Positions 1-64,000 of a stretch of 64,000 nucleotides of DNA are shown here, one piece after another. Below the pieces are notes generated by a model. The model was given only the letters and a program-made list of their open reading frames with translations, did no database searches and had not been told where the DNA came from. The translations under genes were made by a program, and so were the position numbers. Each line of letters opens with the position of its first letter. The stretch's first letter is position 1. The stretch lies in the NCBI GenBank assembly GCA_044226625.1, contig JBGAGQ010000014.1:41329-105328 (forward strand), read 5' to 3'. Source of the stretch: Thermoanaerobaculia bacterium (lineage in GTDB: Bacteria > Acidobacteriota > Thermoanaerobaculia > Multivoradales > UBA5704).

Positions 1-741
1 ACCGGCCGCGAGGCGCCGCTCGACTTCCGCGAGGTCCTCGGCCGTGTCGACCCCGATCGAGGTCTCGCGGGTTTCGAGCACCCGGATCGGCAGGCCGTTC
101 TCGAGCGCCCGGAGCTGTTCGAGCGATTCGGTTCGCTCGAGGGCGGTGGGGGCGAGGGCGGCGAAGTCGAGCAGCGCCTGCCGCTGGTAGCCGTAGATGC
201 CGAGATGCTTGAGCGGCGTCCATCCCCCCTCGCCGCGCGGAAACGGGATGTGCGAGCGAGAGAAGTAGAGCGCTTGGCCCGTCCGGTCGAGCACCACCTT
301 CACCGCGTTCGGATTGTCGAGCTCGTCCTCGGCGGCCTTCACCGCGAGCGTGACGATCGGGTCGCCCGGATGGCTCGCCAGGTGCTCGGCCACCTGGGTG
401 ACCGCGCCGGGATCGATCATCGGCTCGTCTCCCTGGATGTTGATCACCCCGGAAGCGCTCCAATTCCGGGCCGCCCAGGCGATCCGGTCGGTGCCGCTGG
501 TGCAGCTCTCCGGGGTCATCTCCACCTCGCCGCCGAACCCTCGGACCACCAACGCGATCCGCTCGTCGTCGGTGAGGACGACGACCCGGGAAAGCCCGCT
601 GGCTCGCGCGACCCGCTCGTAGACGTGCTGGACCATCGGCCGCCCGAGGATCGGGGCGAGCGCTTTGGCCGGCAGCCGGGTCGAGCCGTACCGGGCGGGG
701 ATGGCGCCGACGATTTCAATCGAAGAGGAGGTCTCGGTCAT
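1..741 (-). CDS. kdsB: 3-deoxy-manno-octulosonate cytidylyltransferase (CMP-KDO synthetase), 3' end runs off the window
   Basis: Not in the ORF track; translated by hand. ATG at 741 gives MTETSSSIEIVGAIPARYGSTRLPAKALAPILGRPMVQHVYER, and the end reads SIGVDTAEDLAEVERRL. Both IPARYxSTRLPxK and GVDTxEDL are KdsB motifs. Confidence 0.93.
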   Translation of the reverse strand, partial: MTETSSSIEIVGAIPARYGSTRLPAKALAPILGRPMVQHVYERVARASGLSRVVVLTDDERIALVVRGFGGEVEMTPESCTSGTDRIAWAARNWSASGVINIQGDEPMIDPGAVTQVAEHLASHPGDPIVTLAVKAAEDELDNPNAVKVVLDRTGQALYFSRSHIPFPRGEGGWTPLKHLGIYGYQRQALLDFAALAPTALERTESLEQLRALENGLPIRVLETRETSIGVDTAEDLAEVERRLAAG

Positions 742-1367
742 GGCGTTCCGTAAGCCTCGATCGGCCTCTCGGCCACGAAGTCCCCCGGAGTCGGGCCGCC
801 CCGGGTCCAAACCAGGCCGAGGTCGATCTCCACCGCTTCGAACGGCTCGGCGCGGACGGTCGCGGCCCCTTCGAAGGTTTCCGAGAGGAGCCAATGAGCG
901 TTGTGAAGTCGGTAGACCTCCAACGTGGCGAGGACGGGATCGAGAATCCAGGCGTGCGGTATTCCCGCGGCGGCGTAGATCCGGAGCTTCTTGATCCGAT
1001 CGAAGCGGGCCGTCGACGGCGACAGCAGCTCGCAGATCCAGTCGGGTCGCACGAGGTAGGGACCGTCGGAAGGGGACGAGAAACGCTCGCGCCGCCACCC
1101 GGCGAGGTCGGGGATCAGCAGGTTGGCGCCGAAGCGGATCTCGGGCTCCGCGAGGATCACCCAGCCTCCAGGTCCGCCCCGGCCGAACCGGAAGGGAGGG
1201 AGCAGCAGCCCGGTGAGGGCGGAGGCCGCCTCCACGTGCGGCGCCGCCGGGCGCGGAAAGGCGAACAGCGAGCCCTCGGCGATCTGCCCCTTCCATCCCG
1301 CGGGTAGATCTTCGAGATCGCGCTCCGTCGCCGGCCCGGGCGTGCTCCAGCGGAAAGGCTCGATCAT
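738..1367 (-). CDS. Uma2 (DUF820) family PD-(D/E)xK putative endonuclease
   Basis: Motifs GPGGWVILAEPE, PDLAGWRRER, PDWICELLSPST...DRIKKLRIYAAAGIPHAWILDP. Start at ATG 1367 assumed (ORF extends to 1457). The stop overlaps the kdsB start (ATGA). Confidence 0.88.
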   Translation of the reverse strand: MIEPFRWSTPGPATERDLEDLPAGWKGQIAEGSLFAFPRPAAPHVEAASALTGLLLPPFRFGRGGPGGWVILAEPEIRFGANLLIPDLAGWRRERFSSPSDGPYLVRPDWICELLSPSTARFDRIKKLRIYAAAGIPHAWILDPVLATLEVYRLHNAHWLLSETFEGAATVRAEPFEAVEIDLGLVWTRGGPTPGDFVAERPIEAYGTP

Positions 1368-1486
1368 GAAGGGCGAGAATAACGCGATCCTCCCGGAGGA
1401 GGGAGCGTTCGGTTTGGATAGACTCCCCGGTCTTTCCGGGGGCTCGCCCCGGCTCAATCCCTCAGACGCGATTTCGAGGTCACGCC

Positions 1487-2713
1487 ATGCGCCGTTCGAT
1501 CCCGCTCTTAGCGATGCTGTTCGCCGCCGTTCCCGTCCTGGGGATTCAGGGCCTTCCGGCCTATCTCACGTTTCCTCCTGGCGTGGTCCTCTACGACACG
1601 GGAAGCCTGACCGTCGAGGACGTCGCGGAGGCGGAATTTCCTGTCGCGGAGGGCAAGACGGTCACGCAGAAAGGGAAGCACTACCGAACGTACCTCAAAT
1701 TCGGCCCGGAGGACCTCTATCGCCCGGCCGCACGGACCTGGAAGGAGTGGCAGCCCGCGCTCGTCGCCTCGGGCTGGGTCGTCAAAGGCACCGATGGAGG
1801 GACGGGCTATACCCTGGTGCGGAAAGCGGGGGCGGTCGAAAGTTGGCTCAAGGTCGCGCTCGGCGACTACGACAGCCCGTTGATCGAGCTGATCGAGAAG
1901 GGCGGTGCGGCCGCGATGGTCACCCTCGTCGCGCCCAGACCGCAGCCGGAGAAAATCGGCCCGAAAGACGACTTCCCGTACTTCGGCCGACCGGCGGGTG
2001 CGGAGATCTCCGGTACGTCGAACGTCAACGAGCCGTTGAACGTCACGGTCGGCGGGATCGATCGAGAGACGATGTTGGTGGGGTCGGGGTACGTTGTCAA
2101 GACGTACACGCCCCCCGCGTCGCTCTCGCGATTCGAGTTCGAATCGACCTATCGCGAGGCGCTCTCCAAGGCGGGCTGGACCGTCAAGCCGATCACCCCG
2201 GGGACGAAGATCGGCGACGGCGGGGAGATCGTCGCTCACTACGTGGAGAACGGGCGCAACCTCTGGCTGACCGCGGGGCGCGGTGCGGACAACGGCAATA
2301 CGGGTCTCGCCGTCAAGGTCGCCGACCTCGGCGCGGAGGATTGGGGCAAGCGCCTCGACACCGGCTGCCGGCTCACGCTTTCAGGGGTCACCTTCGACTT
2401 CAACAAGGACACCCTGCGCCCGGACTCGATCGCTCTGCTCGAAAAGGCGAAAGAGGTCCTCGCGGCGCGCCCGGCGCTATCGGTCGAAGTTCAAGGGCAC
2501 ACCGACAACGTCGGCGGCGACGAGGCGAATCAGAAGCTTTCGGCCGCCCGCGCGGAAGCCGTTCGAAAGTGGCTCGTGGCGCACGGGATCGACGCCGCGC
2601 GCCTTTCGGCCCGGGGGTACGGCAAGACCGCTCCGATCGCCGACAACGGAACGGACGCCGGCCGGGCGAAGAACCGCCGGGTCGACCTCGTTCGCGCCGG
2701 ATGCAAGGGGTGA
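1487..2713 (+). CDS. OmpA family peptidoglycan-binding exported protein
   Basis: Signal peptide; C-terminal OmpA-C domain (FDFNKDTL, VQGHTDNVG, NQKLSAARAEAV, GYG, GRAKNRRV). Confidence 0.9.
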   Translation: MRRSIPLLAMLFAAVPVLGIQGLPAYLTFPPGVVLYDTGSLTVEDVAEAEFPVAEGKTVTQKGKHYRTYLKFGPEDLYRPAARTWKEWQPALVASGWVVKGTDGGTGYTLVRKAGAVESWLKVALGDYDSPLIELIEKGGAAAMVTLVAPRPQPEKIGPKDDFPYFGRPAGAEISGTSNVNEPLNVTVGGIDRETMLVGSGYVVKTYTPPASLSRFEFESTYREALSKAGWTVKPITPGTKIGDGGEIVAHYVENGRNLWLTAGRGADNGNTGLAVKVADLGAEDWGKRLDTGCRLTLSGVTFDFNKDTLRPDSIALLEKAKEVLAARPALSVEVQGHTDNVGGDEANQKLSAARAEAVRKWLVAHGIDAARLSARGYGKTAPIADNGTDAGRAKNRRVDLVRAGCKG

Positions 2714-2720
2714 AGCGGGC

Positions 2721-4346
2721 CTACCGCCCCTCGATCGCGAGCGCCACCGCCTCGGCGACCCGGATTCCGTCGATCGCCGCGGAGAGGATGCCGCCCGCGA
2801 AGCCCGCCCCCTCGCCCGCCGGATAGAGGCCCGGTGTGCCGCGGCTCTGATAATCCTCGCCGCGGGGGATCCGGATGGGTGAGGAGGTGCGGGTCTCGAC
2901 CCCCGTGAGCAGCGCGTCGGGCATCGCGAAACCACGGATCGTCCGGTCGAACGCAGGGAGCGCCTCGCGGATTGCCTCGATCGCGAACCCCGGGAGGCTT
3001 GCCGAGAGGTCGCCGAGCCGGACCCCCGGGCGGTACGAGGGAAGGACCGAGCCGAAGCTCGTGGACGTGGCGCCGGACAGGAAATCCCCCAGAAGCTGGC
3101 CGGGGGCCTCGTAACCCCGTCCGCCGAGGTCGAAAGCGGTCTCCTCCCACCGGCGCTGGAAATCGACGCCGGCGAGCGGCCCGTCGGGATAGTCCACGGG
3201 GTCGATGCCCACCACGATCCCCGCGTTGGCGTTCGGCTCCGCCCGGTTGTACTGGCTCATACCGTTGGTCACGACCCGGCCGGTCTCCGACGCGGCGGCG
3301 ACCACCGTTCCCCCCGGGCACATGCAGAAGCTGTAGACCGAGCGGCCGTTCTTCGCGTGGTGGACTAGCTTGTAATCGGCCGCCCCGAGGATCGGGTGCC
3401 CCGCTTGCGGACCGTAGCGGCAGCGGTCGATCAACGACTGGGGGTGCTCGATCCGGAAGCCCACGGAGAACGGCTTCGCCTCGATCTCGATCCCTCGGTC
3501 GTGGAGCATTCGGAACGTGTCGCGAGCGCTGTGGCCGACCGCGAGGACGAGCCGGTCGGTCTCGATCTCCTCGCCTGAGGCGAGCCGCACGCCGCGCACC
3601 TTTTTCGGCCGGCCCGCCTCTCCCTCGTCGAGCAGCAGGTCTTCGACGCGGGATCGGAAGCGGATCTCGCCGCCCAGCGATTCGATCTTCGCCCGCAGGC
3701 TCTCGACCACCTTGACCAGGCGGAACGTGCCGATGTGCGGTTTCGCGACGTAGAGGATCTCCTCCGGCGCGCCGGCCGCGACGAACTCCTCCACCACCTT
3801 CCGCCCGCGGTGCCCCGGGTCCTTCACTTGGCTATATAGCTTGCCGTCCGAGAACGTGCCCGCCCCGCCCTCGCCGAACTGGACGTTCGATTCCGGATCG
3901 AGGCGGCCGCGGCGCCAGAACCCGAACGTGTCGACGGTCCGCTCGCGGACCTGTTTTCCCCGTTCGAGCAGGAGAGGCCGAAAGCCCATCTCGGCGAGCA
4001 GCAGCCCTGCGAACAGCCCGCACGGCCCGGTGCCTATGACGATGGGGCGCAGATCCGGGGTGCGGGTCGCGCGCACGGGAAATCGATAGGTCGTGTCCGG
4101 CCGCGGGCCGATCTTTCCGTCGGGCCGCCGGCCGGCGCGGGCAAGGATTTCCGCCTCGCGCGGGCTTTCGACGTCGAGTTGGTAGATGAGCGCGATCTTC
4201 CCGCGCACTCGGGCGTCGAAGCTCCGCTTGGCGACGTGGAGCGCGACGAGGTCGTCGCGGCCGATCCGCAGCTCCCGGAGCGCGGCGGCGCGCAGGTCGG
4301 CCTCGGTGTGGTCGAGCGGGAGCTTGATCTCGGAGAGGCGAATCAT
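2721..4346 (-). CDS. NAD(P)/FAD-dependent oxidoreductase (uncharacterised FAD-dependent dehydrogenase family)
   Basis: GTGPCG dinucleotide motif, QFGEGGAGTFSDGKL, SFCMCPGG, GEGAGFAGGILSAAIDG. Confidence 0.9.
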   Translation of the reverse strand: MIRLSEIKLPLDHTEADLRAAALRELRIGRDDLVALHVAKRSFDARVRGKIALIYQLDVESPREAEILARAGRRPDGKIGPRPDTTYRFPVRATRTPDLRPIVIGTGPCGLFAGLLLAEMGFRPLLLERGKQVRERTVDTFGFWRRGRLDPESNVQFGEGGAGTFSDGKLYSQVKDPGHRGRKVVEEFVAAGAPEEILYVAKPHIGTFRLVKVVESLRAKIESLGGEIRFRSRVEDLLLDEGEAGRPKKVRGVRLASGEEIETDRLVLAVGHSARDTFRMLHDRGIEIEAKPFSVGFRIEHPQSLIDRCRYGPQAGHPILGAADYKLVHHAKNGRSVYSFCMCPGGTVVAAASETGRVVTNGMSQYNRAEPNANAGIVVGIDPVDYPDGPLAGVDFQRRWEETAFDLGGRGYEAPGQLLGDFLSGATSTSFGSVLPSYRPGVRLGDLSASLPGFAIEAIREALPAFDRTIRGFAMPDALLTGVETRTSSPIRIPRGEDYQSRGTPGLYPAGEGAGFAGGILSAAIDGIRVAEAVALAIEGR

Positions 4347-4508
4347 GGGGGGCGTTCCGTTTCCGGCCGTGTCGCCGGCGGGCGGGAGAGCTTATCGCCG
4401 GTCGGTCGTTCTCGAGAGCGCCTAGGAGCCCCGAGGCGAAACCCGAACGACGGAAAGACGTACATGCAAGGGCGCCCGATCTGGCGCTCGCCCTGCCTGG
4501 AGATTCTC

Positions 4509-6284
4509 ATGATCCGACGTTTGTTCGCCACCACCACCGTCTTCCTCGTCGCCAGCACGGCGTTCGCTTCGCCGGCCGATCTCGATACCCGCCGCAAGGC
4601 GCTCGACGCCCTGCTCGCGGAACAGTGGGAAGAGACCTTGAAGCTCAACCCGGAGTTCGCCTCGATCCTTGGCGACAAGCGCTACAACGACCGGCTGAGC
4701 GACCGTTCGCCCGCCGCGATCGACGACGGCTACCGCCGGGCCGAGGCGTGGAAGAAGCGGTTCGAGGCGATCGACACGACTGGCTTCCCGGAGCAGGAGG
4801 CGCTCAACAAGACGCTCATGCTGCGCGACCTCGACGAGTTGCTCGCGAACCGCAAGTTCAAGAACTGGGAGATGCCGGTGACCCAGTTCTACGGCATCCA
4901 CATCCAGGCGCCGTCGTTCGTCCAGTACCTGTCGTTCGAAACGGTGAAGGATTACGAGGACTACATCGCGCGCCTCGATCAGTTTCCGCGCGTGTTCGGC
5001 GAGACCACCGCCCTGATGCGTCAGGGGATGGCGGACCGGCTGATGCCGCCGAAAATCTTGCTCGAGAAGGTAGCAGTCCAAGCCCAAGGGATCGCCGGAC
5101 AGAAGGCGGAGGAGACACCGTTCGCCCATCCCTTCGAGAAATTCCCCGAGGCGATCTCCGCGGTCGACCAGAAGCGACTGAAAGAGAAAGGGCTGGCCGC
5201 GATCCGCGGCAAGGTTCTGCCCGCCTACGTCAAGTTCACGGCCTTCGTGCGCGACGAGTACGTGCCCAAGGGGCGCAGGGAGCCGGGAGTTTGGGCTCTG
5301 CCGGACGGCGAGGCTCGCTACGCCGCCCTGGTCAAATCGTCGACGACGACCGACATGACCCCGGAGGCGATCCACCAGCTTGGCCTGTCGGAAGTCGCGC
5401 GGATCGAAGGGGAGATGCAGAAGATTGCCGTCCGCCTGGGCTACAAGGATTGGAAGGCGCTGAGCGCGGCTATTGAGGCGAACCCGGAGCTGCACGCCCA
5501 GTCCGCCCAGCAGATCGTCGACCTCTACTCGAAGTACATCGCCCAGATGAACGAGAAGCTGCCGCAGCTCTTCGGCCTCCTGCCCAAGGCGAAGTGCATC
5601 GTCAAGCCGATCGAGCCGTTCCGCGAAAAGGACGCCTCGGGCGCCGAGTACAACCAGGGGACGCCGGACGGCTCACGCCCGGGCATCGTGATGGTGAACA
5701 CCTACGAGTACGCGAAGCGGAAGACAATCAACATCGAGACGACCGCCTATCACGAAGGGGTTCCCGGCCATCACATGCAGGTCTCGATCGCCCAGGAGCT
5801 CCCAGCGCTGCCGCCGTTCCGCCAGCAGGGGGGCAACGTCGCCTACGCCGAAGGCTGGGCGCTCTACTCGGAGGATCTCGGCGCGGAGGTCGGCTTCTTC
5901 CAGGATCCCTACAGCCTCTATGGCCACTACATGGACGAGATGCTGCGGGCGATCCGGCTAGTGGTCGACACGGGCTTCCACTACAAGCACTGGACCCGCG
6001 ATCAGGTGGTCCAGTTCTTCCACGATCATTCCGGCATCGACGAGGTCGAGGTGCAGTCGGAAACCGACCGCTACATCGCCGTGCCCAGCCAGGCACTCGG
6101 CTACAAGATCGGCCAGCTGAAGATCCGCGAGCTACGCGAGCGGGCGAAGCAGGCGCTCGGGCCGAAGTTCGACATCCGAGCGTTCCACGATCAGGTCCTC
6201 GGCGCGGGCGCCCTGCCGCTCGACGTCCTTTCCAACCGGATCGACTCCTGGGTCGCGAGCGAGAAGGCGAGCGGCGGAAAGTAG
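4509..6284 (+). CDS. DUF885 family exported protein (putative metallopeptidase-like)
   Basis: Signal peptide from ATG 4509 (MIRRLFATT...AFA); HEGVPGHHMQ, EGWALYSE, RAIRLVVDTGFH, PSQALGYKIG, FDIRAFHD. Confidence 0.9.
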   Translation: MIRRLFATTTVFLVASTAFASPADLDTRRKALDALLAEQWEETLKLNPEFASILGDKRYNDRLSDRSPAAIDDGYRRAEAWKKRFEAIDTTGFPEQEALNKTLMLRDLDELLANRKFKNWEMPVTQFYGIHIQAPSFVQYLSFETVKDYEDYIARLDQFPRVFGETTALMRQGMADRLMPPKILLEKVAVQAQGIAGQKAEETPFAHPFEKFPEAISAVDQKRLKEKGLAAIRGKVLPAYVKFTAFVRDEYVPKGRREPGVWALPDGEARYAALVKSSTTTDMTPEAIHQLGLSEVARIEGEMQKIAVRLGYKDWKALSAAIEANPELHAQSAQQIVDLYSKYIAQMNEKLPQLFGLLPKAKCIVKPIEPFREKDASGAEYNQGTPDGSRPGIVMVNTYEYAKRKTINIETTAYHEGVPGHHMQVSIAQELPALPPFRQQGGNVAYAEGWALYSEDLGAEVGFFQDPYSLYGHYMDEMLRAIRLVVDTGFHYKHWTRDQVVQFFHDHSGIDEVEVQSETDRYIAVPSQALGYKIGQLKIRELRERAKQALGPKFDIRAFHDQVLGAGALPLDVLSNRIDSWVASEKASGGK

Positions 6285-6286
6285 AG

Positions 6287-8248
6287 CTATCGGGGTGCCT
6301 GTTGCGGACGTTTCGGACGTTGCGCCGGCTCGGTTCCCCGCGGAAGCTCCAGGCGGAGCGCGAGACCGGCGCTCGACGCGCCTCCCTCGGCTTGCGCGAA
6401 GAGCCGGGCGCCGGGCAGCGACGGGTCCGGCGAGACTGATTGAATCGGCCGAACGTCCTGCTCGGGTGCGGCGACCCGGATTTCGACCGTCCGGCTCTCA
6501 CCCGGCGCAAGCGGCAGGTCGGCGGGCGCTTCGAGGCACCACGACGACCGGCTCGCGCCGCAGCGGGGGAGCGCCGCGTTCGGACCGCCGAGCAACGAGA
6601 ACGAGACGTTCGCCGGGCTCGACCCGGCGTTGTGTACCGTCACCTCGACGCGGCCTTCGCCACCCGGCGGCAGCGAAAGCTCCGAAGGGTGGATCGCTGC
6701 GATTTTGACCTCCGGCCGCAGGTTCACCCGTTCGAGATGCGTGCGGTAGCCGGGGACGATGTCGTACCAGGCGTCCCAGAGGGAGCCTTCGCAGCCGCCG
6801 AGGGTGGCTGTCAGAAATTCGACCGCGGCCTCGGTGAACAGCTCGAACTGCACCTGGGGATCGAGATGGGGCAGCTCGCGCGGCGCCCCCGTCGCGGGGT
6901 CGAGGTCGAACGAGAGGACCTTCTGGTTCGGCGGTCCGTCGCACAGCGCCTTCGACAGGCCGAGCGCCTGGTTGAATCCGCAGTGGAGCCCCTCGCGGAT
7001 CACCAGGAACTGGCTCGGGCCGCCGTTCGCTTGAAAGACCTGCTCTGCCCCGTAGGGGGCTTCCCCGCCGTCGCAGTAACCGTACTCCCAGGACGTGCCG
7101 TTGCCGTCGGTGTCCCCTTCCTCCTGCTGGAAGCAGCCGGTCGGCAGGGAGGTCTGGATCGGTCGGCGCTTGAATCCACCCTGCGTTCCCTCGTCCTGCG
7201 CACCGAACGGCCGGGCGGCGCCGTCGTATTCGGCGGCGAGGACCCGCAACGGCTTGTCGACATGTCGCACGAGGTCGATCGGGTTGGCGAAGACCTGGCC
7301 ACCGATCTCCGGCGTCCAGATTCGGAAGCCGGTCGGACAGCCCGCGGGTAGGGTGGTCCCGCTCGGGAGCGAGCACGAGCTCTCGGCGCCGGAGAAAAGC
7401 CCGCTCAGGTGGCAGCAGCGGTCCATTGCGTCGGTCGGCCGGGCCTGCCGCGCGCGGCCGTCCGGGCCGATCACCGACTCCAGGCAGAGCGGTTGCTGCG
7501 GACATTGGCCCTGGTTCGTCGCGGCGGGCGCGGCGACCACCCCGGCCTTGATCCGGGGTTCGAGGCCGAGCAGTCGCACGGATTCGGTCGCCCCGCGCGA
7601 ATGGCCGACGACGCCGATCCGGTCCAACGCGACGTGCCCCGCGAGCTTCGACGCCACGGGATCGTTCGGTAAGAGCCCGGCGTCGGCGCGCTCCAGCCAG
7701 CCGATTGCGGCGCGGGCCCGCTCGATCCAGATCGCCTCGTCCCCCGCCGTGCGGGCGAACGACGGGCAGCGCAGCGCGACGACCAGGAAGCCCTCGTGCG
7801 CGAGCCGCCGGAGGAGCCCCTCGTAGAGCAGGACGGGAGCGTTGTTGCCGTGGGAGAACAGGACGACCGGAAAACGTCCCGTAGGCAGATCGGATGAACC
7901 ACGCTTGGTGGTCGGATAGATCACGACGGTACGGGCCGCACCCGCGGGCGCCGCGCACTCGGCCCCAGGCTCGAACAACCCGCCGAGCTTCGTGCAGCCG
8001 GAGGGTTCGGGCTTTATCGCTTCGATCGGTGACGGGACGGCCACCTTCGGCTCGTCGATCGCGACGTCCATCAGCCCTGACGTCGCGTCGTACGGCCGCG
8101 TCTCACAAGGCGACCGCGGTATCTCGATCTCGTGACGGCCTCCCCCCGCGCAGCCGAGGACCAAGCTGGTGATACCGAACAGCGCGAGGGGGCGAACGAT
8201 CGATGGCCTGTTGTGGGTCCTGCATCGGAGCGGAGGCGCCGGTTGCAC
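6287..8248 (-). CDS. Putative lipoprotein alpha/beta hydrolase (chlorophyllase/dienelactone-hydrolase-like), Cys-rich, with C-terminal Ig-like domain
   Basis: Lipobox-like LVLGC; FPVVLFSHG oxyanion region; GHSRG nucleophile elbow; candidate Asp (AEYDG) and His (GLHCGF); C-terminal beta-sandwich (VEVTVHNAG...LAPGESRTVEIRV). Start uncertain. Confidence 0.7.
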   Translation of the reverse strand: MQPAPPLRCRTHNRPSIVRPLALFGITSLVLGCAGGGRHEIEIPRSPCETRPYDATSGLMDVAIDEPKVAVPSPIEAIKPEPSGCTKLGGLFEPGAECAAPAGAARTVVIYPTTKRGSSDLPTGRFPVVLFSHGNNAPVLLYEGLLRRLAHEGFLVVALRCPSFARTAGDEAIWIERARAAIGWLERADAGLLPNDPVASKLAGHVALDRIGVVGHSRGATESVRLLGLEPRIKAGVVAAPAATNQGQCPQQPLCLESVIGPDGRARQARPTDAMDRCCHLSGLFSGAESSCSLPSGTTLPAGCPTGFRIWTPEIGGQVFANPIDLVRHVDKPLRVLAAEYDGAARPFGAQDEGTQGGFKRRPIQTSLPTGCFQQEEGDTDGNGTSWEYGYCDGGEAPYGAEQVFQANGGPSQFLVIREGLHCGFNQALGLSKALCDGPPNQKVLSFDLDPATGAPRELPHLDPQVQFELFTEAAVEFLTATLGGCEGSLWDAWYDIVPGYRTHLERVNLRPEVKIAAIHPSELSLPPGGEGRVEVTVHNAGSSPANVSFSLLGGPNAALPRCGASRSSWCLEAPADLPLAPGESRTVEIRVAAPEQDVRPIQSVSPDPSLPGARLFAQAEGGASSAGLALRLELPRGTEPAQRPKRPQQAPR

Positions 8249-8284
8249 CGGCTGCCCCCGCTCCTTGGAGAGGGTCTTCGAGGC

Positions 8285-11278
8285 TTAGAACAGCACCCGC
8301 ACGCCGATCTGCGCCTGGCGCGGCTCGCCCGCTCCGCTCTGGACCGTGCCGTCGAAGTTGAAGATCAGGCTGGTCACCTCGGGGCGTCGGAAGTTCGCGC
8401 TATTGAAGACGTTGAACACGTCGATCGCCGGCTGGATCGTCAGGTTGCCGACCTTGAAGTCGCGCGAGATCCGGAAGTCGAGCGCGTTGAACGCGTTGTC
8501 CTTCCGGCCCAGGTTCCGGCGCGTGACCGTGCCGTCCGGGTTGATCCGGTCCTGCGGCGTGTTGGCGTCGCGCCCGTCGCGGGTGATCGACTTCGGTTGC
8601 GCCGAGCGGTAGGAGTAACGGAAGTTGACGTCGAAACCGTGAGGGGCCTGCCAGAGCAGCCAGGCGTTCACCCGGTGGCGCTGGTCGCGGTCGGAGTAGG
8701 AGTACTCCTTCTCGAGGTTGGTGACCTTCGCGTAACGGAACGAGAACGGATCGCGCTCGTTGTCGTCGTCGGAGAGGTCGCGCGACCAGGTGTAGTAGAC
8801 CTGGAACTGCGTGCCGTTCGACGGCTTCTTGGTGAGGCCCAAGGTGACCCCGTTGTAGAGGCTCTTCGCGCTCGACTGAACCACCGTGAGCGTGTTGATG
8901 CCGTTCGCGCCGCCCGGCGCCAGGCCGGTGCTCCAGGGCGAGCCGAGCAGGGGATCGTTGGCGTTGATGAAGCGCGTGATGTGCTCACCCTTGGCGTAGT
9001 TGTACTTGACCAGGACGCCCAGGGTCGCGCCGATCTCGCGCTCGTACGAGACGCTCGCCTGGGTCGTGCGCGGGTTCTTGAAATCCTTGTCGAAGACGAA
9101 GACGTCGGGCAGGAACGGCGCGCCGATCTCGGAGGCAGGGATCAGGTTCGGGTAGGCCGGAACCGGCCCGAGCACGCCGGTGAGCGCGCTGTTTCGGAAG
9201 ATCGTTTGGCCGATGCTGCCGTTGGTCGATCGCGACGAGGCGAGAGAGAGCCCGGGGACCCGGGCGTAGAAGATACCGCCGTTGACCCGTACGACCGACT
9301 TGCCGTCGTTGTTCGGATCCCAGGTGAGCCCGAGCCGCGGCTGCCACATCGAGTAGTCGCTCGGAATCTTCCCATCGGACGGGAAGGTCTGCGGTCCCGC
9401 CGCGGTCGTGACCGTCTTGCCGATGAACGGCGCGAAGAACACCTCGGACGGGGGCGTGCGCGGATCGGGCTGGATCTGCGCCTCCCAGCGGAGGCCCGCC
9501 TGGATCGTCAAGTTCGACCGCGGCTGCCACTTGTCCTGGAGGAAGGCGGCCGGCTCCTTCTGGCGGATCTTCTGCCGCCCCGACTCCTCGACCGTTCGGC
9601 CGCCGACGCCCGCCTGCTGGAGGTAGAGGAGGACCGGGCCGGTGATCGAGGTCCCCGGCGGGCAGACGCCGACCTGCGAGGTCGAGCCGTCGGAACACTC
9701 GACGTAGTGCGAGTTCCGTACGTAATTGAGGAACCCGTCGGTCGAGCTGAAAATGAATCGGCCGTTGCCGAAGCCGACGAACGTCTGTGCCGAGACGACG
9801 TCGTTGTATTCGACGCCCAGCTTGATCGAATGATCTTTCCGGAGCAGCGAGAGGTTGTCGTTGAACTGATACCGCTCGTCGTAGTACTCGACCGGGATGA
9901 AGAACGGCTCGCCGAAACGATAGTTCTTGCCGAAGTCGAACGCCGTGTCGGGGAGCGGCCGGTTCTGGCCGGTGACGTTCGGACCCTCGTACGGCCGCGG
10001 CCGGTTCTCTCGGGCGAACTGGAACCGTAGCTCATTCAAGAGCGAGGACGATACGGTCGAGATCAAGCTGCCGGTGAGCGAGCGGGAGTCGTCCTTTTCA
10101 TTGGCGTTCGCGCTGCGCCCCCAGGAGTCGACGTCGAAGGTGCCGTTCTTCTGCTCGGACTTCGTGTAGTTCAGGCGGATCGTCGCGAGGTTCGACTCGG
10201 TGGCCTGCCAGTCGAGCTTGGCGAGGGCGACGAGCGCGTCGTTGGAGCGGTCGATCGGACCGTTTTCGTCCGGGCTTCCGAGGCTGGCGAGTACGGCGAC
10301 CACGCGCGGATCGATTCGGTTCGGATCGGTCTGCTTGGTCGAATCCCCCTTCTGCGAATCGAGGGCGAGGAAGTAGAACAGGTTGTCCTTGCGCAGCGGT
10401 CCTCCGAGCGTGAAGCCGCCTTGCGTCTGCGTCGAATCGAATTTCTTCGCGCGCGTGCCGTCGGGATTTTCGGCGCGCGAGGAGAACGCGTCGTCCTTGT
10501 AGAACAGGTGAGCCGTTCCGCTTCGGACGTTGGTGCCCGACTTGGTGACGACGTTGACGAACCCGGAGGCCGAGCGGCCGAACTCTGCGTTCGCGCCGTC
10601 GGCCACCACCACGACCTCCTGGACCGCGTCGAGGTTGAAGGTGAACGCCGGCCGTTGGCCGCCACGCTGCTCGCCGAAGAACGGATTGTTGAAGTCCGCG
10701 CCGTCGACCGAGACGTTGTTGCTGATCCCCTTCTGGCCGTTGATCGAAAGCTCGTCGCCATCCGGCCCCTGGACGATCGTGACGCCCGGGGTGAGCTTCG
10801 TGTAATCGAGGAAGTTGCGGCCGTTGTTCGGCAGGTTCTCGATCGAGGCGACGTCGATGCGCGTCGTCCCCTCGGTGCGCGTGGTCTCGACCACCGGCGC
10901 GTCGGCGGTGACCAGGATCTGGTCTTCGACCGCGGAAACCTTCATGTCGAAGGTCAGGCTCACGGTCTGGCCGACGGCGAGGTCGATTCCTTCGCGCACC
11001 AGGGTCGAAAAACCCTGGAGCGCCGCGGTGATTCGGTAGGGTCCGAGCGGCAGCAGCACGCCGCGGAAACGTCCGTCCTCGTCCGAAGAAGTCACCTTCT
11101 CGAAGTTGGTCGCCGTGTTTTGCAGCGTGACCGTAACCCCGGAAAGCGGCGCGCCGCTCTCGTCGGCGATCCGCCCTTCGATGACGCCCGTGGTGGCCTG
11201 CGATTGCGCGTAGACGCCGGTCGCGAGCGCGAGCAGCAGCGCAAGGCAGACGAGGGGCGCGCGGTGGATTTTGCGCAT
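8285..11278 (-). CDS. TonB-dependent outer-membrane receptor (Oar-like, N-terminal carboxypeptidase-regulatory-like domain)
   Basis: Signal peptide; GVIEGRIADESGAPLSG; LPNNGRNF; AEFGRSASGFVNVVTKSGTN plug motif; PRLG; C-terminal PRQAQIGVRVLF. RBS GGAGG upstream. Confidence 0.93.
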   Translation of the reverse strand: MRKIHRAPLVCLALLLALATGVYAQSQATTGVIEGRIADESGAPLSGVTVTLQNTATNFEKVTSSDEDGRFRGVLLPLGPYRITAALQGFSTLVREGIDLAVGQTVSLTFDMKVSAVEDQILVTADAPVVETTRTEGTTRIDVASIENLPNNGRNFLDYTKLTPGVTIVQGPDGDELSINGQKGISNNVSVDGADFNNPFFGEQRGGQRPAFTFNLDAVQEVVVVADGANAEFGRSASGFVNVVTKSGTNVRSGTAHLFYKDDAFSSRAENPDGTRAKKFDSTQTQGGFTLGGPLRKDNLFYFLALDSQKGDSTKQTDPNRIDPRVVAVLASLGSPDENGPIDRSNDALVALAKLDWQATESNLATIRLNYTKSEQKNGTFDVDSWGRSANANEKDDSRSLTGSLISTVSSSLLNELRFQFARENRPRPYEGPNVTGQNRPLPDTAFDFGKNYRFGEPFFIPVEYYDERYQFNDNLSLLRKDHSIKLGVEYNDVVSAQTFVGFGNGRFIFSSTDGFLNYVRNSHYVECSDGSTSQVGVCPPGTSITGPVLLYLQQAGVGGRTVEESGRQKIRQKEPAAFLQDKWQPRSNLTIQAGLRWEAQIQPDPRTPPSEVFFAPFIGKTVTTAAGPQTFPSDGKIPSDYSMWQPRLGLTWDPNNDGKSVVRVNGGIFYARVPGLSLASSRSTNGSIGQTIFRNSALTGVLGPVPAYPNLIPASEIGAPFLPDVFVFDKDFKNPRTTQASVSYEREIGATLGVLVKYNYAKGEHITRFINANDPLLGSPWSTGLAPGGANGINTLTVVQSSAKSLYNGVTLGLTKKPSNGTQFQVYYTWSRDLSDDDNERDPFSFRYAKVTNLEKEYSYSDRDQRHRVNAWLLWQAPHGFDVNFRYSYRSAQPKSITRDGRDANTPQDRINPDGTVTRRNLGRKDNAFNALDFRISRDFKVGNLTIQPAIDVFNVFNSANFRRPEVTSLIFNFDGTVQSGAGEPRQAQIGVRVLF

Positions 11279-11474
11279 CTCGAACCTCCTGGAATTTTAG
11301 GATCCGTCCAGACTCTGGCGCGGGATGTTGACAACAGTATGCCGGGGAGTCAACGGCCTTGGGACCTGGGGGGCCGGCGCGGTTAGGCCCTCCGGGCCGC
11401 CTCTCTTCCGTATCCGTACCGTGTGCCGGATCCTCTCACCACCGCGGATCGAACGGTACCGGGGTCGCCGGGGG

Positions 11475-12698
11475 CTAATCGGTCGTCACGTGCTGCCAGC
11501 CGCGAACGAGCGTGTCGCTGCGCCGGTACGAACCGCCGCCGCCATAAACCAAGATTCCGAGCGGGTCTCCGGACAGAGCGCGGTAGGCGTCGAGGCCCCG
11601 AAGCGCCGATGCGGTCACCGTCTCGGCGGTTTTGATCTCGATCGGAACTCGGCGCGTGCCGTAGTCGATCAGCAGGTCGACTTCGCGGCCGTTGGAGTCG
11701 CGCCAGAAATAGAGGGGCGGCCGCTGGCCGTGATGCAGGAAAAGCTTGCGCAGCTCGGAGACGACGAACGACTCGAAGATCGCGCCTCGGAGGGGATACG
11801 TCTCCAGGTCCTCCGGTTTGCGCAGTCGCAACAGATGACAGAGCAGGCCGGTGTCCAAGAAGTGGAGCTTGGGTGTTTTGATCATTCGTTTCGAGAAGTT
11901 CTCGAAATGGGGCTGCAACAGGTCGATCACGTAGCTCGCGCGGAGGACCGAAATCCATTTCTTCGCGGTCGGCTGGCTGACGCCCGCATCGGCGGCGAGC
12001 GAGGAGAGGTTGAGCAGCTGGCCGCTGCGTCCGGCCGCGAGCGCGAGGAACCTCGTGAACGTGTCGAGGTCCCCGACGTTGGCGAGCGTCCGCACGTCCC
12101 GTTCGACATAGGTTCGGACGTATCCGTCGAGCCAGGTGGAAGGGCTGAGCTTGCGGTCGTAGAGCGAGGGATAGCAACCCCGATAGAGGATCTCGTCCAG
12201 ACTCGATACCTGCGGGAGGGGATCTTCCCCGCCCGCTTCTCGATTCACCTCTCGGTCCACACCGAATTCGTCGGGAGTGATCGCCTTTCGAGCGGCGATC
12301 TCCGCTACGCTGAGCGGGAGCAACTCCAGGATCGCCACCCGGCCGGCGAGCGACTGCCCAATTCGCTCCGAAAGCAGAAAGTGCTGCGACCCGGTGAGGA
12401 CCAACGGCCCTCCGCGGCGCTCGTCCAGGTAGCTCTGAAGGTACGAGAACAGCTGGGGGACGTTTTGAACTTCGTCGAGGATCGCGCCAGGGCCTCGGCT
12501 GATGCGGTTCAAGAAGCGCCGCGGATCGTCGGTCGCCTCCTCCCGGTTCTGAAGGTCCTCGAGCGAAAGGTAGGCGAAATCCGGGAACGTGGTCCGGGCC
12601 AGGGTGGTCTTGCCGGACTGTCGAGGCCCGGTGAGGAAGACCGCCGGATACGAACGGACCGTCGCGGCGAGGTGGGCCTTGAGGGTACGGTCGATCAC
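11475..12698 (-). CDS. AAA_14 / DUF4143 family ATP-binding protein
   Basis: Walker A GPRQSGKTT, Walker B ILDEVQ, LTGS, SLAGR, KTPKLHFLDTG, YFWRDSNGREVD, IEIK. GTG 12698 preferred over ATG 12728 because that ATG overlaps the -35 box. Confidence 0.9.
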   Translation of the reverse strand: MIDRTLKAHLAATVRSYPAVFLTGPRQSGKTTLARTTFPDFAYLSLEDLQNREEATDDPRRFLNRISRGPGAILDEVQNVPQLFSYLQSYLDERRGGPLVLTGSQHFLLSERIGQSLAGRVAILELLPLSVAEIAARKAITPDEFGVDREVNREAGGEDPLPQVSSLDEILYRGCYPSLYDRKLSPSTWLDGYVRTYVERDVRTLANVGDLDTFTRFLALAAGRSGQLLNLSSLAADAGVSQPTAKKWISVLRASYVIDLLQPHFENFSKRMIKTPKLHFLDTGLLCHLLRLRKPEDLETYPLRGAIFESFVVSELRKLFLHHGQRPPLYFWRDSNGREVDLLIDYGTRRVPIEIKTAETVTASALRGLDAYRALSGDPLGILVYGGGGSYRRSDTLVRGWQHVTTD

Positions 12699-12704
12699 CC
12701 GATC

Positions 12705-12733
12705 GTTGTAGCCGAAACTGAAATCCATGTCAA
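12705..12733 (-). promoter_or_regulatory. Sigma70-type promoter, probably giving a leaderless mRNA for the AAA_14 gene
   Basis: Minus strand reads TTGACA-N17-TACAAC-N6-GTG(12698). Confidence 0.6.
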
Positions 12734-12837
12734 TTCAAAGTGAAGTTTTGAATCCGCATGGATTTTCCGGTTGGTTTGCAGGACCGCGCCGCCGGGTGGG
12801 TGCTCGGACGACTCGTCGGACCTCGCGGCCGGAGAGC

Positions 12838-12877
12838 TTGACAGCTCGACAATTACACCCGTACTATTACGCCTGTA
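12838..12877 (+). promoter_or_regulatory. Promoter with two BlaI/MecI/CopY-type operator boxes
   Basis: TTGACA (12838-43)-N18-TACTAT (12862-67). It is overlapped by TACA-CC-CGTA (12854-63) and TACG-CC-TGTA (12868-77), each one mismatch from TACAnnTGTA, directly upstream of the blaI-family gene. Confidence 0.72.
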
Positions 12878-12926
12878 GTTGGATCTGCGGCCGAACCCGT
12901 CGAGCGTCGGCGAGCGGAGGGACACC

Positions 12927-13310
12927 GTGGCGAACCTGGGGCTGACCGAGCTTCAACTGGAGATCATGCAGGTGCTGTGGCGCCGGGGGGCGGCCACGGC
13001 GACGGAGGTCCACGAAGAGATGAACGCGCGCGGGCTCGCGCCGGCCACCATTGCCACCCTCCTTCGGCGGCTGGACAAGAGGGGCGCGGTGATGCACGAG
13101 ATGAACGGCCGCCAGTTCGTCTACCGGGCGCGGATCACGCCGGAGGAGACCCAGCGGTCGCGGGTTGCCGAAGTCGCCGATCGGCTGTTCCCGGGCCAGA
13201 TCCCGGATTTGATCAACTATCTGCTCGCGCAGAAGAAAATCGACGCCGAGGAGTTGGCCGAGGTGAAGGCGCTGATCGAGGCGAAAGAACGTGAGGCGAG
13301 GCCGAAGTGA
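12927..13310 (+). CDS. BlaI/MecI/CopY family transcriptional repressor
   Basis: LTELQLEIMQVLWRRGAATATEV...TIATLLRRLDKRGAV...GRQFVYRA; GTG start after a GGAGG RBS. Confidence 0.92.
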   Translation: MANLGLTELQLEIMQVLWRRGAATATEVHEEMNARGLAPATIATLLRRLDKRGAVMHEMNGRQFVYRARITPEETQRSRVAEVADRLFPGQIPDLINYLLAQKKIDAEELAEVKALIEAKEREARPK

Positions 13311-15202
13311 TCACGCTCGAATCCGCCGTCTTTCTCCTCGTCTACGCCGCCGCGGCGGTGGCCGCTTGGCTCGCGACGTACTGCGTTCACAGCACGGTGC
13401 TGATCGGGGGTCTCTGGCTCTTGAACCGCGTCGCGCGGTGGCCGAGACCGACGCGTGAGCTGTCGTGGAAGGTGGCGCTCGTCGGCGGCGTGGCGACGGC
13501 GACGATCTCGCTGGCCACGGATATGCGGCCGCTGCTCGGCCGTTTCGAAACCGCGTCCTTCGTCGCTGCGCGTACCTGGGATCGCGTTACCGCTTCGCCT
13601 CCGCAAAGCGGAAAGAGCCCCCTTGGATCCGCCGAAGGGCGTGCCGTGCCGTCATCTCTCACCTTCGACCGGTCGGCGAGCCGCCACCGCGCGCTCGACC
13701 TCGAGAGGTTTGCGGCCCGCCTGCCCGGGGCTGCGACCGCGCTCCGGTACGTGCCGCTTGCCCTGGTTCTCGCCTGGCTGATTCGGGCCGCCGTGGTGCT
13801 GCTTCGAGTCGGTACGGCGACCGCGCGCGCAAGGCGCGCTCTGGGCGCTCGCGAAGGCGCCCCCGGCGAGGCGGCCGAGAGGTTCCAAGCGGTGGCGAGG
13901 TCGATGGGGTTGTCTCGGCCGGTCCGTTTCACGATTTCGGAGCGTCTCGCGAGCCCGGTCGCCCTCGGCCGGTCGGAGATCACGGTCCCGCGGCGGCTTC
14001 TCACCGACCTCTGCGCGGAGGATCAGTGGAGTGTGGTCGCTCATGAAGTGGCGCATCTCGTGCGCCGGGATCCCTGGTGGCTGTTGGCGGCGGCCACGAC
14101 GGAATCGTTGTTCTTCTTCCAGCCGCTGAACAGGATGGCTCGCATGAGATGGCAAGAACAGGCGGAATATCTATGCGACGAGCGGGTCGCGCGCGTTCAA
14201 GGGTCCGGGTTGCCACTCGCCCGGGCGCTCGCCCGCGTCGCCGAGTGGCTGAGTACCGAGGTGCGCCTGTTGGCGCCGGCTTTCGCGGAGACCTCGGGAA
14301 CGCTGCTCGGTCGGGTCAGGGCGCTGATCGGAGGGGGCGTCCCCGAGCCGCCGGTCGGACGGCGAGCGCGGACGGCGCTCTGGGTGGCACCGGCTCTCGT
14401 GCTGTGCGGCCCGCCGTCGTTCGCTCCGGGTTCGGTCGGCGGCTGGGGGACGGCGGCGTTTCATTGGTCCGGCGCGGTGCCCGCGGGACAGACCTTGGAG
14501 GTCCAGGGCGTGCTCGGAAGCATCCGGGTCGAGCCGTCGGAGGGCGACCAGGTCGAGGTGTACGCGACGAGGCACGGTCGCTCGACGAACCCCGACGTTC
14601 ATTTCGAGGTCCTGCGGCATTCGGGCGGCGTGACGATCTGCGCGATCTACCCGGTCGATCCGACGACGCCTCGGGTCGTCCCCCCGTCCTGTACGCCCGG
14701 GGCGCCGGTCCAGTCGAACACCCCCGCCAACGACGTGGAAATCGAGTTCGTGGTGGACCTGCCGCGAGGCGTCGACGTCCGCTTGTCCACCGCCGTGGGA
14801 GACGTCACGACGGGACCGCTGCGCGGCTCGGTCGAAGCCCGGTCCGGCAGCGGCGACATCGAGATCACGACGACCGAGCACGCGTCGGCCGAGACCCGGA
14901 GCGGCGACGTCCGTGTGTCGATGGGACAGACCCGATGGAACGGATCGTTGAGGTTGTCCACCCTCTCGGGCGACGTCCGGCTCGCGCTGCCGGCCGAATC
15001 GAGCGTCGAGCTGTCCGCGACGACGAGAACCGGAACGATCCGATCGGATTTCGACTTGGGTCGCCCGGAGCGGGTGTCGTGGGGGGCGCGCCGCAAGCCG
15101 TCCGGAAGCGTGGGGACGAGCGTGCACGGCGTGATCGGCGAAGGGGGCCGCGAGCTGAAGCTCGAGACCCTGTCGGGCAACGTCGTCGTGAAACGAAGAT
15201 AG
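13307..15202 (+). CDS. BlaR1-like M56 membrane metallopeptidase fused to a DUF4097 beta-strand-repeat domain
   Basis: N-terminal TM helices; HEVAHLVRRD zinc motif; FFFQPL; AEYLCD; C-terminal repeated T/S-x-S-G-D-V strands. GTGA overlap with blaI. Confidence 0.85.
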   Translation: MITLESAVFLLVYAAAAVAAWLATYCVHSTVLIGGLWLLNRVARWPRPTRELSWKVALVGGVATATISLATDMRPLLGRFETASFVAARTWDRVTASPPQSGKSPLGSAEGRAVPSSLTFDRSASRHRALDLERFAARLPGAATALRYVPLALVLAWLIRAAVVLLRVGTATARARRALGAREGAPGEAAERFQAVARSMGLSRPVRFTISERLASPVALGRSEITVPRRLLTDLCAEDQWSVVAHEVAHLVRRDPWWLLAAATTESLFFFQPLNRMARMRWQEQAEYLCDERVARVQGSGLPLARALARVAEWLSTEVRLLAPAFAETSGTLLGRVRALIGGGVPEPPVGRRARTALWVAPALVLCGPPSFAPGSVGGWGTAAFHWSGAVPAGQTLEVQGVLGSIRVEPSEGDQVEVYATRHGRSTNPDVHFEVLRHSGGVTICAIYPVDPTTPRVVPPSCTPGAPVQSNTPANDVEIEFVVDLPRGVDVRLSTAVGDVTTGPLRGSVEARSGSGDIEITTTEHASAETRSGDVRVSMGQTRWNGSLRLSTLSGDVRLALPAESSVELSATTRTGTIRSDFDLGRPERVSWGARRKPSGSVGTSVHGVIGEGGRELKLETLSGNVVVKRR

Positions 15203-15271
15203 CGTCTCGCGCGCCGGCCCCTGCCGGCGAACCTCCTTAGACGATCGACACCTTCTCGAAAGGGTACCCCG

Positions 15272-17179
15272 ATGCGAACGCCGTGCGTCGCCAAGCTCCT
15301 GCTGTCTCGAATCCTCGTGGTCGGAACGACCTGGGCCGCGGCCCTCGTCGTCGCCGGTCCCTCTTCCGCCGTCGCGGCGGTACGGCCGCCGGAACCCGTT
15401 CTGAACCCGGGCGATCCGGGGCAACTGGCCGCCTGGGCCGACCCGCTCATGGCCCGTCATCTGGCGGAGTATCACGTCCCGGGAGCCGTCCTGGTGGTGG
15501 TCGAGGGGGGGCAGGTCGTCCTGGCCAAGGGCTACGGGTTGGCGCGGCGCGAGCCGAGCCGTCCGGTCGATCCCGAGCGAACGATCTTCCGGGTCGCTTC
15601 GATCTCGAAGGTGTTCACGGCGACCGCCGCGATGCAGCTCGTCGAGCGCGGACGGCTGTCGCTCGACCGGGACGTCAACGCCTACCTGACGAGCTTCAAG
15701 CTTCCCGCCAGCTATCCGAGGCCGGTCACCCTGTTTCACCTGCTCACCCACACCGGCGGTTTCGACGAACGCCTGATCGCGCGCAAGGCCCGGCGCGCGG
15801 AGGAGGTGGAGCCGCTCGCCGTCTACCTCGCCCGCCGCATGCCCCCTCGCGTGATGGACCCGGGCGAATTCATCAGCTATTCCAACCACGGCATGGCCCT
15901 CGCGGGTCATCTGATCGAGCAGACGACGGGGCGCACCTTCGAACGCTACATGAGGGAGAACGTCTTCCGGCCCTTGGGGATGCGTCGAAGCGGCTTCGAG
16001 CCGCCCGGGGACACGCCCGACTTCGCCGTGGGAACCCGGTTCCGCGGCGACGGCTACCGGTCGGTGCCGTTCGACTTCGTCCGTACGGTGCCCGCGTCGA
16101 TGTTGACGACGACGGGGACCGACATGGCGCGCTTCATGATCGCCCACCTCCAGAACGGCGTCTACGAGGGAACCCGCATCTTGAGCGACCGTTCCGCGCG
16201 TGCGATGCACCGGCGGCAGTTCTCCCAGCACCCTCTGCTCCCTGGGATCGCGTTCGGCTTCTGGGAGAGGTTCCAGAACGGCCAACGGGCTCTCTGGCAC
16301 GACGGCGACCTTCCGGGCTTCGCGAGTTTGCTCTATCTCCTGCCCGAGCGCGGCGTCGGTCTGTTCGTGGCCTACGACGGCGACGGCGGGAACGAGGCTC
16401 GCGAGGAGCTCCTGGCGGCGTTTCTCGACCGGTGCTACCCGGTCGAGCCGCGAACCGTCAAGCAGGTCGCCGGCCCCGACGCCTCCCGTTTCTCCGGAAC
16501 CTACCTGTTCAACCGGCGGGTGCGGCGCGGGCTGGAGAAAATCGCGAGCCAGGGCGAAACCGCGATCGTGCGCTCTCGGCCGGGAGGCGTTCTGGAGCTC
16601 GGCGGGAGACGCTTCTTCCCGGCCGGGCCTCTCCTCTTCGAGCGGGAGGACGGAAAGAGCTACCTGGCGTTCAAGCAAGACGCCGAGGGCCGGATCACGC
16701 ACCTGTTCGCGGGGTCGGCGATCGCGCGGGTTTACGAACGGCGGCTCTGGTACGAAGCGCCGGGGCTTCATCTCCTGGCCTTGACGTTCTGCGCTGTTGC
16801 GTTCCTCGCGACGGTCGTCGCCTCGCTTCGCGACCGCTTCCGCTCGCGCCGCGGGGTCCGCGTCGCGCAGCCGCCGGCCTGGACGATCGCCACCGTCGTG
16901 AGCGCGCTCAATTTGACTTTTCTCGCGGGCTTCGTCCTTCTGATGGCCGGCTCGGCCGGGGAGCTCGAATACCGGGTCCCGCCGGCCCTCGTCGGGCTGC
17001 TCGTCCTCCCCTTGGCGTCCGCCGCTCTCACGCTCCTCCTCCCCTTTCGGTCCGTGGCGGCCTGGCGTTGGCCTGGCTGGCGCCGAGGCCGACGTTGGCA
17101 CTTTGCCGCGGTTGCGGTCGCCGCCCTCGGATGGATCGTGCTGCTCGGCGCTTGGAATCTGCTGGGCTTCCGCACCTGA
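15272..17179 (+). CDS. Serine hydrolase (beta-lactamase class C/AmpC-like family) with C-terminal TM helices
   Basis: FRVASISK (SxxK), LLTHTGG, YSN, WHDG; about four hydrophobic C-terminal segments. Confidence 0.88.
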   Translation: MRTPCVAKLLLSRILVVGTTWAAALVVAGPSSAVAAVRPPEPVLNPGDPGQLAAWADPLMARHLAEYHVPGAVLVVVEGGQVVLAKGYGLARREPSRPVDPERTIFRVASISKVFTATAAMQLVERGRLSLDRDVNAYLTSFKLPASYPRPVTLFHLLTHTGGFDERLIARKARRAEEVEPLAVYLARRMPPRVMDPGEFISYSNHGMALAGHLIEQTTGRTFERYMRENVFRPLGMRRSGFEPPGDTPDFAVGTRFRGDGYRSVPFDFVRTVPASMLTTTGTDMARFMIAHLQNGVYEGTRILSDRSARAMHRRQFSQHPLLPGIAFGFWERFQNGQRALWHDGDLPGFASLLYLLPERGVGLFVAYDGDGGNEAREELLAAFLDRCYPVEPRTVKQVAGPDASRFSGTYLFNRRVRRGLEKIASQGETAIVRSRPGGVLELGGRRFFPAGPLLFEREDGKSYLAFKQDAEGRITHLFAGSAIARVYERRLWYEAPGLHLLALTFCAVAFLATVVASLRDRFRSRRGVRVAQPPAWTIATVVSALNLTFLAGFVLLMAGSAGELEYRVPPALVGLLVLPLASAALTLLLPFRSVAAWRWPGWRRGRRWHFAAVAVAALGWIVLLGAWNLLGFRT

Positions 17180-17245
17180 CGGCTCGTGCCGATCCGGCCG
17201 AAATCGGCGGCCACGGCGGGAGGGCGCTGGTACACTTCCGCTCCC

Positions 17246-17944
17246 ATGTCCCTTCGCGTCACCCTCCTCGGCAGCGGGACCTCAACCGGCGTGCCGGTCA
17301 TCGGCTGCGCCTGCAGGGTTTGCAATTCAGCCGATCCCAGGAACCGGCGCTCGCGGCCGGGCCTAAAGATCGAGGGGGCCGAGGGGGCAGTGCTCATCGA
17401 CGCCTCGACCGACCTGCGCGAGCAGCTGCTGCGCGAACCGATTTCCCGGCTCGACGCCGTAGTGTTCACCCACGCGCACGCCGATCACATCTTCGGGCTC
17501 GACGACGTGCGGATCTTCAATTTCGTCTTCGAGCCGGGGCAGGAAGGGGGCGGTAAGCCGCAGCTCGACCTGATCCCGATCGAGGAGCCGTTTGCGCTGC
17601 TCGGCCGCCCCTGGGTGCCGATTCCGGTCTGGCACGGCGTGATGCCGGTCCTCGGCTTCCGGATCGGCGATTTCGCCTACGTGACCGACTGCAACCAGAT
17701 CCCCGAAGAGAGCTTCGAGCGGCTGGCGGGGGTCGACACGCTGATCCTCGACGCGCTCCGCTACCGGCCGCATTCGACCCATTTCTCGTTGGCCGAGGCG
17801 GTCGACGCCGCGCAGCGGATCGGCGCGCGTCGCACCTATTTCACGCACATCGCCCACGACATTGACCACGGTCGACTGGAGCTTGCCCTGCCGGACGGCA
17901 TGGAGATCGGCTACGACGGCCTCGCCTTCGACGTGGAGGGCTGA
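17246..17944 (+). CDS. MBL-fold metallo-hydrolase (PhnP-like phosphodiesterase), apparently with an internal in-frame deletion
   Basis: LGSGTSTGVPVIGCACRVC, THAHADHIFG, AYVTD, HSTH, THIAH, YDG. Extended -10 TGgTACACT lies just upstream. Confidence 0.85.
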   Translation: MSLRVTLLGSGTSTGVPVIGCACRVCNSADPRNRRSRPGLKIEGAEGAVLIDASTDLREQLLREPISRLDAVVFTHAHADHIFGLDDVRIFNFVFEPGQEGGGKPQLDLIPIEEPFALLGRPWVPIPVWHGVMPVLGFRIGDFAYVTDCNQIPEESFERLAGVDTLILDALRYRPHSTHFSLAEAVDAAQRIGARRTYFTHIAHDIDHGRLELALPDGMEIGYDGLAFDVEG

Positions 17945-17948
17945 GACC

Positions 17949-19304
17949 ATGCGGGATTCGAGCAAAGCCGCGGGAGCGGACTTTGGGACGATCGAGCTGC
18001 GGGCCATCCCCTCGGGCCGCCGGGTCGAGGGTGCGGTCCGGGTGCCGCCTTCGAAGAGCGTCACCCACCGCGTGCTCAACCTGGCGCTTCTCGCGGAGCG
18101 GCCTCTGATCGTCGAAAGTCCGTTGATCGCCGATGACACCCGGCTGTTCCTCGCGGCGCTCGAAGCATGCGGTTGGGGCGTCGAGGCAGTGGAACAGGGC
18201 GAGCGGGGGATGGACGAAGTCCGGCTCGTCCCCGGAGCGCGCGGTTCGAACGATTCCAGCCCGATCGAGATCTTCTGCGGCAACGCCGGGACGATGTATC
18301 GCTTCCTCGTGGCGACCCTTGTCGCGATCCCGGGGGAGTACCGGCTCGACGGCATGCCTCGGCTTCGCGAGCGGCCGATCGGCCCGCTGGTCGACGCGGT
18401 GCGGCGCCTGGGCGGCGAGATCGACTACCTGGGCAACGAGGGCTACGGACCGCTCGCGATCCGCGGCGGCACGCTGCGCGGCGGAACGACCGGGCTCGAC
18501 GCGGGATCGTCCAGCCAATATCTCTCCGCCCTGCTGATGGCGGGTCTGCGGGCGAAGGAACCGACCGTCGTCGAGCTCTCCGCACTCACCTCGGAGCCGT
18601 ACGTCGACATCACGCTCGACTGGGTCCGGCGCTTCGGCGGCCGGGCCGAGCGGCTCGCCCCCGACCGGTTCCGCGTCGAGCCCTCGCCGGAGTTGGGCGT
18701 CGGGCTCGATCGGGTGCGCGTGGAGGGCGACTGGTCGGCCGCCGCCTATCCGGCGGCGATGGCCGCGCTCTGTCGCGGCACGGTGCACCTGCTCGGCATC
18801 GACCGGGATTCCGCCCAAGGCGACCGCGCCTTCGTCGATCTGCTCGGGACGATGGGCGCCGAGGTCGCCTGGAAGGGAGAGAATCTTCGGGTCTCGGGCA
18901 CCGGCCGTCTGATCGGTCTCTCGGTCGATCTCGGGGCTATGCCCGATCAGGTGCCCACGCTGGCGGCCCTCGCTCCGTTTTCCGAGGGGACGACGCGGAT
19001 CACGGGCGTGCCCCACTTGCGGATCAAGGAGAGCGACCGCCTCCACGCGATGGCGGTGGGGCTCGCGGCGCTCGGAGTCCCGGTTCGGGAGCTCCCAGAC
19101 GGTCTGGAGATCGAAGGGGTCTGGGCGGGCCGTGACGATCTACCCATCGAGACGGTGACGATCGATCCGTTCGACGATCACCGCATCGCGATGAGCTTCG
19201 CCCTCCTCGGCCTCCGGCGCCCGGGGGTGACGATCGCCGAGCCCGGAGTGGTCGCGAAGTCCTACCCCGACTTCTGGCGCGATTTCGAGGCGTTGACGAG
19301 CTGA
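17949..19304 (+). CDS. aroA: 3-phosphoshikimate 1-carboxyvinyltransferase (EPSP synthase)
   Basis: PPSKSVTHR, GNAGTMYRF, RERPI, SSQYLSALL, HLRIKESDRL, DHRIAMSF, KSYPDF. Confidence 0.96.
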   Translation: MRDSSKAAGADFGTIELRAIPSGRRVEGAVRVPPSKSVTHRVLNLALLAERPLIVESPLIADDTRLFLAALEACGWGVEAVEQGERGMDEVRLVPGARGSNDSSPIEIFCGNAGTMYRFLVATLVAIPGEYRLDGMPRLRERPIGPLVDAVRRLGGEIDYLGNEGYGPLAIRGGTLRGGTTGLDAGSSSQYLSALLMAGLRAKEPTVVELSALTSEPYVDITLDWVRRFGGRAERLAPDRFRVEPSPELGVGLDRVRVEGDWSAAAYPAAMAALCRGTVHLLGIDRDSAQGDRAFVDLLGTMGAEVAWKGENLRVSGTGRLIGLSVDLGAMPDQVPTLAALAPFSEGTTRITGVPHLRIKESDRLHAMAVGLAALGVPVRELPDGLEIEGVWAGRDDLPIETVTIDPFDDHRIAMSFALLGLRRPGVTIAEPGVVAKSYPDFWRDFEALTS

Positions 19305-19320
19305 ACACACCGCCGAATTC

Positions 19321-19560
19321 GGTCGAGCGGATGCGCTGTTCGGTTTCCTGACCGGCGAATTCGTTTTCGGGGGTCCGAACATCGATTCGCGACCGGCCGA
19401 GGCCTTTTCTCAGCGGCGCGACCGCTTTTGCCATCGGTGAGACCGCTTCGCGGATTGCCGAAAACGGTCGACCCAGTGCCGAAACCCCTCGCGGGAGTCG
19501 GAATCTCGCTTGTGCGTCCGTAGAGCGAATTCGGCGCTCAGGAAATCGCTCCGCTCGGCC
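19321..19560. repeat. ~240-bp imperfect inverted repeat (fold-back); candidate MITE or structured RNA
   Basis: Left-arm blocks ggtcgagcgga/tttcctga/cgaattcg/gattc/cgagg/cgaccgctttt are mirrored in order by aaaacggtcg/cctcg/gaatc/cgaattcg/tcaggaaa/tccgctcggcc. Confidence 0.6.
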
Positions 19561-19724
19561 AGCAAACCCCTGCGCGCACCGGTCTCGCGAGGCCCTCCAC
19601 CCGGCCCGGCGGTCCCGACGGCCGTTCGACTCCTTCGCCAGCCCGCTTTCCGCCGCGGGCTACCCCGCCCGCGGTGCCGGTGGTAGTCTTCGCGCGATTT
19701 TTCCGCGCTCAGGAACTCGAACCC

Positions 19725-22700
19725 GTGCAGCCGATCCATTCGACTCTGCGCCCCGTGCAAGGTGCGCCCCTCGAGGCGGCCGCTCTGTCGGATCGCCATC
19801 GGATGGGTTTGGTGCTCCAAGGGGCGGCTCTACTCGCGCATCTGCAGGGGATCGGTTGGCACCTTCCCGACGGTTGGGCGGACGCCAAGGCGAGCGCGGA
19901 CGGGCGGCTGGGCGGGCTTTCCGCGGCGCCCGGGCGGCTCGGGCCGATCCAGGAGCTGCTGCGCCATCTGCTCGCGCTCTGCTTCGGCTCCGGCGGCCTG
20001 AGCGGCCGGGGGACGGCGCGGCGTGCTGCGCGGGTGCTCGAAGAGGCGTGGGCACTCGATCTGGCGCCGCTCTCGGCGGAGACGGCGGTCGAGCAGGTGC
20101 TGGAAGCCGCGCCGTTTCTCTGGGAACCGCCTTTCGGCGCGGCGCGTAGGTCGCTCGCGGGACGGCGCGTTGTCGCAGGGGAGTCGGCAGATCGATCGAC
20201 AGGCGAGCCAGCGCCCGAGGATGGAGGCCGGCTGTGGGTCGTCGGCCCCGGTTCCTTCCGGCGTCGCGTGCTCGCTCGGGCGGCCGGCGGAACGGCCGAG
20301 GAGACTCTCGGCGCGCTGCTCGCGAGCGTCGAGGCGCGCGAGCTCTGGTTCGGTCCCGCTTGTCTCGAAGATCCGGGCGCTCTCGCTTCGGCGGGTCGCT
20401 TTCGGGCCGCGGTGCTCGAATGGGAGCGGCGGCCGCCCCGCGGGGGCGAGGAGCGCTTGGCGTTTGCGCGGGCGCTCGAAGCGATCGGACGGTTCGAGCG
20501 GGCGATCGATGCGGTCGGCTCCGATCGATCGTCTGCCGCGCGGCTCGTTCGGGCTCGATGCCAGCTCCGGCTCGGCCGGCTCGGTGGAGCGCGGGCCGCG
20601 CTCCTTCGATTCGAGACGGAGCCGGCCGATGCCGAGCGGACGATCGAGCTCGCGGAGCTCGGCGTGCGCACGTTCGCCAACGCAGGGGAGCCCGAGGCGG
20701 CGGCGCGCTGGGTCGCCCGCGCCCGCGACCCGGTCGGGCAGTCCGGCTCGCTCGCCGCTCGATGGGCGCTGCTCGCCGAGGTCGCGGCGCTCGACCGCAA
20801 GGACCTCGCCGCCGCCCGTGAGCACCTGCTCGAGGCGGAGGGGGCGGGGATCGAGCCGCGCGAGGTCTGGCGCCTCGACCAGGGGCGAGCTTTGTTGGCG
20901 CTCGAGGAGGGGCGGATGGACGCGGCGGCGCTCCACCTCGCCTCGGCGCTCCGCGCGGCGCGGCGGGGCCTGCCGCGTTTTGAGGCCGCCGGCCTCTGGA
21001 ACGACCTCGGGCTCGCGCGCGCCGGATGCGACGATCTGCCGGGAGCCGAGCGGGCCTTTCTCCATGCCGACCGGCTGCTCGCCGGCTGCGACGGGCCGCG
21101 GAGGAAGACGCTGGCCCTTTCGAATTTGGCCGAGATCCGCCTCCGGCGCGGCCGCCTCGCCGGGGTGCGCGAGATCTTGGAGGCTTCGGCGCTCGAGAAC
21201 CGCCGAGCGGGCAATCTGCGCGGGGAGATTCAGGACGCGGAGCTGTGGGCGCGGCTCGACCTCGCCTGCGGCCGGCCGGAAGGGGCGCTCACGCGGATCG
21301 AGGCGGCGCGGTTGCGGTTGCGCGAGCGGCGGATCGACTGGCGCTCCGGAGAACTCTCGGTTCTGGCGGCGCGTGCGCTCGGTTGGCTCGGTCGGGCGGA
21401 GGAGGCCGCGGTGGAATGGGACCGGTCGGCCGGCCGTGCCCGAGGGTTCCTCGAACCGGAAGAGATTCCGGCGCTGCTCGCGCTCGCTGGACGGCGCGAC
21501 GAGGCGATCGCCGCCGCGAACGGCATGCCCTGGCAGCCACTGTTCGCCGCGGCGCTGGGCCTCGCATCGCCGTCCGAGGCTCCGGAAGAGGTGGAGGCCC
21601 TCGACCGTTTGGATACCGCGCGGGCGGCGCGCCTGGTGTTCGATCTCGAAACCATCGCGGGGCGGCACGGCGGCGAAAGTTTGCGGGACGGAGGCGTCGT
21701 CCCCGCCTCCCGTCGGCGAAGAGCGGCTGAGGCCCTGCGGCGGATCGGTGCGGGGCGCTTCGCCGAGCGCCTCGAGGCACGCGACGGCGGGCCCTGGCGG
21801 GCGTTCGAACGGTGGCTGTCGAGAAGAGATCGTCCGGACGACTTTCTTCCGGTCACACTGGAGCCGCTGTTCGAGGCGTTCGGTCTCGCGGACGCTCGTC
21901 TGTCGTTCGAGGAGGAGGGTGCGGAGCCGGAGGTCCTCTTCGACGGACCGGGTGGAGTGAAGGAGCATATCGCGGCTTGCGGCCGCGGCCGGTTGATCTT
22001 GCGATCCGCCGTGTTCGACGAGGCGGCGGCCGCGTTGTTCGCAGCGATCCGGCGCGAGCTCGCCGGGTCGAAGACGCGGCCTTCGGCGGAAGAGCCCGAA
22101 AGGCGAAGCGCCGCACCCGCCATTCCAACCCGTTCGGCTCCTTGGATTGGCGAGCACCCCGCGCTGGTCCGGGCGCTCGAACGAATTGCGAAGCTCGCTC
22201 CAGGCGACCTTCCGATGCTCGTCCTCGGCGAGAGCGGCACCGGCAAGGAGCTCGCGGCGCGCGAGATCCATCGGCGGAGCCGTCGGCATCGCGCTCCGTT
22301 CGTTTCGGTCAACTGCGCCGCGTTGTCGGAGAACCTCCTTCTTTCCGATCTTTTCGGCCACGCGCGCGGGGCGTTCACGGGCGCCGATCGCGAGCGGCTC
22401 GGTGTGTTCGAGACGGCGCAAGGCGGAACGGTTTTTCTCGATGAGATCGGCGATCTGCCGGCCGATGCTCAAGGCAAGTTGCTGCGGGTGCTTCAGGAAG
22501 GCGAGGTGCGACGTCTGGGCGAGAGCCTGGCTCGCAAGGTCGACGTACGCGTGGTCGCCGCGACTCATCGCGATCTCTTGCAAGCGGTGCGGGACGGGAC
22601 GTTTCGCCAGGATCTCTACTACCGCTTGCGCGGCGCGAGCGTGACGCTGCCGCCTCTGCGCGAGCGCGGTGACGACGTCCTGCGCATCGCGGAGCGATTG

Positions 22701-23093
22701 ATCGAAAAGGAGGCGTCACGGCTCGCGATCCATCCGGTGCCGCGGCTCGAACGGCAGGCGGCGGAGCGGCTGCTGCGCCATTCGTGGCCGGGCAATGTGC
22801 GCGAGCTCGAGAACGTCGTGCGCGTCGCCTGCCAGCTCGCGGCCGGCGAAGATTGGATCTCGGCCGAACTATTGGAAATCGACACGGCAGGCGACATTGC
22901 GATCGAAACCCAAGGGACGGGCTCCTATCGCTCTCAGGTCGACGAGCTTCGAAGCCGTCTCTTGCGCGAGGCGCTCGCCGCGACCGGGGGCAAGCGCGCC
23001 GCGGCGGCGCGCGCCTTGGGTTTGAGTCGGCAGGCGCTCACGTATTTGATTCGTGAGCTGCGACTCGACGAGCCGCCGATTCAGCGCGGCTGA
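19725..23093 (+). CDS. Sigma54-dependent transcriptional activator (bEBP) with a long TPR-like N-terminal region and Fis-type HTH
   Basis: GESGTGKE, VNCAAL, GHARGAFTGA, FLDEIG, LLRVLQ, FRQDLYYRL, WPGNVRELEN, C-terminal AARALGLSR; Ala/Leu/Arg helical repeats upstream. Start uncertain (19674 or 19725). Confidence 0.88.
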   Translation: MQPIHSTLRPVQGAPLEAAALSDRHRMGLVLQGAALLAHLQGIGWHLPDGWADAKASADGRLGGLSAAPGRLGPIQELLRHLLALCFGSGGLSGRGTARRAARVLEEAWALDLAPLSAETAVEQVLEAAPFLWEPPFGAARRSLAGRRVVAGESADRSTGEPAPEDGGRLWVVGPGSFRRRVLARAAGGTAEETLGALLASVEARELWFGPACLEDPGALASAGRFRAAVLEWERRPPRGGEERLAFARALEAIGRFERAIDAVGSDRSSAARLVRARCQLRLGRLGGARAALLRFETEPADAERTIELAELGVRTFANAGEPEAAARWVARARDPVGQSGSLAARWALLAEVAALDRKDLAAAREHLLEAEGAGIEPREVWRLDQGRALLALEEGRMDAAALHLASALRAARRGLPRFEAAGLWNDLGLARAGCDDLPGAERAFLHADRLLAGCDGPRRKTLALSNLAEIRLRRGRLAGVREILEASALENRRAGNLRGEIQDAELWARLDLACGRPEGALTRIEAARLRLRERRIDWRSGELSVLAARALGWLGRAEEAAVEWDRSAGRARGFLEPEEIPALLALAGRRDEAIAAANGMPWQPLFAAALGLASPSEAPEEVEALDRLDTARAARLVFDLETIAGRHGGESLRDGGVVPASRRRRAAEALRRIGAGRFAERLEARDGGPWRAFERWLSRRDRPDDFLPVTLEPLFEAFGLADARLSFEEEGAEPEVLFDGPGGVKEHIAACGRGRLILRSAVFDEAAAALFAAIRRELAGSKTRPSAEEPERRSAAPAIPTRSAPWIGEHPALVRALERIAKLAPGDLPMLVLGESGTGKELAAREIHRRSRRHRAPFVSVNCAALSENLLLSDLFGHARGAFTGADRERLGVFETAQGGTVFLDEIGDLPADAQGKLLRVLQEGEVRRLGESLARKVDVRVVAATHRDLLQAVRDGTFRQDLYYRLRGASVTLPPLRERGDDVLRIAERLIEKEASRLAIHPVPRLERQAAERLLRHSWPGNVRELENVVRVACQLAAGEDWISAELLEIDTAGDIAIETQGTGSYRSQVDELRSRLLREALAATGGKRAAAARALGLSRQALTYLIRELRLDEPPIQRG

Positions 23094-23179
23094 TTTCCAA
23101 AGAACAGACTTGCCGAACGCGGCGCTCGCTACCAAGCGTTCTCGCGATCGAAACGAAATGTCCGACGAAAGGGGCGGAA

Positions 23180-23221
23180 GTCAAACATCGGTTGACATAT
23201 AGCCCCAGCCTGATCGATACT
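23180..23221 (+). promoter_or_regulatory. Candidate promoter and palindromic operator for the HTH/AT-hook gene
   Basis: GTCAA-N7-TTGAC palindrome (23180-96) overlapping TTGACA (23192-97)-N18-GATACT (23216-21). Confidence 0.45.
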
Positions 23222-23297
23222 CCGGAGCGGTGAAAACCCCTAGAACGACAACGTGTTGCTCGAATTGCAACTTCTGAAACCGGAGGTACGATCGATC

Positions 23298-24062
23298 ATG
23301 GCGACGAAACGAATGGCGCGTAACGCGACAAAAACGGCGGCGAAATCCGCGAAGCGCTCGGCAAGGGCGCCGAAAGCCTCACCGCGGGCGGAGAGCGCGA
23401 AGCCGGAGTCCGAAACCGCACCTACGGGCGAGCGGTTGCTTACGCTCACGGAGATTTCGAAGCGCGCCAACATTTCGATGCCCACCCTTCAGCGTTATAA
23501 AAAACTGTACCAGTCGCGGATCCCCTCGGTGGGCAGGGGGCGCAAGCAGCGCTACTTGGAGAGCTCGCTCTCCGTGTTCGAAGAGCTCAAGAACGAAAAC
23601 ATCGGTCGTCGCGGTCGTCCGCGCAAGGAAACGAAGGACGGCTCGGCGAAGCCTGCCGGCCGGGTCGGGGGACGCGCGGCCAAGAGCGCCGACACGCCGT
23701 CTTCGCGCCGCGCGAGCAAAGAAGGCTCGGGCTCGGGTCTTTTGACGCTAACCCAGATCAGCAAGCTCGCTGGCGTTTCGTATCCGACCGCGGTGCGCTA
23801 CGTCCGCCTGTTCCTGGACCGCCTCCCGCACGAGGGCGAAGGCCGTCGCCGCCGTTTCTATTCGGGCGCGGTCGACGTCTTCAATCAGCTGCGTGAAGAG
23901 GGTGGGCGGGGCGGTCAGCGCGTCGCTCGGATCGCAGGACGCGCCGTGCACGCGATCGAAAGCGGCGTCGCCGATCGAATCAAGCAGCTGGAAAAGGCGC
24001 AACAGAATTTCGAAAAGAAGTTGCGCACGCTGGCGCAAAGCCTGCAGAAGTTTCTCGAGTAG
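23298..24062 (+). CDS. DNA-binding protein with two MerR/excisionase-like HTH repeats, an AT-hook and a C-terminal coiled coil
   Basis: RBS GGAGG; repeats LLTLTEISKRANISMPTLQRY and LLTLTQISKLAGVSYPTAVRY; GRRGRPRK; Lys/Ala-rich N-tail. Confidence 0.8.
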   Translation: MATKRMARNATKTAAKSAKRSARAPKASPRAESAKPESETAPTGERLLTLTEISKRANISMPTLQRYKKLYQSRIPSVGRGRKQRYLESSLSVFEELKNENIGRRGRPRKETKDGSAKPAGRVGGRAAKSADTPSSRRASKEGSGSGLLTLTQISKLAGVSYPTAVRYVRLFLDRLPHEGEGRRRRFYSGAVDVFNQLREEGGRGGQRVARIAGRAVHAIESGVADRIKQLEKAQQNFEKKLRTLAQSLQKFLE

Positions 24063-24080
24063 GCTCCGCGCCACGGAGAT

Positions 24081-24109
24081 TCGGGGGCGGGATGTCCGTT
24101 CCGCCCCGA
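24081..24109 (+). terminator. Intrinsic-terminator-like GC hairpin
   Basis: tcgggggcggga-loop-ttccgccccga between convergent genes, followed by a pyrimidine tract. Confidence 0.6.
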
Positions 24110-24110
24110 C

Positions 24111-24153
24111 TTCCTTCCTTCCTTCCTTCCTTCCTTCCTTCCTTCCTTCCTTC
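24111..24153. repeat. (TTCC)10 tetranucleotide microsatellite
   Basis: Ten perfect TTCC units plus TTC. Confidence 0.97.
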
Positions 24154-24175
24154 TACTTTCCTTTAGGTCTTCGGC

Positions 24176-25186
24176 TCAGCGCAGGTGGTCCCAACCCGAC
24201 GCCGGCAAACGGGATGTCTTCCCTTCGATCGAAAGGCGAACGTCAGCACCGCTCGTGATCTCGCCGATTTTCGTGCAGCCGAGATTCTCAGGTGGCGCGC
24301 TTCGCGGCGGAAGGGAAAACAACAGGACGTAATCTTCGCCTCCCGAAAGCGCGAGCGCGAGCGGCTCTTCACCGACGGCACGACAGAGCGAGGCGAAGTC
24401 CGGCGCGAGCGGCAGCGCCTCGGCGGCGATCGTGGCGCCCACCCCCGACTCACGGCAGAGACGGTGTAGATCGCGCGCGAGGCCGTCCGAGACGTCGATC
24501 GCCGCGGCGCGGGTGCGACGACCCAAGGCGAGCCCGAGCCGAAGCTGCGGCCGTGGCTCGAGATGTCTTTGGATCGCTCGTCGGGCGGCGCGATCGAGCG
24601 CGGCGGATAGCCTGAGATCAGGCAGCCCTTGGGGGCGTCCGCTGCGCCCACGAGCTGTGACCGTGGCTCCGCGCCCGAGGAGGCGATGCCCGAGCGCCGA
24701 CTCTCCGACGGTACCGCCGAGATAAAGGAAATCTCCCGGGCGTGCGGTGCTTCGTCGCAGCCACCTCCCTCCCTTCGGCCGCCGGCCGAGCAGGGTGAGG
24801 TGCGCGGAAAAACCGCTTGGATGGCGAGCGAGGTCGCCGCCGGCGAGCGTGACCCCCGCCTTCTTCGCGGCTTCGACGAACGAAACGAAAAATCGACGGA
24901 CGTCGTAGCCGGGGGCCAGGCCGAGCGCGAGGAAGGCCCAGGCGGGGTCCGCGCCCGAGGCGGCCAGATCGGAGAGGTTCACCGCGAGCAGGCGCCGCGC
25001 GACGAGAGCGGGGTCGAGCCCCGGAAAGAAATGGGTCCCTTCGATCTGGCTGTCGGTGGTGATCGCCCACTCGCCGCCGAGCCGCAAGTAGGCGGCGTCG
25101 TCGCCGATCGGAGATTTCTTGGAGTCCCTCTCGAGCCGCCGGCGGAGCCAGGCGATCAACCGGTCCTCGGACCGGTCCACGCTCAA
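24176..25186 (-). CDS. thiL: Thiamine-monophosphate kinase
   Basis: IGDDAA, TTDSQIEGTHF, AVNLSDLAASGA, GGD, AIDVSDGLARDL, ALSGGEDY, GWDH; start overlaps the lon stop. Confidence 0.93.
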   Translation of the reverse strand: MSVDRSEDRLIAWLRRRLERDSKKSPIGDDAAYLRLGGEWAITTDSQIEGTHFFPGLDPALVARRLLAVNLSDLAASGADPAWAFLALGLAPGYDVRRFFVSFVEAAKKAGVTLAGGDLARHPSGFSAHLTLLGRRPKGGRWLRRSTARPGDFLYLGGTVGESALGHRLLGRGATVTARGRSGRPQGLPDLRLSAALDRAARRAIQRHLEPRPQLRLGLALGRRTRAAAIDVSDGLARDLHRLCRESGVGATIAAEALPLAPDFASLCRAVGEEPLALALSGGEDYVLLFSLPPRSAPPENLGCTKIGEITSGADVRLSIEGKTSRLPASGWDHLR

Positions 25187-27720
25187 GAGGAAGCCGACGC
25201 GGCGTCGCCCACGGCGCCGGCCGCGATCCCCTGGGGCAGGGACATCGGCGACGCGTCCCCCTCCGGAGCGGCGGCCGCTTCCGAGCTCGCGGCATCGGCA
25301 GGCGCGGCCGGCGGGGCGCCCGCTTCCGCGCCCGGTCCGGCCGGCGCCGGCAACAGCGCGTAGTCGAGCACCTCGCCCATGTGCTCGACGAAGTGGAAGG
25401 TGAGCCCCTCCTGGATCGCCGCGGGAACCTCGGTAAGGTCGCGCCGGTTGAGCTTGGGAATCAGGATGACGTGGATTCCCGCGAGCTTCGCCGCGAGTAC
25501 TTTCTCTTTCAATCCGCCGATCGGCAGGACGTCGCCGCGCAGCGTGATCTCCCCGGTCATCGCGACCCGTCGATGGATCGGACGACCGGTGAGCACGGAG
25601 AGGACGGCGGCCCCGATCGTGATGCCGGCCGACGGTCCATCTTTGGGGATCGACCCGGCGGGTACGTGGACGTGCAGGTCGCGTTTGGCGAACCAGTCCT
25701 CGGCGAGGCCGTGCTCCGCCGCGTAAGCTCGGGCGTACGAGAGGGCCGCCTGGGCGGACTCTTTCATCACCTCGCCGAGCTGGCCGGTGAGGAGCAGATG
25801 CCCCTTGCCCGGCACGGCGATCACCTCGATGAACAGGAGGTCACCCCCCGCGGCGGTCCAGGCGAGCCCGGTTGCCACCCCGACCCGATCGCGATCGAGG
25901 AGCTCTTCGTTGAAATGTTTACGCGGCCCGAGGAAGCTTTCGACCTGCGCGGGGTCGAGCAGGACCGTCGAGTCGTCGCCGCGCGCGACGCGGACGGCGA
26001 CCTTTCGGCAGACCGCCGCGAGCTCGCGCTCGAGATTTCGCAGGCCGGCTTCCTTCGTGTAATCCGAGATGATCTTGCGCAGCCCTGCCTCGGGCAGGTC
26101 GACATGGCGCTCCTCGAGCCCGTTCTCCTTGAGCTGTTTCGGGATCAGGTGGCGGCGCGCGATCTCGAGCTTTTCCTCTTCGGTGTAGCCGGAGAGGCGG
26201 ATCACCTCCATCCGGTCGAGGAAGGCGGGCTGAATCGGATCGAGCATGTTCGCGGTCGCGATGAACAGCACCCGCGAGAGGTCGTACGGGATCCCGAGGT
26301 AGTGATCGACGAAGGCGTTGTTCTGCTCCGGGTCGAGCACCTCCAGCAGCGCCGACGACGGATCGCCGCGGAAATCCGCGCCGATCTTGTCGATCTCGTC
26401 GAGCACGAAGACCGGGTTCGAGGTGCCGGCCTGGCGCACCCCCTGGAGGATGCGGCCGGGAAGCGCCCCCACGTAGGTGCGCCGATGGCCGCGCACCTCC
26501 GCCTCGTCGCGCACGCCGCCGAGGGAGATTCGGACGAACTGGCGTCCCATGGCGCGGGCGATCGAGCGCCCGAGCGAGGTTTTGCCGACCCCCGGGGGAC
26601 CGACGAAGCAGAGGATCGGTCCACGGGTGTCGGCTTTGAGCTTGCGCACCGCGAGGAACTCGAGGATGCGCTCTTTGATCTTTTCGAGGTCGAAGTGGTC
26701 CTCGTCGAGGACCTGCCGGCCGTGGTCGAGATCGAGGTCGTCGACCGAGGTCGTGGCCCAGGGGAGTGCGGTGAGCCAATCGAGGTAGGTGCGGATGATC
26801 TGCGTCTCCGCGCTCTCCGGATGGCTCCGCTCGAGGCGGCGGATCTGCCGCTCCAGCTCTTCCTTGCCCTCGTCGGAGAGCCCCCTCTCCTCGGCGAGCT
26901 TGCGGTAGTTGGCGACCTCTTCGGCGAGCTCTTCGCCTTCGCCGAGCTCTTGCTGGATTGCCTTGAGCTGCTGGCGCAGGTAGTACTCGCGCTGGCTCTT
27001 GTCCATCTCGCCGCGCGCCTGCGACGAGATCTCCTGCTGCATCGTGAGCACCTGGATCTCGCGCACCAGGAGGTCGGAGACGCGCTTCAGACGCTCGATC
27101 GGATCGAACGTCTCGAGCAGCTGTTGCGCCTCGTGCGGCTTCAGGTCGAGGTTGCTCGCCGCGAGGTCGGCCAGCCGGCCGGCCTCTTCCAGGTTGGCGG
27201 CGATCACCATCACCTCGGGAGAGATCGATTTGCCGAGCGAGACCGCGCGATCGAGGCTCTCCTTGACCGAGCGGACCAGCGCTTCGGTTTCGAGGGTGCG
27301 CTCGAACGGTACGTCGTCGATCCGCTCGATCTTCGCCTGGAGGTAGGGTTCGGTCTGGCCGATGTGGACCACCCGGGCGCGCGCGAGACCTTGGACCAGG
27401 ATGCGGATGCGGCCATCCGGAAGCTTGAGCATCCGCATGATGATCGCCGCGGTCCCCACCGGATAGAGGTCGGCCTCACCGGGGTTTTCGATCGCGCCGT
27501 CGCGCTGGGCGACGAGCAGGATGACCCGGCTCTCGGCGAGGGCCCGATCGACCGCGAAGACGCTTTTGTCCCTCCCCACCGAGAGCGGCAGGATGATGTA
27601 GGGAAAGATCACCGTGTCCTTGAGCGGCAGCACCGGCAGGACGTCCGGGATCTTGATCGCCTCTTCGTTCGATTCCGAGGGAGGGCGGGTCGGAACGCCG
27701 CTCGTCAGGGCCGTGCTCAT
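25183..27720 (-). CDS. lon: ATP-dependent protease La (LonA)
   Basis: N-domain LPVLPLKDTVIFP, GPPGVGKTS, RRTYVGALPG, DEIDK, PKDGPSAG, PIGGLKEK. Confidence 0.97.
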   Translation of the reverse strand: MSTALTSGVPTRPPSESNEEAIKIPDVLPVLPLKDTVIFPYIILPLSVGRDKSVFAVDRALAESRVILLVAQRDGAIENPGEADLYPVGTAAIIMRMLKLPDGRIRILVQGLARARVVHIGQTEPYLQAKIERIDDVPFERTLETEALVRSVKESLDRAVSLGKSISPEVMVIAANLEEAGRLADLAASNLDLKPHEAQQLLETFDPIERLKRVSDLLVREIQVLTMQQEISSQARGEMDKSQREYYLRQQLKAIQQELGEGEELAEEVANYRKLAEERGLSDEGKEELERQIRRLERSHPESAETQIIRTYLDWLTALPWATTSVDDLDLDHGRQVLDEDHFDLEKIKERILEFLAVRKLKADTRGPILCFVGPPGVGKTSLGRSIARAMGRQFVRISLGGVRDEAEVRGHRRTYVGALPGRILQGVRQAGTSNPVFVLDEIDKIGADFRGDPSSALLEVLDPEQNNAFVDHYLGIPYDLSRVLFIATANMLDPIQPAFLDRMEVIRLSGYTEEEKLEIARRHLIPKQLKENGLEERHVDLPEAGLRKIISDYTKEAGLRNLERELAAVCRKVAVRVARGDDSTVLLDPAQVESFLGPRKHFNEELLDRDRVGVATGLAWTAAGGDLLFIEVIAVPGKGHLLLTGQLGEVMKESAQAALSYARAYAAEHGLAEDWFAKRDLHVHVPAGSIPKDGPSAGITIGAAVLSVLTGRPIHRRVAMTGEITLRGDVLPIGGLKEKVLAAKLAGIHVILIPKLNRRDLTEVPAAIQEGLTFHFVEHMGEVLDYALLPAPAGPGAEAGAPPAAPADAASSEAAAAPEGDASPMSLPQGIAAGAVGDAASASS

Positions 27721-28157
27721 TCCCCCTCCTCGATCGGCACCAGGCGAACCGCCAGTCGCTTCTCTTCGACCTTCGGGAACTCGACGGCGAGCAGGCCGTG
27801 GACCAGCCGCGCCTTGCCCTGGTGGGTATTGACCGGGACGTACAGCTGCACCTCACGGCGAAAACGACCGTGCGACCGTTCGATGCGCTCGAACCGGATC
27901 TTGTCGGAGGGAAGAGGCGTCATCTTGACGCCCGAGATAGCAACTCTCGTGCCGCGTACTTCGATCTTCAAATCCTCGGGCGAGAGGCCGGGCACCTCGA
28001 CCAGGATCAGGATCGAATCGGCCGTCTCGACGATGTCGAGCTCGGGGCACCATTCCGTGGCCGGATCGGTACCCAGCTCGAGCGCCTCCGCGAACAGGCG
28101 ATCCATCTCGGCGTGAAAGCGGGAGATCAACTCGATCGAGGCGATCCGTTTCGCCAC
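27717..28157 (-). CDS. Hsp20/alpha-crystallin small heat-shock protein
   Basis: PELDIVET, EVPGL, ERSHGRFRR, GLLAVEFPK; ATGA overlap with lon. Confidence 0.9.
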   Translation of the reverse strand: MAKRIASIELISRFHAEMDRLFAEALELGTDPATEWCPELDIVETADSILILVEVPGLSPEDLKIEVRGTRVAISGVKMTPLPSDKIRFERIERSHGRFRREVQLYVPVNTHQGKARLVHGLLAVEFPKVEEKRLAVRLVPIEEGE

Positions 28158-28158
28158 G

Positions 28159-28623
28159 CTACTCCCCTTCCTGGCCTTGGATCAGCGTCTGGACGACGTC
28201 GGTGAATGCTCCGATGTCCTCGAACCGGCGGTAGACCGAGGCGAACCGGACGTAGGCCACCTGATCGAGCTCCCGCAGGCGTTCCATCACGAACGCGCCG
28301 ATGTCCCGGGTCGAGATCTCGCGATCCTCGCGCTCGTGGAGGAGCGTCTCGGCGTCGTCGGCGATCCGCTCGAGCTGTTTTCCCGAGACCGGCCGCTTCT
28401 CGCACGCCCGGTAGAGGCCCGCGAGCAGCTTCTTGCGGCTGAACTCCTCGCGCCGGCCGTCGTGCTTGACGACCATGTACGGAATGCCTTCGATCTGCTC
28501 GTAGGAGGTGTAGCGCCGGCCGCACCCCAGGCATTCCCGCCGCCGGCGGATTACGTCACCGTCGCGGCTCTCGCGCGAATCGACCACGCGATCGCGATTT
28601 TCGGAACAGAAGGGGCACCTCAT
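28159..28623 (-). CDS. nrdR: Transcriptional repressor NrdR
   Basis: MRCPFC...VVDSRE...IRRRRECLGCGRRYTSYE, ATP cone, VAYVRFASVY. Confidence 0.97.
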   Translation of the reverse strand: MRCPFCSENRDRVVDSRESRDGDVIRRRRECLGCGRRYTSYEQIEGIPYMVVKHDGRREEFSRKKLLAGLYRACEKRPVSGKQLERIADDAETLLHEREDREISTRDIGAFVMERLRELDQVAYVRFASVYRRFEDIGAFTDVVQTLIQGQEGE

Positions 28624-28633
28624 CGGCGCTCGG

Positions 28634-29980
28634 TCACTCCTTGGCGTGCAGCGCGATGTTCAGGCGCAGCAGCACGCGCTCGAGCGAGGCCGCGTCGCGG
28701 ATGTCGACCTCCAGGTCGCGCACCGCGTCCATCACCCGGTGATCGTCGTCCTCGACCTGGAAGCTCACCAGGAAGCGGCGAGCACGGGCGAAGTCCGCCT
28801 TTTTGAGCGTGAGGTCGATCGAGCGCGACAGCTCGCCGCGGCCGTTCTTGAGCGCCGCTGCCGCCGCGCTTCCGGGAATCGCTCCCGTGCCGGGGATGGA
28901 CGTGATCCCTGGCATGCTGCCGGACGGGATGCCGGGTGAGGTCCCGCCGGTTCCAGCGATCCCGGCGGAAGCCGCGGGCACCGCGCGGGGGCTCGGCAGG
29001 GGAGGCGCGGGCGCGACCCTAGGAGGAGCGGCGGGAGCAGGGCTCGGCGTCGGCCTGGAGGGCGCCGCCGCCTCGCGTCGGATCTTCTCGAGCTCCGACA
29101 AGACGTCCACAGTTCTCCGGCTTCCGGTCGTCGTCCCGACCTTGCTCGGCGTCGCCGGATGCGGAGGCGGGGGCGCCGCGGCGGGGCGGGCGGCCGGAGC
29201 GGGAGCCGCGGCGGCGGGAGGAGGCACGGGCTTGGGCAGCGGAGGAGGCGTCTGGACGGCGGCCGGAGCCGGGCGGGCGGCGGCAGGCGCGGACGGAACG
29301 GCCGGGGCCGCCGCGGGGGGCGGAACGACCGGCTTGGGCAGCGGCGGCGGCGCGGGACGTCCGGCCGCGGGCGCTTGCGTCTCTCCGGGCCGGCCCAGTC
29401 GCTTCTTGAGCGACATCAGCGTCAGCTTAGAGATCCCCTTGAGCGTCTCGAATACGCCGTGGCCGAGCGGCGCCGACGACTCGAAGTGGAGCCAGCCGTT
29501 GCGGTTGAGATTGCGGTTCATCTCGTCGACCGTGCAGATGTCCGGCAGGTCGCGCTTGTTGTATTGAAGGACCAGGGGCAGGCTGTCGGTCGACAGGCCC
29601 ATCTCGGCCAGGTTTTCCTCCAGGTTGCGGAAGGACTCCTGGTTCGCTTGGATCATCGCGCGCTGCGAGTCGGCGACGAAGACGACGCCGTCCACCCCCT
29701 TGAGCACCAACTTCCGGGTCGTGTTGTAGAAGACTTGCCCTGGCACGGTGTAGAGCTGGATGCGGGTGGAGAAGCCGGCGATGGTGCCGACGTCGATCGG
29801 CAGGAGGTCGAAGAACAGCGTACGGTCCGTCTCAGTTTCGAGAGAGACCATCTCACCGCGAGAATCTCCCGCGGTGTGTTTATAGATGTAATGCAGATTG
29901 GTCGTCTTGCCGCACAGGCCCGGGCCGTAATACACGACCTTGGCCGCCATCTGCATCGTGCTGTAGTTGAAGAAAACCAT
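28634..29980 (-). CDS. MglA-like small GTPase with a Pro/Ala-rich linker and an extra C-terminal domain
   Basis: KVVYYGPGLCGKTTNL, DRTLFFD, TVPGQVFY, GVDGVVFVADSQ, QYNKRD; ~190-aa low-complexity linker; ~65-aa C-terminal domain. Confidence 0.88.
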   Translation of the reverse strand: MVFFNYSTMQMAAKVVYYGPGLCGKTTNLHYIYKHTAGDSRGEMVSLETETDRTLFFDLLPIDVGTIAGFSTRIQLYTVPGQVFYNTTRKLVLKGVDGVVFVADSQRAMIQANQESFRNLEENLAEMGLSTDSLPLVLQYNKRDLPDICTVDEMNRNLNRNGWLHFESSAPLGHGVFETLKGISKLTLMSLKKRLGRPGETQAPAAGRPAPPPLPKPVVPPPAAAPAVPSAPAAARPAPAAVQTPPPLPKPVPPPAAAAPAPAARPAAAPPPPHPATPSKVGTTTGSRRTVDVLSELEKIRREAAAPSRPTPSPAPAAPPRVAPAPPLPSPRAVPAASAGIAGTGGTSPGIPSGSMPGITSIPGTGAIPGSAAAAALKNGRGELSRSIDLTLKKADFARARRFLVSFQVEDDDHRVMDAVRDLEVDIRDAASLERVLLRLNIALHAKE

Positions 29981-30115
29981 ATTCCGGCCGACCTCGGGGA
30001 CGGGTCGGGGAGCATAGCACCAATGGTGTCGGTAAGAAGCCGCCCCCAGGTGGGGGCTCCCGCCCCTCCCCTTGGGGGCGGGTGGCGATCCCGGGCGGTC
30101 CGCCGAACGACGGAC

Positions 30116-30946
30116 TCAGCTTTCCAGGAGCATCTGGAGCAGCTGGCGCCGTTCGGCGGTCATCGGCTCGACCCTGCCGCGCTGGCGGAGCGTCTCGGCG
30201 GCGAGGCCGCGGACCCACGGGGGCATCTCCGGGGCGATCTTCGCGAGCTCGGCGAGCTGGGCAAGCACGGTCTCCCGATCGCCGCGCGCGGCCGGGCCGG
30301 TGATGGCGCGGGCGGGGTCCCGGGCCTCCCGTGCGGCTTCGACCGCGCCGCGGGCGAGCTCCAGGTAGCCGCCGACCGCGCCGGGCGGAAGTCCTAGCCG
30401 GCCCGCGAGGTCGGCCGCCGCGGCGAGCAGCGTGGTGACCCCCCCGGCGGCGAGGGTCGCGGCGAAGTGGTAGAGGAGCCGCGCCTCTTCGGGGATGGCG
30501 CCGCTCTCTGCGCCCCAGGCCAGCGCGAGGCGCTCGCCGACGGCGATCGCCTCCGGATCGCCGTCGAGGCCGAAGAAGATGCCCCGCGCCTCGCCCGAAT
30601 CCGAGCGGACGGTCGGAAAAGCCTTGAGCGGATGGAACGAGCCGATCGCCGAGCCGCCCGTCCCGATCGGCGCCAGCGCCCGGAACGTCCGGCTGCCCGA
30701 GGTGTGGAGGACGACCCGCGCCTGCGGCCGCTCGGCGAGCCGTTCGGCGACCCGGTCGAGGACGCCGTCCGGAACCGCGATCAGGAGCAGGTCCTGGCCG
30801 GCGCTCGACAGGTCCTCGCCCCGGCCCGCGACCGCCACCTGCCGCGCCCCCGCCGAGGTCGCCCAGGCCGCCAGGCTCTGGCCGACCCGCCCCGGTCCGA
30901 CCAGGGAGAAGGAGAAATTCGCGAGCTGTCGGTCGGGAGAGGGCAC
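30116..30946 (-). CDS. Rossmann-like + DUF2520 domain protein (PanG/ketopantoate-reductase-like)
   Basis: VGPGRVG, LIAVPD, HTSG, FHPL, YHFAA, TGPAARGD. GTG start 30946 is preceded by TTGCCA-N18-TATTGT. Confidence 0.85.
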   Translation of the reverse strand: MPSPDRQLANFSFSLVGPGRVGQSLAAWATSAGARQVAVAGRGEDLSSAGQDLLLIAVPDGVLDRVAERLAERPQARVVLHTSGSRTFRALAPIGTGGSAIGSFHPLKAFPTVRSDSGEARGIFFGLDGDPEAIAVGERLALAWGAESGAIPEEARLLYHFAATLAAGGVTTLLAAAADLAGRLGLPPGAVGGYLELARGAVEAAREARDPARAITGPAARGDRETVLAQLAELAKIAPEMPPWVRGLAAETLRQRGRVEPMTAERRQLLQMLLES

Positions 30947-31072
30947 TGAGCTACAATATGGGCGCTTTTCGATGCATGGCAAGAGGCGCATGCCCGAACC
31001 GAAAGGTCCTCTCTTTCCTTGAAGATCGATGAAGCCTCGACATCCGCGACCAGCCGATTCGCCGAACTGACC

Positions 31073-32146
31073 ATGGCCGACCGACCCCACCCCAAGAAGA
31101 CCCAGCCCAAGCTCTCGGCGCGCGATCGCGAGATCTTGAAGAAGGTGGTGGCCTCCTACGTGCTGTCGGCCGAGCCGGTTTCGTCTCGGACGGTGGCCAA
31201 GCAGGGAGAGCTGGGCCTTTCGGCGGCGACGATCCGCAACGTCATGGCGGACCTCGAGGAGTGGGGCTATCTCGTTCAGCCGCACACTTCCGCCGGCCGG
31301 GTTCCCACGCGGAGCGCCTATCGGATGTTCGTCGACTCTCTGATGGAGGCGCGGCCCGTGCCGGTCCGACAGCGGCGATACATCGAGGGGCAACTCGGAC
31401 CCGGCGACCCGGAACAGATCATGAGCTCGGCGTCGCACCTGCTGTCCGAGCTGTCGCATCAGGTTGGACTCGTCGTGACGCCTTCGATCGCCGAAACCAT
31501 CCTCGCCTCGGTCGAGTTCGTACCGCTCTCGGGGCGAAAGGTCCTCTGCGTGCTGGTCTCGACCTCCGGATTCACGGAGACCAAGGTGATCGAGGTCGCG
31601 GAGGTCGTGCCGCGCGAAGACTTGGTGCGGATCTCCAATTACCTGTCGGAGAACTTCTCCGGTTCGTCGATCCGGGAGGCGCGCGACCGGCTGCTGCGGA
31701 TGTTGGCCGAAGAGAGAGCGCAGATGGACCGCCAGCTCGCCCTAGCAATCGAGCTCGCCCGACACGCCCTCGACATCCACGCCGGTCCTGGGGTTCTGGT
31801 GGACGGCACCTCCGAGGTCCTCGCACAGCCCGAGCTGGCCGACATCGGCCGGGTCCGCCGGATGTTCGACACCTTCGCCGACAAGGCGCGTCTGGTGTCG
31901 ATCCTCTCGCGTTGCCTCCAGGGGGGCGGCGTGCGAGTCTGGATCGGTGCCGACAGCGACCTGACCTCGGAGCTCGATTTCAGTCTGGTTGCGACCACCT
32001 ACGGCGTCGGTGAGCGGCCGCTCGGCACGCTCGGCGTCCTCGGACCGTCGCGGATGGAATACGAGAGGGTGATCCCGCTGGTCGACTACCTGGGCGAGGC
32101 GCTGTCGCGCGCGCTCGGGGAAACTCTCGGCGGCCGCGCCGAATGA
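31073..32146 (+). CDS. hrcA: Heat-inducible transcription repressor HrcA
   Basis: EPVSSRT, LSAATIRNVMADLEEWGYLVQPHTSAGRVPT, GVLGPSRMEY. Confidence 0.96.
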   Translation: MADRPHPKKTQPKLSARDREILKKVVASYVLSAEPVSSRTVAKQGELGLSAATIRNVMADLEEWGYLVQPHTSAGRVPTRSAYRMFVDSLMEARPVPVRQRRYIEGQLGPGDPEQIMSSASHLLSELSHQVGLVVTPSIAETILASVEFVPLSGRKVLCVLVSTSGFTETKVIEVAEVVPREDLVRISNYLSENFSGSSIREARDRLLRMLAEERAQMDRQLALAIELARHALDIHAGPGVLVDGTSEVLAQPELADIGRVRRMFDTFADKARLVSILSRCLQGGGVRVWIGADSDLTSELDFSLVATTYGVGERPLGTLGVLGPSRMEYERVIPLVDYLGEALSRALGETLGGRAE

Positions 32147-32211
32147 CGTACCGCGAGAGCTCCACCTCCAGGCCTGGAATCGCGGGCTCGGAGCTTTGGT
32201 TTAGGAACGGT

Positions 32212-32227
32212 TCGAACAGAGGTTCGA
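32212..32227. promoter_or_regulatory. Perfect palindrome TCGAAC-N4-GTTCGA (LexA/SOS-box-like) upstream of grpE
   Basis: tcgaac agag gttcga in the 145-bp hrcA-grpE intergenic region. Confidence 0.4.
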
Positions 32228-32291
32228 GCCGAGCGTCGGATGGCAGAGTTGGAACGCAGAGCTAGAAAGAAGAGCTGGAGAGCAGATAAGA

Positions 32292-32933
32292 ATGGCGAAC
32301 GACGAAACGAACGACAGGGGCGCGACCGAGTTGGACCTGGATGCCGACGGCAGTCCGGACCTCGCGGCGGCGATCGAGCAGGCGGTGGCCGCCGTGGAAG
32401 GGGTGGAGTCGGCCGCCAAGGCGGGAACGCGCGGCACGGCGGAGCTCGAAGCCGAGAACTCCCGATTGAGCCGCGAGCTTGAAGAGCTGCGTTCCCGTTC
32501 GGTCCGAACCCTGGCCGACTTCGACAACTTCCGCAAGCGCAACGAGCGCGAACGCGACGAGATCCGGCGCTACGCCGCGACCGAGGCGATCCGCGAGTTC
32601 GTCGGCGTGGTCGACAATCTCGAGCGCGCGGTTCAAGCCGGAGGCTCGGCCGACGATTTGAAGCGGGGCGTGGAGCTGATCGCCCGTCAGATGCAGGAGG
32701 CCTTGCGCCGGGTCGGGGTGCAGGAGGTCGTGTCGGAGGGAGCTCCCTTCGATCCTGCGGTCCACGAGGCGGTCTCTCGCGAGGAGAGCGCCGGGGTCAC
32801 GTCGCCGACCGTGGTGGCGGCGTTGCAGCGTGGCTACATGCTCCACGACAGGCTGCTGCGACCGGCGATGGTTCGCGTGGCGGTGCCGATCGAAAAGGTG
32901 GGGGCGAAGGCTTCGGAGGCGGGCGAGGCGTGA
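32292..32933 (+). CDS. grpE: Nucleotide exchange factor GrpE
   Basis: ADFDNFRKR, VDNLERA, FDPAVHEAV, QRGYMLHDRLLRPAMVRV. Confidence 0.96.
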   Translation: MANDETNDRGATELDLDADGSPDLAAAIEQAVAAVEGVESAAKAGTRGTAELEAENSRLSRELEELRSRSVRTLADFDNFRKRNERERDEIRRYAATEAIREFVGVVDNLERAVQAGGSADDLKRGVELIARQMQEALRRVGVQEVVSEGAPFDPAVHEAVSREESAGVTSPTVVAALQRGYMLHDRLLRPAMVRVAVPIEKVGAKASEAGEA

Positions 32934-32991
32934 CGCGACGGCCTGCGACGACCGAGGGCTCGGCCTTGCGCGCCGGGGTGGGGGGTGACGC

Positions 32992-34815
32992 TTGAGCAAG
33001 ATCCTGGGCATCGACCTCGGAACGACGAACAGCTGCGTCGCGATCGTCGAGGCGCTCGCGCCGCGCGTGCTCGCAAACCGCGAGGGGAGCCGCACGACTC
33101 CCTCGATCGTCGCGTTCGCCGAAGAGGGAGATCGGTTGGTGGGGCAGATCGCGAAACGCCAGGCGATCACCAACCCGCAGAACACGATCTTCGCGGTCAA
33201 GCGGCTGATCGGCAGGAAACATGGATCGCCCGAGGTGACCCGTGCCCGTGAGGTCTTGCCCTACAACCTCGTGCCGTCCAACAACGGCGACGTCAAGATC
33301 GAGATTCGTGATCGCAACTACAGCCCCGAGGAGATCTCGGCTTTCGTCCTGCGCGAGATCAAGGAGTTCTGCGAGGAGACGCTCGGCGAGCCGATCCGCG
33401 AGGCGGTGATCACGGTGCCGGCCTATTTCGACGACTCGCAGCGCCAGGCGACGAAGGACGCCGGCCGCATCGCGGGGCTCGAAGTACTGCGGATCCTGAA
33501 CGAGCCGACCGCCGCGGCGCTCGCCTACGGTCTCGACAAGACTCAGGTGGGCAAAAAGATCGTCGTCTACGACCTCGGCGGAGGCACGTTCGACGTCTCG
33601 GTCCTCGAGCTCGCCCAGGGGGTGTTCGAGGTCCGCTCGACGGCGGGCGACACCTATCTCGGCGGCGAGGACTTCGATCTCAAGATCATGGATTGGCTGA
33701 TCGAGGAGTTCCTGGCCGAGACCGGCATCGACTTGCGGCACGACCGGATGGCGCTCCAGCGTCTGAAGGAAGGGGCCGAGCGGGCGAAGTGCGAGCTGTC
33801 GAACGGCGAGGAAGCCTCGATCAACCTGCCGTTCATCTCGGCCGACGAGAACGGCCCGAGGCATCTCGCGCGGACCCTCACTCGCAGCCATTTCGAGGCG
33901 CTCGTCCACGAGTTGGTCGAACGCACCGAAGGTCCCTGTCTGGACGCCCTTCGATCGGCGGCGCTGCGCGCGGACCAGATCGACGAGGTCCTCCTGGTCG
34001 GTGGCCAGACACGGACGCCGCTGGTCATTCGCACGGTCGAGCGGATCTTCGGCCGCTCGCCGAACCGCGAGATCAATCCGGACGAGGTGGTGGCGATCGG
34101 CGCGGCGATCCAGGGCGGCATCCTGCGCGGCGACATCAAGGACCTCGTGCTGCTCGACGTCACGCCTCTTTCGATCGGTGTCGAGACCCACGGCGGCCTG
34201 TTCACCAAACTGATCGAGCGCAACTCGACGATCCCGACCAAGAACACGCAGATCTTCACCACGGTCGCCGACAACCAAGACACGGTGGCGATCCATGCCC
34301 TCCAGGGCGAGCGGCAGTTCGCCGCGGAAAACCGTTCGCTCGGCCGGTTCGAGCTGGTGGGCATTCCGGCCGCGCCGCGGGGAACGCCGCAGATCGAGGT
34401 GACGTTCGCGATCGATTCGAACGGCATCGTGAGCGTGACCGCGCGGGACCTCGCGACGAACCTCACCCAGACGATTCAGATCAATCCGGCCGGCGGTCTT
34501 TCCGAGGGAGAGATCAAGCGTCTGGTCGACGAGGCCGAGACGAACGCCAAGAGCGACCTCGAACGGCGCGAGATTCGGCAGCTGAAGAATCGGCTGGAAG
34601 GTCTCATCTACAGCAACGAGCGAGTTTTCGAACAGTTCAGCGACATGCTCCCGGAAGACGACCGCCAGCGCATTCACGACGCCATCCTGCAGGCCCGGGT
34701 GGCGATCGCCAACGAGCAGCGGGCGGACATCGAAGGGGCTCTCTACGACCTCACCTCGGTTTCGCGCGTGTTGTCCGACGCGATGTTGAACCGGGCGAGC
34801 GGCGCGGCCGGTTGA
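32992..34815 (+). CDS. dnaK: Hsp70 chaperone DnaK (607 aa, lacks the acidic C-terminal tail)
   Basis: GIDLGTTNS, TVPAYF, NEPTAAALAYG, DLGGGTFD, LLDVTPLS, PQIEVTF; TTG start. Confidence 0.93.
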   Translation: MSKILGIDLGTTNSCVAIVEALAPRVLANREGSRTTPSIVAFAEEGDRLVGQIAKRQAITNPQNTIFAVKRLIGRKHGSPEVTRAREVLPYNLVPSNNGDVKIEIRDRNYSPEEISAFVLREIKEFCEETLGEPIREAVITVPAYFDDSQRQATKDAGRIAGLEVLRILNEPTAAALAYGLDKTQVGKKIVVYDLGGGTFDVSVLELAQGVFEVRSTAGDTYLGGEDFDLKIMDWLIEEFLAETGIDLRHDRMALQRLKEGAERAKCELSNGEEASINLPFISADENGPRHLARTLTRSHFEALVHELVERTEGPCLDALRSAALRADQIDEVLLVGGQTRTPLVIRTVERIFGRSPNREINPDEVVAIGAAIQGGILRGDIKDLVLLDVTPLSIGVETHGGLFTKLIERNSTIPTKNTQIFTTVADNQDTVAIHALQGERQFAAENRSLGRFELVGIPAAPRGTPQIEVTFAIDSNGIVSVTARDLATNLTQTIQINPAGGLSEGEIKRLVDEAETNAKSDLERREIRQLKNRLEGLIYSNERVFEQFSDMLPEDDRQRIHDAILQARVAIANEQRADIEGALYDLTSVSRVLSDAMLNRASGAAG

Positions 34816-34871
34816 AACGCGCGAACGTTCGACTTTAGCCACAAAAAGATCGAAGGAAGACGGGGCCAGGG

Positions 34872-35978
34872 ATGGCGAAGCGGGATTATTACGAGGTGCT
34901 CGGGGTCGCGCGCGACGCGGGCGAAAAAGAGATCAAATCGGCGTATCGAAAGCTCGCCGTCCAGTTCCACCCGGACAAGAATCCGGGCGACGCGGAAGCC
35001 GAAGAGCGCTTCAAGGAAGCGGCCGAGGCCTATTCGATCCTCTCCGATGCGGAGAAACGCCAGCGCTACGACCGGTTCGGCCATCAAGGGGTGGCCGGGG
35101 CCGGCGCCGCGGGATTCGATCCCAACACCTTCGGCGATTTCGCCGACATCTTGGGCGACCTGTTCGGCTTCGGCCGGCGGTCCGGCGGCTCGCCGAACGG
35201 CCCGCAGCGCGGCGCGGATCTCCGTTACGACCTCGAGCTCACCTTCGAGGAGGCGGCGTTCGGCAGCGAGCAGAAGCTGCGCGTGCCGCGGCTCGAGAAG
35301 TGCGACACCTGCAGCGGATCGGGGAGCGCCTCGGGCAAGCCGCCGGTTGCGTGCTCGGCGTGCGGAGGGCGCGGCCAGGTGCGTGTCTCCCAAGGGTTTC
35401 TCACCTTCGCCAGCACCTGTCCCCAGTGCCAGGGCGAAGGGCGTGTCGTCTCCGATCCCTGCAAGGCGTGCCGCGGCGGCGGTCGGGTGGAGCGGGAGCG
35501 CACGCTCGAGGTGCGCATTCCCGCCGGAGTCGACACCGGAAGCCGGATGCGCCTGGTGGGCGAGGGGGAGCAGGGGCGCAACGAGGGTCCGACGGGCGAC
35601 CTCTACGTGGTGATCTCGGTCAAGCCGCATTCGCGGTTCGAGCGGGACGGATCGACGGTCTACTCGCGCCACAAGATCTCCTATCCGCAGGCCGTCTTGG
35701 GCGCCAAAGTCCAGGTCGAGACGATCCACGGCATGACCTCGCTCGAGATCCCCGCCGGGACCCAGCACGGCAAAGACTTCCATCTGCGTGGGCAGGGGAT
35801 CGAGCGGCTCCACGGCGGCGGCAAGGGAGAGCACGTGGTGGTGGTCGAGCTCGCCGTGCCTCACCCGCGCGATCTGGGGGACGAAGAGGTGGACCTCCTC
35901 CGCCAGCTCGCCGGGCTCGCCGGCGAGGAGGTCAAGGAGCCGGGCGTCCTCCACAAGGTGAAGAACCTGTTCAGCTGA
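34872..35978 (+). CDS. dnaJ: Chaperone DnaJ (class A)
   Basis: J domain with HPD, G/F region, four CxxCxGxG repeats. Confidence 0.97.
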
Positions 35979-35988
35979 GCGTTCTCGG

Positions 35989-38322
35989 TTGAGAGACGAT
36001 CCGTCGAAGCACCCCGCGCGCCTCGACCTCGCCGTGCTCGCCGCGGCCGTCCTGTTGTGGGCATGGGTGTGCGTGCCGACCCTGCTTGGCGAACGGACGT
36101 TCTACTTGCGTGACGTCTTCCTCACCCACCTGCCGTTCAAGGCGTTCGGCGCCGCGGAGCTCGCCGCCGGCCGCATCCCCGCGTTCAATCCGACCTGGGG
36201 CCTCGGCCAGCCGTTCCGCGGCAACCCGAACGCCCTGGCGTTCTATCCGGACAATCTGTTCTATCGGGTGCTGCCGTTCTGGAGTGCGTTCAACCTCCAC
36301 TATGCGCTCCATTGGCTGCTCGCGCTGTTCGCGATGCGCGCTCTCGCCCGCGGCCTCGGGCAGGGCCGGACCGCGGCCCTCCTGGCCGGCCTGACCTACG
36401 CCGGGTCGGGTTGGTTCCTCTCGGCGCTCACCTATTACAACGTGCTCACCGTCGCCGCCTGGTGGCCGCTCGCGATGCTCGGCGCCGTGCGCGGCGGGCG
36501 GCGGGGCGCCGCGCTCGGCGGGATCGCCTGCGGCCTCGCGCTGCTGGGGGGCGAGCCGGTGACCGCGACGCTGGCGCTCGTTCCCCTGCTCTACGCGGCG
36601 ATCTCCCATCATGGCTGGCGCCGCGGAGTCGCGCACTCCGTGGCGATCGGTGCTCTGGGGCTCGCGATCGCGTTGCCTCAGGTTGTGGCGACGATTCGCA
36701 TCCTCCCCTTTACCGTGCGCGGCGGCATCGGCATGAGCGCCGCCCAGGCGGCCGACTTCCGCCTCCATCCGCTGCGGCTACTCGAGCTGCTCGTACCGTT
36801 TCCGTTCGGCCGGCCCACCTACCTCGGCCCTGACGGCATCTGGGCCGCCTCGGTCCTCCCGGGGGTGCCGCTGTTCCTCTCTCTCTACGTGGGAATCGTG
36901 GCCCTATGGTTGGCGCTCGCCGCCGCGCGGCGGCATCGCGGCTGGGCGCTTCTCGCACTCGGCGGGCCGCTGCTCGCGGTCCTCGCCGGCCGCTCCGGGG
37001 ATTTACTGGTTAAGGTGGGTTTCGGCCTGTTCCGGTTCCCGGAGAAGTTCGTCCTCTGGCTCGCGATCGGCCTGCCGATCCTCGCCGGCTGGGGACTCGA
37101 ACGGGCGCTTGACCAGGGGCTCGGCGGGTGGCGAAGGCGCGGGGCGATCACCGGCAGCTTGTTGCTGCTCGCGGCCGGCGCCGTGGGACTCGCGGGCCCC
37201 TTCCTCCGCGAGGGGGTCAGCCGCACGCTCGAAGCCGGCGGGTCGCTCGCCGCGGGGCTCCCGAAGGAGCAGCAGGGCGCCGCGCTCGCCCTGCTTTCGA
37301 CGCAGATCGACGCCTGGACATGGGCCCTCCTGATCGCGGGCGGCTCCCTTCTCGTCGCCTTCTACGTCACGCGGACGCGGATCGCTCGCCCTTGGCAGGG
37401 GGTAGCGCTCGCGGCCCTGCAGCTTCTCGCGCTCATCCAGCTCTATCCCCTCGTGACGACCGATCGAGCCGAGCCGTATCGGAGTCCATCGCCTTGGGCG
37501 CGCCGGGTCGGAGCGGGTGCCGCGGTACACAGCGTGCTGCAAGGGTACCCGCCGTGGGGTTCCTCGCCGCAGTTCGATCTGCCGAGGGGGCCGCACCGGC
37601 CGGTCGACCAATTCTGGGCGATGAACCTGGGGGCCGCCCCGGGAGTCGCCCACGGCCTCAGCTATCCGTTAGCGCCCGATCTCGAAGGGATGCACTCGCC
37701 GCTGTTCAAGCCGATGCTGGAGGCGCTCCCTTCGCTCGATTGGGAACGGCGCGTCCACTGGTTCCGCGCGGTCGGGGTCCAAGCCATCGCCCGGTTCGAG
37801 GATCCGAACCTACCGGAGGTTCCGGGGTTGCGTCGGCTCGACCGCGCGGAAGCGCTGGGGGTCGCCACTCGCCTGGATGCCGTAGAGAAACCCGCGCCGC
37901 CGGTTTGGTGGCCGCGGACGCTGCGCGAGGTGGCGAGCCCCGAAGAGGCCCGAATCGAAATCTCGAACGAGCCCGATCCCCTCGGGATCGTGACGATTGC
38001 CGTCGTTCCCGGCGATCCGCTTCCGCGCCACGATTCAGCCGGGCGCGTTCGCCTGCTCTCCGCCGCCCCGGACCGGATCGAGATCGAGACCGAAGGGGGC
38101 GGGGGCGTGGCCGTGGTTCGCCGCGCCTGGCAGCCCTTGTTCGTGGCGCGCGAGAACGGACGAACGATTCGAACCCGCCCGGTGAACTTGAACCTCCTCG
38201 GGGTGGAGGCGCCGGCCGGCAAGCATCGCATCGTGCTCGAGGTCTCCGCTTGGCCGGAGATCGCCGCCGGCTTCCTTGCCCTTGGAGCGCTCGCGGCGGC
38301 GCTCGTCGCTCTGCGCCGCTAG
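35989..38322 (+). CDS. YfhO-like multi-pass membrane protein (putative GT-C glycosyltransferase)
   Basis: RD motif after TM1, PAFNPTWGLGQPFRGNPNALAFYP, LYVG, FRFPEKF, C-terminal NLNLLGVEAPAGKHRI. Confidence 0.78.
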   Translation: MRDDPSKHPARLDLAVLAAAVLLWAWVCVPTLLGERTFYLRDVFLTHLPFKAFGAAELAAGRIPAFNPTWGLGQPFRGNPNALAFYPDNLFYRVLPFWSAFNLHYALHWLLALFAMRALARGLGQGRTAALLAGLTYAGSGWFLSALTYYNVLTVAAWWPLAMLGAVRGGRRGAALGGIACGLALLGGEPVTATLALVPLLYAAISHHGWRRGVAHSVAIGALGLAIALPQVVATIRILPFTVRGGIGMSAAQAADFRLHPLRLLELLVPFPFGRPTYLGPDGIWAASVLPGVPLFLSLYVGIVALWLALAAARRHRGWALLALGGPLLAVLAGRSGDLLVKVGFGLFRFPEKFVLWLAIGLPILAGWGLERALDQGLGGWRRRGAITGSLLLLAAGAVGLAGPFLREGVSRTLEAGGSLAAGLPKEQQGAALALLSTQIDAWTWALLIAGGSLLVAFYVTRTRIARPWQGVALAALQLLALIQLYPLVTTDRAEPYRSPSPWARRVGAGAAVHSVLQGYPPWGSSPQFDLPRGPHRPVDQFWAMNLGAAPGVAHGLSYPLAPDLEGMHSPLFKPMLEALPSLDWERRVHWFRAVGVQAIARFEDPNLPEVPGLRRLDRAEALGVATRLDAVEKPAPPVWWPRTLREVASPEEARIEISNEPDPLGIVTIAVVPGDPLPRHDSAGRVRLLSAAPDRIEIETEGGGGVAVVRRAWQPLFVARENGRTIRTRPVNLNLLGVEAPAGKHRIVLEVSAWPEIAAGFLALGALAAALVALRR

Positions 38323-38369
38323 GCCCGCCGTTGGGTCAGAATAGAGCCCAGCAAAAAAGGAGCGGATCC

Positions 38370-39671
38370 ATGACTCGATTCGGACTTCGTTCGGTGGTCC
38401 TGGCCTTGCTGTCGCTCGCCGCGAGCTCGGGCGCAGGGGCGGCCGACGTCCCCACCTTCGTCCTGCGCCCCGCGCGGGTGTTCACGGCGGAGGATTCGGT
38501 GGCGCACTCCGGCTGGGTGGTAGTGGTCACGGGCGAGAAGATCGCCGCCGTCGGGCCGGCCGATCGGGTGAAGGCCCCAGCGGGCGCGGTCTCGATCGAC
38601 CTCCCCGACGCCACGCTCCTTCCGGGCCTCATGGATCTCCATTCCCATCTTTTCCTCCATCCGTACGACGAGACGCTCTGGAACGATCAAGTCCTCAAAG
38701 AGCCGGTCGAATACCGGACCATCGCGGCGGTGCGGTTCGCCGAGGCGACGGTCCGATCCGGTTTCACGACCCTGCGCGACCTGGGGACGGAGGGGGCGGG
38801 CTACGCCGACCTGTCGCTCAAGAAGGCGATCGAAGAGGGGCTCATCCCCGGGCCGCGACTGGAAGTGGCGACGCGAGCGATCGTCGCGACCGGCTGCTAC
38901 GGCCCCGGACCGCGCGGTTTCCGTCCGGACCTCGACCTGCCCAAAGGCGCTCAGGAGGTGAGCGGCACGGGGGAGATCCTGGCCGCGGTGCGCGAGCAGG
39001 CGGGGCACGGAGCCGATTGGATCAAGGTCTACGCCGACTACCGTTGCGGACCGGGAGCCTCGCAGGTTCCGACCTTCACGCAGGCCGAGCTGAACGTCCT
39101 GGTCGAAGCTGCGCATTCTCTCGGAGCCAAGGTCTCCGCCCACGCCCAGACCGCGGAGGGGATGCGCCGCGCGATCCTCGCCGGGGTGGAGACGATCGAG
39201 CACGGATACGGCGGCACCGAGGAAGTTTTCAAGCTGATGGCCGACCGCGGGGTCGCCTTCCTCCCGACGCTCGCCGCGGACACCGCGTACGCCCAGTACT
39301 TCGATGGCTACGTGGCCGGAAAGACCCCTCCGACCGACGGGATGAAGCAGGCCGAAACGGCCTTTCGAACCGCGAAGCGGCTCGGCGTGACGATCGGCTG
39401 CGGCAGCGACGTGGGGGTCTTCGCCCACGGAACGAGCTGGAAAGAGCTCGACAACATGGTTCGCTACGGCATGACGCCGGTCGAGGCGCTGCTCTCCGCC
39501 ACCGCCGTCGACGCGAAAATCCTGGGCTGGCAAGACCGCCTCGGCCAGATCCGCCCCGGATTCGTCGCCGACCTCGTGGCGGTCGCGGGCGATCCGACGA
39601 AAGACGTCACGACGCTACAGAACGTCCGCTTCGTCATGAAGGGCGGAACGGTGCTGCGGCGGGCACCCTAG
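38370..39671 (+). CDS. Exported metal-dependent amidohydrolase (Xaa-Pro dipeptidase-like)
   Basis: RBS AGGAG; signal peptide; PGLMDLHSH, GFTTLRDLG, GADWIK, AHA, TIEHG, GSD, ADLVAV. Confidence 0.9.
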   Translation: MTRFGLRSVVLALLSLAASSGAGAADVPTFVLRPARVFTAEDSVAHSGWVVVVTGEKIAAVGPADRVKAPAGAVSIDLPDATLLPGLMDLHSHLFLHPYDETLWNDQVLKEPVEYRTIAAVRFAEATVRSGFTTLRDLGTEGAGYADLSLKKAIEEGLIPGPRLEVATRAIVATGCYGPGPRGFRPDLDLPKGAQEVSGTGEILAAVREQAGHGADWIKVYADYRCGPGASQVPTFTQAELNVLVEAAHSLGAKVSAHAQTAEGMRRAILAGVETIEHGYGGTEEVFKLMADRGVAFLPTLAADTAYAQYFDGYVAGKTPPTDGMKQAETAFRTAKRLGVTIGCGSDVGVFAHGTSWKELDNMVRYGMTPVEALLSATAVDAKILGWQDRLGQIRPGFVADLVAVAGDPTKDVTTLQNVRFVMKGGTVLRRAP

Positions 39672-39805
39672 GGCTGGCCGACGTTTCGGACGGTTGATTC
39701 AAAACCGGGGGCGTCTCCCCGGTCCAGCCGAAGCGGGAAACATCCGCTACCATTATCTGTTCTCCCTTCGCGGCCTTTTTCGCCGAGGGGAGCCGTCCGA
39801 GCCGT

Positions 39806-42736
39806 ATGCCCATGCCTTCGAATTCAGCCAGCCCCCGGCTCCGGGGGAACCGTCCGGTCTCGATCGAGGTCGAGAATGCCTGGACGCATAACCTGAAGGG
39901 CGTGAGCTGCCGGGTGCCGCACGGAGCGGTGACGGTGGTGACCGGGCCGTCCGGGGCGGGAAAGTCCTCTCTCGCGTTCGACACGATCTACGCGGAGGGG
40001 CAGCGGCGGTTCGTCGAGTCGATGTCCACCTACGCGCGACAGTTTCTGGACCAGATGGAACGCCCGCCGGTCGACGACGTGCGGAACGTCCTTCCGGCCG
40101 TCGCGCTCGAGGCGAAGAACGCGGTCAAGAACGCGCGCTCGACGGTGGCGACGCTCACCGAGGTCCACGACGTTCTGCGGCTCCTCTTCACCCACCTGGG
40201 GGAGGTCACCTGTCCGAACGGCCACGGCGCGGCGAGGAGCTTCACCCCGGAAGAGGCCGCGGCGGATCTCGTCGCCGATTCGGTCGGCGCGCCGTTCCTG
40301 CTCGTCGCCCGGGTGGCGCGGCCGAAGAAACAGGCGGACGCGGCTCTCAAAGAGCTGGTGCGCCAGGGGTTCCAGCGCCGGCTCGACGCCGCGGTATCGG
40401 GCGAGCCCGGTGAGGTGGCGCGGATCTCGGCCTCCGACAAGTGGCCGGCGAAGCTCGATCCACTCCCGCTCGTGCTCGGCCGGTTTCCCGCTTCGGAGGA
40501 AGCGCTGGGCCGCGTGCTCGCAACGCTCGAAGAGGGATATCGGCTGGGCGCGGGCCGAGTGGAGGCGTACGGTCCCGCGGGCGTTCGCTACTACGCCCGG
40601 GAGCTCGGCTGTCCCGTCTGCGGCGAGGCGCTCAAGCGCCCCACGCCCCCTCTCTTTTCGTTCAACTCCCCGCTCGGAGCCTGCCCGCGGTGCCAGGGAT
40701 TCGGAAGGGCGATCGGCATCGACCGCGACCGGGTCGTGCCCGATGGGCGGAAGACGCTCGGCGAGCGCCCGATCGCGCCGTGGAACACGCCCGCCTACGA
40801 AGAGCTCTACGACGAGCTGTTCGCCGCCGCGAGGAAACGGGGGGTACCGCTCGACCGCCCCTGGGCCGAGCTCGCTCCGGCCGATCGGGATTGGGTTTGG
40901 AGCGGAGGGCGGCATTCCGGTAGGCGCGGCGGCGACGCGTTCGTCGACCTCGAGGGCTTCTTCTCCTGGCTCGAGGGGAAGACATACAAGGTGCACGTCC
41001 GCGTGCTGCTCGCTCGCTATCGCTCCTACACCCCTTGCCCCGAGTGCGGCGGCACGCGATTGAAGCCCGAGGCTCGGGCGGTACGGCTGGCGGGCCGGAC
41101 GCTTCCCGACCTGCTCGCACGATCGGTCGAGGAGTTTCGCTCCTGGTACGCCTCGGTGCCCTGGAGCGCGCGCCAGCACGAGGTGGCGGGGCATTTGCTC
41201 GAAGACCTGGGCGAACGAATCGAAACGCTCCACCGCGTCGGACTCGACTATCTGACGCTCGACCGCCAGGCGCGGACCCTCTCGGGAGGTGAAACCCAAC
41301 GCATTCACCTGGCGACCGCGTTGGGCTCCGGCCTCACCAGCACGCTGTACGTGCTCGATGAGCCGACCATCGGCCTCCATCCGCAGGACAGCGAAAAGTT
41401 GCTCGGGCTCCTGCGCGATCTGGCGGACAAGGGCAATACCGTCCTGGTGGTCGAGCACGACCGGACGCTGATCTGCGGCGCGGACCACGTCATCGATCTC
41501 GGGCCGGCCGCGGGGGAGCGCGGAGGGCGGATCATCGCCGAAGGGACGTTCGACCAGATCCTCGCGGTCGACGGCTCGCTCACCGCCCGCTATCTTCGGG
41601 AGAAGCCGTCGACTTCGGCGCGCGACCACCTTGCGCGGTACCGGCGTGAGCAGGGCTACGAGCCGCACGAGCGTGAGCTCTCCGCCCTCCCGCGCATCGC
41701 GATCCAAGGGGCTCGCGCCCACAACCTAAAGGGCTTCGATGTCGAAATACCGCTCGGCGCCCTGGTGGCCCTCACCGGGGTGTCCGGCTCGGGCAAGTCG
41801 ACGTTGGTCGAGAACGTACTCTACGGTACCTACCAACGGTCGAAAGGGGTCGTAGACGTGGATCCCGGCGCCTGTGACGCCCTGGTCGGGCTCGAGGGGA
41901 TGGCGGACGTCGTGCTCGTCGACCAGCGCCCGATCGGCCGATCGAGCCGCTCGAACCCGGTGACCTATCTCAAGGCGTACGACGAGATCCGGAAGCTCTA
42001 CGCCGCGAGCCCCGACGCCACGGCGCGAGGGATCACTCCCGCGCATTTTTCGTTCAACGTCGACCGCGGGCGCTGTTCCGCTTGCGAAGGAACCGGGACG
42101 ACCGAGGTCGACATGCAGTTCATGGCGCCGGTCACGGTGATCTGCGACGCCTGCCAGGGGCGCCGGTTCAAGCCGGAGGTGCTGGCGGTGCGGGTCGACG
42201 GTCGGAACATCGCCGAGACGCTCGAGCTGACGGTCGAGGAGGCCATCGAAGCCTTCTCATCGCCCTCGCCGCATTCGTCTCATTCGCCCCATGGGGCGCT
42301 TCGAGCGCTCTGCCGGCGACTCTCGTCGCTCGTCGACGTCGGCCTCGGCTACCTTCGGCTCGGCCAGTCGACCTCGACCCTGTCCGGAGGCGAGGCGCAG
42401 CGCCTGAAGCTCGCGAGCTTCCTCGATCGCCCAGCCGCCGAAGGCAAGCGGCTGTTTCTGTTCGACGAGCCGACGACCGGTCTCCACCTCTCCGACATCG
42501 ACTTGCTCGCCCGTACTCTCCGCCGGCTGGTCCAGCGGGGCGACGGGGTGATCGTGGTCGAGCACAGCACGGATCTGATCGCTCGGGCCGACTGGATCGT
42601 CGATCTGGGGCCCGGCGGAGGCTCGCGAGGCGGTGAGCTCCTGTTTTCCGGGCCGCTCGAAGCGTTCCTCGACCACGGTCAAAGCCCGACGGCCGACGAG
42701 CTCCGTCGCCATCTGCGTTGGACCAAGCCGGCCTGA
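39806..42736 (+). CDS. uvrA: Excinuclease ABC subunit UvrA (probably a paralog)
   Basis: GPSGAGKSSLAFDTIYAEGQRRFVES, FSFNSPLGACPRCQG, LSGGETQR, GVSGSGKST, IGRSSRSNP, LSGGEAQR; no uvrB/uvrC adjacent. Confidence 0.92.
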   Translation: MPMPSNSASPRLRGNRPVSIEVENAWTHNLKGVSCRVPHGAVTVVTGPSGAGKSSLAFDTIYAEGQRRFVESMSTYARQFLDQMERPPVDDVRNVLPAVALEAKNAVKNARSTVATLTEVHDVLRLLFTHLGEVTCPNGHGAARSFTPEEAAADLVADSVGAPFLLVARVARPKKQADAALKELVRQGFQRRLDAAVSGEPGEVARISASDKWPAKLDPLPLVLGRFPASEEALGRVLATLEEGYRLGAGRVEAYGPAGVRYYARELGCPVCGEALKRPTPPLFSFNSPLGACPRCQGFGRAIGIDRDRVVPDGRKTLGERPIAPWNTPAYEELYDELFAAARKRGVPLDRPWAELAPADRDWVWSGGRHSGRRGGDAFVDLEGFFSWLEGKTYKVHVRVLLARYRSYTPCPECGGTRLKPEARAVRLAGRTLPDLLARSVEEFRSWYASVPWSARQHEVAGHLLEDLGERIETLHRVGLDYLTLDRQARTLSGGETQRIHLATALGSGLTSTLYVLDEPTIGLHPQDSEKLLGLLRDLADKGNTVLVVEHDRTLICGADHVIDLGPAAGERGGRIIAEGTFDQILAVDGSLTARYLREKPSTSARDHLARYRREQGYEPHERELSALPRIAIQGARAHNLKGFDVEIPLGALVALTGVSGSGKSTLVENVLYGTYQRSKGVVDVDPGACDALVGLEGMADVVLVDQRPIGRSSRSNPVTYLKAYDEIRKLYAASPDATARGITPAHFSFNVDRGRCSACEGTGTTEVDMQFMAPVTVICDACQGRRFKPEVLAVRVDGRNIAETLELTVEEAIEAFSSPSPHSSHSPHGALRALCRRLSSLVDVGLGYLRLGQSTSTLSGGEAQRLKLASFLDRPAAEGKRLFLFDEPTTGLHLSDIDLLARTLRRLVQRGDGVIVVEHSTDLIARADWIVDLGPGGGSRGGELLFSGPLEAFLDHGQSPTADELRRHLRWTKPA

Positions 42737-42915
42737 AACCCGTCCGGGCCGCTTTTCGCCGCTCCCGTCGCCGGAACGCAAAGGAATCGAGCCCGACCCG
42801 CCCGGAGCGGCAAAATCCAGCCCCGAAGATCTCGTCGATTCGAACTCCGTTTCGCGGACAACCGGTGGTAACAGGTGTATACTTTCATCATGCTCTCAAG
42901 ATCTAGGGTTTTGGG

Positions 42916-43347
42916 ATGAACGCTTTGGCCGTCGTACCCCAGGAACAGGTATGGCGGCTCGACCTTCCGGGCCGTTCGGTCGCTTTGGTCGAGGGAGAGA
43001 CGACCCTCGGGAGGAGCCGCGGCTGCGGCATCGTGCTCGCGGATCCGTGCATCAGCCGCGTCCACGCGCTCGTGGCGGTCCGTTCGGGGCGGGTCTATCT
43101 CCAGGATCTCCGCTCGAGCAACGGCACCTTCGTGGGAGGCGAGCGAATCGTGGGCGAGCGGGAGATCATGGAGGGGGATCGAATCGCGATCGGCAACTAC
43201 GACCTGCTACTCCGCGTCGGCCCCGCGATCGAAATCCCATCGGCGGAGACGTCCGTGGATCCCGGCCCCGAGCCGGGGGCGACGCGCGAGATGGATCCGG
43301 CGCCGAAGTTCTGGCAGCGCGTCATCGGCCGGGGAGCTCGCGGCTAA
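42916..43347 (+). CDS. FHA domain protein
   Basis: LGRS, ISRVHA, DLRSSNGTFV, GDRIAIG. Confidence 0.9.
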   Translation: MNALAVVPQEQVWRLDLPGRSVALVEGETTLGRSRGCGIVLADPCISRVHALVAVRSGRVYLQDLRSSNGTFVGGERIVGEREIMEGDRIAIGNYDLLLRVGPAIEIPSAETSVDPGPEPGATREMDPAPKFWQRVIGRGARG

Positions 43348-43445
43348 GCGAACCAGTGCTTTCCCCGGAATGGGTGAGCGACGTCCGAACGTCGAGCGCT
43401 CGTGGAGTTGCGGCAGGCAAGACCCCTGCATAGGATCCGTCGCGC

Positions 43446-44516
43446 ATGGATACGGCGGCCACTTCGGCACTTTCCACCCCCTCTTCCACCGCTTCGCCGG
43501 GGCGCTGGCGCTCTTGGCTGGGCTATTTCGGCGGCGCCGTGCTCGGTCTGGTCCTGCTCGTCGCGGCCGGGGCCAAGGCGCTCGACCCGGAGGGCTTCGC
43601 CGAACAGATCCGCGCCGAGAAGCTCGATAGCCTGCTCTCGGCGCCCACCGTCGCCCTGATCGGCCTCGGCATCGAAGTGGCGGTGGGGCTTGCCCTGTTG
43701 CTCAACCTGCGGCGCCTTTGGGTGCTGATCCCCAGCATCTTCCTGGTCGGTTTCCTGATCTTTTTGACCGCCCGAACCTACGTCCGCACGCTCCATGGCG
43801 AAGCGCCGACCGAGGCTTCCTGCGGTTGTTTCGGCAACCTGGTCCAGCGGACTCCGGCAGAAGCCTTCTGGCAGGATCTGTTGATGCTTCTGCCGCCGCT
43901 CGCGCTGGCTTTCGTAGGTCGCCCCCGCGGAGGGACGTTTCCGCGCGGACGCGTGGCGGCGGTGGTGCTTGCGACGAGCTCCGCCGTGGCGTTCGGCGCC
44001 AAGGCGGCCGAGATGCCGCTCGACGACCTCGCGACGCGGCTCAAACCCGGTGTGGCGATGGGTTCGATCTGCGCGGGCGGGGGGAAAGAGCAGGTCTGCC
44101 TCGACCATCTCGTTCCCGGTTTGGCCGAGGGCGATCATCTCGTCGTCCTGGCTGATCTCGAAAGCGACCGCTTCACCGCCATGGTGCCCGACCTGAATCG
44201 CTATTCGCTCGGCGGCGAGGCTCAAAAGGGCGGAGAGACGGCAAAGCTGGACGTTCTCTCGGCCTCTTCGGCGGAAACGAAGACGGCCTTCTTCTGGAAG
44301 TTCGGTCCGGCGTTCGAGATCCACGAGGCGCCGCCGGGGCTGCTTCGCCCGCTCTATCGCCGCCTGCCGCGCGCCTTCTCGGCTCGCGACGGCAAAGTCC
44401 TCGAGACCTATTCGACCGTCGAGGAAATTCGCGCTGTCTTGTCGGCTTCCTCCGAGCCCCCGCGAAGCCAGACGTCCAGCCTCGCATCTACAACCCGAAA
44501 GGTGACCCCGTTATGA
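43446..44516 (+). CDS. MauE/DoxX family redox-associated membrane protein with a C-terminal soluble domain
   Basis: TM helices, AGAKALDP, conserved E in TM2, SCGCFG. Promoter TTGCGG-N17-TAGGAT ends 9 nt before the ATG. Confidence 0.8.
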   Translation: MDTAATSALSTPSSTASPGRWRSWLGYFGGAVLGLVLLVAAGAKALDPEGFAEQIRAEKLDSLLSAPTVALIGLGIEVAVGLALLLNLRRLWVLIPSIFLVGFLIFLTARTYVRTLHGEAPTEASCGCFGNLVQRTPAEAFWQDLLMLLPPLALAFVGRPRGGTFPRGRVAAVVLATSSAVAFGAKAAEMPLDDLATRLKPGVAMGSICAGGGKEQVCLDHLVPGLAEGDHLVVLADLESDRFTAMVPDLNRYSLGGEAQKGGETAKLDVLSASSAETKTAFFWKFGPAFEIHEAPPGLLRPLYRRLPRAFSARDGKVLETYSTVEEIRAVLSASSEPPRSQTSSLASTTRKVTPL

Positions 44517-45361
44517 CGCATCCTCGTTCGCTTCGCTCCGGCCTCCTCGGCCTGGCCCTCGGCACGACATTGCTTTCCGTCGCCTCCGGTCCCGCCTCCG
44601 GTGCGGTTGGCTCCGATGCCGTCCTTCGCGGTTTCGAGCGATCGGCCGACTACCAGGTGGTGGTCGGTGGCAAGCTGCAGGCGGGGACCGAGATCTACAC
44701 GATTCCGTCCGGTGTGCCGGCGATCTTGATCATCTGTTCGGCGCTGCCCTCGCCGGTCCTGCTCCTGCCGGGCGAAGGGACGGTCCAGACCGTGCAACTG
44801 ATGAAGATCCTGAAGAAGACGGACGGCACGGTCGATCTGATGGCCGACGCGGCGCTGTCGCCGCAGGGAAAGTATCAGGTCGTCGGTGAGGAGGTTCGGT
44901 TCAATACAGAGGGCCGGATCGCCGCGATCCAGCCCCGGCCTTCCCTTCTCGGGGTCAAGAGGGCGGTAGACCTCACGACCTACAACCCCGAGTACGGACG
45001 CCGCGCGAAGGCTTATCAGCCGAACCCCAAGGCGGTCTCTCAGCTGCGGCAGGTCGCTCAGCCGGTGCGTGTGCGGGTCTACTTCGGCTCGTGGTGCCCG
45101 CACTGCAAAGAGCACGTGCCCCTGCTGCTGAAGGTGGAAGAGCAGATCAAAGGCTCGAAGATCCAGTTCGAGTACTACGGGCTCGAGAAGGGGCTCAACA
45201 GCGGCGACGCGAAGAAGTTCGACATCCATTCGGTGCCGACGGGCGTGGTCTACAGCAACGGCAAGGAAATCGGGCGGCTGAGCTCCTCGGACTGGAACGC
45301 GCCGGAGACCGCGCTCGCCGCCTTGCTCGTCGCCAAGCCCAAGCCCGGCAAAGCCAAGTAG
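44513..45361 (+). CDS. Exported thioredoxin-family protein
   Basis: Signal peptide; YFGSWCPHC; cis-Pro VPT; GKEIGR; ATGA overlap with the mauE-like gene. Confidence 0.85.
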   Translation: MTHPRSLRSGLLGLALGTTLLSVASGPASGAVGSDAVLRGFERSADYQVVVGGKLQAGTEIYTIPSGVPAILIICSALPSPVLLLPGEGTVQTVQLMKILKKTDGTVDLMADAALSPQGKYQVVGEEVRFNTEGRIAAIQPRPSLLGVKRAVDLTTYNPEYGRRAKAYQPNPKAVSQLRQVAQPVRVRVYFGSWCPHCKEHVPLLLKVEEQIKGSKIQFEYYGLEKGLNSGDAKKFDIHSVPTGVVYSNGKEIGRLSSSDWNAPETALAALLVAKPKPGKAK

Positions 45362-46752
45362 GCCGGCGCCCCCGGCCCGCCGGCTCGGGAACGCTCGATC
45401 GCCGCCGTGATTTCCCGCAACGTGGCGAGGTTCAGCCGGTCCTGCTGGAGCGCGCTTTCAAAGACGATCACCGCGGCCACGAACGCGGGACGCGTGTCGA
45501 GCGAGCGGAAGATCGGCAACGTCCGTTCGGCCGCTCGCCGCGCGTTCCCGGCCAGACCTCGGCGTGAATAGATCGTCGCGAGCTCGAGCCCCGCCAGCGC
45601 GGCGTCGTAAGGCAAACCCGCCGTTTCGAAACCCGCCTGGACCTCGACCAGCGTCGCCTGGGCTTCCGTGAGGCGGTCGAGGCTCGCGAGGATCTGCGCT
45701 TCGAGCCAACGGAGGCGAAGCCGGTCGATCTCTGTGGCACCCGCCGCCCAGACTTCCGGACGATCGTGGAGCAAAGCGAGGGCCTCGACGAGGCGTCCCC
45801 CCTTCTGCTTACCGAGGGCCAAGTACTGCTGGGCGCAGAGGAGCAGCCGGGGCTCGCGCTCGGAGATCACCATCGAGGCGCCTCGACGTAGGCAGGCTTC
45901 GGACGTCTCGAGCTCATCCAGGAGGTAGAACAAGATCCCGAGGCTGATCCAACAGCGGCCTTGGCCGTGCGGTTCGTTGACGCTCCGATAGATCTCGAGC
46001 GCCGCTTCGAGCCGTTCGACACCGGCGGCAAATCGCCCTTGATCGCGATCGAGCGACGCCTGAAACTGAAGGAGCTGCCCCTCGTCGAGCGGGTCGAGCC
46101 AGCTCGCGGCGAGCTTGCGCTCCGCCCGGGCGAAGCAGCGCTCCGCTTCACGGTAGTCCGCGAAGATCCGCCGGACGTTGCCCAGGTGGGCCCAGGCTCT
46201 CGCCTGAGCCGAAGCGATCGCGGCGGCGGGGAGCTCGCGCGGGTCCAGACGGTCGGCGATCGAGATCGCGAGTTCCGCAGCTTCGAGCGCGGCGGCCGGT
46301 TCGGCCGGAGCGAGGCGGAGGCTCCGCTCGAGCAGAAGCTCGCAAAAGGTCCAGGTGGCGTAGCGATCGTCCTGTTCGATTCGGCCGCGCCGGACCTCCG
46401 GGGAGAAGCGGGCGAGCGCGCTCCAGAGCGACTCCGCCTCTCGGCGCTGCCCGTCGATCGAGGCCTCGTGGCGGGCGAGCGAATCGCCAAGATCGGCGAC
46501 CGCTTCGAGATCGTATCCGCCCTCCCAACGTCCTTTCCGAGGGAGCGAGGAATCCGAACGCCTATCTCCGGCCTCCGGGCCGACGAGGGACTTGGCGGCG
46601 GGGATCGCGAGCGAAGGGAGCAGGCCGATCAACCTCTCCTCGCAGGAGGGGCAGATCAGCAAATGGCGCTGGATCGCGTGACTCTCGGACTCGGCGAGCA
46701 GGTCGTCGAGAAACCGCTCCAGCGACAAAACGTCCGGGTGATCTGTGATCAT
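45250..46752 (-). CDS. TPR-repeat protein with an N-terminal zf-HC2 (anti-sigma-like) zinc finger
   Basis: HLLICPSC; helical repeats (ARAWAHLGNVRRI...YREAERCF; YDAALAGLELA); 3' end overlaps the thioredoxin gene by 112 bp. Confidence 0.75.
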   Translation of the reverse strand: MITDHPDVLSLERFLDDLLAESESHAIQRHLLICPSCEERLIGLLPSLAIPAAKSLVGPEAGDRRSDSSLPRKGRWEGGYDLEAVADLGDSLARHEASIDGQRREAESLWSALARFSPEVRRGRIEQDDRYATWTFCELLLERSLRLAPAEPAAALEAAELAISIADRLDPRELPAAAIASAQARAWAHLGNVRRIFADYREAERCFARAERKLAASWLDPLDEGQLLQFQASLDRDQGRFAAGVERLEAALEIYRSVNEPHGQGRCWISLGILFYLLDELETSEACLRRGASMVISEREPRLLLCAQQYLALGKQKGGRLVEALALLHDRPEVWAAGATEIDRLRLRWLEAQILASLDRLTEAQATLVEVQAGFETAGLPYDAALAGLELATIYSRRGLAGNARRAAERTLPIFRSLDTRPAFVAAVIVFESALQQDRLNLATLREITAAIERSRAGGPGAPAYLALPGLGLATSKAASAVSGAFQSEELSRPISLPLL

Positions 46753-46948
46753 CGCTCGGCCCCCATCCTATGGAAGCCTTCGGTGCCTATGCAATCACGA
46801 CGTCGCGGCGGTTTGCAGGCACCGTGACGCTGTGGAGGGGCATTTTGCAGAGGCTGTGGACCTCAGGCGATATTGATGATAAATTCGCTTACAAATACGA
46901 GGGCCGAGCTCAAAGGGGATCCTCGTCCTGTTCGAAAGGAGCCGTACG

Positions 46949-47809
46949 GTGAGCGAGATAGAGAACCGTGGATACGTAAAGCCCGAGGTGCTGGTCTCTA
47001 CGGAGTGGGTGGCCGAGCACCTGTCCGATCCCAACGTGCGGATCATCGAATCCAACGAGGACCCGCTCCTCTACCCGAGCGGGCATGTCCCCGGCGCCGT
47101 GGAAGTCGATTGGACGCGCGATCTCAACGATCCCCTGCGCCGCGACTATTTGGCCCAGGAGGGCTTCTCGGCCCTGATGCGGCGGATCGGCGTGACGCGG
47201 GACACCACCTTGGTTCTCTACGGCGACAAGAACAACTGGTGGGCCACGTACGCCTTCTGGGTTTTCCAGCTGTTCGGCCACACCCGGGCCAAGGTCATGG
47301 ACGGGGGCAGGGCGAAGTGGATCGCCGAAGGGCGCGAGACGACGCGCGAGGTACCCTCCTATCCGGAGACGCATTACCAGGCCCCTCCCCGCAACGATAC
47401 CGTCCTGCGCGCCTATCGCGACCAGGTGCTCGCCCACGTCGAGAAGAAGGGGAAGCTGATCGACGTCCGGAGCCCGCAGGAATACACCGGCGAGCGGATG
47501 CACATGCCCGATTACCCGAACGAAGGGGCGCTTCGCGGCGGCCACATTCCCGGGGCGAAGAGCGTCCCCTGGGCTCGCGCGGTGGCGGAGAACGGTACGT
47601 TCAAGGCGGCGTCCGACCTGCGCGAGATCTATGAGGGTGAAGCGGGACTCACCCAGAGCGACGACGTGATCGCCTACTGCAGGATCGGCGAGCGCAGCAG
47701 CCACACCTGGTTCGTCCTCTCCTATCTGCTGGGCTATCCCCACGTGCGCAACTACGACGGCAGTTGGACCGAATGGGGAAACCTGGTCGGCGTGCCGATC
47801 GAGAAGTAG
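46949..47809 (+). CDS. Thiosulfate/mercaptopyruvate sulfurtransferase (tandem rhodanese)
   Basis: [22 protein letters not shown], active-site [16 protein letters not shown]. Confidence 0.94.
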
Positions 47810-47906
47810 CGCCGGCGACGTTTCTCCATCCGCCATAAGATCCTCTCGCCTCTCCGGCTCCGGCGATCGATCCGATCGCCGGGCCGGAGCCCCGACGGAG
47901 CTCCCG

Positions 47907-48371
47907 ATGACCGACACCGATTCGATGCCCCCGAAGCTTCGGGAGACCCTCGACCTGCTCGCGCTCTTGCCCGATCGCGCCGATCGGATCCAGCTGCTGA
48001 TCGACCTGGCGGATCGCTTCGAGGACGTCCCCGAGCGGGTGGCCCGCAGGCCCTTTTCTTGTGACGACCGCGTACCGGCCTGCGAATCCGAGGCTTACGT
48101 CTGGGGCGAGCGCCGGCCCGACGGTCGGCTCGACTTCCATTTCGCGGTCGAGAACCCGCAGGGCATCTCCGCCAAGTCGTTCGCCGCGATCCTCAAAGAG
48201 AGCCTCTCCGGCCAGCCGCTCGACCGGATTGCCGCCCTGTCGACCGATCTGGTCTACGACATCTACGGCCAGGAGCTGTCGATGGGCAAATCGATGGGCC
48301 TGATGGCGATGCTTCAAATGGTCAAGGCGCTGGCGAAGAAAGCGGCGACCGCAACGGCCGCCGCACCCTGA
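47907..48371 (+). CDS. SufE family sulfur-acceptor protein
   Basis: RVPACESEAYVW catalytic Cys motif; follows the sulfurtransferase. Confidence 0.85.
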   Translation: MTDTDSMPPKLRETLDLLALLPDRADRIQLLIDLADRFEDVPERVARRPFSCDDRVPACESEAYVWGERRPDGRLDFHFAVENPQGISAKSFAAILKESLSGQPLDRIAALSTDLVYDIYGQELSMGKSMGLMAMLQMVKALAKKAATATAAAP

Positions 48372-48441
48372 GACTTGACCCGGGGTCGGTGCGGGCGCAA
48401 GCTTGCGTTGACCACGAAGAGGGGGCGGGAGGGCTGCCAAG

Positions 48442-49998
48442 TTGGGTACTACAAGGTTTTCGATCACGCCGGGTCGGATCCGAGGGTGGTTGTACGCGAT
48501 CCTGGCTGTTCTATGTCCCCTCGGCGGAGCTTCCGCCGCGACCTTTACGGTGACGAACCTCGCCGACGCCGGACCGGGAAGCCTTCGTCAGGCGGTTCTC
48601 GACGCCAATGGGTCCCCCGGGGCGGACGAGGTGACGTTCGCCGAGGGCGTCTCGGGGACGATCACCCTGACCACCAACGAGATCGCGATCTCGGATTCGC
48701 TCTCGATCTCGGGTCCCGGTCTGGCCACCCTTTCGATAAGCGGCGGAGATCTCTTCCGGATCTTCTACGTCGAAAACCCGGCGGCCTCCGCGCCGATCGA
48801 CGTGGCGTTGTCGGGCTTGACGATCGAGCGGGGTCGGGGTTTGCCGATGCACGACTTGCCGTTTGGTGGGGCGGTGTATTCGAAAGGCGAGAACCTGACG
48901 ATCGTCGACAGCGAGATTTCCGAGAGCGTGGCGGAGACGCTCTCTATCGCGAGCCCCGGGTGCGGAGGAAACGTGGCCTTGTCCGGTCTCAATGGCGAGA
49001 CGTTGCATATCGTCAACAGCACGCTCGCGAATGGCAACGTCCTGGGCGGCGGCGGAAACCTCTGTGTCGCCGACGGCCGATTGATCCTCGAGCAGAGCAC
49101 TTTGTCCGAAGGAACGACGAACGGGGGGCAAGGCGGTGGCCTCTACCTGCGATCGTCCGCGGCCGACAACCAGATCGTGCTCTCGAGCCTCACCGGAAAC
49201 CTCGGTAGCTCCATCGGTGGGGGGGCCTATGCCGAGCTGGAAGCCTCCGGAGGCTTGACGATCGATCGAAGCACGATCTCCTTGAACAACGCCTCCACCT
49301 TGGGTGTCGGCGGGGGGATGTACGTTCTCGGCGGCCTCGTGCGAATCGACGGCAGCACGATCTGGGGAAACGACGCTCGGGTGGGCGGCGGAATCTTCGT
49401 GGACGGTGGCGAGGTGCGGCTCGAAAACAGCACGGTCTCGGGCAACAACGCGCACGAGTCGGGCGGGGGAATCTACTTCGACGGCTCCGCCGTCGGCATC
49501 CTGCGTTGGACGACGCTCTCCGATAACCGGGCACTGGGCGGAAACGCAAGCCTGGTGGTCGGAAGCCTCGGCGCTTCGGTCGAGCTGGATCATGCCATCG
49601 TGGCGAATGGAGCGACCCTGGATCTCTCTGGGTTTTCAATCGTCGCCAACTACAGCCTGATCGAAAACCCCGGGCTCGTGACGGTGTTCGGCTCCCATAA
49701 TCTGACAGGCGTCGACCCGCTCCTTGGGCCGCTCGCGGACAACGGCGGTCCGACCCTTACCCATCAGCCGCTTCCTGGAAGCCCCGCGCTCGATACCGGC
49801 GACCCGGCGATCCCCAGCCCGCCACCGGTCGACCAGCGCGGTTTGCCCCGAATCGTCGGTCCGGCGATCGATCGAGGCTCGGTCGAACGAGGACGGGGCG
49901 CGGTCGAGGTGCCGACCGCCTCGGGTTGGGGCCTCTTCGCGCTCGTCAGCCTCCTATCGGGTATCGGAGCGCTCAAGCTGCGTCGTTCCGTCCCATAG
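48442..49998 (+). CDS. Secreted beta-helix (polymorphic-membrane-repeat / choice-of-anchor Q-like) protein with an IPTL-CTERM sorting signal
   Basis: ATFTVTNLADAGPGSLRQA, repeated GGG(I/L)Y and N-A strands, LGPLADNGGPTLTH, DQRG, C-terminal VPTASGWGLFALVSLL...KLRR. Confidence 0.85.
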   Translation: MGTTRFSITPGRIRGWLYAILAVLCPLGGASAATFTVTNLADAGPGSLRQAVLDANGSPGADEVTFAEGVSGTITLTTNEIAISDSLSISGPGLATLSISGGDLFRIFYVENPAASAPIDVALSGLTIERGRGLPMHDLPFGGAVYSKGENLTIVDSEISESVAETLSIASPGCGGNVALSGLNGETLHIVNSTLANGNVLGGGGNLCVADGRLILEQSTLSEGTTNGGQGGGLYLRSSAADNQIVLSSLTGNLGSSIGGGAYAELEASGGLTIDRSTISLNNASTLGVGGGMYVLGGLVRIDGSTIWGNDARVGGGIFVDGGEVRLENSTVSGNNAHESGGGIYFDGSAVGILRWTTLSDNRALGGNASLVVGSLGASVELDHAIVANGATLDLSGFSIVANYSLIENPGLVTVFGSHNLTGVDPLLGPLADNGGPTLTHQPLPGSPALDTGDPAIPSPPPVDQRGLPRIVGPAIDRGSVERGRGAVEVPTASGWGLFALVSLLSGIGALKLRRSVP

Positions 49999-50112
49999 TT
50001 TCAGCTCTTCCCGAAAAGTCACGGTCCACGTCGGGGCCGTCGGCAAATCGAGCGCTTCGTCCGATCTGGAGCGGAGCGCGCCGATCCGATCGGCGCACTC
50101 CAAGACTCGAGC

Positions 50113-53100
50113 TCATTCGGGGATGGGCAGGCCCAAGGGTACCGATCCCAAGGGGTATCCGGCGGCTGCCACGGTCACATCCGGCGGGTAGTAGAGGGTG
50201 ATCCACTTGAGCAGGTCGGCGTCGTAGACGCGCTCCTTTCGCATCTTCAAGGTCTGGACGAACGGCAGGTTGGTTCGTCCGACCGGGACGCCGTTCACGC
50301 GGACTTCGCCGTCGATCGGCTGATTGTTGAACGCCTCGCGGGCCGTGACCGTGAACGTGGTGGGCATCCCCACGGGCGTCGGGAAGGGTTGGATGCTCAG
50401 TACCATTCGTGGGGAATAGAACGGCGGCCAAGAGATCGAGCCGTCGTTGTAGCCGCTCGACTTGACGACTCCGGACGGCGGGTTGCTGCCGAACGCATAG
50501 CTGAACGGCGCGTTCGCCGCCGCCACGTCCACACCATCCAGCCAGACGCGCGCCGCCACCGGCGCACCGGAGATCGAGTCCACGGCCCGGACGACGACGC
50601 TGCTGGTCCGGTTCTTCGGAATGCCGTTCGGTTCGACCGTCGTCTGGAACGTCGCACGGACCAGCGGAAAGGCGACGGTCTTGACCGGAAAACCAGGCGC
50701 CACCGCCCCTCCGCTCGTGCCCATGGCGGTAAAGGTGGTGACGAACGGCGCATTCGTCGAACCGACGTCGATTCCTCCCACGATCACGCGGCCGGCGACG
50801 GGCGCCCCGGTGCGCGAATCCGAACAGCGCACGGTGACCGCCGTGGCTTGGAAGAGCCGGATCGTCGTCGGCTCGACGCTCACCGAGAGAGTCGGCTTGT
50901 AGAACTGGACGGGAACTCCGGTTTCGGAGTGATCGTCGGCGACGACCGAGAGCTCCGGCATCACTTCGATCGTGGTGCTCGTGTGCGATTCCGGATCCCA
51001 TTCGGTGACGAAATGGCTGTCGAATCTGCGCTCTATCGCGACGTCCGTCGCCCCGGCGGCCACGTCGTCGACCATCAGCTGCCCGCGGATGGCGCTGCCG
51101 TCGAACGAATCCTGGGCGTGGATGGTGACCGTGGTCGAAACGCCAAGGGGGAGGAGAGACGGGGAAGCCGAGGCCGACATCGGCGTTTCGAACCGCATCG
51201 CGTCGGGAACGGCGACGCGGCCCAGAATGTCTTCCACCCAGAGCGAGGTGCCGTGGGCCGCCGCCCCGGTCGCGGTGCAGAGGCGGCGCAGGAGGTTTCG
51301 CTGTTCGGAGGTCGGCAGGAAGGTGTACCTGTGCTCCGAACCGGCCCGTACGAAATTGCCCGCGAATTCGACGTCGAGCAACGAAACGACGGTCGCATTC
51401 CCGCCCGCCACGGGCACTGGGTCGAACGCGGCGAGATGGACGCGCCAGACGTCCCGCGGCTGGGAAAGCACGATCGTGATCGGTGCGGTATCCGCGAGCG
51501 GCCAGACGAATCGTACGGTCTCGACGCCGGGCGGAGAGTCGTCCGCGGTGTTCGCGCCGATCGTGACCGAAGCGTTCACGTTCCCGTGGGCGAGGTTCAC
51601 CGTCAGCGGACCGAACAGGCCGCTTTCGAAGGGCAACAGCTCGTCGTCCCGCTTGTCCCAATGGAAAGCGAGCCAGCGATTTCCGCGTCGGAGGATCTTC
51701 AACCGGGTCTCTCGGTTGAAGATCGACGGAGGACGCTTGTGCGGCGCTAGCGGCTCGTCGGAAAGGTTCACTTCGAAGTTGGGGACCCGGAGCGGCGCGC
51801 TCCACCAGAACTTCCACGCGCGCAGGGTGAGCTGGTTGTCGACGTCGAGCCACGGGTCGCCTTGGCCGGCGAGGAGCGCCGCTTCGTCCGCGTCGCTCGC
51901 GGGCGTCACCTCGTAATACTGAGCTCTGGAGTCCACGTCGGCGTACACGCCGAAATGGCTGAACCGGTCGGCCGCCTGGAACACCTCTTCGGGAAGGAAT
52001 CTCCACGGATGGGAAAAACCGACGCTCGGGGCTTCTCCCGCGACGAGCTCGGGAATCGCCGGCACGAGGCGGTGGTCGAACGGCAGGTAACGCTGGACAT
52101 ATCGGCCTTGGACGCCGTCTCGATAGCCCTTGAGATGGATCGTCAGGTCCTCCCGCAGGCGAATCGTCTCGGGATAGACGTTACGTGTTGTGGCGGACGC
52201 CGGTGGCAGGATCTCGTCGGCGCCCGTTGCGACGCTGGATTCGGCGGCGGTCGCCGGCAGGGCGCGCCAACGCCAGGTCGTGTCCATGGAGGAGAAGCTG
52301 AAGTTCGTGCTGTAGATCAGCGGTTGCCCGCTGTTTGGAGGGTTACCGGTCACCAGAACGATCTGTCCCGCGACGGCGAGACGCGAGTTTGCGGCGATGC
52401 GTCCGGCATGGAAAGGGCTCCACCACTTGGCCCTGTCCCAATGAGGATAGAGCTTCTCGGAGCGTCCTTCCTCGTCCTTCAGATCTTTGACGAGGGCAAA
52501 CATCAGTCCTTCCGTGTCGGCGGGATCCGCAAGGCGCCAACGCTGGGAAAAATAGGTTTGCTCGTCGATGAGGAGGAGTGCGTAACGGACCGGTTGCGAA
52601 GGCAGCTCGACCAGCAGGTAGAAATTCGACGTTCCGTCGATGAATCCGTCGCCGTCGCGTAGAGGGCCGTTGAAGAGTCGGTATCCCCAAGAGGCGGTGA
52701 CGAAGTCGAGCGGCCAGCCGAAGCGCGTTCCGGTAGATAAAGGCTGCAACTCCCCGCCGAACCCCCGCTCGTATTGCTGGTGGGCGTGGACGTGGCCGAC
52801 GGCGATGTCCAGGACTTTGGAAAATTTGATCCCTTTGAGGACCACCGACCCGGCGCCGCCGATGAATTTCGTCTCGTCTCGGAGCTCGATTCCGGCGGGA
52901 GGTGCCGAGATCAGGGGAGCCTCCGACTCGAGCTGCTCGCGGGCCCCGTGGACGATCGCGTCGATGGTGTCGGTCACCTCGGTCGCCGTTGGATGCCAGT
53001 AGGCAAATCCGGGCGCGTGCTCGATCGCTCGAGCGAGGAGATCGAAGCCCAGCATGGCCGGAGAGAACAGCCCCAAGGGAGTGCGGCAATCCAGCCGGTG

Positions 53101-54117
53101 CCAAACTCCGCGCTCGACCTTCACCACCATGAAGTCGCCGACGTTCTTCTCCATGACCCAGCGGAAGGTCGGAAAGCGCTCGGCATGCGGATGGTCGAAA
53201 TAGTTGCCGACCAGGTGTGCGACCTTGTCCTGGACGAGGGAGCCCGGTTGGTTGAATTCCGGATCCAGCTTGAAGTAGTTGCTGGGCACGGCCAGGTCGC
53301 CCCCGTCGTCGTCGCCGTGGATGAACGATTCGTCCAGGGTCGCGAAATAGAAGGCGCCCTTTCCCACTTCTTTGGCGAAAACCCGCCCGCCGCTGGCAGC
53401 GATCAAGTCGAATGGCGGCGCCGGATATTTGACGCCTTTCCGAAGCACGTCGTACGAAACCGCCTGCGCGAGGGTCTGTCGAATGCCGTTCGGATGGGTC
53501 GCCACCACGGTGCCGTTCTGGATCTCGAATTCGTAGCGTTTCCCGGTATCGCGGTAGAGAAAGCGTGCTCCCGACTGGCCCTGGTCCAAGGCGTCGGACG
53601 GCGGACCTCCCATGCTCCAGGCTACCGCCCTGTGGCGGGGAACCGAGGGGATGTCCAGTGGATCCGAGGCGGGCTGGACCGGGTCCAGCATGTAGTTGTG
53701 ACCGAGGACGCTGCGGAAGATCGGAAGCGCCGGAAAATCCACCACTTCGAACCAGCCGTCGAAGACCTGAATCGTGCGGTCTTCCGTAAGGGGCGGCGGC
53801 AGCATGCCCGCGACCGCCGCGCCGCGGACGTGCTCGCCCGGGGCGGTGAAAGTGCCGTTTTTCGAGAAGCGCAGAAAGTCGCCGTCCGGTCCTGCCGCCT
53901 GCCAGATCCAGAAGCGCGTGGTTCCCGCGACCTGAATCTGTAAATGCTTGTTGGGGAAGTCGGTCGAGTTGGGCCAGGGGACCCACATGTCGACCTCGAG
54001 GCTCGTTCCCGGCAGTACGTTCACCCCATGTCCCAACGTGTTTTGATTCTCAAGGTTTAACAGCCGGAGGATCGACGTGCCGCGATTCTCCAGGCGGTTG
54101 ATTCGGGTAATGCCCAT
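50113..54117 (-). CDS. Large hypothetical protein (1334 aa) with about four C-terminal Ig-like repeats
   Basis: Uninterrupted 4-kb ORF; RBS GAGGAG before ATG 54117; repeats of the form SV(E/Q)P...VTV...D...GAPV.GRV...G..VG.TN.PF. Confidence 0.8.
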   Translation of the reverse strand: MGITRINRLENRGTSILRLLNLENQNTLGHGVNVLPGTSLEVDMWVPWPNSTDFPNKHLQIQVAGTTRFWIWQAAGPDGDFLRFSKNGTFTAPGEHVRGAAVAGMLPPPLTEDRTIQVFDGWFEVVDFPALPIFRSVLGHNYMLDPVQPASDPLDIPSVPRHRAVAWSMGGPPSDALDQGQSGARFLYRDTGKRYEFEIQNGTVVATHPNGIRQTLAQAVSYDVLRKGVKYPAPPFDLIAASGGRVFAKEVGKGAFYFATLDESFIHGDDDGGDLAVPSNYFKLDPEFNQPGSLVQDKVAHLVGNYFDHPHAERFPTFRWVMEKNVGDFMVVKVERGVWHRLDCRTPLGLFSPAMLGFDLLARAIEHAPGFAYWHPTATEVTDTIDAIVHGAREQLESEAPLISAPPAGIELRDETKFIGGAGSVVLKGIKFSKVLDIAVGHVHAHQQYERGFGGELQPLSTGTRFGWPLDFVTASWGYRLFNGPLRDGDGFIDGTSNFYLLVELPSQPVRYALLLIDEQTYFSQRWRLADPADTEGLMFALVKDLKDEEGRSEKLYPHWDRAKWWSPFHAGRIAANSRLAVAGQIVLVTGNPPNSGQPLIYSTNFSFSSMDTTWRWRALPATAAESSVATGADEILPPASATTRNVYPETIRLREDLTIHLKGYRDGVQGRYVQRYLPFDHRLVPAIPELVAGEAPSVGFSHPWRFLPEEVFQAADRFSHFGVYADVDSRAQYYEVTPASDADEAALLAGQGDPWLDVDNQLTLRAWKFWWSAPLRVPNFEVNLSDEPLAPHKRPPSIFNRETRLKILRRGNRWLAFHWDKRDDELLPFESGLFGPLTVNLAHGNVNASVTIGANTADDSPPGVETVRFVWPLADTAPITIVLSQPRDVWRVHLAAFDPVPVAGGNATVVSLLDVEFAGNFVRAGSEHRYTFLPTSEQRNLLRRLCTATGAAAHGTSLWVEDILGRVAVPDAMRFETPMSASASPSLLPLGVSTTVTIHAQDSFDGSAIRGQLMVDDVAAGATDVAIERRFDSHFVTEWDPESHTSTTIEVMPELSVVADDHSETGVPVQFYKPTLSVSVEPTTIRLFQATAVTVRCSDSRTGAPVAGRVIVGGIDVGSTNAPFVTTFTAMGTSGGAVAPGFPVKTVAFPLVRATFQTTVEPNGIPKNRTSSVVVRAVDSISGAPVAARVWLDGVDVAAANAPFSYAFGSNPPSGVVKSSGYNDGSISWPPFYSPRMVLSIQPFPTPVGMPTTFTVTAREAFNNQPIDGEVRVNGVPVGRTNLPFVQTLKMRKERVYDADLLKWITLYYPPDVTVAAAGYPLGSVPLGLPIPE

Positions 54118-54246
54118 GGCTCGCTCCTCAAGCGACGTTCGAAGAGGGATACGCCGGCTGTGGGGGAGAAGTTGCGCAGCTCTTGTCGGCACCTCGGCGA
54201 GGGACCGCGGGGGGTGTTTCGTGGTGGTAGGGTTCGTCCCCGCTCC

Positions 54247-54990
54247 ATGCGTCGCGCCGACCGCCTGTTCCGCCTGCTGCTCCGCCTCCGCCCCGGCCGG
54301 GTGGTGACCGCCGCGCGTTTGGCGCGCGAGCTGGAGGTCTCGGAACGGACGGTCTACCGTGACATCGCCGACCTCGCCGCGTCCGGTATGCCGATCGAGG
54401 GGGAGGCGGGGGTGGGCTACCGGCTGCAGGGGATCGACCTGCCGCCGCTCATGTTCGAGCGCGACGAGGTCGAGGCGATGGTTCTCGGCGCGCGCGTGGT
54501 GGAAGGCTGGGGAGACGAGCGGCTCGCCCAGGCGGCGACCGAGGCGCTCGCGAAGATCCAGGCGGTCCTGCCGCGTGGGCGCTCCCACCTGATCGATGAG
54601 ACCCGGCTGTTTGCGCCGGTCCACGGCCGACGCCCCGCCGAGCGGCTGCCGCTCTCGGTGTTTCGCTTGGCCGTAAGAGATCGGCGCTTGGTGAAGATCC
54701 GCTACCGCGACGAAAGCGGGGCCGAGACCGAACGCACCGTCCGGCCCCTGGCCCTATCGTTCTACCCGCCCGTCTGGCTGCTCGTCTCCTGGTGCGAGGC
54801 GCGGTGCGACTTTCGCAGCTTCCGGCTCGATCGGGTGCTCGATCACGAGACCCTGGCGGAGGTGTTCTCCCCCGAGCCGGGCAAAAACCTCGCCGACTTC
54901 GTCGCAAGGATCGAAAGGATGGAAGAGGAGCGCCAGGAAGCCGATCTCATCCAGGCCCGGCGGCCCCTCGCGTCTCAATCCTCGCCGTAA
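54247..54990 (+). CDS. YafY-family HTH-WYL transcriptional regulator
   Basis: MRRADRLF, VTAARLARELEVSERTVYRDI, GEAGVGY, ERTVRP, WLLVSWCEARCDFRSFRLDR. Confidence 0.94.
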   Translation: MRRADRLFRLLLRLRPGRVVTAARLARELEVSERTVYRDIADLAASGMPIEGEAGVGYRLQGIDLPPLMFERDEVEAMVLGARVVEGWGDERLAQAATEALAKIQAVLPRGRSHLIDETRLFAPVHGRRPAERLPLSVFRLAVRDRRLVKIRYRDESGAETERTVRPLALSFYPPVWLLVSWCEARCDFRSFRLDRVLDHETLAEVFSPEPGKNLADFVARIERMEEERQEADLIQARRPLASQSSP

Positions 54991-55451
54991 GGCATGTCGG
55001 GGGTCTTGCCGACCAGCCGGGCGTACACCGACAGCGCGCCACGATGATGGCCGGTGTGGTCGATCAGCGCTTCCAGCGTGTGGTAACGCGGCCGCTGCCC
55101 GAGGATCGGATTGTCCGGCATCGCCGCCGCAAGTTCCTCGTTCGATCGCTCTTCGACCGCTTTGCGCATGCGCTCCCAGGCGTCGGCCATCCAGGTGCGG
55201 GCGGTCGCGAGCGATTCGATCTTCGCGGTCTCGGCGAGCGCCGCCTCGAAATCCATCTGCCAGTTGTCCGCGAAACCCCCTTCGCGGAACCAATCGATGG
55301 TCTGCGCGGCATGGGCGACCTGGCCCGCCACCGTCATCATCTCGGGAGTGGGGCGGAAGGCCGAATCCTCCTCCGCGAAGCAGCGGGTCGTGCGGTCGAA
55401 AAATTTAGCGGTCGCGGCGATCGCCTGCAGCGCCTCGGCTTTCAAGTCCAT
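54975..55451 (-). CDS. DinB/YfiT family protein
   Basis: FRPTPEMMTVAGQVAH, HTGHHRGALSVYARLVGKTP (His triad); RBS GAGGAG. Confidence 0.9.
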   Translation of the reverse strand: MDLKAEALQAIAATAKFFDRTTRCFAEEDSAFRPTPEMMTVAGQVAHAAQTIDWFREGGFADNWQMDFEAALAETAKIESLATARTWMADAWERMRKAVEERSNEELAAAMPDNPILGQRPRYHTLEALIDHTGHHRGALSVYARLVGKTPDMPYGED

Positions 55452-55516
55452 GGCAACGTCTCCTCGATGCGCCGCGGGTCCGTCCGGCGGCGCAAGGAGA
55501 GCATCGCGCACTCCTC

Positions 55517-55534
55517 CTGACAGCGTCTTGTCAG
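55517..55534. promoter_or_regulatory. Palindromic operator CTGACA-N6-TGTCAG, probable site for the adjacent WYL regulator
   Basis: Perfect inverted repeat 66 bp upstream of the dinB-family start. Confidence 0.65.
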
Positions 55535-55643
55535 CAGAGTTTCGGTCTCGCGCCGGAAGAGAGCAATGTGGGTCTGGCCCCCCTCCTAACCTTCGTCCGC
55601 AAGCGGGGGGAGGAATTCTTCCGCCCCGCCTGGATCCGAGACC

Positions 55644-56441
55644 TCAGCTTTGGGCTTCGTCGCCCTCTTCGCTCTCACCGCTCGCGTCATTCTCTTGCGT
55701 CGAGTCGAGCACCAGCTCGAGGAAGATCGACGACAGCTCGGCCGAGAGCGCCTCCGGGCCGTCGGCCGCGAAGGGCCGCAGCTCGTCGAGGTCCTCGGGC
55801 TCGAGCGGGAAGAGGGCCGCCGCGAGATGCCAGCCGTCCTCGAACGGCACGAGCCGCGCGGCGAGCAGGTCGCCGACTTCGACCGCCTCGACGATCTCGT
55901 TCTCGGTTTGCGCCCGCCGCTCTTCGGTCGAAGCGTCGAGCGCCTCGCGCAGGAGAAATGCCGACGCGTCCGGCTTGGCGACCACCTCGTAGACGCTGAT
56001 CGGTCGGCCGGAGAGCGCGGAGAGCCAGGCTCTCTCCTCCGGCTTGAGCGAAGGGCCGCCGGAGGCGAGGATCAGCTCCGCGGCGTGGGTCTCTCGGCCG
56101 CCCACCTCGAGCTTCGCCTCGGAGAGCACCCAATCGCCGAGCTGATCGCGAAACGCGTCGTCCGCCTCGTCGTCGAGCTCTTCGAGGAGAGCCGCCTCCT
56201 CGTCGTCGAGCCGGCCGAGAAATTGCTCCTCGACCGCCTGCTCGACCGCGTGGCGATGATGCGTCCAGAGCCAGTCGAGGGCGGCGTTCATGCCGCTCGC
56301 CACCCGCTCGAGCGCCGAGTATGGACGGCTCTCTTGGCCCAGGTGGCAGTTCTTGAACTTCTTGCCGCTGCCGCACGGGCAGGGATCGTTACGTCCTACG
56401 TTCGAAGCGTCGAAAGCTGTATGCGAATGGGAATCGGTCAC
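55644..56441 (-). CDS. SEC-C metal-binding motif protein
   Basis: [18 protein letters not shown] at the N-terminus followed by an acidic domain. Confidence 0.85.
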
Positions 56442-56533
56442 GGAGAGGGCCTCGCTCGATGCGCGTTGGCCCGCGATCGTACGGGAAAGCGGGACAAGAT
56501 AGAATCCGCCCGAATCGGAGGGGCCTGGGTCCT

Positions 56534-57331
56534 ATGGGATTGAAAGAAGTCCTGTCGCGAATGAAGCTCGTCGAGCTGCCCGACCCGCCGCCGGCGACGG
56601 CCCCGGTGGGGAAGCCTGCGGCGCGGCCCGCGGCCGGGGGATCGACGACGGCGCCCGCCGTGCCGGATCTCGATCAACTGCTCGCGTCGATCCCCGCTTC
56701 CGACCTCGATCAAAAGAAGCTCGAGTCGCTCGCGGCGAACGCCCCTCGGGCGGAATCCGCCGCTGCGGAGCCCGGGGCCGACGACGGCGAATCGAACCCG
56801 GCGATCCCGGATTTCGAGGCGATCTATCGCGCCGCGGGGATCGAGCCGCCGGCGCACGGATACTCCGCCGTCAAGGTCCTGGAGATCCTGGAGAGTCCCG
56901 AGCTCGCGCCGCTCGACGCCAAGGCGAAGGCCGCTGCGCTCGGGGGATTTCTGAAGATGAATCCGACCGGGCCGGTGCCGCTTTCGGACGTCATCCAGGA
57001 CGCCGTCCGCCGCGACCAGGCGCTCGACCGTTTCGAGGAATTCCTGGAAGCGAAGCTCGACGCGCGCGCGGCCGACGCGGAGCGCCAGAACGCCGCGCTC
57101 CAGGCCGAGCTCGACGAGCTGTCGCGGAAGAACCGCGAGCTGATGGAGACCAACCGCCGCGCTCTCGAGGTCGAGCGCTCAGCCCTCGCGGCCTGGCGTG
57201 CCACGAAGGTCGCGGAGGAACGCCGCCTGTTCGATGCGGTCGCCCCGTTCGTCGACCAGAATCCGATCACGACCGATTCCGAAAAAGGCGCTCCCGAACC
57301 GTCCACCGCCCCGGCCAAGGGCGCTTCGTAA
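56534..57331 (+). CDS. Hypothetical protein (short amphipathic N-helix, Pro-rich linker, helical core, long coiled coil); first gene of the pspA operon
   Basis: RBS GGAGG; -10-like TAGAAT at 56500-05; typical codon usage; heptads in FEEFLEAKL...EERRLF. Confidence 0.8.
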   Translation: MGLKEVLSRMKLVELPDPPPATAPVGKPAARPAAGGSTTAPAVPDLDQLLASIPASDLDQKKLESLAANAPRAESAAAEPGADDGESNPAIPDFEAIYRAAGIEPPAHGYSAVKVLEILESPELAPLDAKAKAAALGGFLKMNPTGPVPLSDVIQDAVRRDQALDRFEEFLEAKLDARAADAERQNAALQAELDELSRKNRELMETNRRALEVERSALAAWRATKVAEERRLFDAVAPFVDQNPITTDSEKGAPEPSTAPAKGAS

Positions 57332-57392
57332 CAGAAAACCCGAGCCGCTACGCGGCTCGTTTTCCGCTTCGAGCCATCGAGGAGGCTTCCCC

Positions 57393-58151
57393 ATGTTTCG
57401 CCGCCTTGCCCGCGTCTTCAAATCGTGGATCGGCTACTTCATCTCCTTCGCCGAGGATCCGGAGGTCATGCTCCAGGAATCGATCGAGGAGATGCGCAAC
57501 ACGATGCCCCGGTTGAACCAGGTCCTGATCACCACCCGCGCGACCGTGCTCCGGCTCGAGCAGGAGCGCGATGAGCTGGTACGGAAGGAAAAGCAGCTCA
57601 CCGCATCGATCCAGGCCGCCCTCCAGGACGGCAGCGCCGACGCGAGGAGACTCGCTGAGCAGGACGCGGTGGCGCTCCAGGGCACCCGCCAGGAGCTGGC
57701 CGCGACCCAGGAGCAGCTGGCCGCCGCGAGCCACGCGTTCGAGAACGCAAAGCTGTCGGTGGAAGACATCAAGGAGAAGCTCCGGCTCAAGATCGAGCAG
57801 AGCCGCAAGGCCATCGCCGAGTCGCAGAAGGCCGAGGTCATGCGCGACGCGGCGAGCGCTTTGACCGAGCTCGACAGCTACGGCACCGCGGCGACCGCGG
57901 ACAAGTATCTCGACCAGATCAAGCAGAAGGTCGCCGAGTCGAAGGCTGCGGTCGAAGTGGCGACCGGCGGTCTCGACGTCGAGCGGATCAATCTCGAGCG
58001 CAAGGCGCGGCAGATCCAGGCGCAGAGCATCCTCTCGGAGTTCGAGGTCGAGATGGGGATCAAGAAGCCCGATGCGGTCAAAGAGGCCGCCCCTTTCCCG
58101 ACCGGCGGAACCGGTCAGGCCGCCGCGCAGAAGGTTCCGGAGGGGCGCTGA
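57393..58151 (+). CDS. pspA: PspA/IM30 (bacterial ESCRT-III) family protein
   Basis: Amphipathic MFRRLARVFKSWIGYFI followed by EDPEVMLQESIEEMR; long helical hairpin with AALQDGSADARRLA; LDQIKQKV region; RBS GGAGG. Confidence 0.85.
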   Translation: MFRRLARVFKSWIGYFISFAEDPEVMLQESIEEMRNTMPRLNQVLITTRATVLRLEQERDELVRKEKQLTASIQAALQDGSADARRLAEQDAVALQGTRQELAATQEQLAAASHAFENAKLSVEDIKEKLRLKIEQSRKAIAESQKAEVMRDAASALTELDSYGTAATADKYLDQIKQKVAESKAAVEVATGGLDVERINLERKARQIQAQSILSEFEVEMGIKKPDAVKEAAPFPTGGTGQAAAQKVPEGR

Positions 58152-58186
58152 TCCCCGGGGACTCTTTTCTCCCCGGTAGGACCTGA

Positions 58187-59080
58187 ATGGGCCTGCTCAC
58201 CCGCTACCCGGCTCTCAAAGCGGCGATCGCCAACCAGTACCAGGCGATCCTCGCCGCGGGAGCCGTGGGCTTTTCGGCGCTGATGTTGTCGCCCCTGCCG
58301 CTCCTCCTCTTCGCCGGCATCGAGCTGATGGTCATGCCGATGATGGTCGACCGCATCCGGAAGCGGATGGAGATCGAGAAGAAGTTCGCCGCCCGGAACG
58401 CGGTCGAGATGAGCCAGAAGGAGCAGTGGGACGCCCTGTCTTCGACCCATCGGGCGCGGTTCGAGCGTCTGCGGCAGCTGGTGGGCAAGGTCCAGGCGAA
58501 CTACAAAGGCCTCTCGGTGGCGAGCCAGGGCATCGTCGCCGAGCAGGAGGCGAAGTTCGACGTCATCCTGGCCGCCTGCTTGAAGCGGCTCTGGCTGCTC
58601 CAGAAGTACGACGAGATGCAGGGGGCGTTCGACGAGAGCCAGGTGGAGAAGGAGATCGCCCAGCTCAAGGCGGCGCTCGCCGTTCCGGTCGGGCAGAGCA
58701 ATCCGCCGGATCCGCTGGAGCCGCGCGTTCGCGAAGCGGTCGAGAAGAACCTGGAGATCAAGGAGCAGCTGGTGGGGGCGGTGAAGCAGAACGCCGCGAA
58801 CCGCCGCGCGCTCGATGCCGAGATCGATTCGCTGGAGTCGCTGCTCCAGCTCCTGTTCCAGAAGTCGGTCGCTGCGACCGACGCCGCCGCGTTCACCTTG
58901 GAGATCGACGACGTGCTGCAGCAGGTGCAGGCAGACGCGGCGAGCGTCGAGGAGATGGAGCGCCTGCTCGGCAGCCTGCCCGATCTCGACAGCCGCCCCC
59001 GCCTTTCGCCGCAGATCAAACAGGGGTTCGCGCCTTCGGCGCCCCCGCCGCCGCAGCGCGCCCGCGAGGGGCGGCGGTAG
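58187..59080 (+). CDS. Hypothetical membrane-anchored coiled-coil protein
   Basis: N-terminal hydrophobic hairpin (AILAAGAVGFSALMLSPLPLLLFAGIELMV), then extended heptad helices. Confidence 0.8.
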   Translation: MGLLTRYPALKAAIANQYQAILAAGAVGFSALMLSPLPLLLFAGIELMVMPMMVDRIRKRMEIEKKFAARNAVEMSQKEQWDALSSTHRARFERLRQLVGKVQANYKGLSVASQGIVAEQEAKFDVILAACLKRLWLLQKYDEMQGAFDESQVEKEIAQLKAALAVPVGQSNPPDPLEPRVREAVEKNLEIKEQLVGAVKQNAANRRALDAEIDSLESLLQLLFQKSVAATDAAAFTLEIDDVLQQVQADAASVEEMERLLGSLPDLDSRPRLSPQIKQGFAPSAPPPPQRAREGRR

Positions 59081-59125
59081 CCGACGCTCTCCGCTGACTT
59101 CGTACCCGATCCTGCGACGGAGCCC

Positions 59126-60889
59126 ATGCCCGAACCGAACGCCCTCCCCTCCGCTCCCGGCTTCCTCGATTCGCTGCCCCCGTGGGCCGCGCGCCTCGCG
59201 CGCGCCGTGCTCGCCAAACAGGCTTCGACGTTCGTCATCCACGGCGTGCCGTCCGACCTGGTTCCCGTTCGCGGCAGCGGCGGCCTCCGCTTTCTCGGCC
59301 TGGACGAGTTCCTGACCACCGAGCTGTTCGCCACCTGGCCCTCGATCATCACGTTCAACCGAGCCGAAGGGCTCGGCTTCGCCACGCCCGCCGCGCGCTC
59401 CCACTTCCAGGACCGGATGAAGGCGTACGACGCGGTGCATGGCACCACCTGGGGAGAGGGGCTGCCGCGCGACGCTCCGAACTGCTTCGCTTTGCTCGAC
59501 TCCTACTTCCGGCACGCGGCCTCGCTCTCCCCGGCCCGTCCCGTCGTCCTGCTGCTGCCGTTCGCCGAGACGCTGGTCCCCGCCGGGGACGTCTCGTATC
59601 GCACTCCCGAGGATCGGGCGGTCCTCGTCTACCTCCGCAAGTGGTCGCAGGACCCGGTGCTGCTCGCCAAGAACGTGGTGATCGTGATGGTCGCCGAGAG
59701 CCTCGCCGAGCTCGATCCGAAGCTGATCCGCTCCCACGCGACGCGCGAGTTGGAAATCGTCCGGCCCGACGCCGGGGAGCGCCGCGCCTATCTCGAAGCG
59801 GTGCGGGCACCGGGTTGGTACGAGCGCCGCTCGGAGGTCGCGGCTCTCCGCCTGGCCGAGCTGACCGCGGGCATGACCCGCTTCCAGATTGCCCAGCTGC
59901 TCGACGAGGCGGATGCCGACGGCGCCAAGCTCACGCTCGATCGGGTACGGCAGGTGAAAAAAGAGGTGATCGAGACGGAGGGGCTCGGGCTGCTCGAATA
60001 CGTCGAGCCGAAGTTCGATCTCGGCATGGTCGCGGGCATGCCGGTGGTCAAGGCGCGCCTGCGCCGGGCCGCCAAGGCGATCGCCCGCGGCAATCCCGCG
60101 GCGGTGCCGATGGGCTACCTGGTCTGCGGCCCGGTCGGCAGCGCGAAGACCTTCCTGGTCGAATGCTTTGCCAAGGAGATCGGCTTTCCGGTCGTCAAGC
60201 TCAAGAACTTCCGCTCGATGTGGGTCGGTTCGACCGAGGCGAACCTCGAGCGGATCTTGAAGATCCTCGCCTCGCTCACCCCCGTCGGCGTCATGATCGA
60301 CGAGGCGGACACCGCCCTCGGCAACCGCGAGCAGTCGGGCGATTCGGGCACCCAGAACCGCGTCTTCGGCCAGATCGCGAGCTTCATGGGCGACACGCGA
60401 AACCGCGGCAAGATCCTCTGGTTCCTGATCACCGCGCGGCCGGACCTGCTGCCGATCGACTTGAAGCGGCAGGGCCGCGCGGAGGAGCACATCCCGCTCT
60501 TCTATCCGGAGACGATGCACGAGTACGACGAGGTCTTCCAGGTGATGAAGACCAAGCTCGGCCTGCGCACGCCGGTGGCGACGCTCGCCGAGGTGACGAC
60601 GCCGGAGCGCCTGCTCGGTTTCTCGGGCTCGGACCTCGAAGCGGTGCTGGTCCGCTCGGTCCTCGAAGCCGAGGCGGCCGAATCGGCCCAGGTCGCGGCC
60701 GAGCATCTGCAGCGCGCGTTCGACGACTTCATCCCCACCACCAACAGCCGCGAGCGATTGATGCAGACGCTGGTCGCCGTTCTCGAATGCACCAGCCGCG
60801 AGCTGCTCCCCGAGTCATACCGCGATATGGACCGCGGCGAGATCCAGGCGCAGATCGCAAAGATCAAGCTGGAGCTCAAGCTGCTGTAA
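59126..60889 (+). CDS. AAA+ ATPase (SpoVK/Ycf46/Vps4 group): degenerate N-terminal AAA-like domain plus an active AAA module
   Basis: Walker A variant GPVGSAKT, pore loop SMWVG, Walker B VMIDE, SRH TARPDLLPIDLKRQGR, lid FSGSDLEA. Confidence 0.9.
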   Translation: MPEPNALPSAPGFLDSLPPWAARLARAVLAKQASTFVIHGVPSDLVPVRGSGGLRFLGLDEFLTTELFATWPSIITFNRAEGLGFATPAARSHFQDRMKAYDAVHGTTWGEGLPRDAPNCFALLDSYFRHAASLSPARPVVLLLPFAETLVPAGDVSYRTPEDRAVLVYLRKWSQDPVLLAKNVVIVMVAESLAELDPKLIRSHATRELEIVRPDAGERRAYLEAVRAPGWYERRSEVAALRLAELTAGMTRFQIAQLLDEADADGAKLTLDRVRQVKKEVIETEGLGLLEYVEPKFDLGMVAGMPVVKARLRRAAKAIARGNPAAVPMGYLVCGPVGSAKTFLVECFAKEIGFPVVKLKNFRSMWVGSTEANLERILKILASLTPVGVMIDEADTALGNREQSGDSGTQNRVFGQIASFMGDTRNRGKILWFLITARPDLLPIDLKRQGRAEEHIPLFYPETMHEYDEVFQVMKTKLGLRTPVATLAEVTTPERLLGFSGSDLEAVLVRSVLEAEAAESAQVAAEHLQRAFDDFIPTTNSRERLMQTLVAVLECTSRELLPESYRDMDRGEIQAQIAKIKLELKLL

Positions 60890-61001
60890 AGGGCGCTAGG
60901 CTGCGAGGAACTCTCGAATCGACGTCTCTCAATCGCCTCCTCGCTCGAAGGAACCGACCCGGTTCGGTTCGACGCGAGGGCGTTTCTCTGGAGGGTAAGC
61001 G

Positions 61002-61250
61002 ATGAACTCCATCATCCTGTTCCTGATCATCGGCGCGGTCGCGGGTTGGTTGGCGGGAGAGCTGTGGAAAGGACACGGCTTCGGTCTGCTCGGCAACATC
61101 GTGGTGGGCATCGTCGGCGCGTTTCTGGGCGGCTTCCTGCTCGGCAAGCTCGGCGTCTCCCTGGGAGGCGGCATTCTCGGTTCGATCCTCACGGCGACGA
61201 TCGGGGCCCTGGTCCTCCTGGTGATCATCGGTTTGATCAAAAGGGCCTGA
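61002..61250 (+). CDS. GlsB/YeaQ/YmgE (transglycosylase-associated) stress membrane protein
   Basis: IIGAVAGWLAG...GNIVVGIVGAFLGG...ATIGALVLL. Confidence 0.92.
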   Translation: MNSIILFLIIGAVAGWLAGELWKGHGFGLLGNIVVGIVGAFLGGFLLGKLGVSLGGGILGSILTATIGALVLLVIIGLIKRA

Positions 61251-61256
61251 GCCTCC

Positions 61257-61288
61257 GCGGGGGCGGCGGCAAAGCACGCCGCCCCTGC
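61257..61288 (+). terminator. GC-rich hairpin after the glsB-like gene
   Basis: gcgggggcggcg / cgccgcccctgc 12-bp stem; weak U-tract. Confidence 0.5.
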
Positions 61289-61308
61289 ACTCCTTCCCCA
61301 TCGTCTCG

Positions 61309-61893
61309 GTGTCTGATTTGGCACTCGAATTCCAGATCGCGGCGAACCCGCGGCGCCGATGGAACGTAGAGGCGCTGCAAGACGGCGTACGCATCCGAAT
61401 TCCCGTCCGGAAGCTATGGCTCCGCCTGATCTTTCACTTCTTTTGGCTGGTGGTTTGGGCGATCAGCGAAGCGGCCGGGATCCAGCGGGTTTTTGGACCC
61501 GAAGCGTCACCGTCTGGATTCGACGTTGTTTGGCTCGTGGCCTGGACGATCGGCGGCCTTGCGGTCTTGGGGGGCACGCTCTGGCAACTGATCGGCGAAC
61601 AGGTCCTTGAAGTGTCCCAAGGCAGGCTTCATCACCGCTACACGCTCGGTCTGATCACGGTCGGACGCACCTTCGACGTTGCCAAGATCCACGACCTTCG
61701 AGCGTCGAGGATGACCGAGAACGACCTTGCCTGGTTTCAACGCGGACGCTATGGGAACGATCTGGGGCGGGGCCTGATCAAGCTCGATTATGACGAACGC
61801 TCGTACGTCATCCGTCCCGGCTTGGAGCCGAGCGAGACGAACAACGTGGTGAACCATTTGAATCGCTATGTGAGCCCGAGCGCGGCAATCTAG
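61309..61893 (+). CDS. Hypothetical membrane protein (2 TM plus PH-like beta domain)
   Basis: FFWLVVW and WLVAWTIGG TM segments followed by beta strands and a terminal helix. Confidence 0.7.
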   Translation: MSDLALEFQIAANPRRRWNVEALQDGVRIRIPVRKLWLRLIFHFFWLVVWAISEAAGIQRVFGPEASPSGFDVVWLVAWTIGGLAVLGGTLWQLIGEQVLEVSQGRLHHRYTLGLITVGRTFDVAKIHDLRASRMTENDLAWFQRGRYGNDLGRGLIKLDYDERSYVIRPGLEPSETNNVVNHLNRYVSPSAAI

Positions 61894-61913
61894 CATCGCC
61901 GGCAATACTTGGC

Positions 61914-62249
61914 GTTCCCTCGCGCGGGAACACTGATCCCGGCCTCGGGATTGCTGTTCCTTCGTGGGGGATCGTTGATCCCTGGCGCGGGATCACTCTT
62001 CCTTCGTGCGGGATCGTTGATCCCTGGCGCGGGACCACCGTTCCTTCGCGTGGGATCGTTGATCCCGGGCGCGGGATCACGGTTCCTTCGCGTGGGATCG
62101 TTGATCCCTGGCGCGGGATCACCGTTCCTTCGCGTGGGACCGTTGATCCCGGGCGCGGGATCGCTGTTCCTTCGCGTGGGATCGCTGATCCCGGGCGCGG
62201 GATCGCTGGTCCTTCGCGCGGGATCGTTGATCCCGGGCCCGGGAGCGCT
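61914..62249. repeat. Tandem array of 8 x 42 bp with an internal palindrome
   Basis: Consensus gttccttcgcgtGGGATCgttGATCCCkggcgcgggatcrct; units start at 61914, 61956, 61998, 62040, 62082, 62124, 62166 and 62208; no spacers. Confidence 0.95.
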
Positions 62250-62272
62250 GATTCGGGTCGCCGTTCGCGTCT

Positions 62273-63229
62273 CTACTTCTTCGGCAGGACCAGCTCCCAT
62301 CCGATCTCGATCAGGTTCGGATCGGCGATGCGCCCCTTGTTGGCGTCCCAGATCTCGGGCCAGCGGCCGATCTTGCCGAGCTGGTCGCGGGCGATGGCGG
62401 AGAGCGTGTCGCCGGACTTCACGGTGTAGATGCTCTCGCCGGCCGCCGCGACCTGTTCCTTGGCGATCGGCGCGGGGCCTGTGCCCCCGAGGTATTTCCG
62501 GATGATCTGCCGGTACTGGTCCGACGCGCGGAGACTCTTGATCGAGGAGTTGACCAGCTTGAGGAGGCTCGATGCGCCGCGGCGGACGGCGACGTTGTAG
62601 GCGGATTTCGTCAGGTTGAACTGGACGATCTCGAGCCCCTGGTACTCCTTGAGCTCCTCCTGGGCGTACGGGTAGTCGTAGATGAAGGCGTCGATCTTCC
62701 CCTGCTTCAAGAGGTCGAAGTAGCCGTCCTCGTACTTCTCGATCCGCTTGTACCCGCGGACCATCCCCTTGACCGCCTCCTCGGCGGCGGGGTCGTTGAA
62801 GATGCCGATCACCTTGCCCGACAGGTCGCCAATGCTGTGGATCGAGCTCCCTTTCTTGACGATCAGGCAAAGGCCGTAGTCGTAGTACGAGTCCGACCAG
62901 TCGAGGCCGGCGATCGAATCGTCCGCGGTATAGCCGGAGATGATCACGTCCGCTTTGCCGTTGATCAGGCGGCCGGGCAGCTCGCTGTATTTGCCCGGAA
63001 CGATCACGACCGTGTCGACGCCGATCCGCTTCGCGATCGCGTTGGCGATCTCCCAGTCGAAGCCGGCGTATTTGGAGCCCTCTTTGAACAGCATCGGCGG
63101 CGTGCCGGGCTCGGCGGCGACGCGCAGCACCCCGGCGTCGACGATCTTCTGGAGCGAGTCGTCGGCCAGGGCCGGATGCGAAAGCGCCAGGACGGCGAGC
63201 GCGGTAAGGGCGAGAGCGGGAACTTTCAT
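62273..63229 (-). CDS. Family 3 solute-binding protein fused to a C-terminal LysM domain
   Basis: Signal peptide MKVPALAL...ALA; GVLRVA, GFDWEIANAIAKRIG, DWSDSYY; LysM YTVKSGDTLSAIA...WPEIWDAN...PNLIEIGWELVLP. Confidence 0.88.
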   Translation of the reverse strand: MKVPALALTALAVLALSHPALADDSLQKIVDAGVLRVAAEPGTPPMLFKEGSKYAGFDWEIANAIAKRIGVDTVVIVPGKYSELPGRLINGKADVIISGYTADDSIAGLDWSDSYYDYGLCLIVKKGSSIHSIGDLSGKVIGIFNDPAAEEAVKGMVRGYKRIEKYEDGYFDLLKQGKIDAFIYDYPYAQEELKEYQGLEIVQFNLTKSAYNVAVRRGASSLLKLVNSSIKSLRASDQYRQIIRKYLGGTGPAPIAKEQVAAAGESIYTVKSGDTLSAIARDQLGKIGRWPEIWDANKGRIADPNLIEIGWELVLPKK

Positions 63230-63261
63230 GGCGAGGATCCTCGGTTTCTCTCGATGGGAGG

Positions 63262-63999
63262 TCATTTCGTTTTGGCGCAGCGGAAGCCGAGCGACGAGCT
63301 GCGGTCGGTCGGCGATTTGCCGATCCGGAAGTGGGTACGGCCGTCGTTCAGGTCCCAGGAATCCCAGGAACCGCCGGCCGCGAGGTAGTTGTCCGGCTCG
63401 TCGGGGCTGTTCGTCGAAGTCCATTCGGAGACGTTCCCGGCCATCCCGAGCACGCCGTACGGGCTCGCGTCGCGGCCGTACTTCTCGTCGTCGACCGCCC
63501 AGGTGGGGATCTTCTTCGCCGCCGTGTCCTTCTTGTCGTGATCGGCGCCGAGGATGTTCACCGCGCTCGGATCGATCGTCGCGCCGGTCGGGAACTCGCG
63601 CCCGTCAGTGCCGCGCGCCGCTTTCTCCCACTCTTCGATCGTGGGCAAGCGCCCGCCGGCCCACTTGCAGTACGCCTTGGCGTCACCCCACGAGACGAAG
63701 ACCACCGGATTGTTGCGGTGGCTGTCGAGATACGCCTCGTCGTCCCAGTAGTTGGGAACCTCTCGCGGGCCGCACGAGGAGCCGGCCGCGCACTGGGCGA
63801 GGAACGCCTCGTATTCGGCGTTGGTCACCTCGGTGCGGTTGATCCGGAACGTCGAAACGTCGACCGTCTCCTGGTTCTGTCCGGAGGAGAAGATGCCTCC
63901 CGGAATCTCGATCCACGGCTCGTTGCTCCTCGCAACCTGGTTCGTGGTCTGTTCCGGAGAATCGCTTTCGTTCGGCGTCGACGGCGTCGAGGCGCTCTC
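63262..63999 (-). CDS. FGE-sulfatase (SUMF1/PvdO-like) domain protein, 5' end runs off the window
   Basis: WIEIPGG, FRINRTEVTNAEY, PVVFVSWGDAKAYCKW, RLPTIEEWEKAARG, SPYGVLGMAGNVSEW, LGFRC; the frame stays open to the window edge. Confidence 0.88.
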   Translation of the reverse strand, partial: ESASTPSTPNESDSPEQTTNQVARSNEPWIEIPGGIFSSGQNQETVDVSTFRINRTEVTNAEYEAFLAQCAAGSSCGPREVPNYWDDEAYLDSHRNNPVVFVSWGDAKAYCKWAGGRLPTIEEWEKAARGTDGREFPTGATIDPSAVNILGADHDKKDTAAKKIPTWAVDDEKYGRDASPYGVLGMAGNVSEWTSTNSPDEPDNYLAAGGSWDSWDLNDGRTHFRIGKSPTDRSSSLGFRCAKTK

Positions 64000-64000
64000 G

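What the first reader, a model, noticed from the sequence alone, without database searches (positions are those of the whole stretch)
56534..60889. Candidate bacterial ESCRT-III/Vps4-like machine: PspA in an operon with a pore-loop AAA+ ATPase and two uncharacterised coiled-coil partners
Seen: four co-oriented genes with 61, 35 and 45 bp gaps. They encode (1) a soluble protein with an amphipathic N-helix, Pro-rich linker and coiled coil, (2) PspA/IM30, (3) a TM-hairpin-anchored coiled-coil protein and (4) a 587-aa AAA+ ATPase whose pore loop SMWVG resembles the aromatic-hydrophobic-Gly loop of Vps4 and Cdc48 unfoldases. No pspF, pspB, pspC or liaIFSR lies next to it. Known: PspA/Vipp1 are ESCRT-III homologues; eukaryotic and archaeal ESCRT-III is disassembled by Vps4/CdvC, whereas the characterised bacterial Psp systems have no dedicated disassembling ATPase. 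Inference: gene 3 recruits PspA to the membrane, gene 1 is an adaptor or co-polymer, and the ATPase remodels the filaments, for membrane repair, vesiculation or defence. PspA-AAA neighbourhoods may already appear in comparative genomics, so novelty needs checking.
Basis: partly seen in the sequence, partly recalled or inferred. Interest (0 to 1): 0.88.

Follow-up and report, generated by a model that had tools for sequence, protein, structure and literature searches.

The report
PspA operon with dedicated AAA ATPase
An uncultured acidobacterium keeps its only PspA membrane-repair gene in a conserved cluster with a two-ring AAA motor protein and two unknown helical partners, a good but not new candidate for a bacterial counterpart of the ESCRT-III/Vps4 machine.

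Summary
Four co-oriented genes at 56534-60889 encode an orphan coiled-coil protein (g1), a true PspA/Vipp1, an orphan membrane-hairpin helical protein (g3) and a 587-aa AAA ATPase.

The cluster is conserved. PspA lies beside the ATPase in 75 of 80 close acidobacterial loci, g1 in 68 and g3 in 37. In a 401-genome phylum sample, 34 of 62 genomes with the ATPase's N-domain have PspA within 10 kb.

The ATPase is not a Vps4. It has no MIT domain. It is a tandem AAA with a degenerate first cassette (no P-loop) and an active-looking Cdc48-D2-like second cassette, with a conserved W-V-G pore loop.

I found no homology of g1 or g3 to ESCRT-III.

The association is already in print. Ravi et al. 2024 (mSystems) describe PspA with a two-AAA-domain ATPase whose N-terminal copy is inactive, a TM-bearing helical partner, and longer forms with an ABC transporter and a PBPb-OmpA protein. 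I found those longer forms in relatives.

ATP-driven extraction or turnover of PspA polymers is the best mechanism but remains inferred, and no binding test gave an answer. I file it as a new member of a known but experimentally untested kind. The additions here are g1, a conserved PspA C-terminal motif, and a nearby SBP-LysM gene.

The parts
56534..57331 (+). g1: 265-aa orphan protein. It has an invariant N-terminal amphipathic peptide (MGLKEVLS.MK.VE), a disordered Pro/Ala-rich linker, a small conserved helical domain (about aa 90-150) and a helix of about 93 residues, probably a coiled coil.
   Evidence: ORF; RBS. No Pfam or NCBIfam family. Alignment A1. AF2 model. No fold match: Foldseek best E 1.6, VIA best Z 5.5, coiled coils only. 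Present in 68 of 80 close loci. Found in distant loci L113, L125 and L129, and weakly in L123 (E 6e-4).
57341..57359 (+). GC-rich 8-bp stem-loop followed by UUUU in the g1-PspA spacer. It may be a partial terminator, attenuator or stabiliser.
   Evidence: The fold of 57332-57392 gives -24.4 kcal/mol, z -2.65, with 2 of 200 shuffles as good. Similar hairpins occur in the closest loci L002-L005, and other GC hairpins in some further loci. Many relatives have only an 11-15 nt spacer.
57393..58151 (+). PspA/Vipp1 (ESCRT-III superfamily), 252 aa. It is the only PspA_IM30 gene in the genome. A C-terminal extension (about aa 205-240) carries a family-conserved motif L-x-E/A-F/Y-x-V/x-E/x-x-G.
   Evidence: Pfam PF04012 E 1.7e-17. 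Profile against solved Vipp1/PspA E 8.6e-23. Single copy in the genome. Alignments A3 and A7.
58187..59080 (+). g3: 297-aa orphan membrane protein. It has two adjacent hydrophobic helices (a hairpin, both ends predicted cytoplasmic by the basic stretch after helix 2), then a cytoplasmic helical bundle and a Pro/Arg-rich tail.
   Evidence: Alignments A2 and A5. AF2 pLDDT 83. No Pfam domain in any of 120 listed relatives. No significant fold or profile match. Present in 37 of 80 close loci and 13 of 20 distant loci.
59126..60889 (+). Tandem AAA ATPase, 587 aa.
- D1 (about aa 30-300) is degenerate: F-x-L-H-G-N replaces the P-loop, and the Walker B position reads F/Y-A-E.
- D2 (about aa 325-515) belongs to the classical AAA clade: Walker A GPVGSAKT, pore loop 1 SMWVG, Walker B DEAD, pore loop 2 GDSG, arginine fingers KRQGR, lid GFSGSDL.
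- A conserved C-terminal extension spans aa 530-587.
   Evidence: Pfam AAA at 332-457. PDB best hits are Cdc48/p97/VAT D2 at E 1.5e-28, with a motif-by-motif alignment. The D1 profile hits Cdc48 D1 and D2 at E 1.9e-10, from the Walker B strand to the lid. Motif table across the family. Single copy in the genome.

Best explanation
This is a conserved acidobacterial membrane-stress and remodelling module built around the cell's only PspA (a bacterial ESCRT-III).

Shown:
- The four genes travel together. The set recurs in a different gene order in distant relatives.
- PspA is a true Vipp1/PspA.
- The ATPase is a tandem AAA with a dead first cassette and a second cassette that keeps every element of a substrate-threading classical AAA motor.

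Inferred:
- The ATPase forms a double-ring hexamer held at the inner face of the membrane by the hairpin protein g3.
- It engages PspA polymers, probably through PspA's conserved C-terminal extension and/or through g1.
- It uses ATP hydrolysis in D2 to pull subunits out, so that PspA carpets or rods are disassembled, recycled or reshaped. This is the job Vps4 does for ESCRT-III, reached here from a Cdc48-like rather than a Vps4-like ATPase.
- g1, with its invariant amphipathic N-peptide, flexible linker and coiled coil, is most likely an adaptor or membrane tether.

The module is the compact form of the PspA + two-AAA-domain ATPase association described by Ravi et al. 2024. Its more common long form inserts an ABC transporter and a solute-binding/OmpA protein between PspA and g3.
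For: Conservation in close relatives:
- In 80 loci from Acidobacteriota MAGs (ATPase 70-94% identical), PspA is next to the ATPase in 75, g1 in 68 and g3 in 37. Flanking genes are shared by only 4-7 of the closest loci.
- Four of the 5 loci without PspA are cut by a contig end. The fifth (L008) has g1-PspA on another contig.
- g3 and ATPase ORFs overlap by 4 bp in 22 of 37 loci.

Conservation in distant relatives (N-domain 25-37% identical):
- HMMs found PspA in 15 of 20 loci, g3 in 13 and g1 in 3.
- L123 gained PspA with a broader HMM, and G226 has PspA 7.6 kb away.
- L125 and L129 hold all four genes in the order g3-ATPase-g1-PspA.

Phylum sample of 401 genomes:
- The N-domain is in 62 and PspA_IM30 in 130.
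- 55 of the 62 have PspA, against 75 of the other 339.
- In 34 of the 62 PspA lies on the same contig within 10 kb. This is my comparison of the places.

Proteins:
- The motor elements are conserved across the family and align with p97/Cdc48 D2.
- D1 is a degenerate AAA.
- PspA's C-terminal motif is conserved even at about 25% identity.
- It is the sole PspA in the genome, and the genome has no PspB.

Literature: the same association and the same functional analogy are proposed in Ravi et al. 2024 (passages). The long-form gene content they describe was found here in L117, L118 and L127 (SBP-OmpA, permease, ABC ATPase); L128 showed only the SBP-OmpA protein.
Against: - No experiment or computation here shows contact between the ATPase and PspA.
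- In 20 of 62 genomes with the N-domain family PspA is on another contig or far away, and in 7 no PspA_IM30 was found. Part of the ATPase family therefore works without a linked PspA.
- Distant full-length homologues on Paenibacillaceae megaplasmids (about 28% identity, N-domain HMM E about 1e-31) have no PspA, g1 or g3 nearby.
- The sensor-1 asparagine of classical AAA proteins is Ala here and Ser/Cys/Ala in the family. The window's clade has GSAKT instead of GTGKT in Walker A. ATPase activity may be slow or regulated.
- g1 and g3 show no detectable homology to PspA or ESCRT-III.
- A terminator-like hairpin separates g1 from PspA, so the four genes may not be one transcript.
- The long forms with a transporter suggest the ATPase could serve transport or envelope assembly rather than PspA itself.
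Confidence: 0.5

Rival explanations
1. The g3-ATPase pair is a membrane-protein extraction, quality-control or complex-assembly machine: a protease-less, FtsH/Msp1/Bcs1-like use of a classical AAA motor at the membrane. PspA is co-encoded only to seal or stabilise the membrane while the motor works. PspA is a co-worker, not the substrate.
For: - g3 is the partner most tightly coupled to the ATPase (4-bp overlaps in 22 of 37 loci). It stays adjacent when transporter genes separate it from PspA.
- In 20 of the 34 linked genomes the spacing is that of the ABC-transporter long form, which links the ATPase to a transport or envelope complex. Gene content was checked in four of these loci.
- 27 of 62 genomes have the ATPase family without a linked PspA.
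- Paenibacillaceae plasmid homologues lack PspA.
- FtsH scores nearly as well as CDC48 in NCBIfam (63.1 against 67.3 bits).
Against: - PspA is the most consistently linked gene in the window's clade (75 of 80).
- PspA carries a family-specific conserved C-terminal motif that co-varies with presence of the module.
- The four-gene set is kept through a gene-order rearrangement.
- No candidate alternative substrate is encoded in the compact form.
Confidence: 0.27
2. The ATPase is a regulator or holdase of PspA rather than a threading motor. Like PspF-PspA in Proteobacteria, though without a DNA-binding domain, it binds PspA and keeps it soluble or inactive until membrane stress. Nucleotide state sets the affinity, and g1 and g3 act as stress sensors.
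For: - The sensor-1 Asn is replaced by Ala/Ser/Cys across the family, and Walker A deviates in the window's clade. This fits slow hydrolysis or a switch-like use of ATP.
- D1 is a non-catalytic scaffold.
- PspA is known to bind an AAA+ protein, PspF (passages in PMC7619361).
Against: - Pore loop 1 (W-V-G), pore loop 2 (GDSG), Walker B DEAD and both arginine fingers are conserved in nearly all of the 20 family members compared, down to 25% identity. L123 lacks the pore-loop Trp, L123 and L131 read DEGD, and two members read GDAG. That pattern is expected for a working translocase, not a mere binder.
- There is no HTH or other output domain.
Confidence: 0.13
3. The cluster is an anti-phage or abortive-infection system in which an AAA ATPase controls membrane-active effectors.
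For: - Weak, generic AAA-level matches to the defence ATPases IteA/IetA and TRIP13 (E 2e-6 to 3.5e-9).
- A WYL regulator lies 1.5 kb upstream.
- Distant ATPase homologues sit on Paenibacillaceae megaplasmids among DUF262 and methyltransferase genes.
Against: - No PADLOC model matches g1, g3 or PspA beyond noise, and the ATPase matches are to the shared AAA core only.
- The WYL gene is shared by only 4 of 80 loci.
- The module is single-copy and vertically spread through a phylum, with stable partners and changing flanks.
- It holds the genome's only PspA.
Confidence: 0.05

Closest known systems
PspA + two-AAA-domain ATPase neighbourhoods of Ravi, Anantharaman, Aravind & Gennaro 2024 (mSystems, PMC11237479)
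   Same: PspA sits beside a protein with two AAA+ domains whose N-terminal copy is inactive. There is a helical partner with TM segments (g3). Relatives carry the longer form with an ABC ATPase, a permease and a solute-binding + OmpA protein. The same proposed role applies: ATP-dependent membrane remodelling, comparable to Snf7/Vps4.
   Different: The paper calls the TM partner a Snf7 homologue. I could not detect that: Pfam Snf7 hits in 401 genomes never coincide with these loci, hhalign gives 4.8%, and the fold searches show no ESCRT-III. Acidobacteria are not named in the main text (0 occurrences).
ESCRT-III / Vps4 (CdvB/CdvC) of archaea and eukaryotes
   Same: An ESCRT-III superfamily polymer is encoded next to a classical-clade AAA ATPase with an aromatic-hydrophobic-Gly pore loop. 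The polymer subunit has a conserved C-terminal extension that could act like a MIM.
   Different: There is no MIT domain, no Vps4 C-terminal helix or beta-domain signature in Pfam, two AAA cassettes instead of one, and greater similarity to Cdc48 D2 and FtsH than to CdvC. The polymer is of the PspA/Vipp1 branch, not Snf7. If the function matches, it arose independently.
Cdc48/p97/VAT and other tandem AAA unfoldases with one inactive ring (Pex1/Pex6 and NSF are recalled, not tested)
   Same: Tandem AAA cassettes, D2 motifs and a second region of homology. The best sequence matches are p97/Cdc48/VAT D2 (E 1.5e-28), and the D1 profile matches Cdc48 D1 and D2.
   Different: There is no N-terminal double-psi-barrel substrate domain; D1 starts about 30 residues from the N-terminus. 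D1 lacks a P-loop altogether. The NCBIfam CDC48 score is 67 bits against a cut-off of 803. The C-terminal extension is family-specific.
Canonical Psp systems (PspF-ABC of Proteobacteria, LiaIH of Firmicutes)
   Same: PspA is the effector, and it is associated with an AAA+ protein and small membrane partners.
   Different: PspF is an NtrC-type sigma-54 activator with an HTH. This ATPase is a classical-clade tandem AAA without a DNA-binding domain. No PspB was found in the genome, and PspC lies elsewhere. g1 and g3 are unrelated to PspB, PspC or LiaI by Pfam.

Membership tests
PspA/IM30/Vipp1 (bacterial ESCRT-III) | Matches the PspA_IM30 family model above its curated threshold over nearly its full length | tested here: met
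   PF04012 E 1.7e-17, 64.2 bits against a cut-off of 33.9, profile positions 3-204 of 220.
PspA/IM30/Vipp1 (bacterial ESCRT-III) | Homology to proteins with a solved ESCRT-III-type fold (helices alpha0-alpha5) | tested here: met
   Profile A7 hits Synechocystis and Nostoc Vipp1, Synechocystis PspA and E. coli PspA chains at E 8.6e-23 to 6e-8, over positions 1-200. The fold itself was not predicted here.
PspA/IM30/Vipp1 (bacterial ESCRT-III) | Forms membrane-binding homopolymers | not testable with these tools
   Needs purified protein and EM.
Vps4/CdvC | N-terminal MIT domain that binds ESCRT-III MIM motifs | tested here: not met
   No MIT family at E<=0.01 or E<=10 for residues 1-320. Residues of about 130-270 align to AAA cassettes of Cdc48.
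Vps4/CdvC | Single AAA cassette of the meiotic clade with a Vps4 C-terminal element | tested here: not met
   Two cassettes. No Vps4_C in Pfam. NCBIfam CdvC scores 33.9 bits against a cut-off of 650, lower than CDC48 at 67.3 and FtsH at 63.1. No tree was built.
Vps4/CdvC | Pore loop 1 with aromatic-hydrophobic-Gly, Walker B Glu, arginine fingers | tested here: met
   SMWVG, DEAD and KRQGR align with p97 D2. They are conserved in nearly all of the 20 family members compared; L123 and L131 deviate in the pore loop or Walker B.
Cdc48/p97/VAT | N-terminal substrate/adaptor domain (double-psi barrel) followed by two AAA cassettes, and a match to the subfamily model | tested here: not met
   No N-domain family in Pfam. 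TIGR01243 scores 67.3 bits against a cut-off of 802.65. Two cassettes are present, but D1 lacks a P-loop.
PspA-associated two-AAA-domain ATPase module (Ravi et al. 2024) | PspA gene adjacent to an ATPase with two AAA+ domains, the N-terminal one inactive | tested here: met
   Adjacency. D1 is degenerate: a profile hit to Cdc48 cassettes at E 1.9e-10, and no GxxxxGK[ST] motif in any of 20 members.
PspA-associated two-AAA-domain ATPase module (Ravi et al. 2024) | TM-bearing partner that is a Snf7/ESCRT-III homologue | tested here: inconclusive
   A TM-bearing helical partner is present. Its homology to Snf7 or PspA was not detected: no coincidence with the AAA loci; 4.8%. The paper's supporting text is in closed supplements.
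PspA-associated two-AAA-domain ATPase module (Ravi et al. 2024) | Longer forms with an ABC ATPase, a permease and a PBPb+OmpA protein | tested here: met
   Found in relatives L117, L118 and L127; partly in L128. Not present in the window's own cluster, but an SBP_bac_3-LysM gene lies 1.4 kb downstream on the other strand.
Canonical Psp/Lia system | PspB/PspC or PspF or LiaI/F partners next to pspA | tested here: not met
   None among the cluster's neighbours. PspB was not found in the genome. The PspC domain is on another contig. PspF and Lia families were not searched genome-wide.

The most novel reading that the evidence does not exclude
Acidobacteria carry a self-contained bacterial ESCRT-III machine that evolved independently of Vps4. 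A membrane-tethered, Cdc48-derived double-ring AAA unfoldase is held by the hairpin protein g3. It recognises a MIM-like C-terminal motif of PspA/Vipp1 and threads subunits to drive polymer turnover. The orphan coiled-coil protein g1 acts as nucleator or adaptor. In many relatives the machine is mechanically coupled to a peptidoglycan-anchored solute-binding/ABC transport complex. This would be the long-sought bacterial counterpart of Vps4 for the PspA/Vipp1 branch.
Probability: 0.35. Interest if true: 0.85.

Novelty: new member of a known kind. Interest (0 to 1): 0.6.

Why it matters
Structural work since 2021 placed PspA and Vipp1 in the ESCRT-III superfamily, but the field still asks what supplies the energy for their remodelling.

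- Liu et al. 2021 state that it is unclear whether an equivalent ATPase exists (passage).
- A 2025 review says a Vps4-like ATPase appears absent in bacteria (passage).
- Makarova et al. 2024 confine ESCRT systems to archaea and eukaryotes (passage).
- One comparative-genomics paper flagged PspA-AAA+ operons.
- Three full-text searches found no experimental study of them.

This locus is a clean, compact example. It holds the sole PspA of the genome, four genes of modest size and clear mutational targets: Walker B E393, pore-loop W366 and the PspA C-terminal motif. That makes the question directly testable with recombinant proteins.

Tried and rejected
Homology of g1 and g3 to ESCRT-III:
- hhalign of g1 against PspA gave 4%. 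g3 against PspA gave 0.2% with close alignments and 4.8% with diverse ones. g1 against g3 gave 12%.
- PDB profile searches found only noise.
- Foldseek PDB: best E 1.6 for g1 and 0.23 for g3.
- VIA wide: best Z 5.5 for g1, coiled coils only. Best Z 10.6 for g3, designed helical bundles, below the level the tool calls meaningful for helical proteins, with no ESCRT-III, PspA or Vipp1 chain among the 50 rows.
- These absences do not exclude an ESCRT-III-like fold.

Other tests:
- Self-comparison of the ATPase halves with a shallow alignment gave nothing (hhalign 0.1%). The diverse profile against the PDB then settled it.
- Complex prediction (ATPase D1 + PspA + g3 cytoplasmic part, g3 as partner): score 0.00, verdict 'no answer'. 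This is no evidence either way.
- Expression: no RNA holder was listed for the stretch.
- Taxonomic breadth: 200 genomes of the phylum of one oddly labelled bin (G401) gave only generic partial AAA hits. ESM Atlas leads to clusters labelled Pseudomonadota, Actinomycetota and Planctomycetota were not verified. The Atlas search for g1 showed only acidobacterial hypothetical clusters. The plasmid search found distant Paenibacillaceae homologues without PspA.
- The defence reading was checked with PADLOC and found unspecific.
- The sigma-70 scan found no promoter. The PspA-g3 hairpin is not better than shuffles (z -1.25).
- Supplements of Ravi et al. (Text S2.2, Table S3) may already list g1, the acidobacterial loci or the Snf7 evidence. 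I could not see them.
- No AAA phylogeny was built for lack of reference sequences from a tool. Clade placement rests on model and PDB scores only.

Full report
**What is there**

The window comes from an uncultured member of the Acidobacteriota. The closest loci are labelled Thermoanaerobaculia, and GC is about 67%.

At 56534-60889 four + strand ORFs follow each other with gaps of 61, 35 and 45 bp.
- Pfam names the second PspA_IM30 (E 1.7e-17).
- Pfam finds an AAA cassette at residues 332-457 of the fourth (E 9.3e-23).
- The first (g1) and third (g3) match nothing.

Each gene has a plausible ribosome-binding site. The observation as written is correct.

**PspA**

A profile of this PspA and its relatives matches the solved Vipp1 and PspA chains at E 8.6e-23 to 6e-8 over positions 1-200. 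It is therefore a genuine member of the bacterial ESCRT-III branch.

It is the only PspA_IM30 hit in the 6.6-Mb, 98%-complete assembly. A PspC-domain ORF lies on another contig, and PspB was not found.

Beyond the ESCRT-III core it has a C-terminal extension. The motif there (roughly L-x-E-F-x-V-E-x-G) persists in relatives that are only 21-28% identical overall. Such conservation in a tail suggests a docking site.

**The ATPase**

The best solved relatives of residues 325-515 are the D2 cassettes of Cdc48/p97/VAT (E 1.5e-28), then AFG2, NVL, Rix7 and i-AAA.

The printed alignment pairs these elements with p97:
- GPVGSAKT with GPPGTGKT.
- SMWVG with SMWFG.
- DEAD with DELD.
- KRQGR with the CRPGR arginine fingers.
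- GFSGSDL with GFSGADL.

Two deviations stand out.
- The sensor-1 Asn is Ala here, and Ser/Cys/Ala in 18 of the 19 distant members compared (Asn in L131).
- The window's clade has Ala for the last Gly of Walker A, while distant members keep GTGKT.

A profile of diverse relatives of residues 1-300 hits both cassettes of Cdc48 (E 1.9e-10). The match runs from the Walker B strand through the lid. Yet no member has a P-loop; the position reads F-x-L-H-G-N.

So the protein is a tandem AAA with a dead D1 and a D2 that keeps the parts of a threading motor. There is also a family-specific C-terminal extension. It has no MIT or Vps4_C domain. It scores lower on the CdvC model (33.9 bits) than on CDC48 (67.3) or FtsH (63.1). 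It works like a Vps4 candidate but is not a Vps4.

**g1 and g3**

The g1 model (pLDDT 77) shows a short N-terminal helix from an invariant peptide, a long low-confidence Pro/Ala-rich stretch, a small confident helical domain and one 93-residue helix.

The g3 model (pLDDT 83) shows two adjacent hydrophobic helices followed by a helical bundle and a Pro/Arg-rich tail.

Neither shows detectable homology to PspA, Snf7 or any solved fold above what helical proteins give by chance. None of 120 listed g3 relatives carries a Pfam domain. Pfam Snf7 hits in 401 acidobacterial genomes never fall at these loci.

**Conservation**

Among 80 loci with a 70-94% identical ATPase (all but one, L037, labelled Acidobacteriota or one of its classes in the record titles):
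- PspA is adjacent in 75, g1 in 68 and g3 in 37.
- The SEC-C, DinB, WYL and GlsB-like flanking genes are shared by only 4-7 loci.
- Four of the five loci without PspA are cut by a contig end. In the fifth, g1-PspA sit on another contig of the same genome.
- About half of the clade has a three-gene form, g1-PspA-ATPase.
- Where g3 is present, its ORF overlaps the ATPase start by 4 bp in 22 of 37 loci, by first-start ORF calling.

In a 401-genome sample of the phylum the N-domain is found in 62 genomes, mostly at 25-37% identity. PspA_IM30 is found in 130.

Comparing the reported places by hand gives these counts:
- 55 of the 62 have PspA, against 75 of the other 339.
- In 34 of the 62 PspA is on the same contig within 10 kb.
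- Thirteen of those 34 are compact (3 kb or less), 20 are spaced 4.4-5.6 kb, and one is 7.6 kb.
- In 20 genomes PspA lies elsewhere or on another contig.
- In 7 genomes none was found with Pfam. One of these, G063, has a divergent PspA seen with my own HMM.

These genomes are kin, so the counts overstate independence.

In three of the four spaced loci examined, the inserted genes are a solute-binding/OmpA fusion, a permease and an ABC ATPase. The order is PspA, transporter, g3, ATPase. In the fourth, L128, only the solute-binding/OmpA protein was recognised; the second inserted ORF matched no Pfam family.

Two distant loci keep all four genes in another order, g3-ATPase-g1-PspA. A third has ATPase, a weak g1-like ORF, then PspA. 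Retention through rearrangement is good evidence that all four act together.

**Limits of the linkage**

Part of the ATPase family is not linked to PspA, as counted above. Distant full-length homologues on Paenibacillaceae megaplasmids sit among unrelated small genes. The family is therefore not universally a PspA partner.

**Literature**

- Ravi et al. 2024 (PMC11237479; passages read; supplements closed) state that bacterial PspA occasionally co-occurs with a protein containing two AAA+ domains, the N-terminal one inactive. [quoted passage not shown] They suggest ATP-dependent membrane remodelling comparable to Snf7/Vps4. My results reproduce that description feature by feature, so the kind is known.
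- Other recent texts say bacteria lack a Vps4-like ATPase, or confine ESCRT systems to archaea and eukaryotes (passages). Others leave the question open.
- Three full-text searches gave no experimental work on such a bacterial ATPase.

**Mechanism**

Shown: the co-conservation, the identity of PspA, and the tandem AAA with an intact D2 motor.

Inferred: a double-ring hexamer anchored by g3 that engages PspA polymers through the PspA tail and/or g1 and extracts subunits. I put this at about 0.5.

The main rival (0.27) is that g3 and the ATPase act on other membrane or envelope clients, with PspA as protective co-worker. The transporter-containing long forms and the unlinked family members favour it. 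A holdase or regulator role (0.13) and a defence role (0.05) are less likely. The one complex prediction gave no answer.

**Verdict**

This is a real, conserved module and a new member of a published but untested kind. What this analysis adds:
- The orphan partner g1.
- The conserved PspA tail motif.
- The sensor-1 and Walker A deviations.
- The tight coupling of g3 to the ATPase.
- The acidobacterial distribution.
- A conserved SBP-LysM neighbour.

Noticed in passing
window 62273-63424 (- strand): A solute-binding (SBP_bac_3/NMT1) + LysM fusion protein lies 1.4 kb downstream of the ATPase, convergently oriented. tblastn over all 142 loci held found it downstream of the ATPase in 14 (67-88% identity), in L054 directly after the ATPase stop. 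Thirteen of the 14 are g3-containing loci, and none is a three-gene locus. It parallels the solute-binding + OmpA protein of the long-form operons, so it may be a fifth, peptidoglycan-anchored component.
   Followed up: partly
window 61914-62244: Tandem repeat of a 42-bp unit, 7.9 copies, 88% matches. It lies between the 194-aa ORF and the SBP-LysM gene. Long repetitive ORFs run through it on both strands. Its nature is unknown.
   Followed up: no
window 57341-57359 and relatives: A terminator-like GC hairpin + UUUU sits between g1 and pspA (z -2.65). Hairpins recur at this spot in several relatives, but many others have spacers of only 11-15 nt. It may set the g1:PspA ratio.
   Followed up: partly
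window 50113-54624 (- strand): A 1503-aa ORF with no Pfam family at E<=0.001.
   Followed up: no
window 54160-56441: A WYL + HTH regulator (54160-54990), a DinB-family protein (54975-55511, -) and a 265-aa SEC-C-motif protein (55644-56441, -) lie upstream. They are shared only with the 4-7 closest loci.
   Followed up: partly
window 61002-61250: A small 'transglycosylase-associated' (GlsB-like) membrane protein lies just downstream of the ATPase. It is kept downstream in 7 of 80 loci at variable distance.
   Followed up: partly
L143 (Paenibacillus polymyxa SC2 plasmid pSC2) and L144 (Brevibacillus halotolerans plasmid): Distant full-length homologues of the tandem ATPase (about 28% identity; N-domain HMM E about 1e-31) lie on 0.4-0.5 Mb non-mobilisable plasmids. 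Their neighbours are many small hypothetical genes, DUF262, DUF1385, NrnB and a methyltransferase, without PspA, g1 or g3.
   Followed up: partly
L124 (G226) 7002-9764: In one distant locus a 920-aa Ser/Thr protein kinase with TPR repeats sits between g3 and the ATPase.
   Followed up: no
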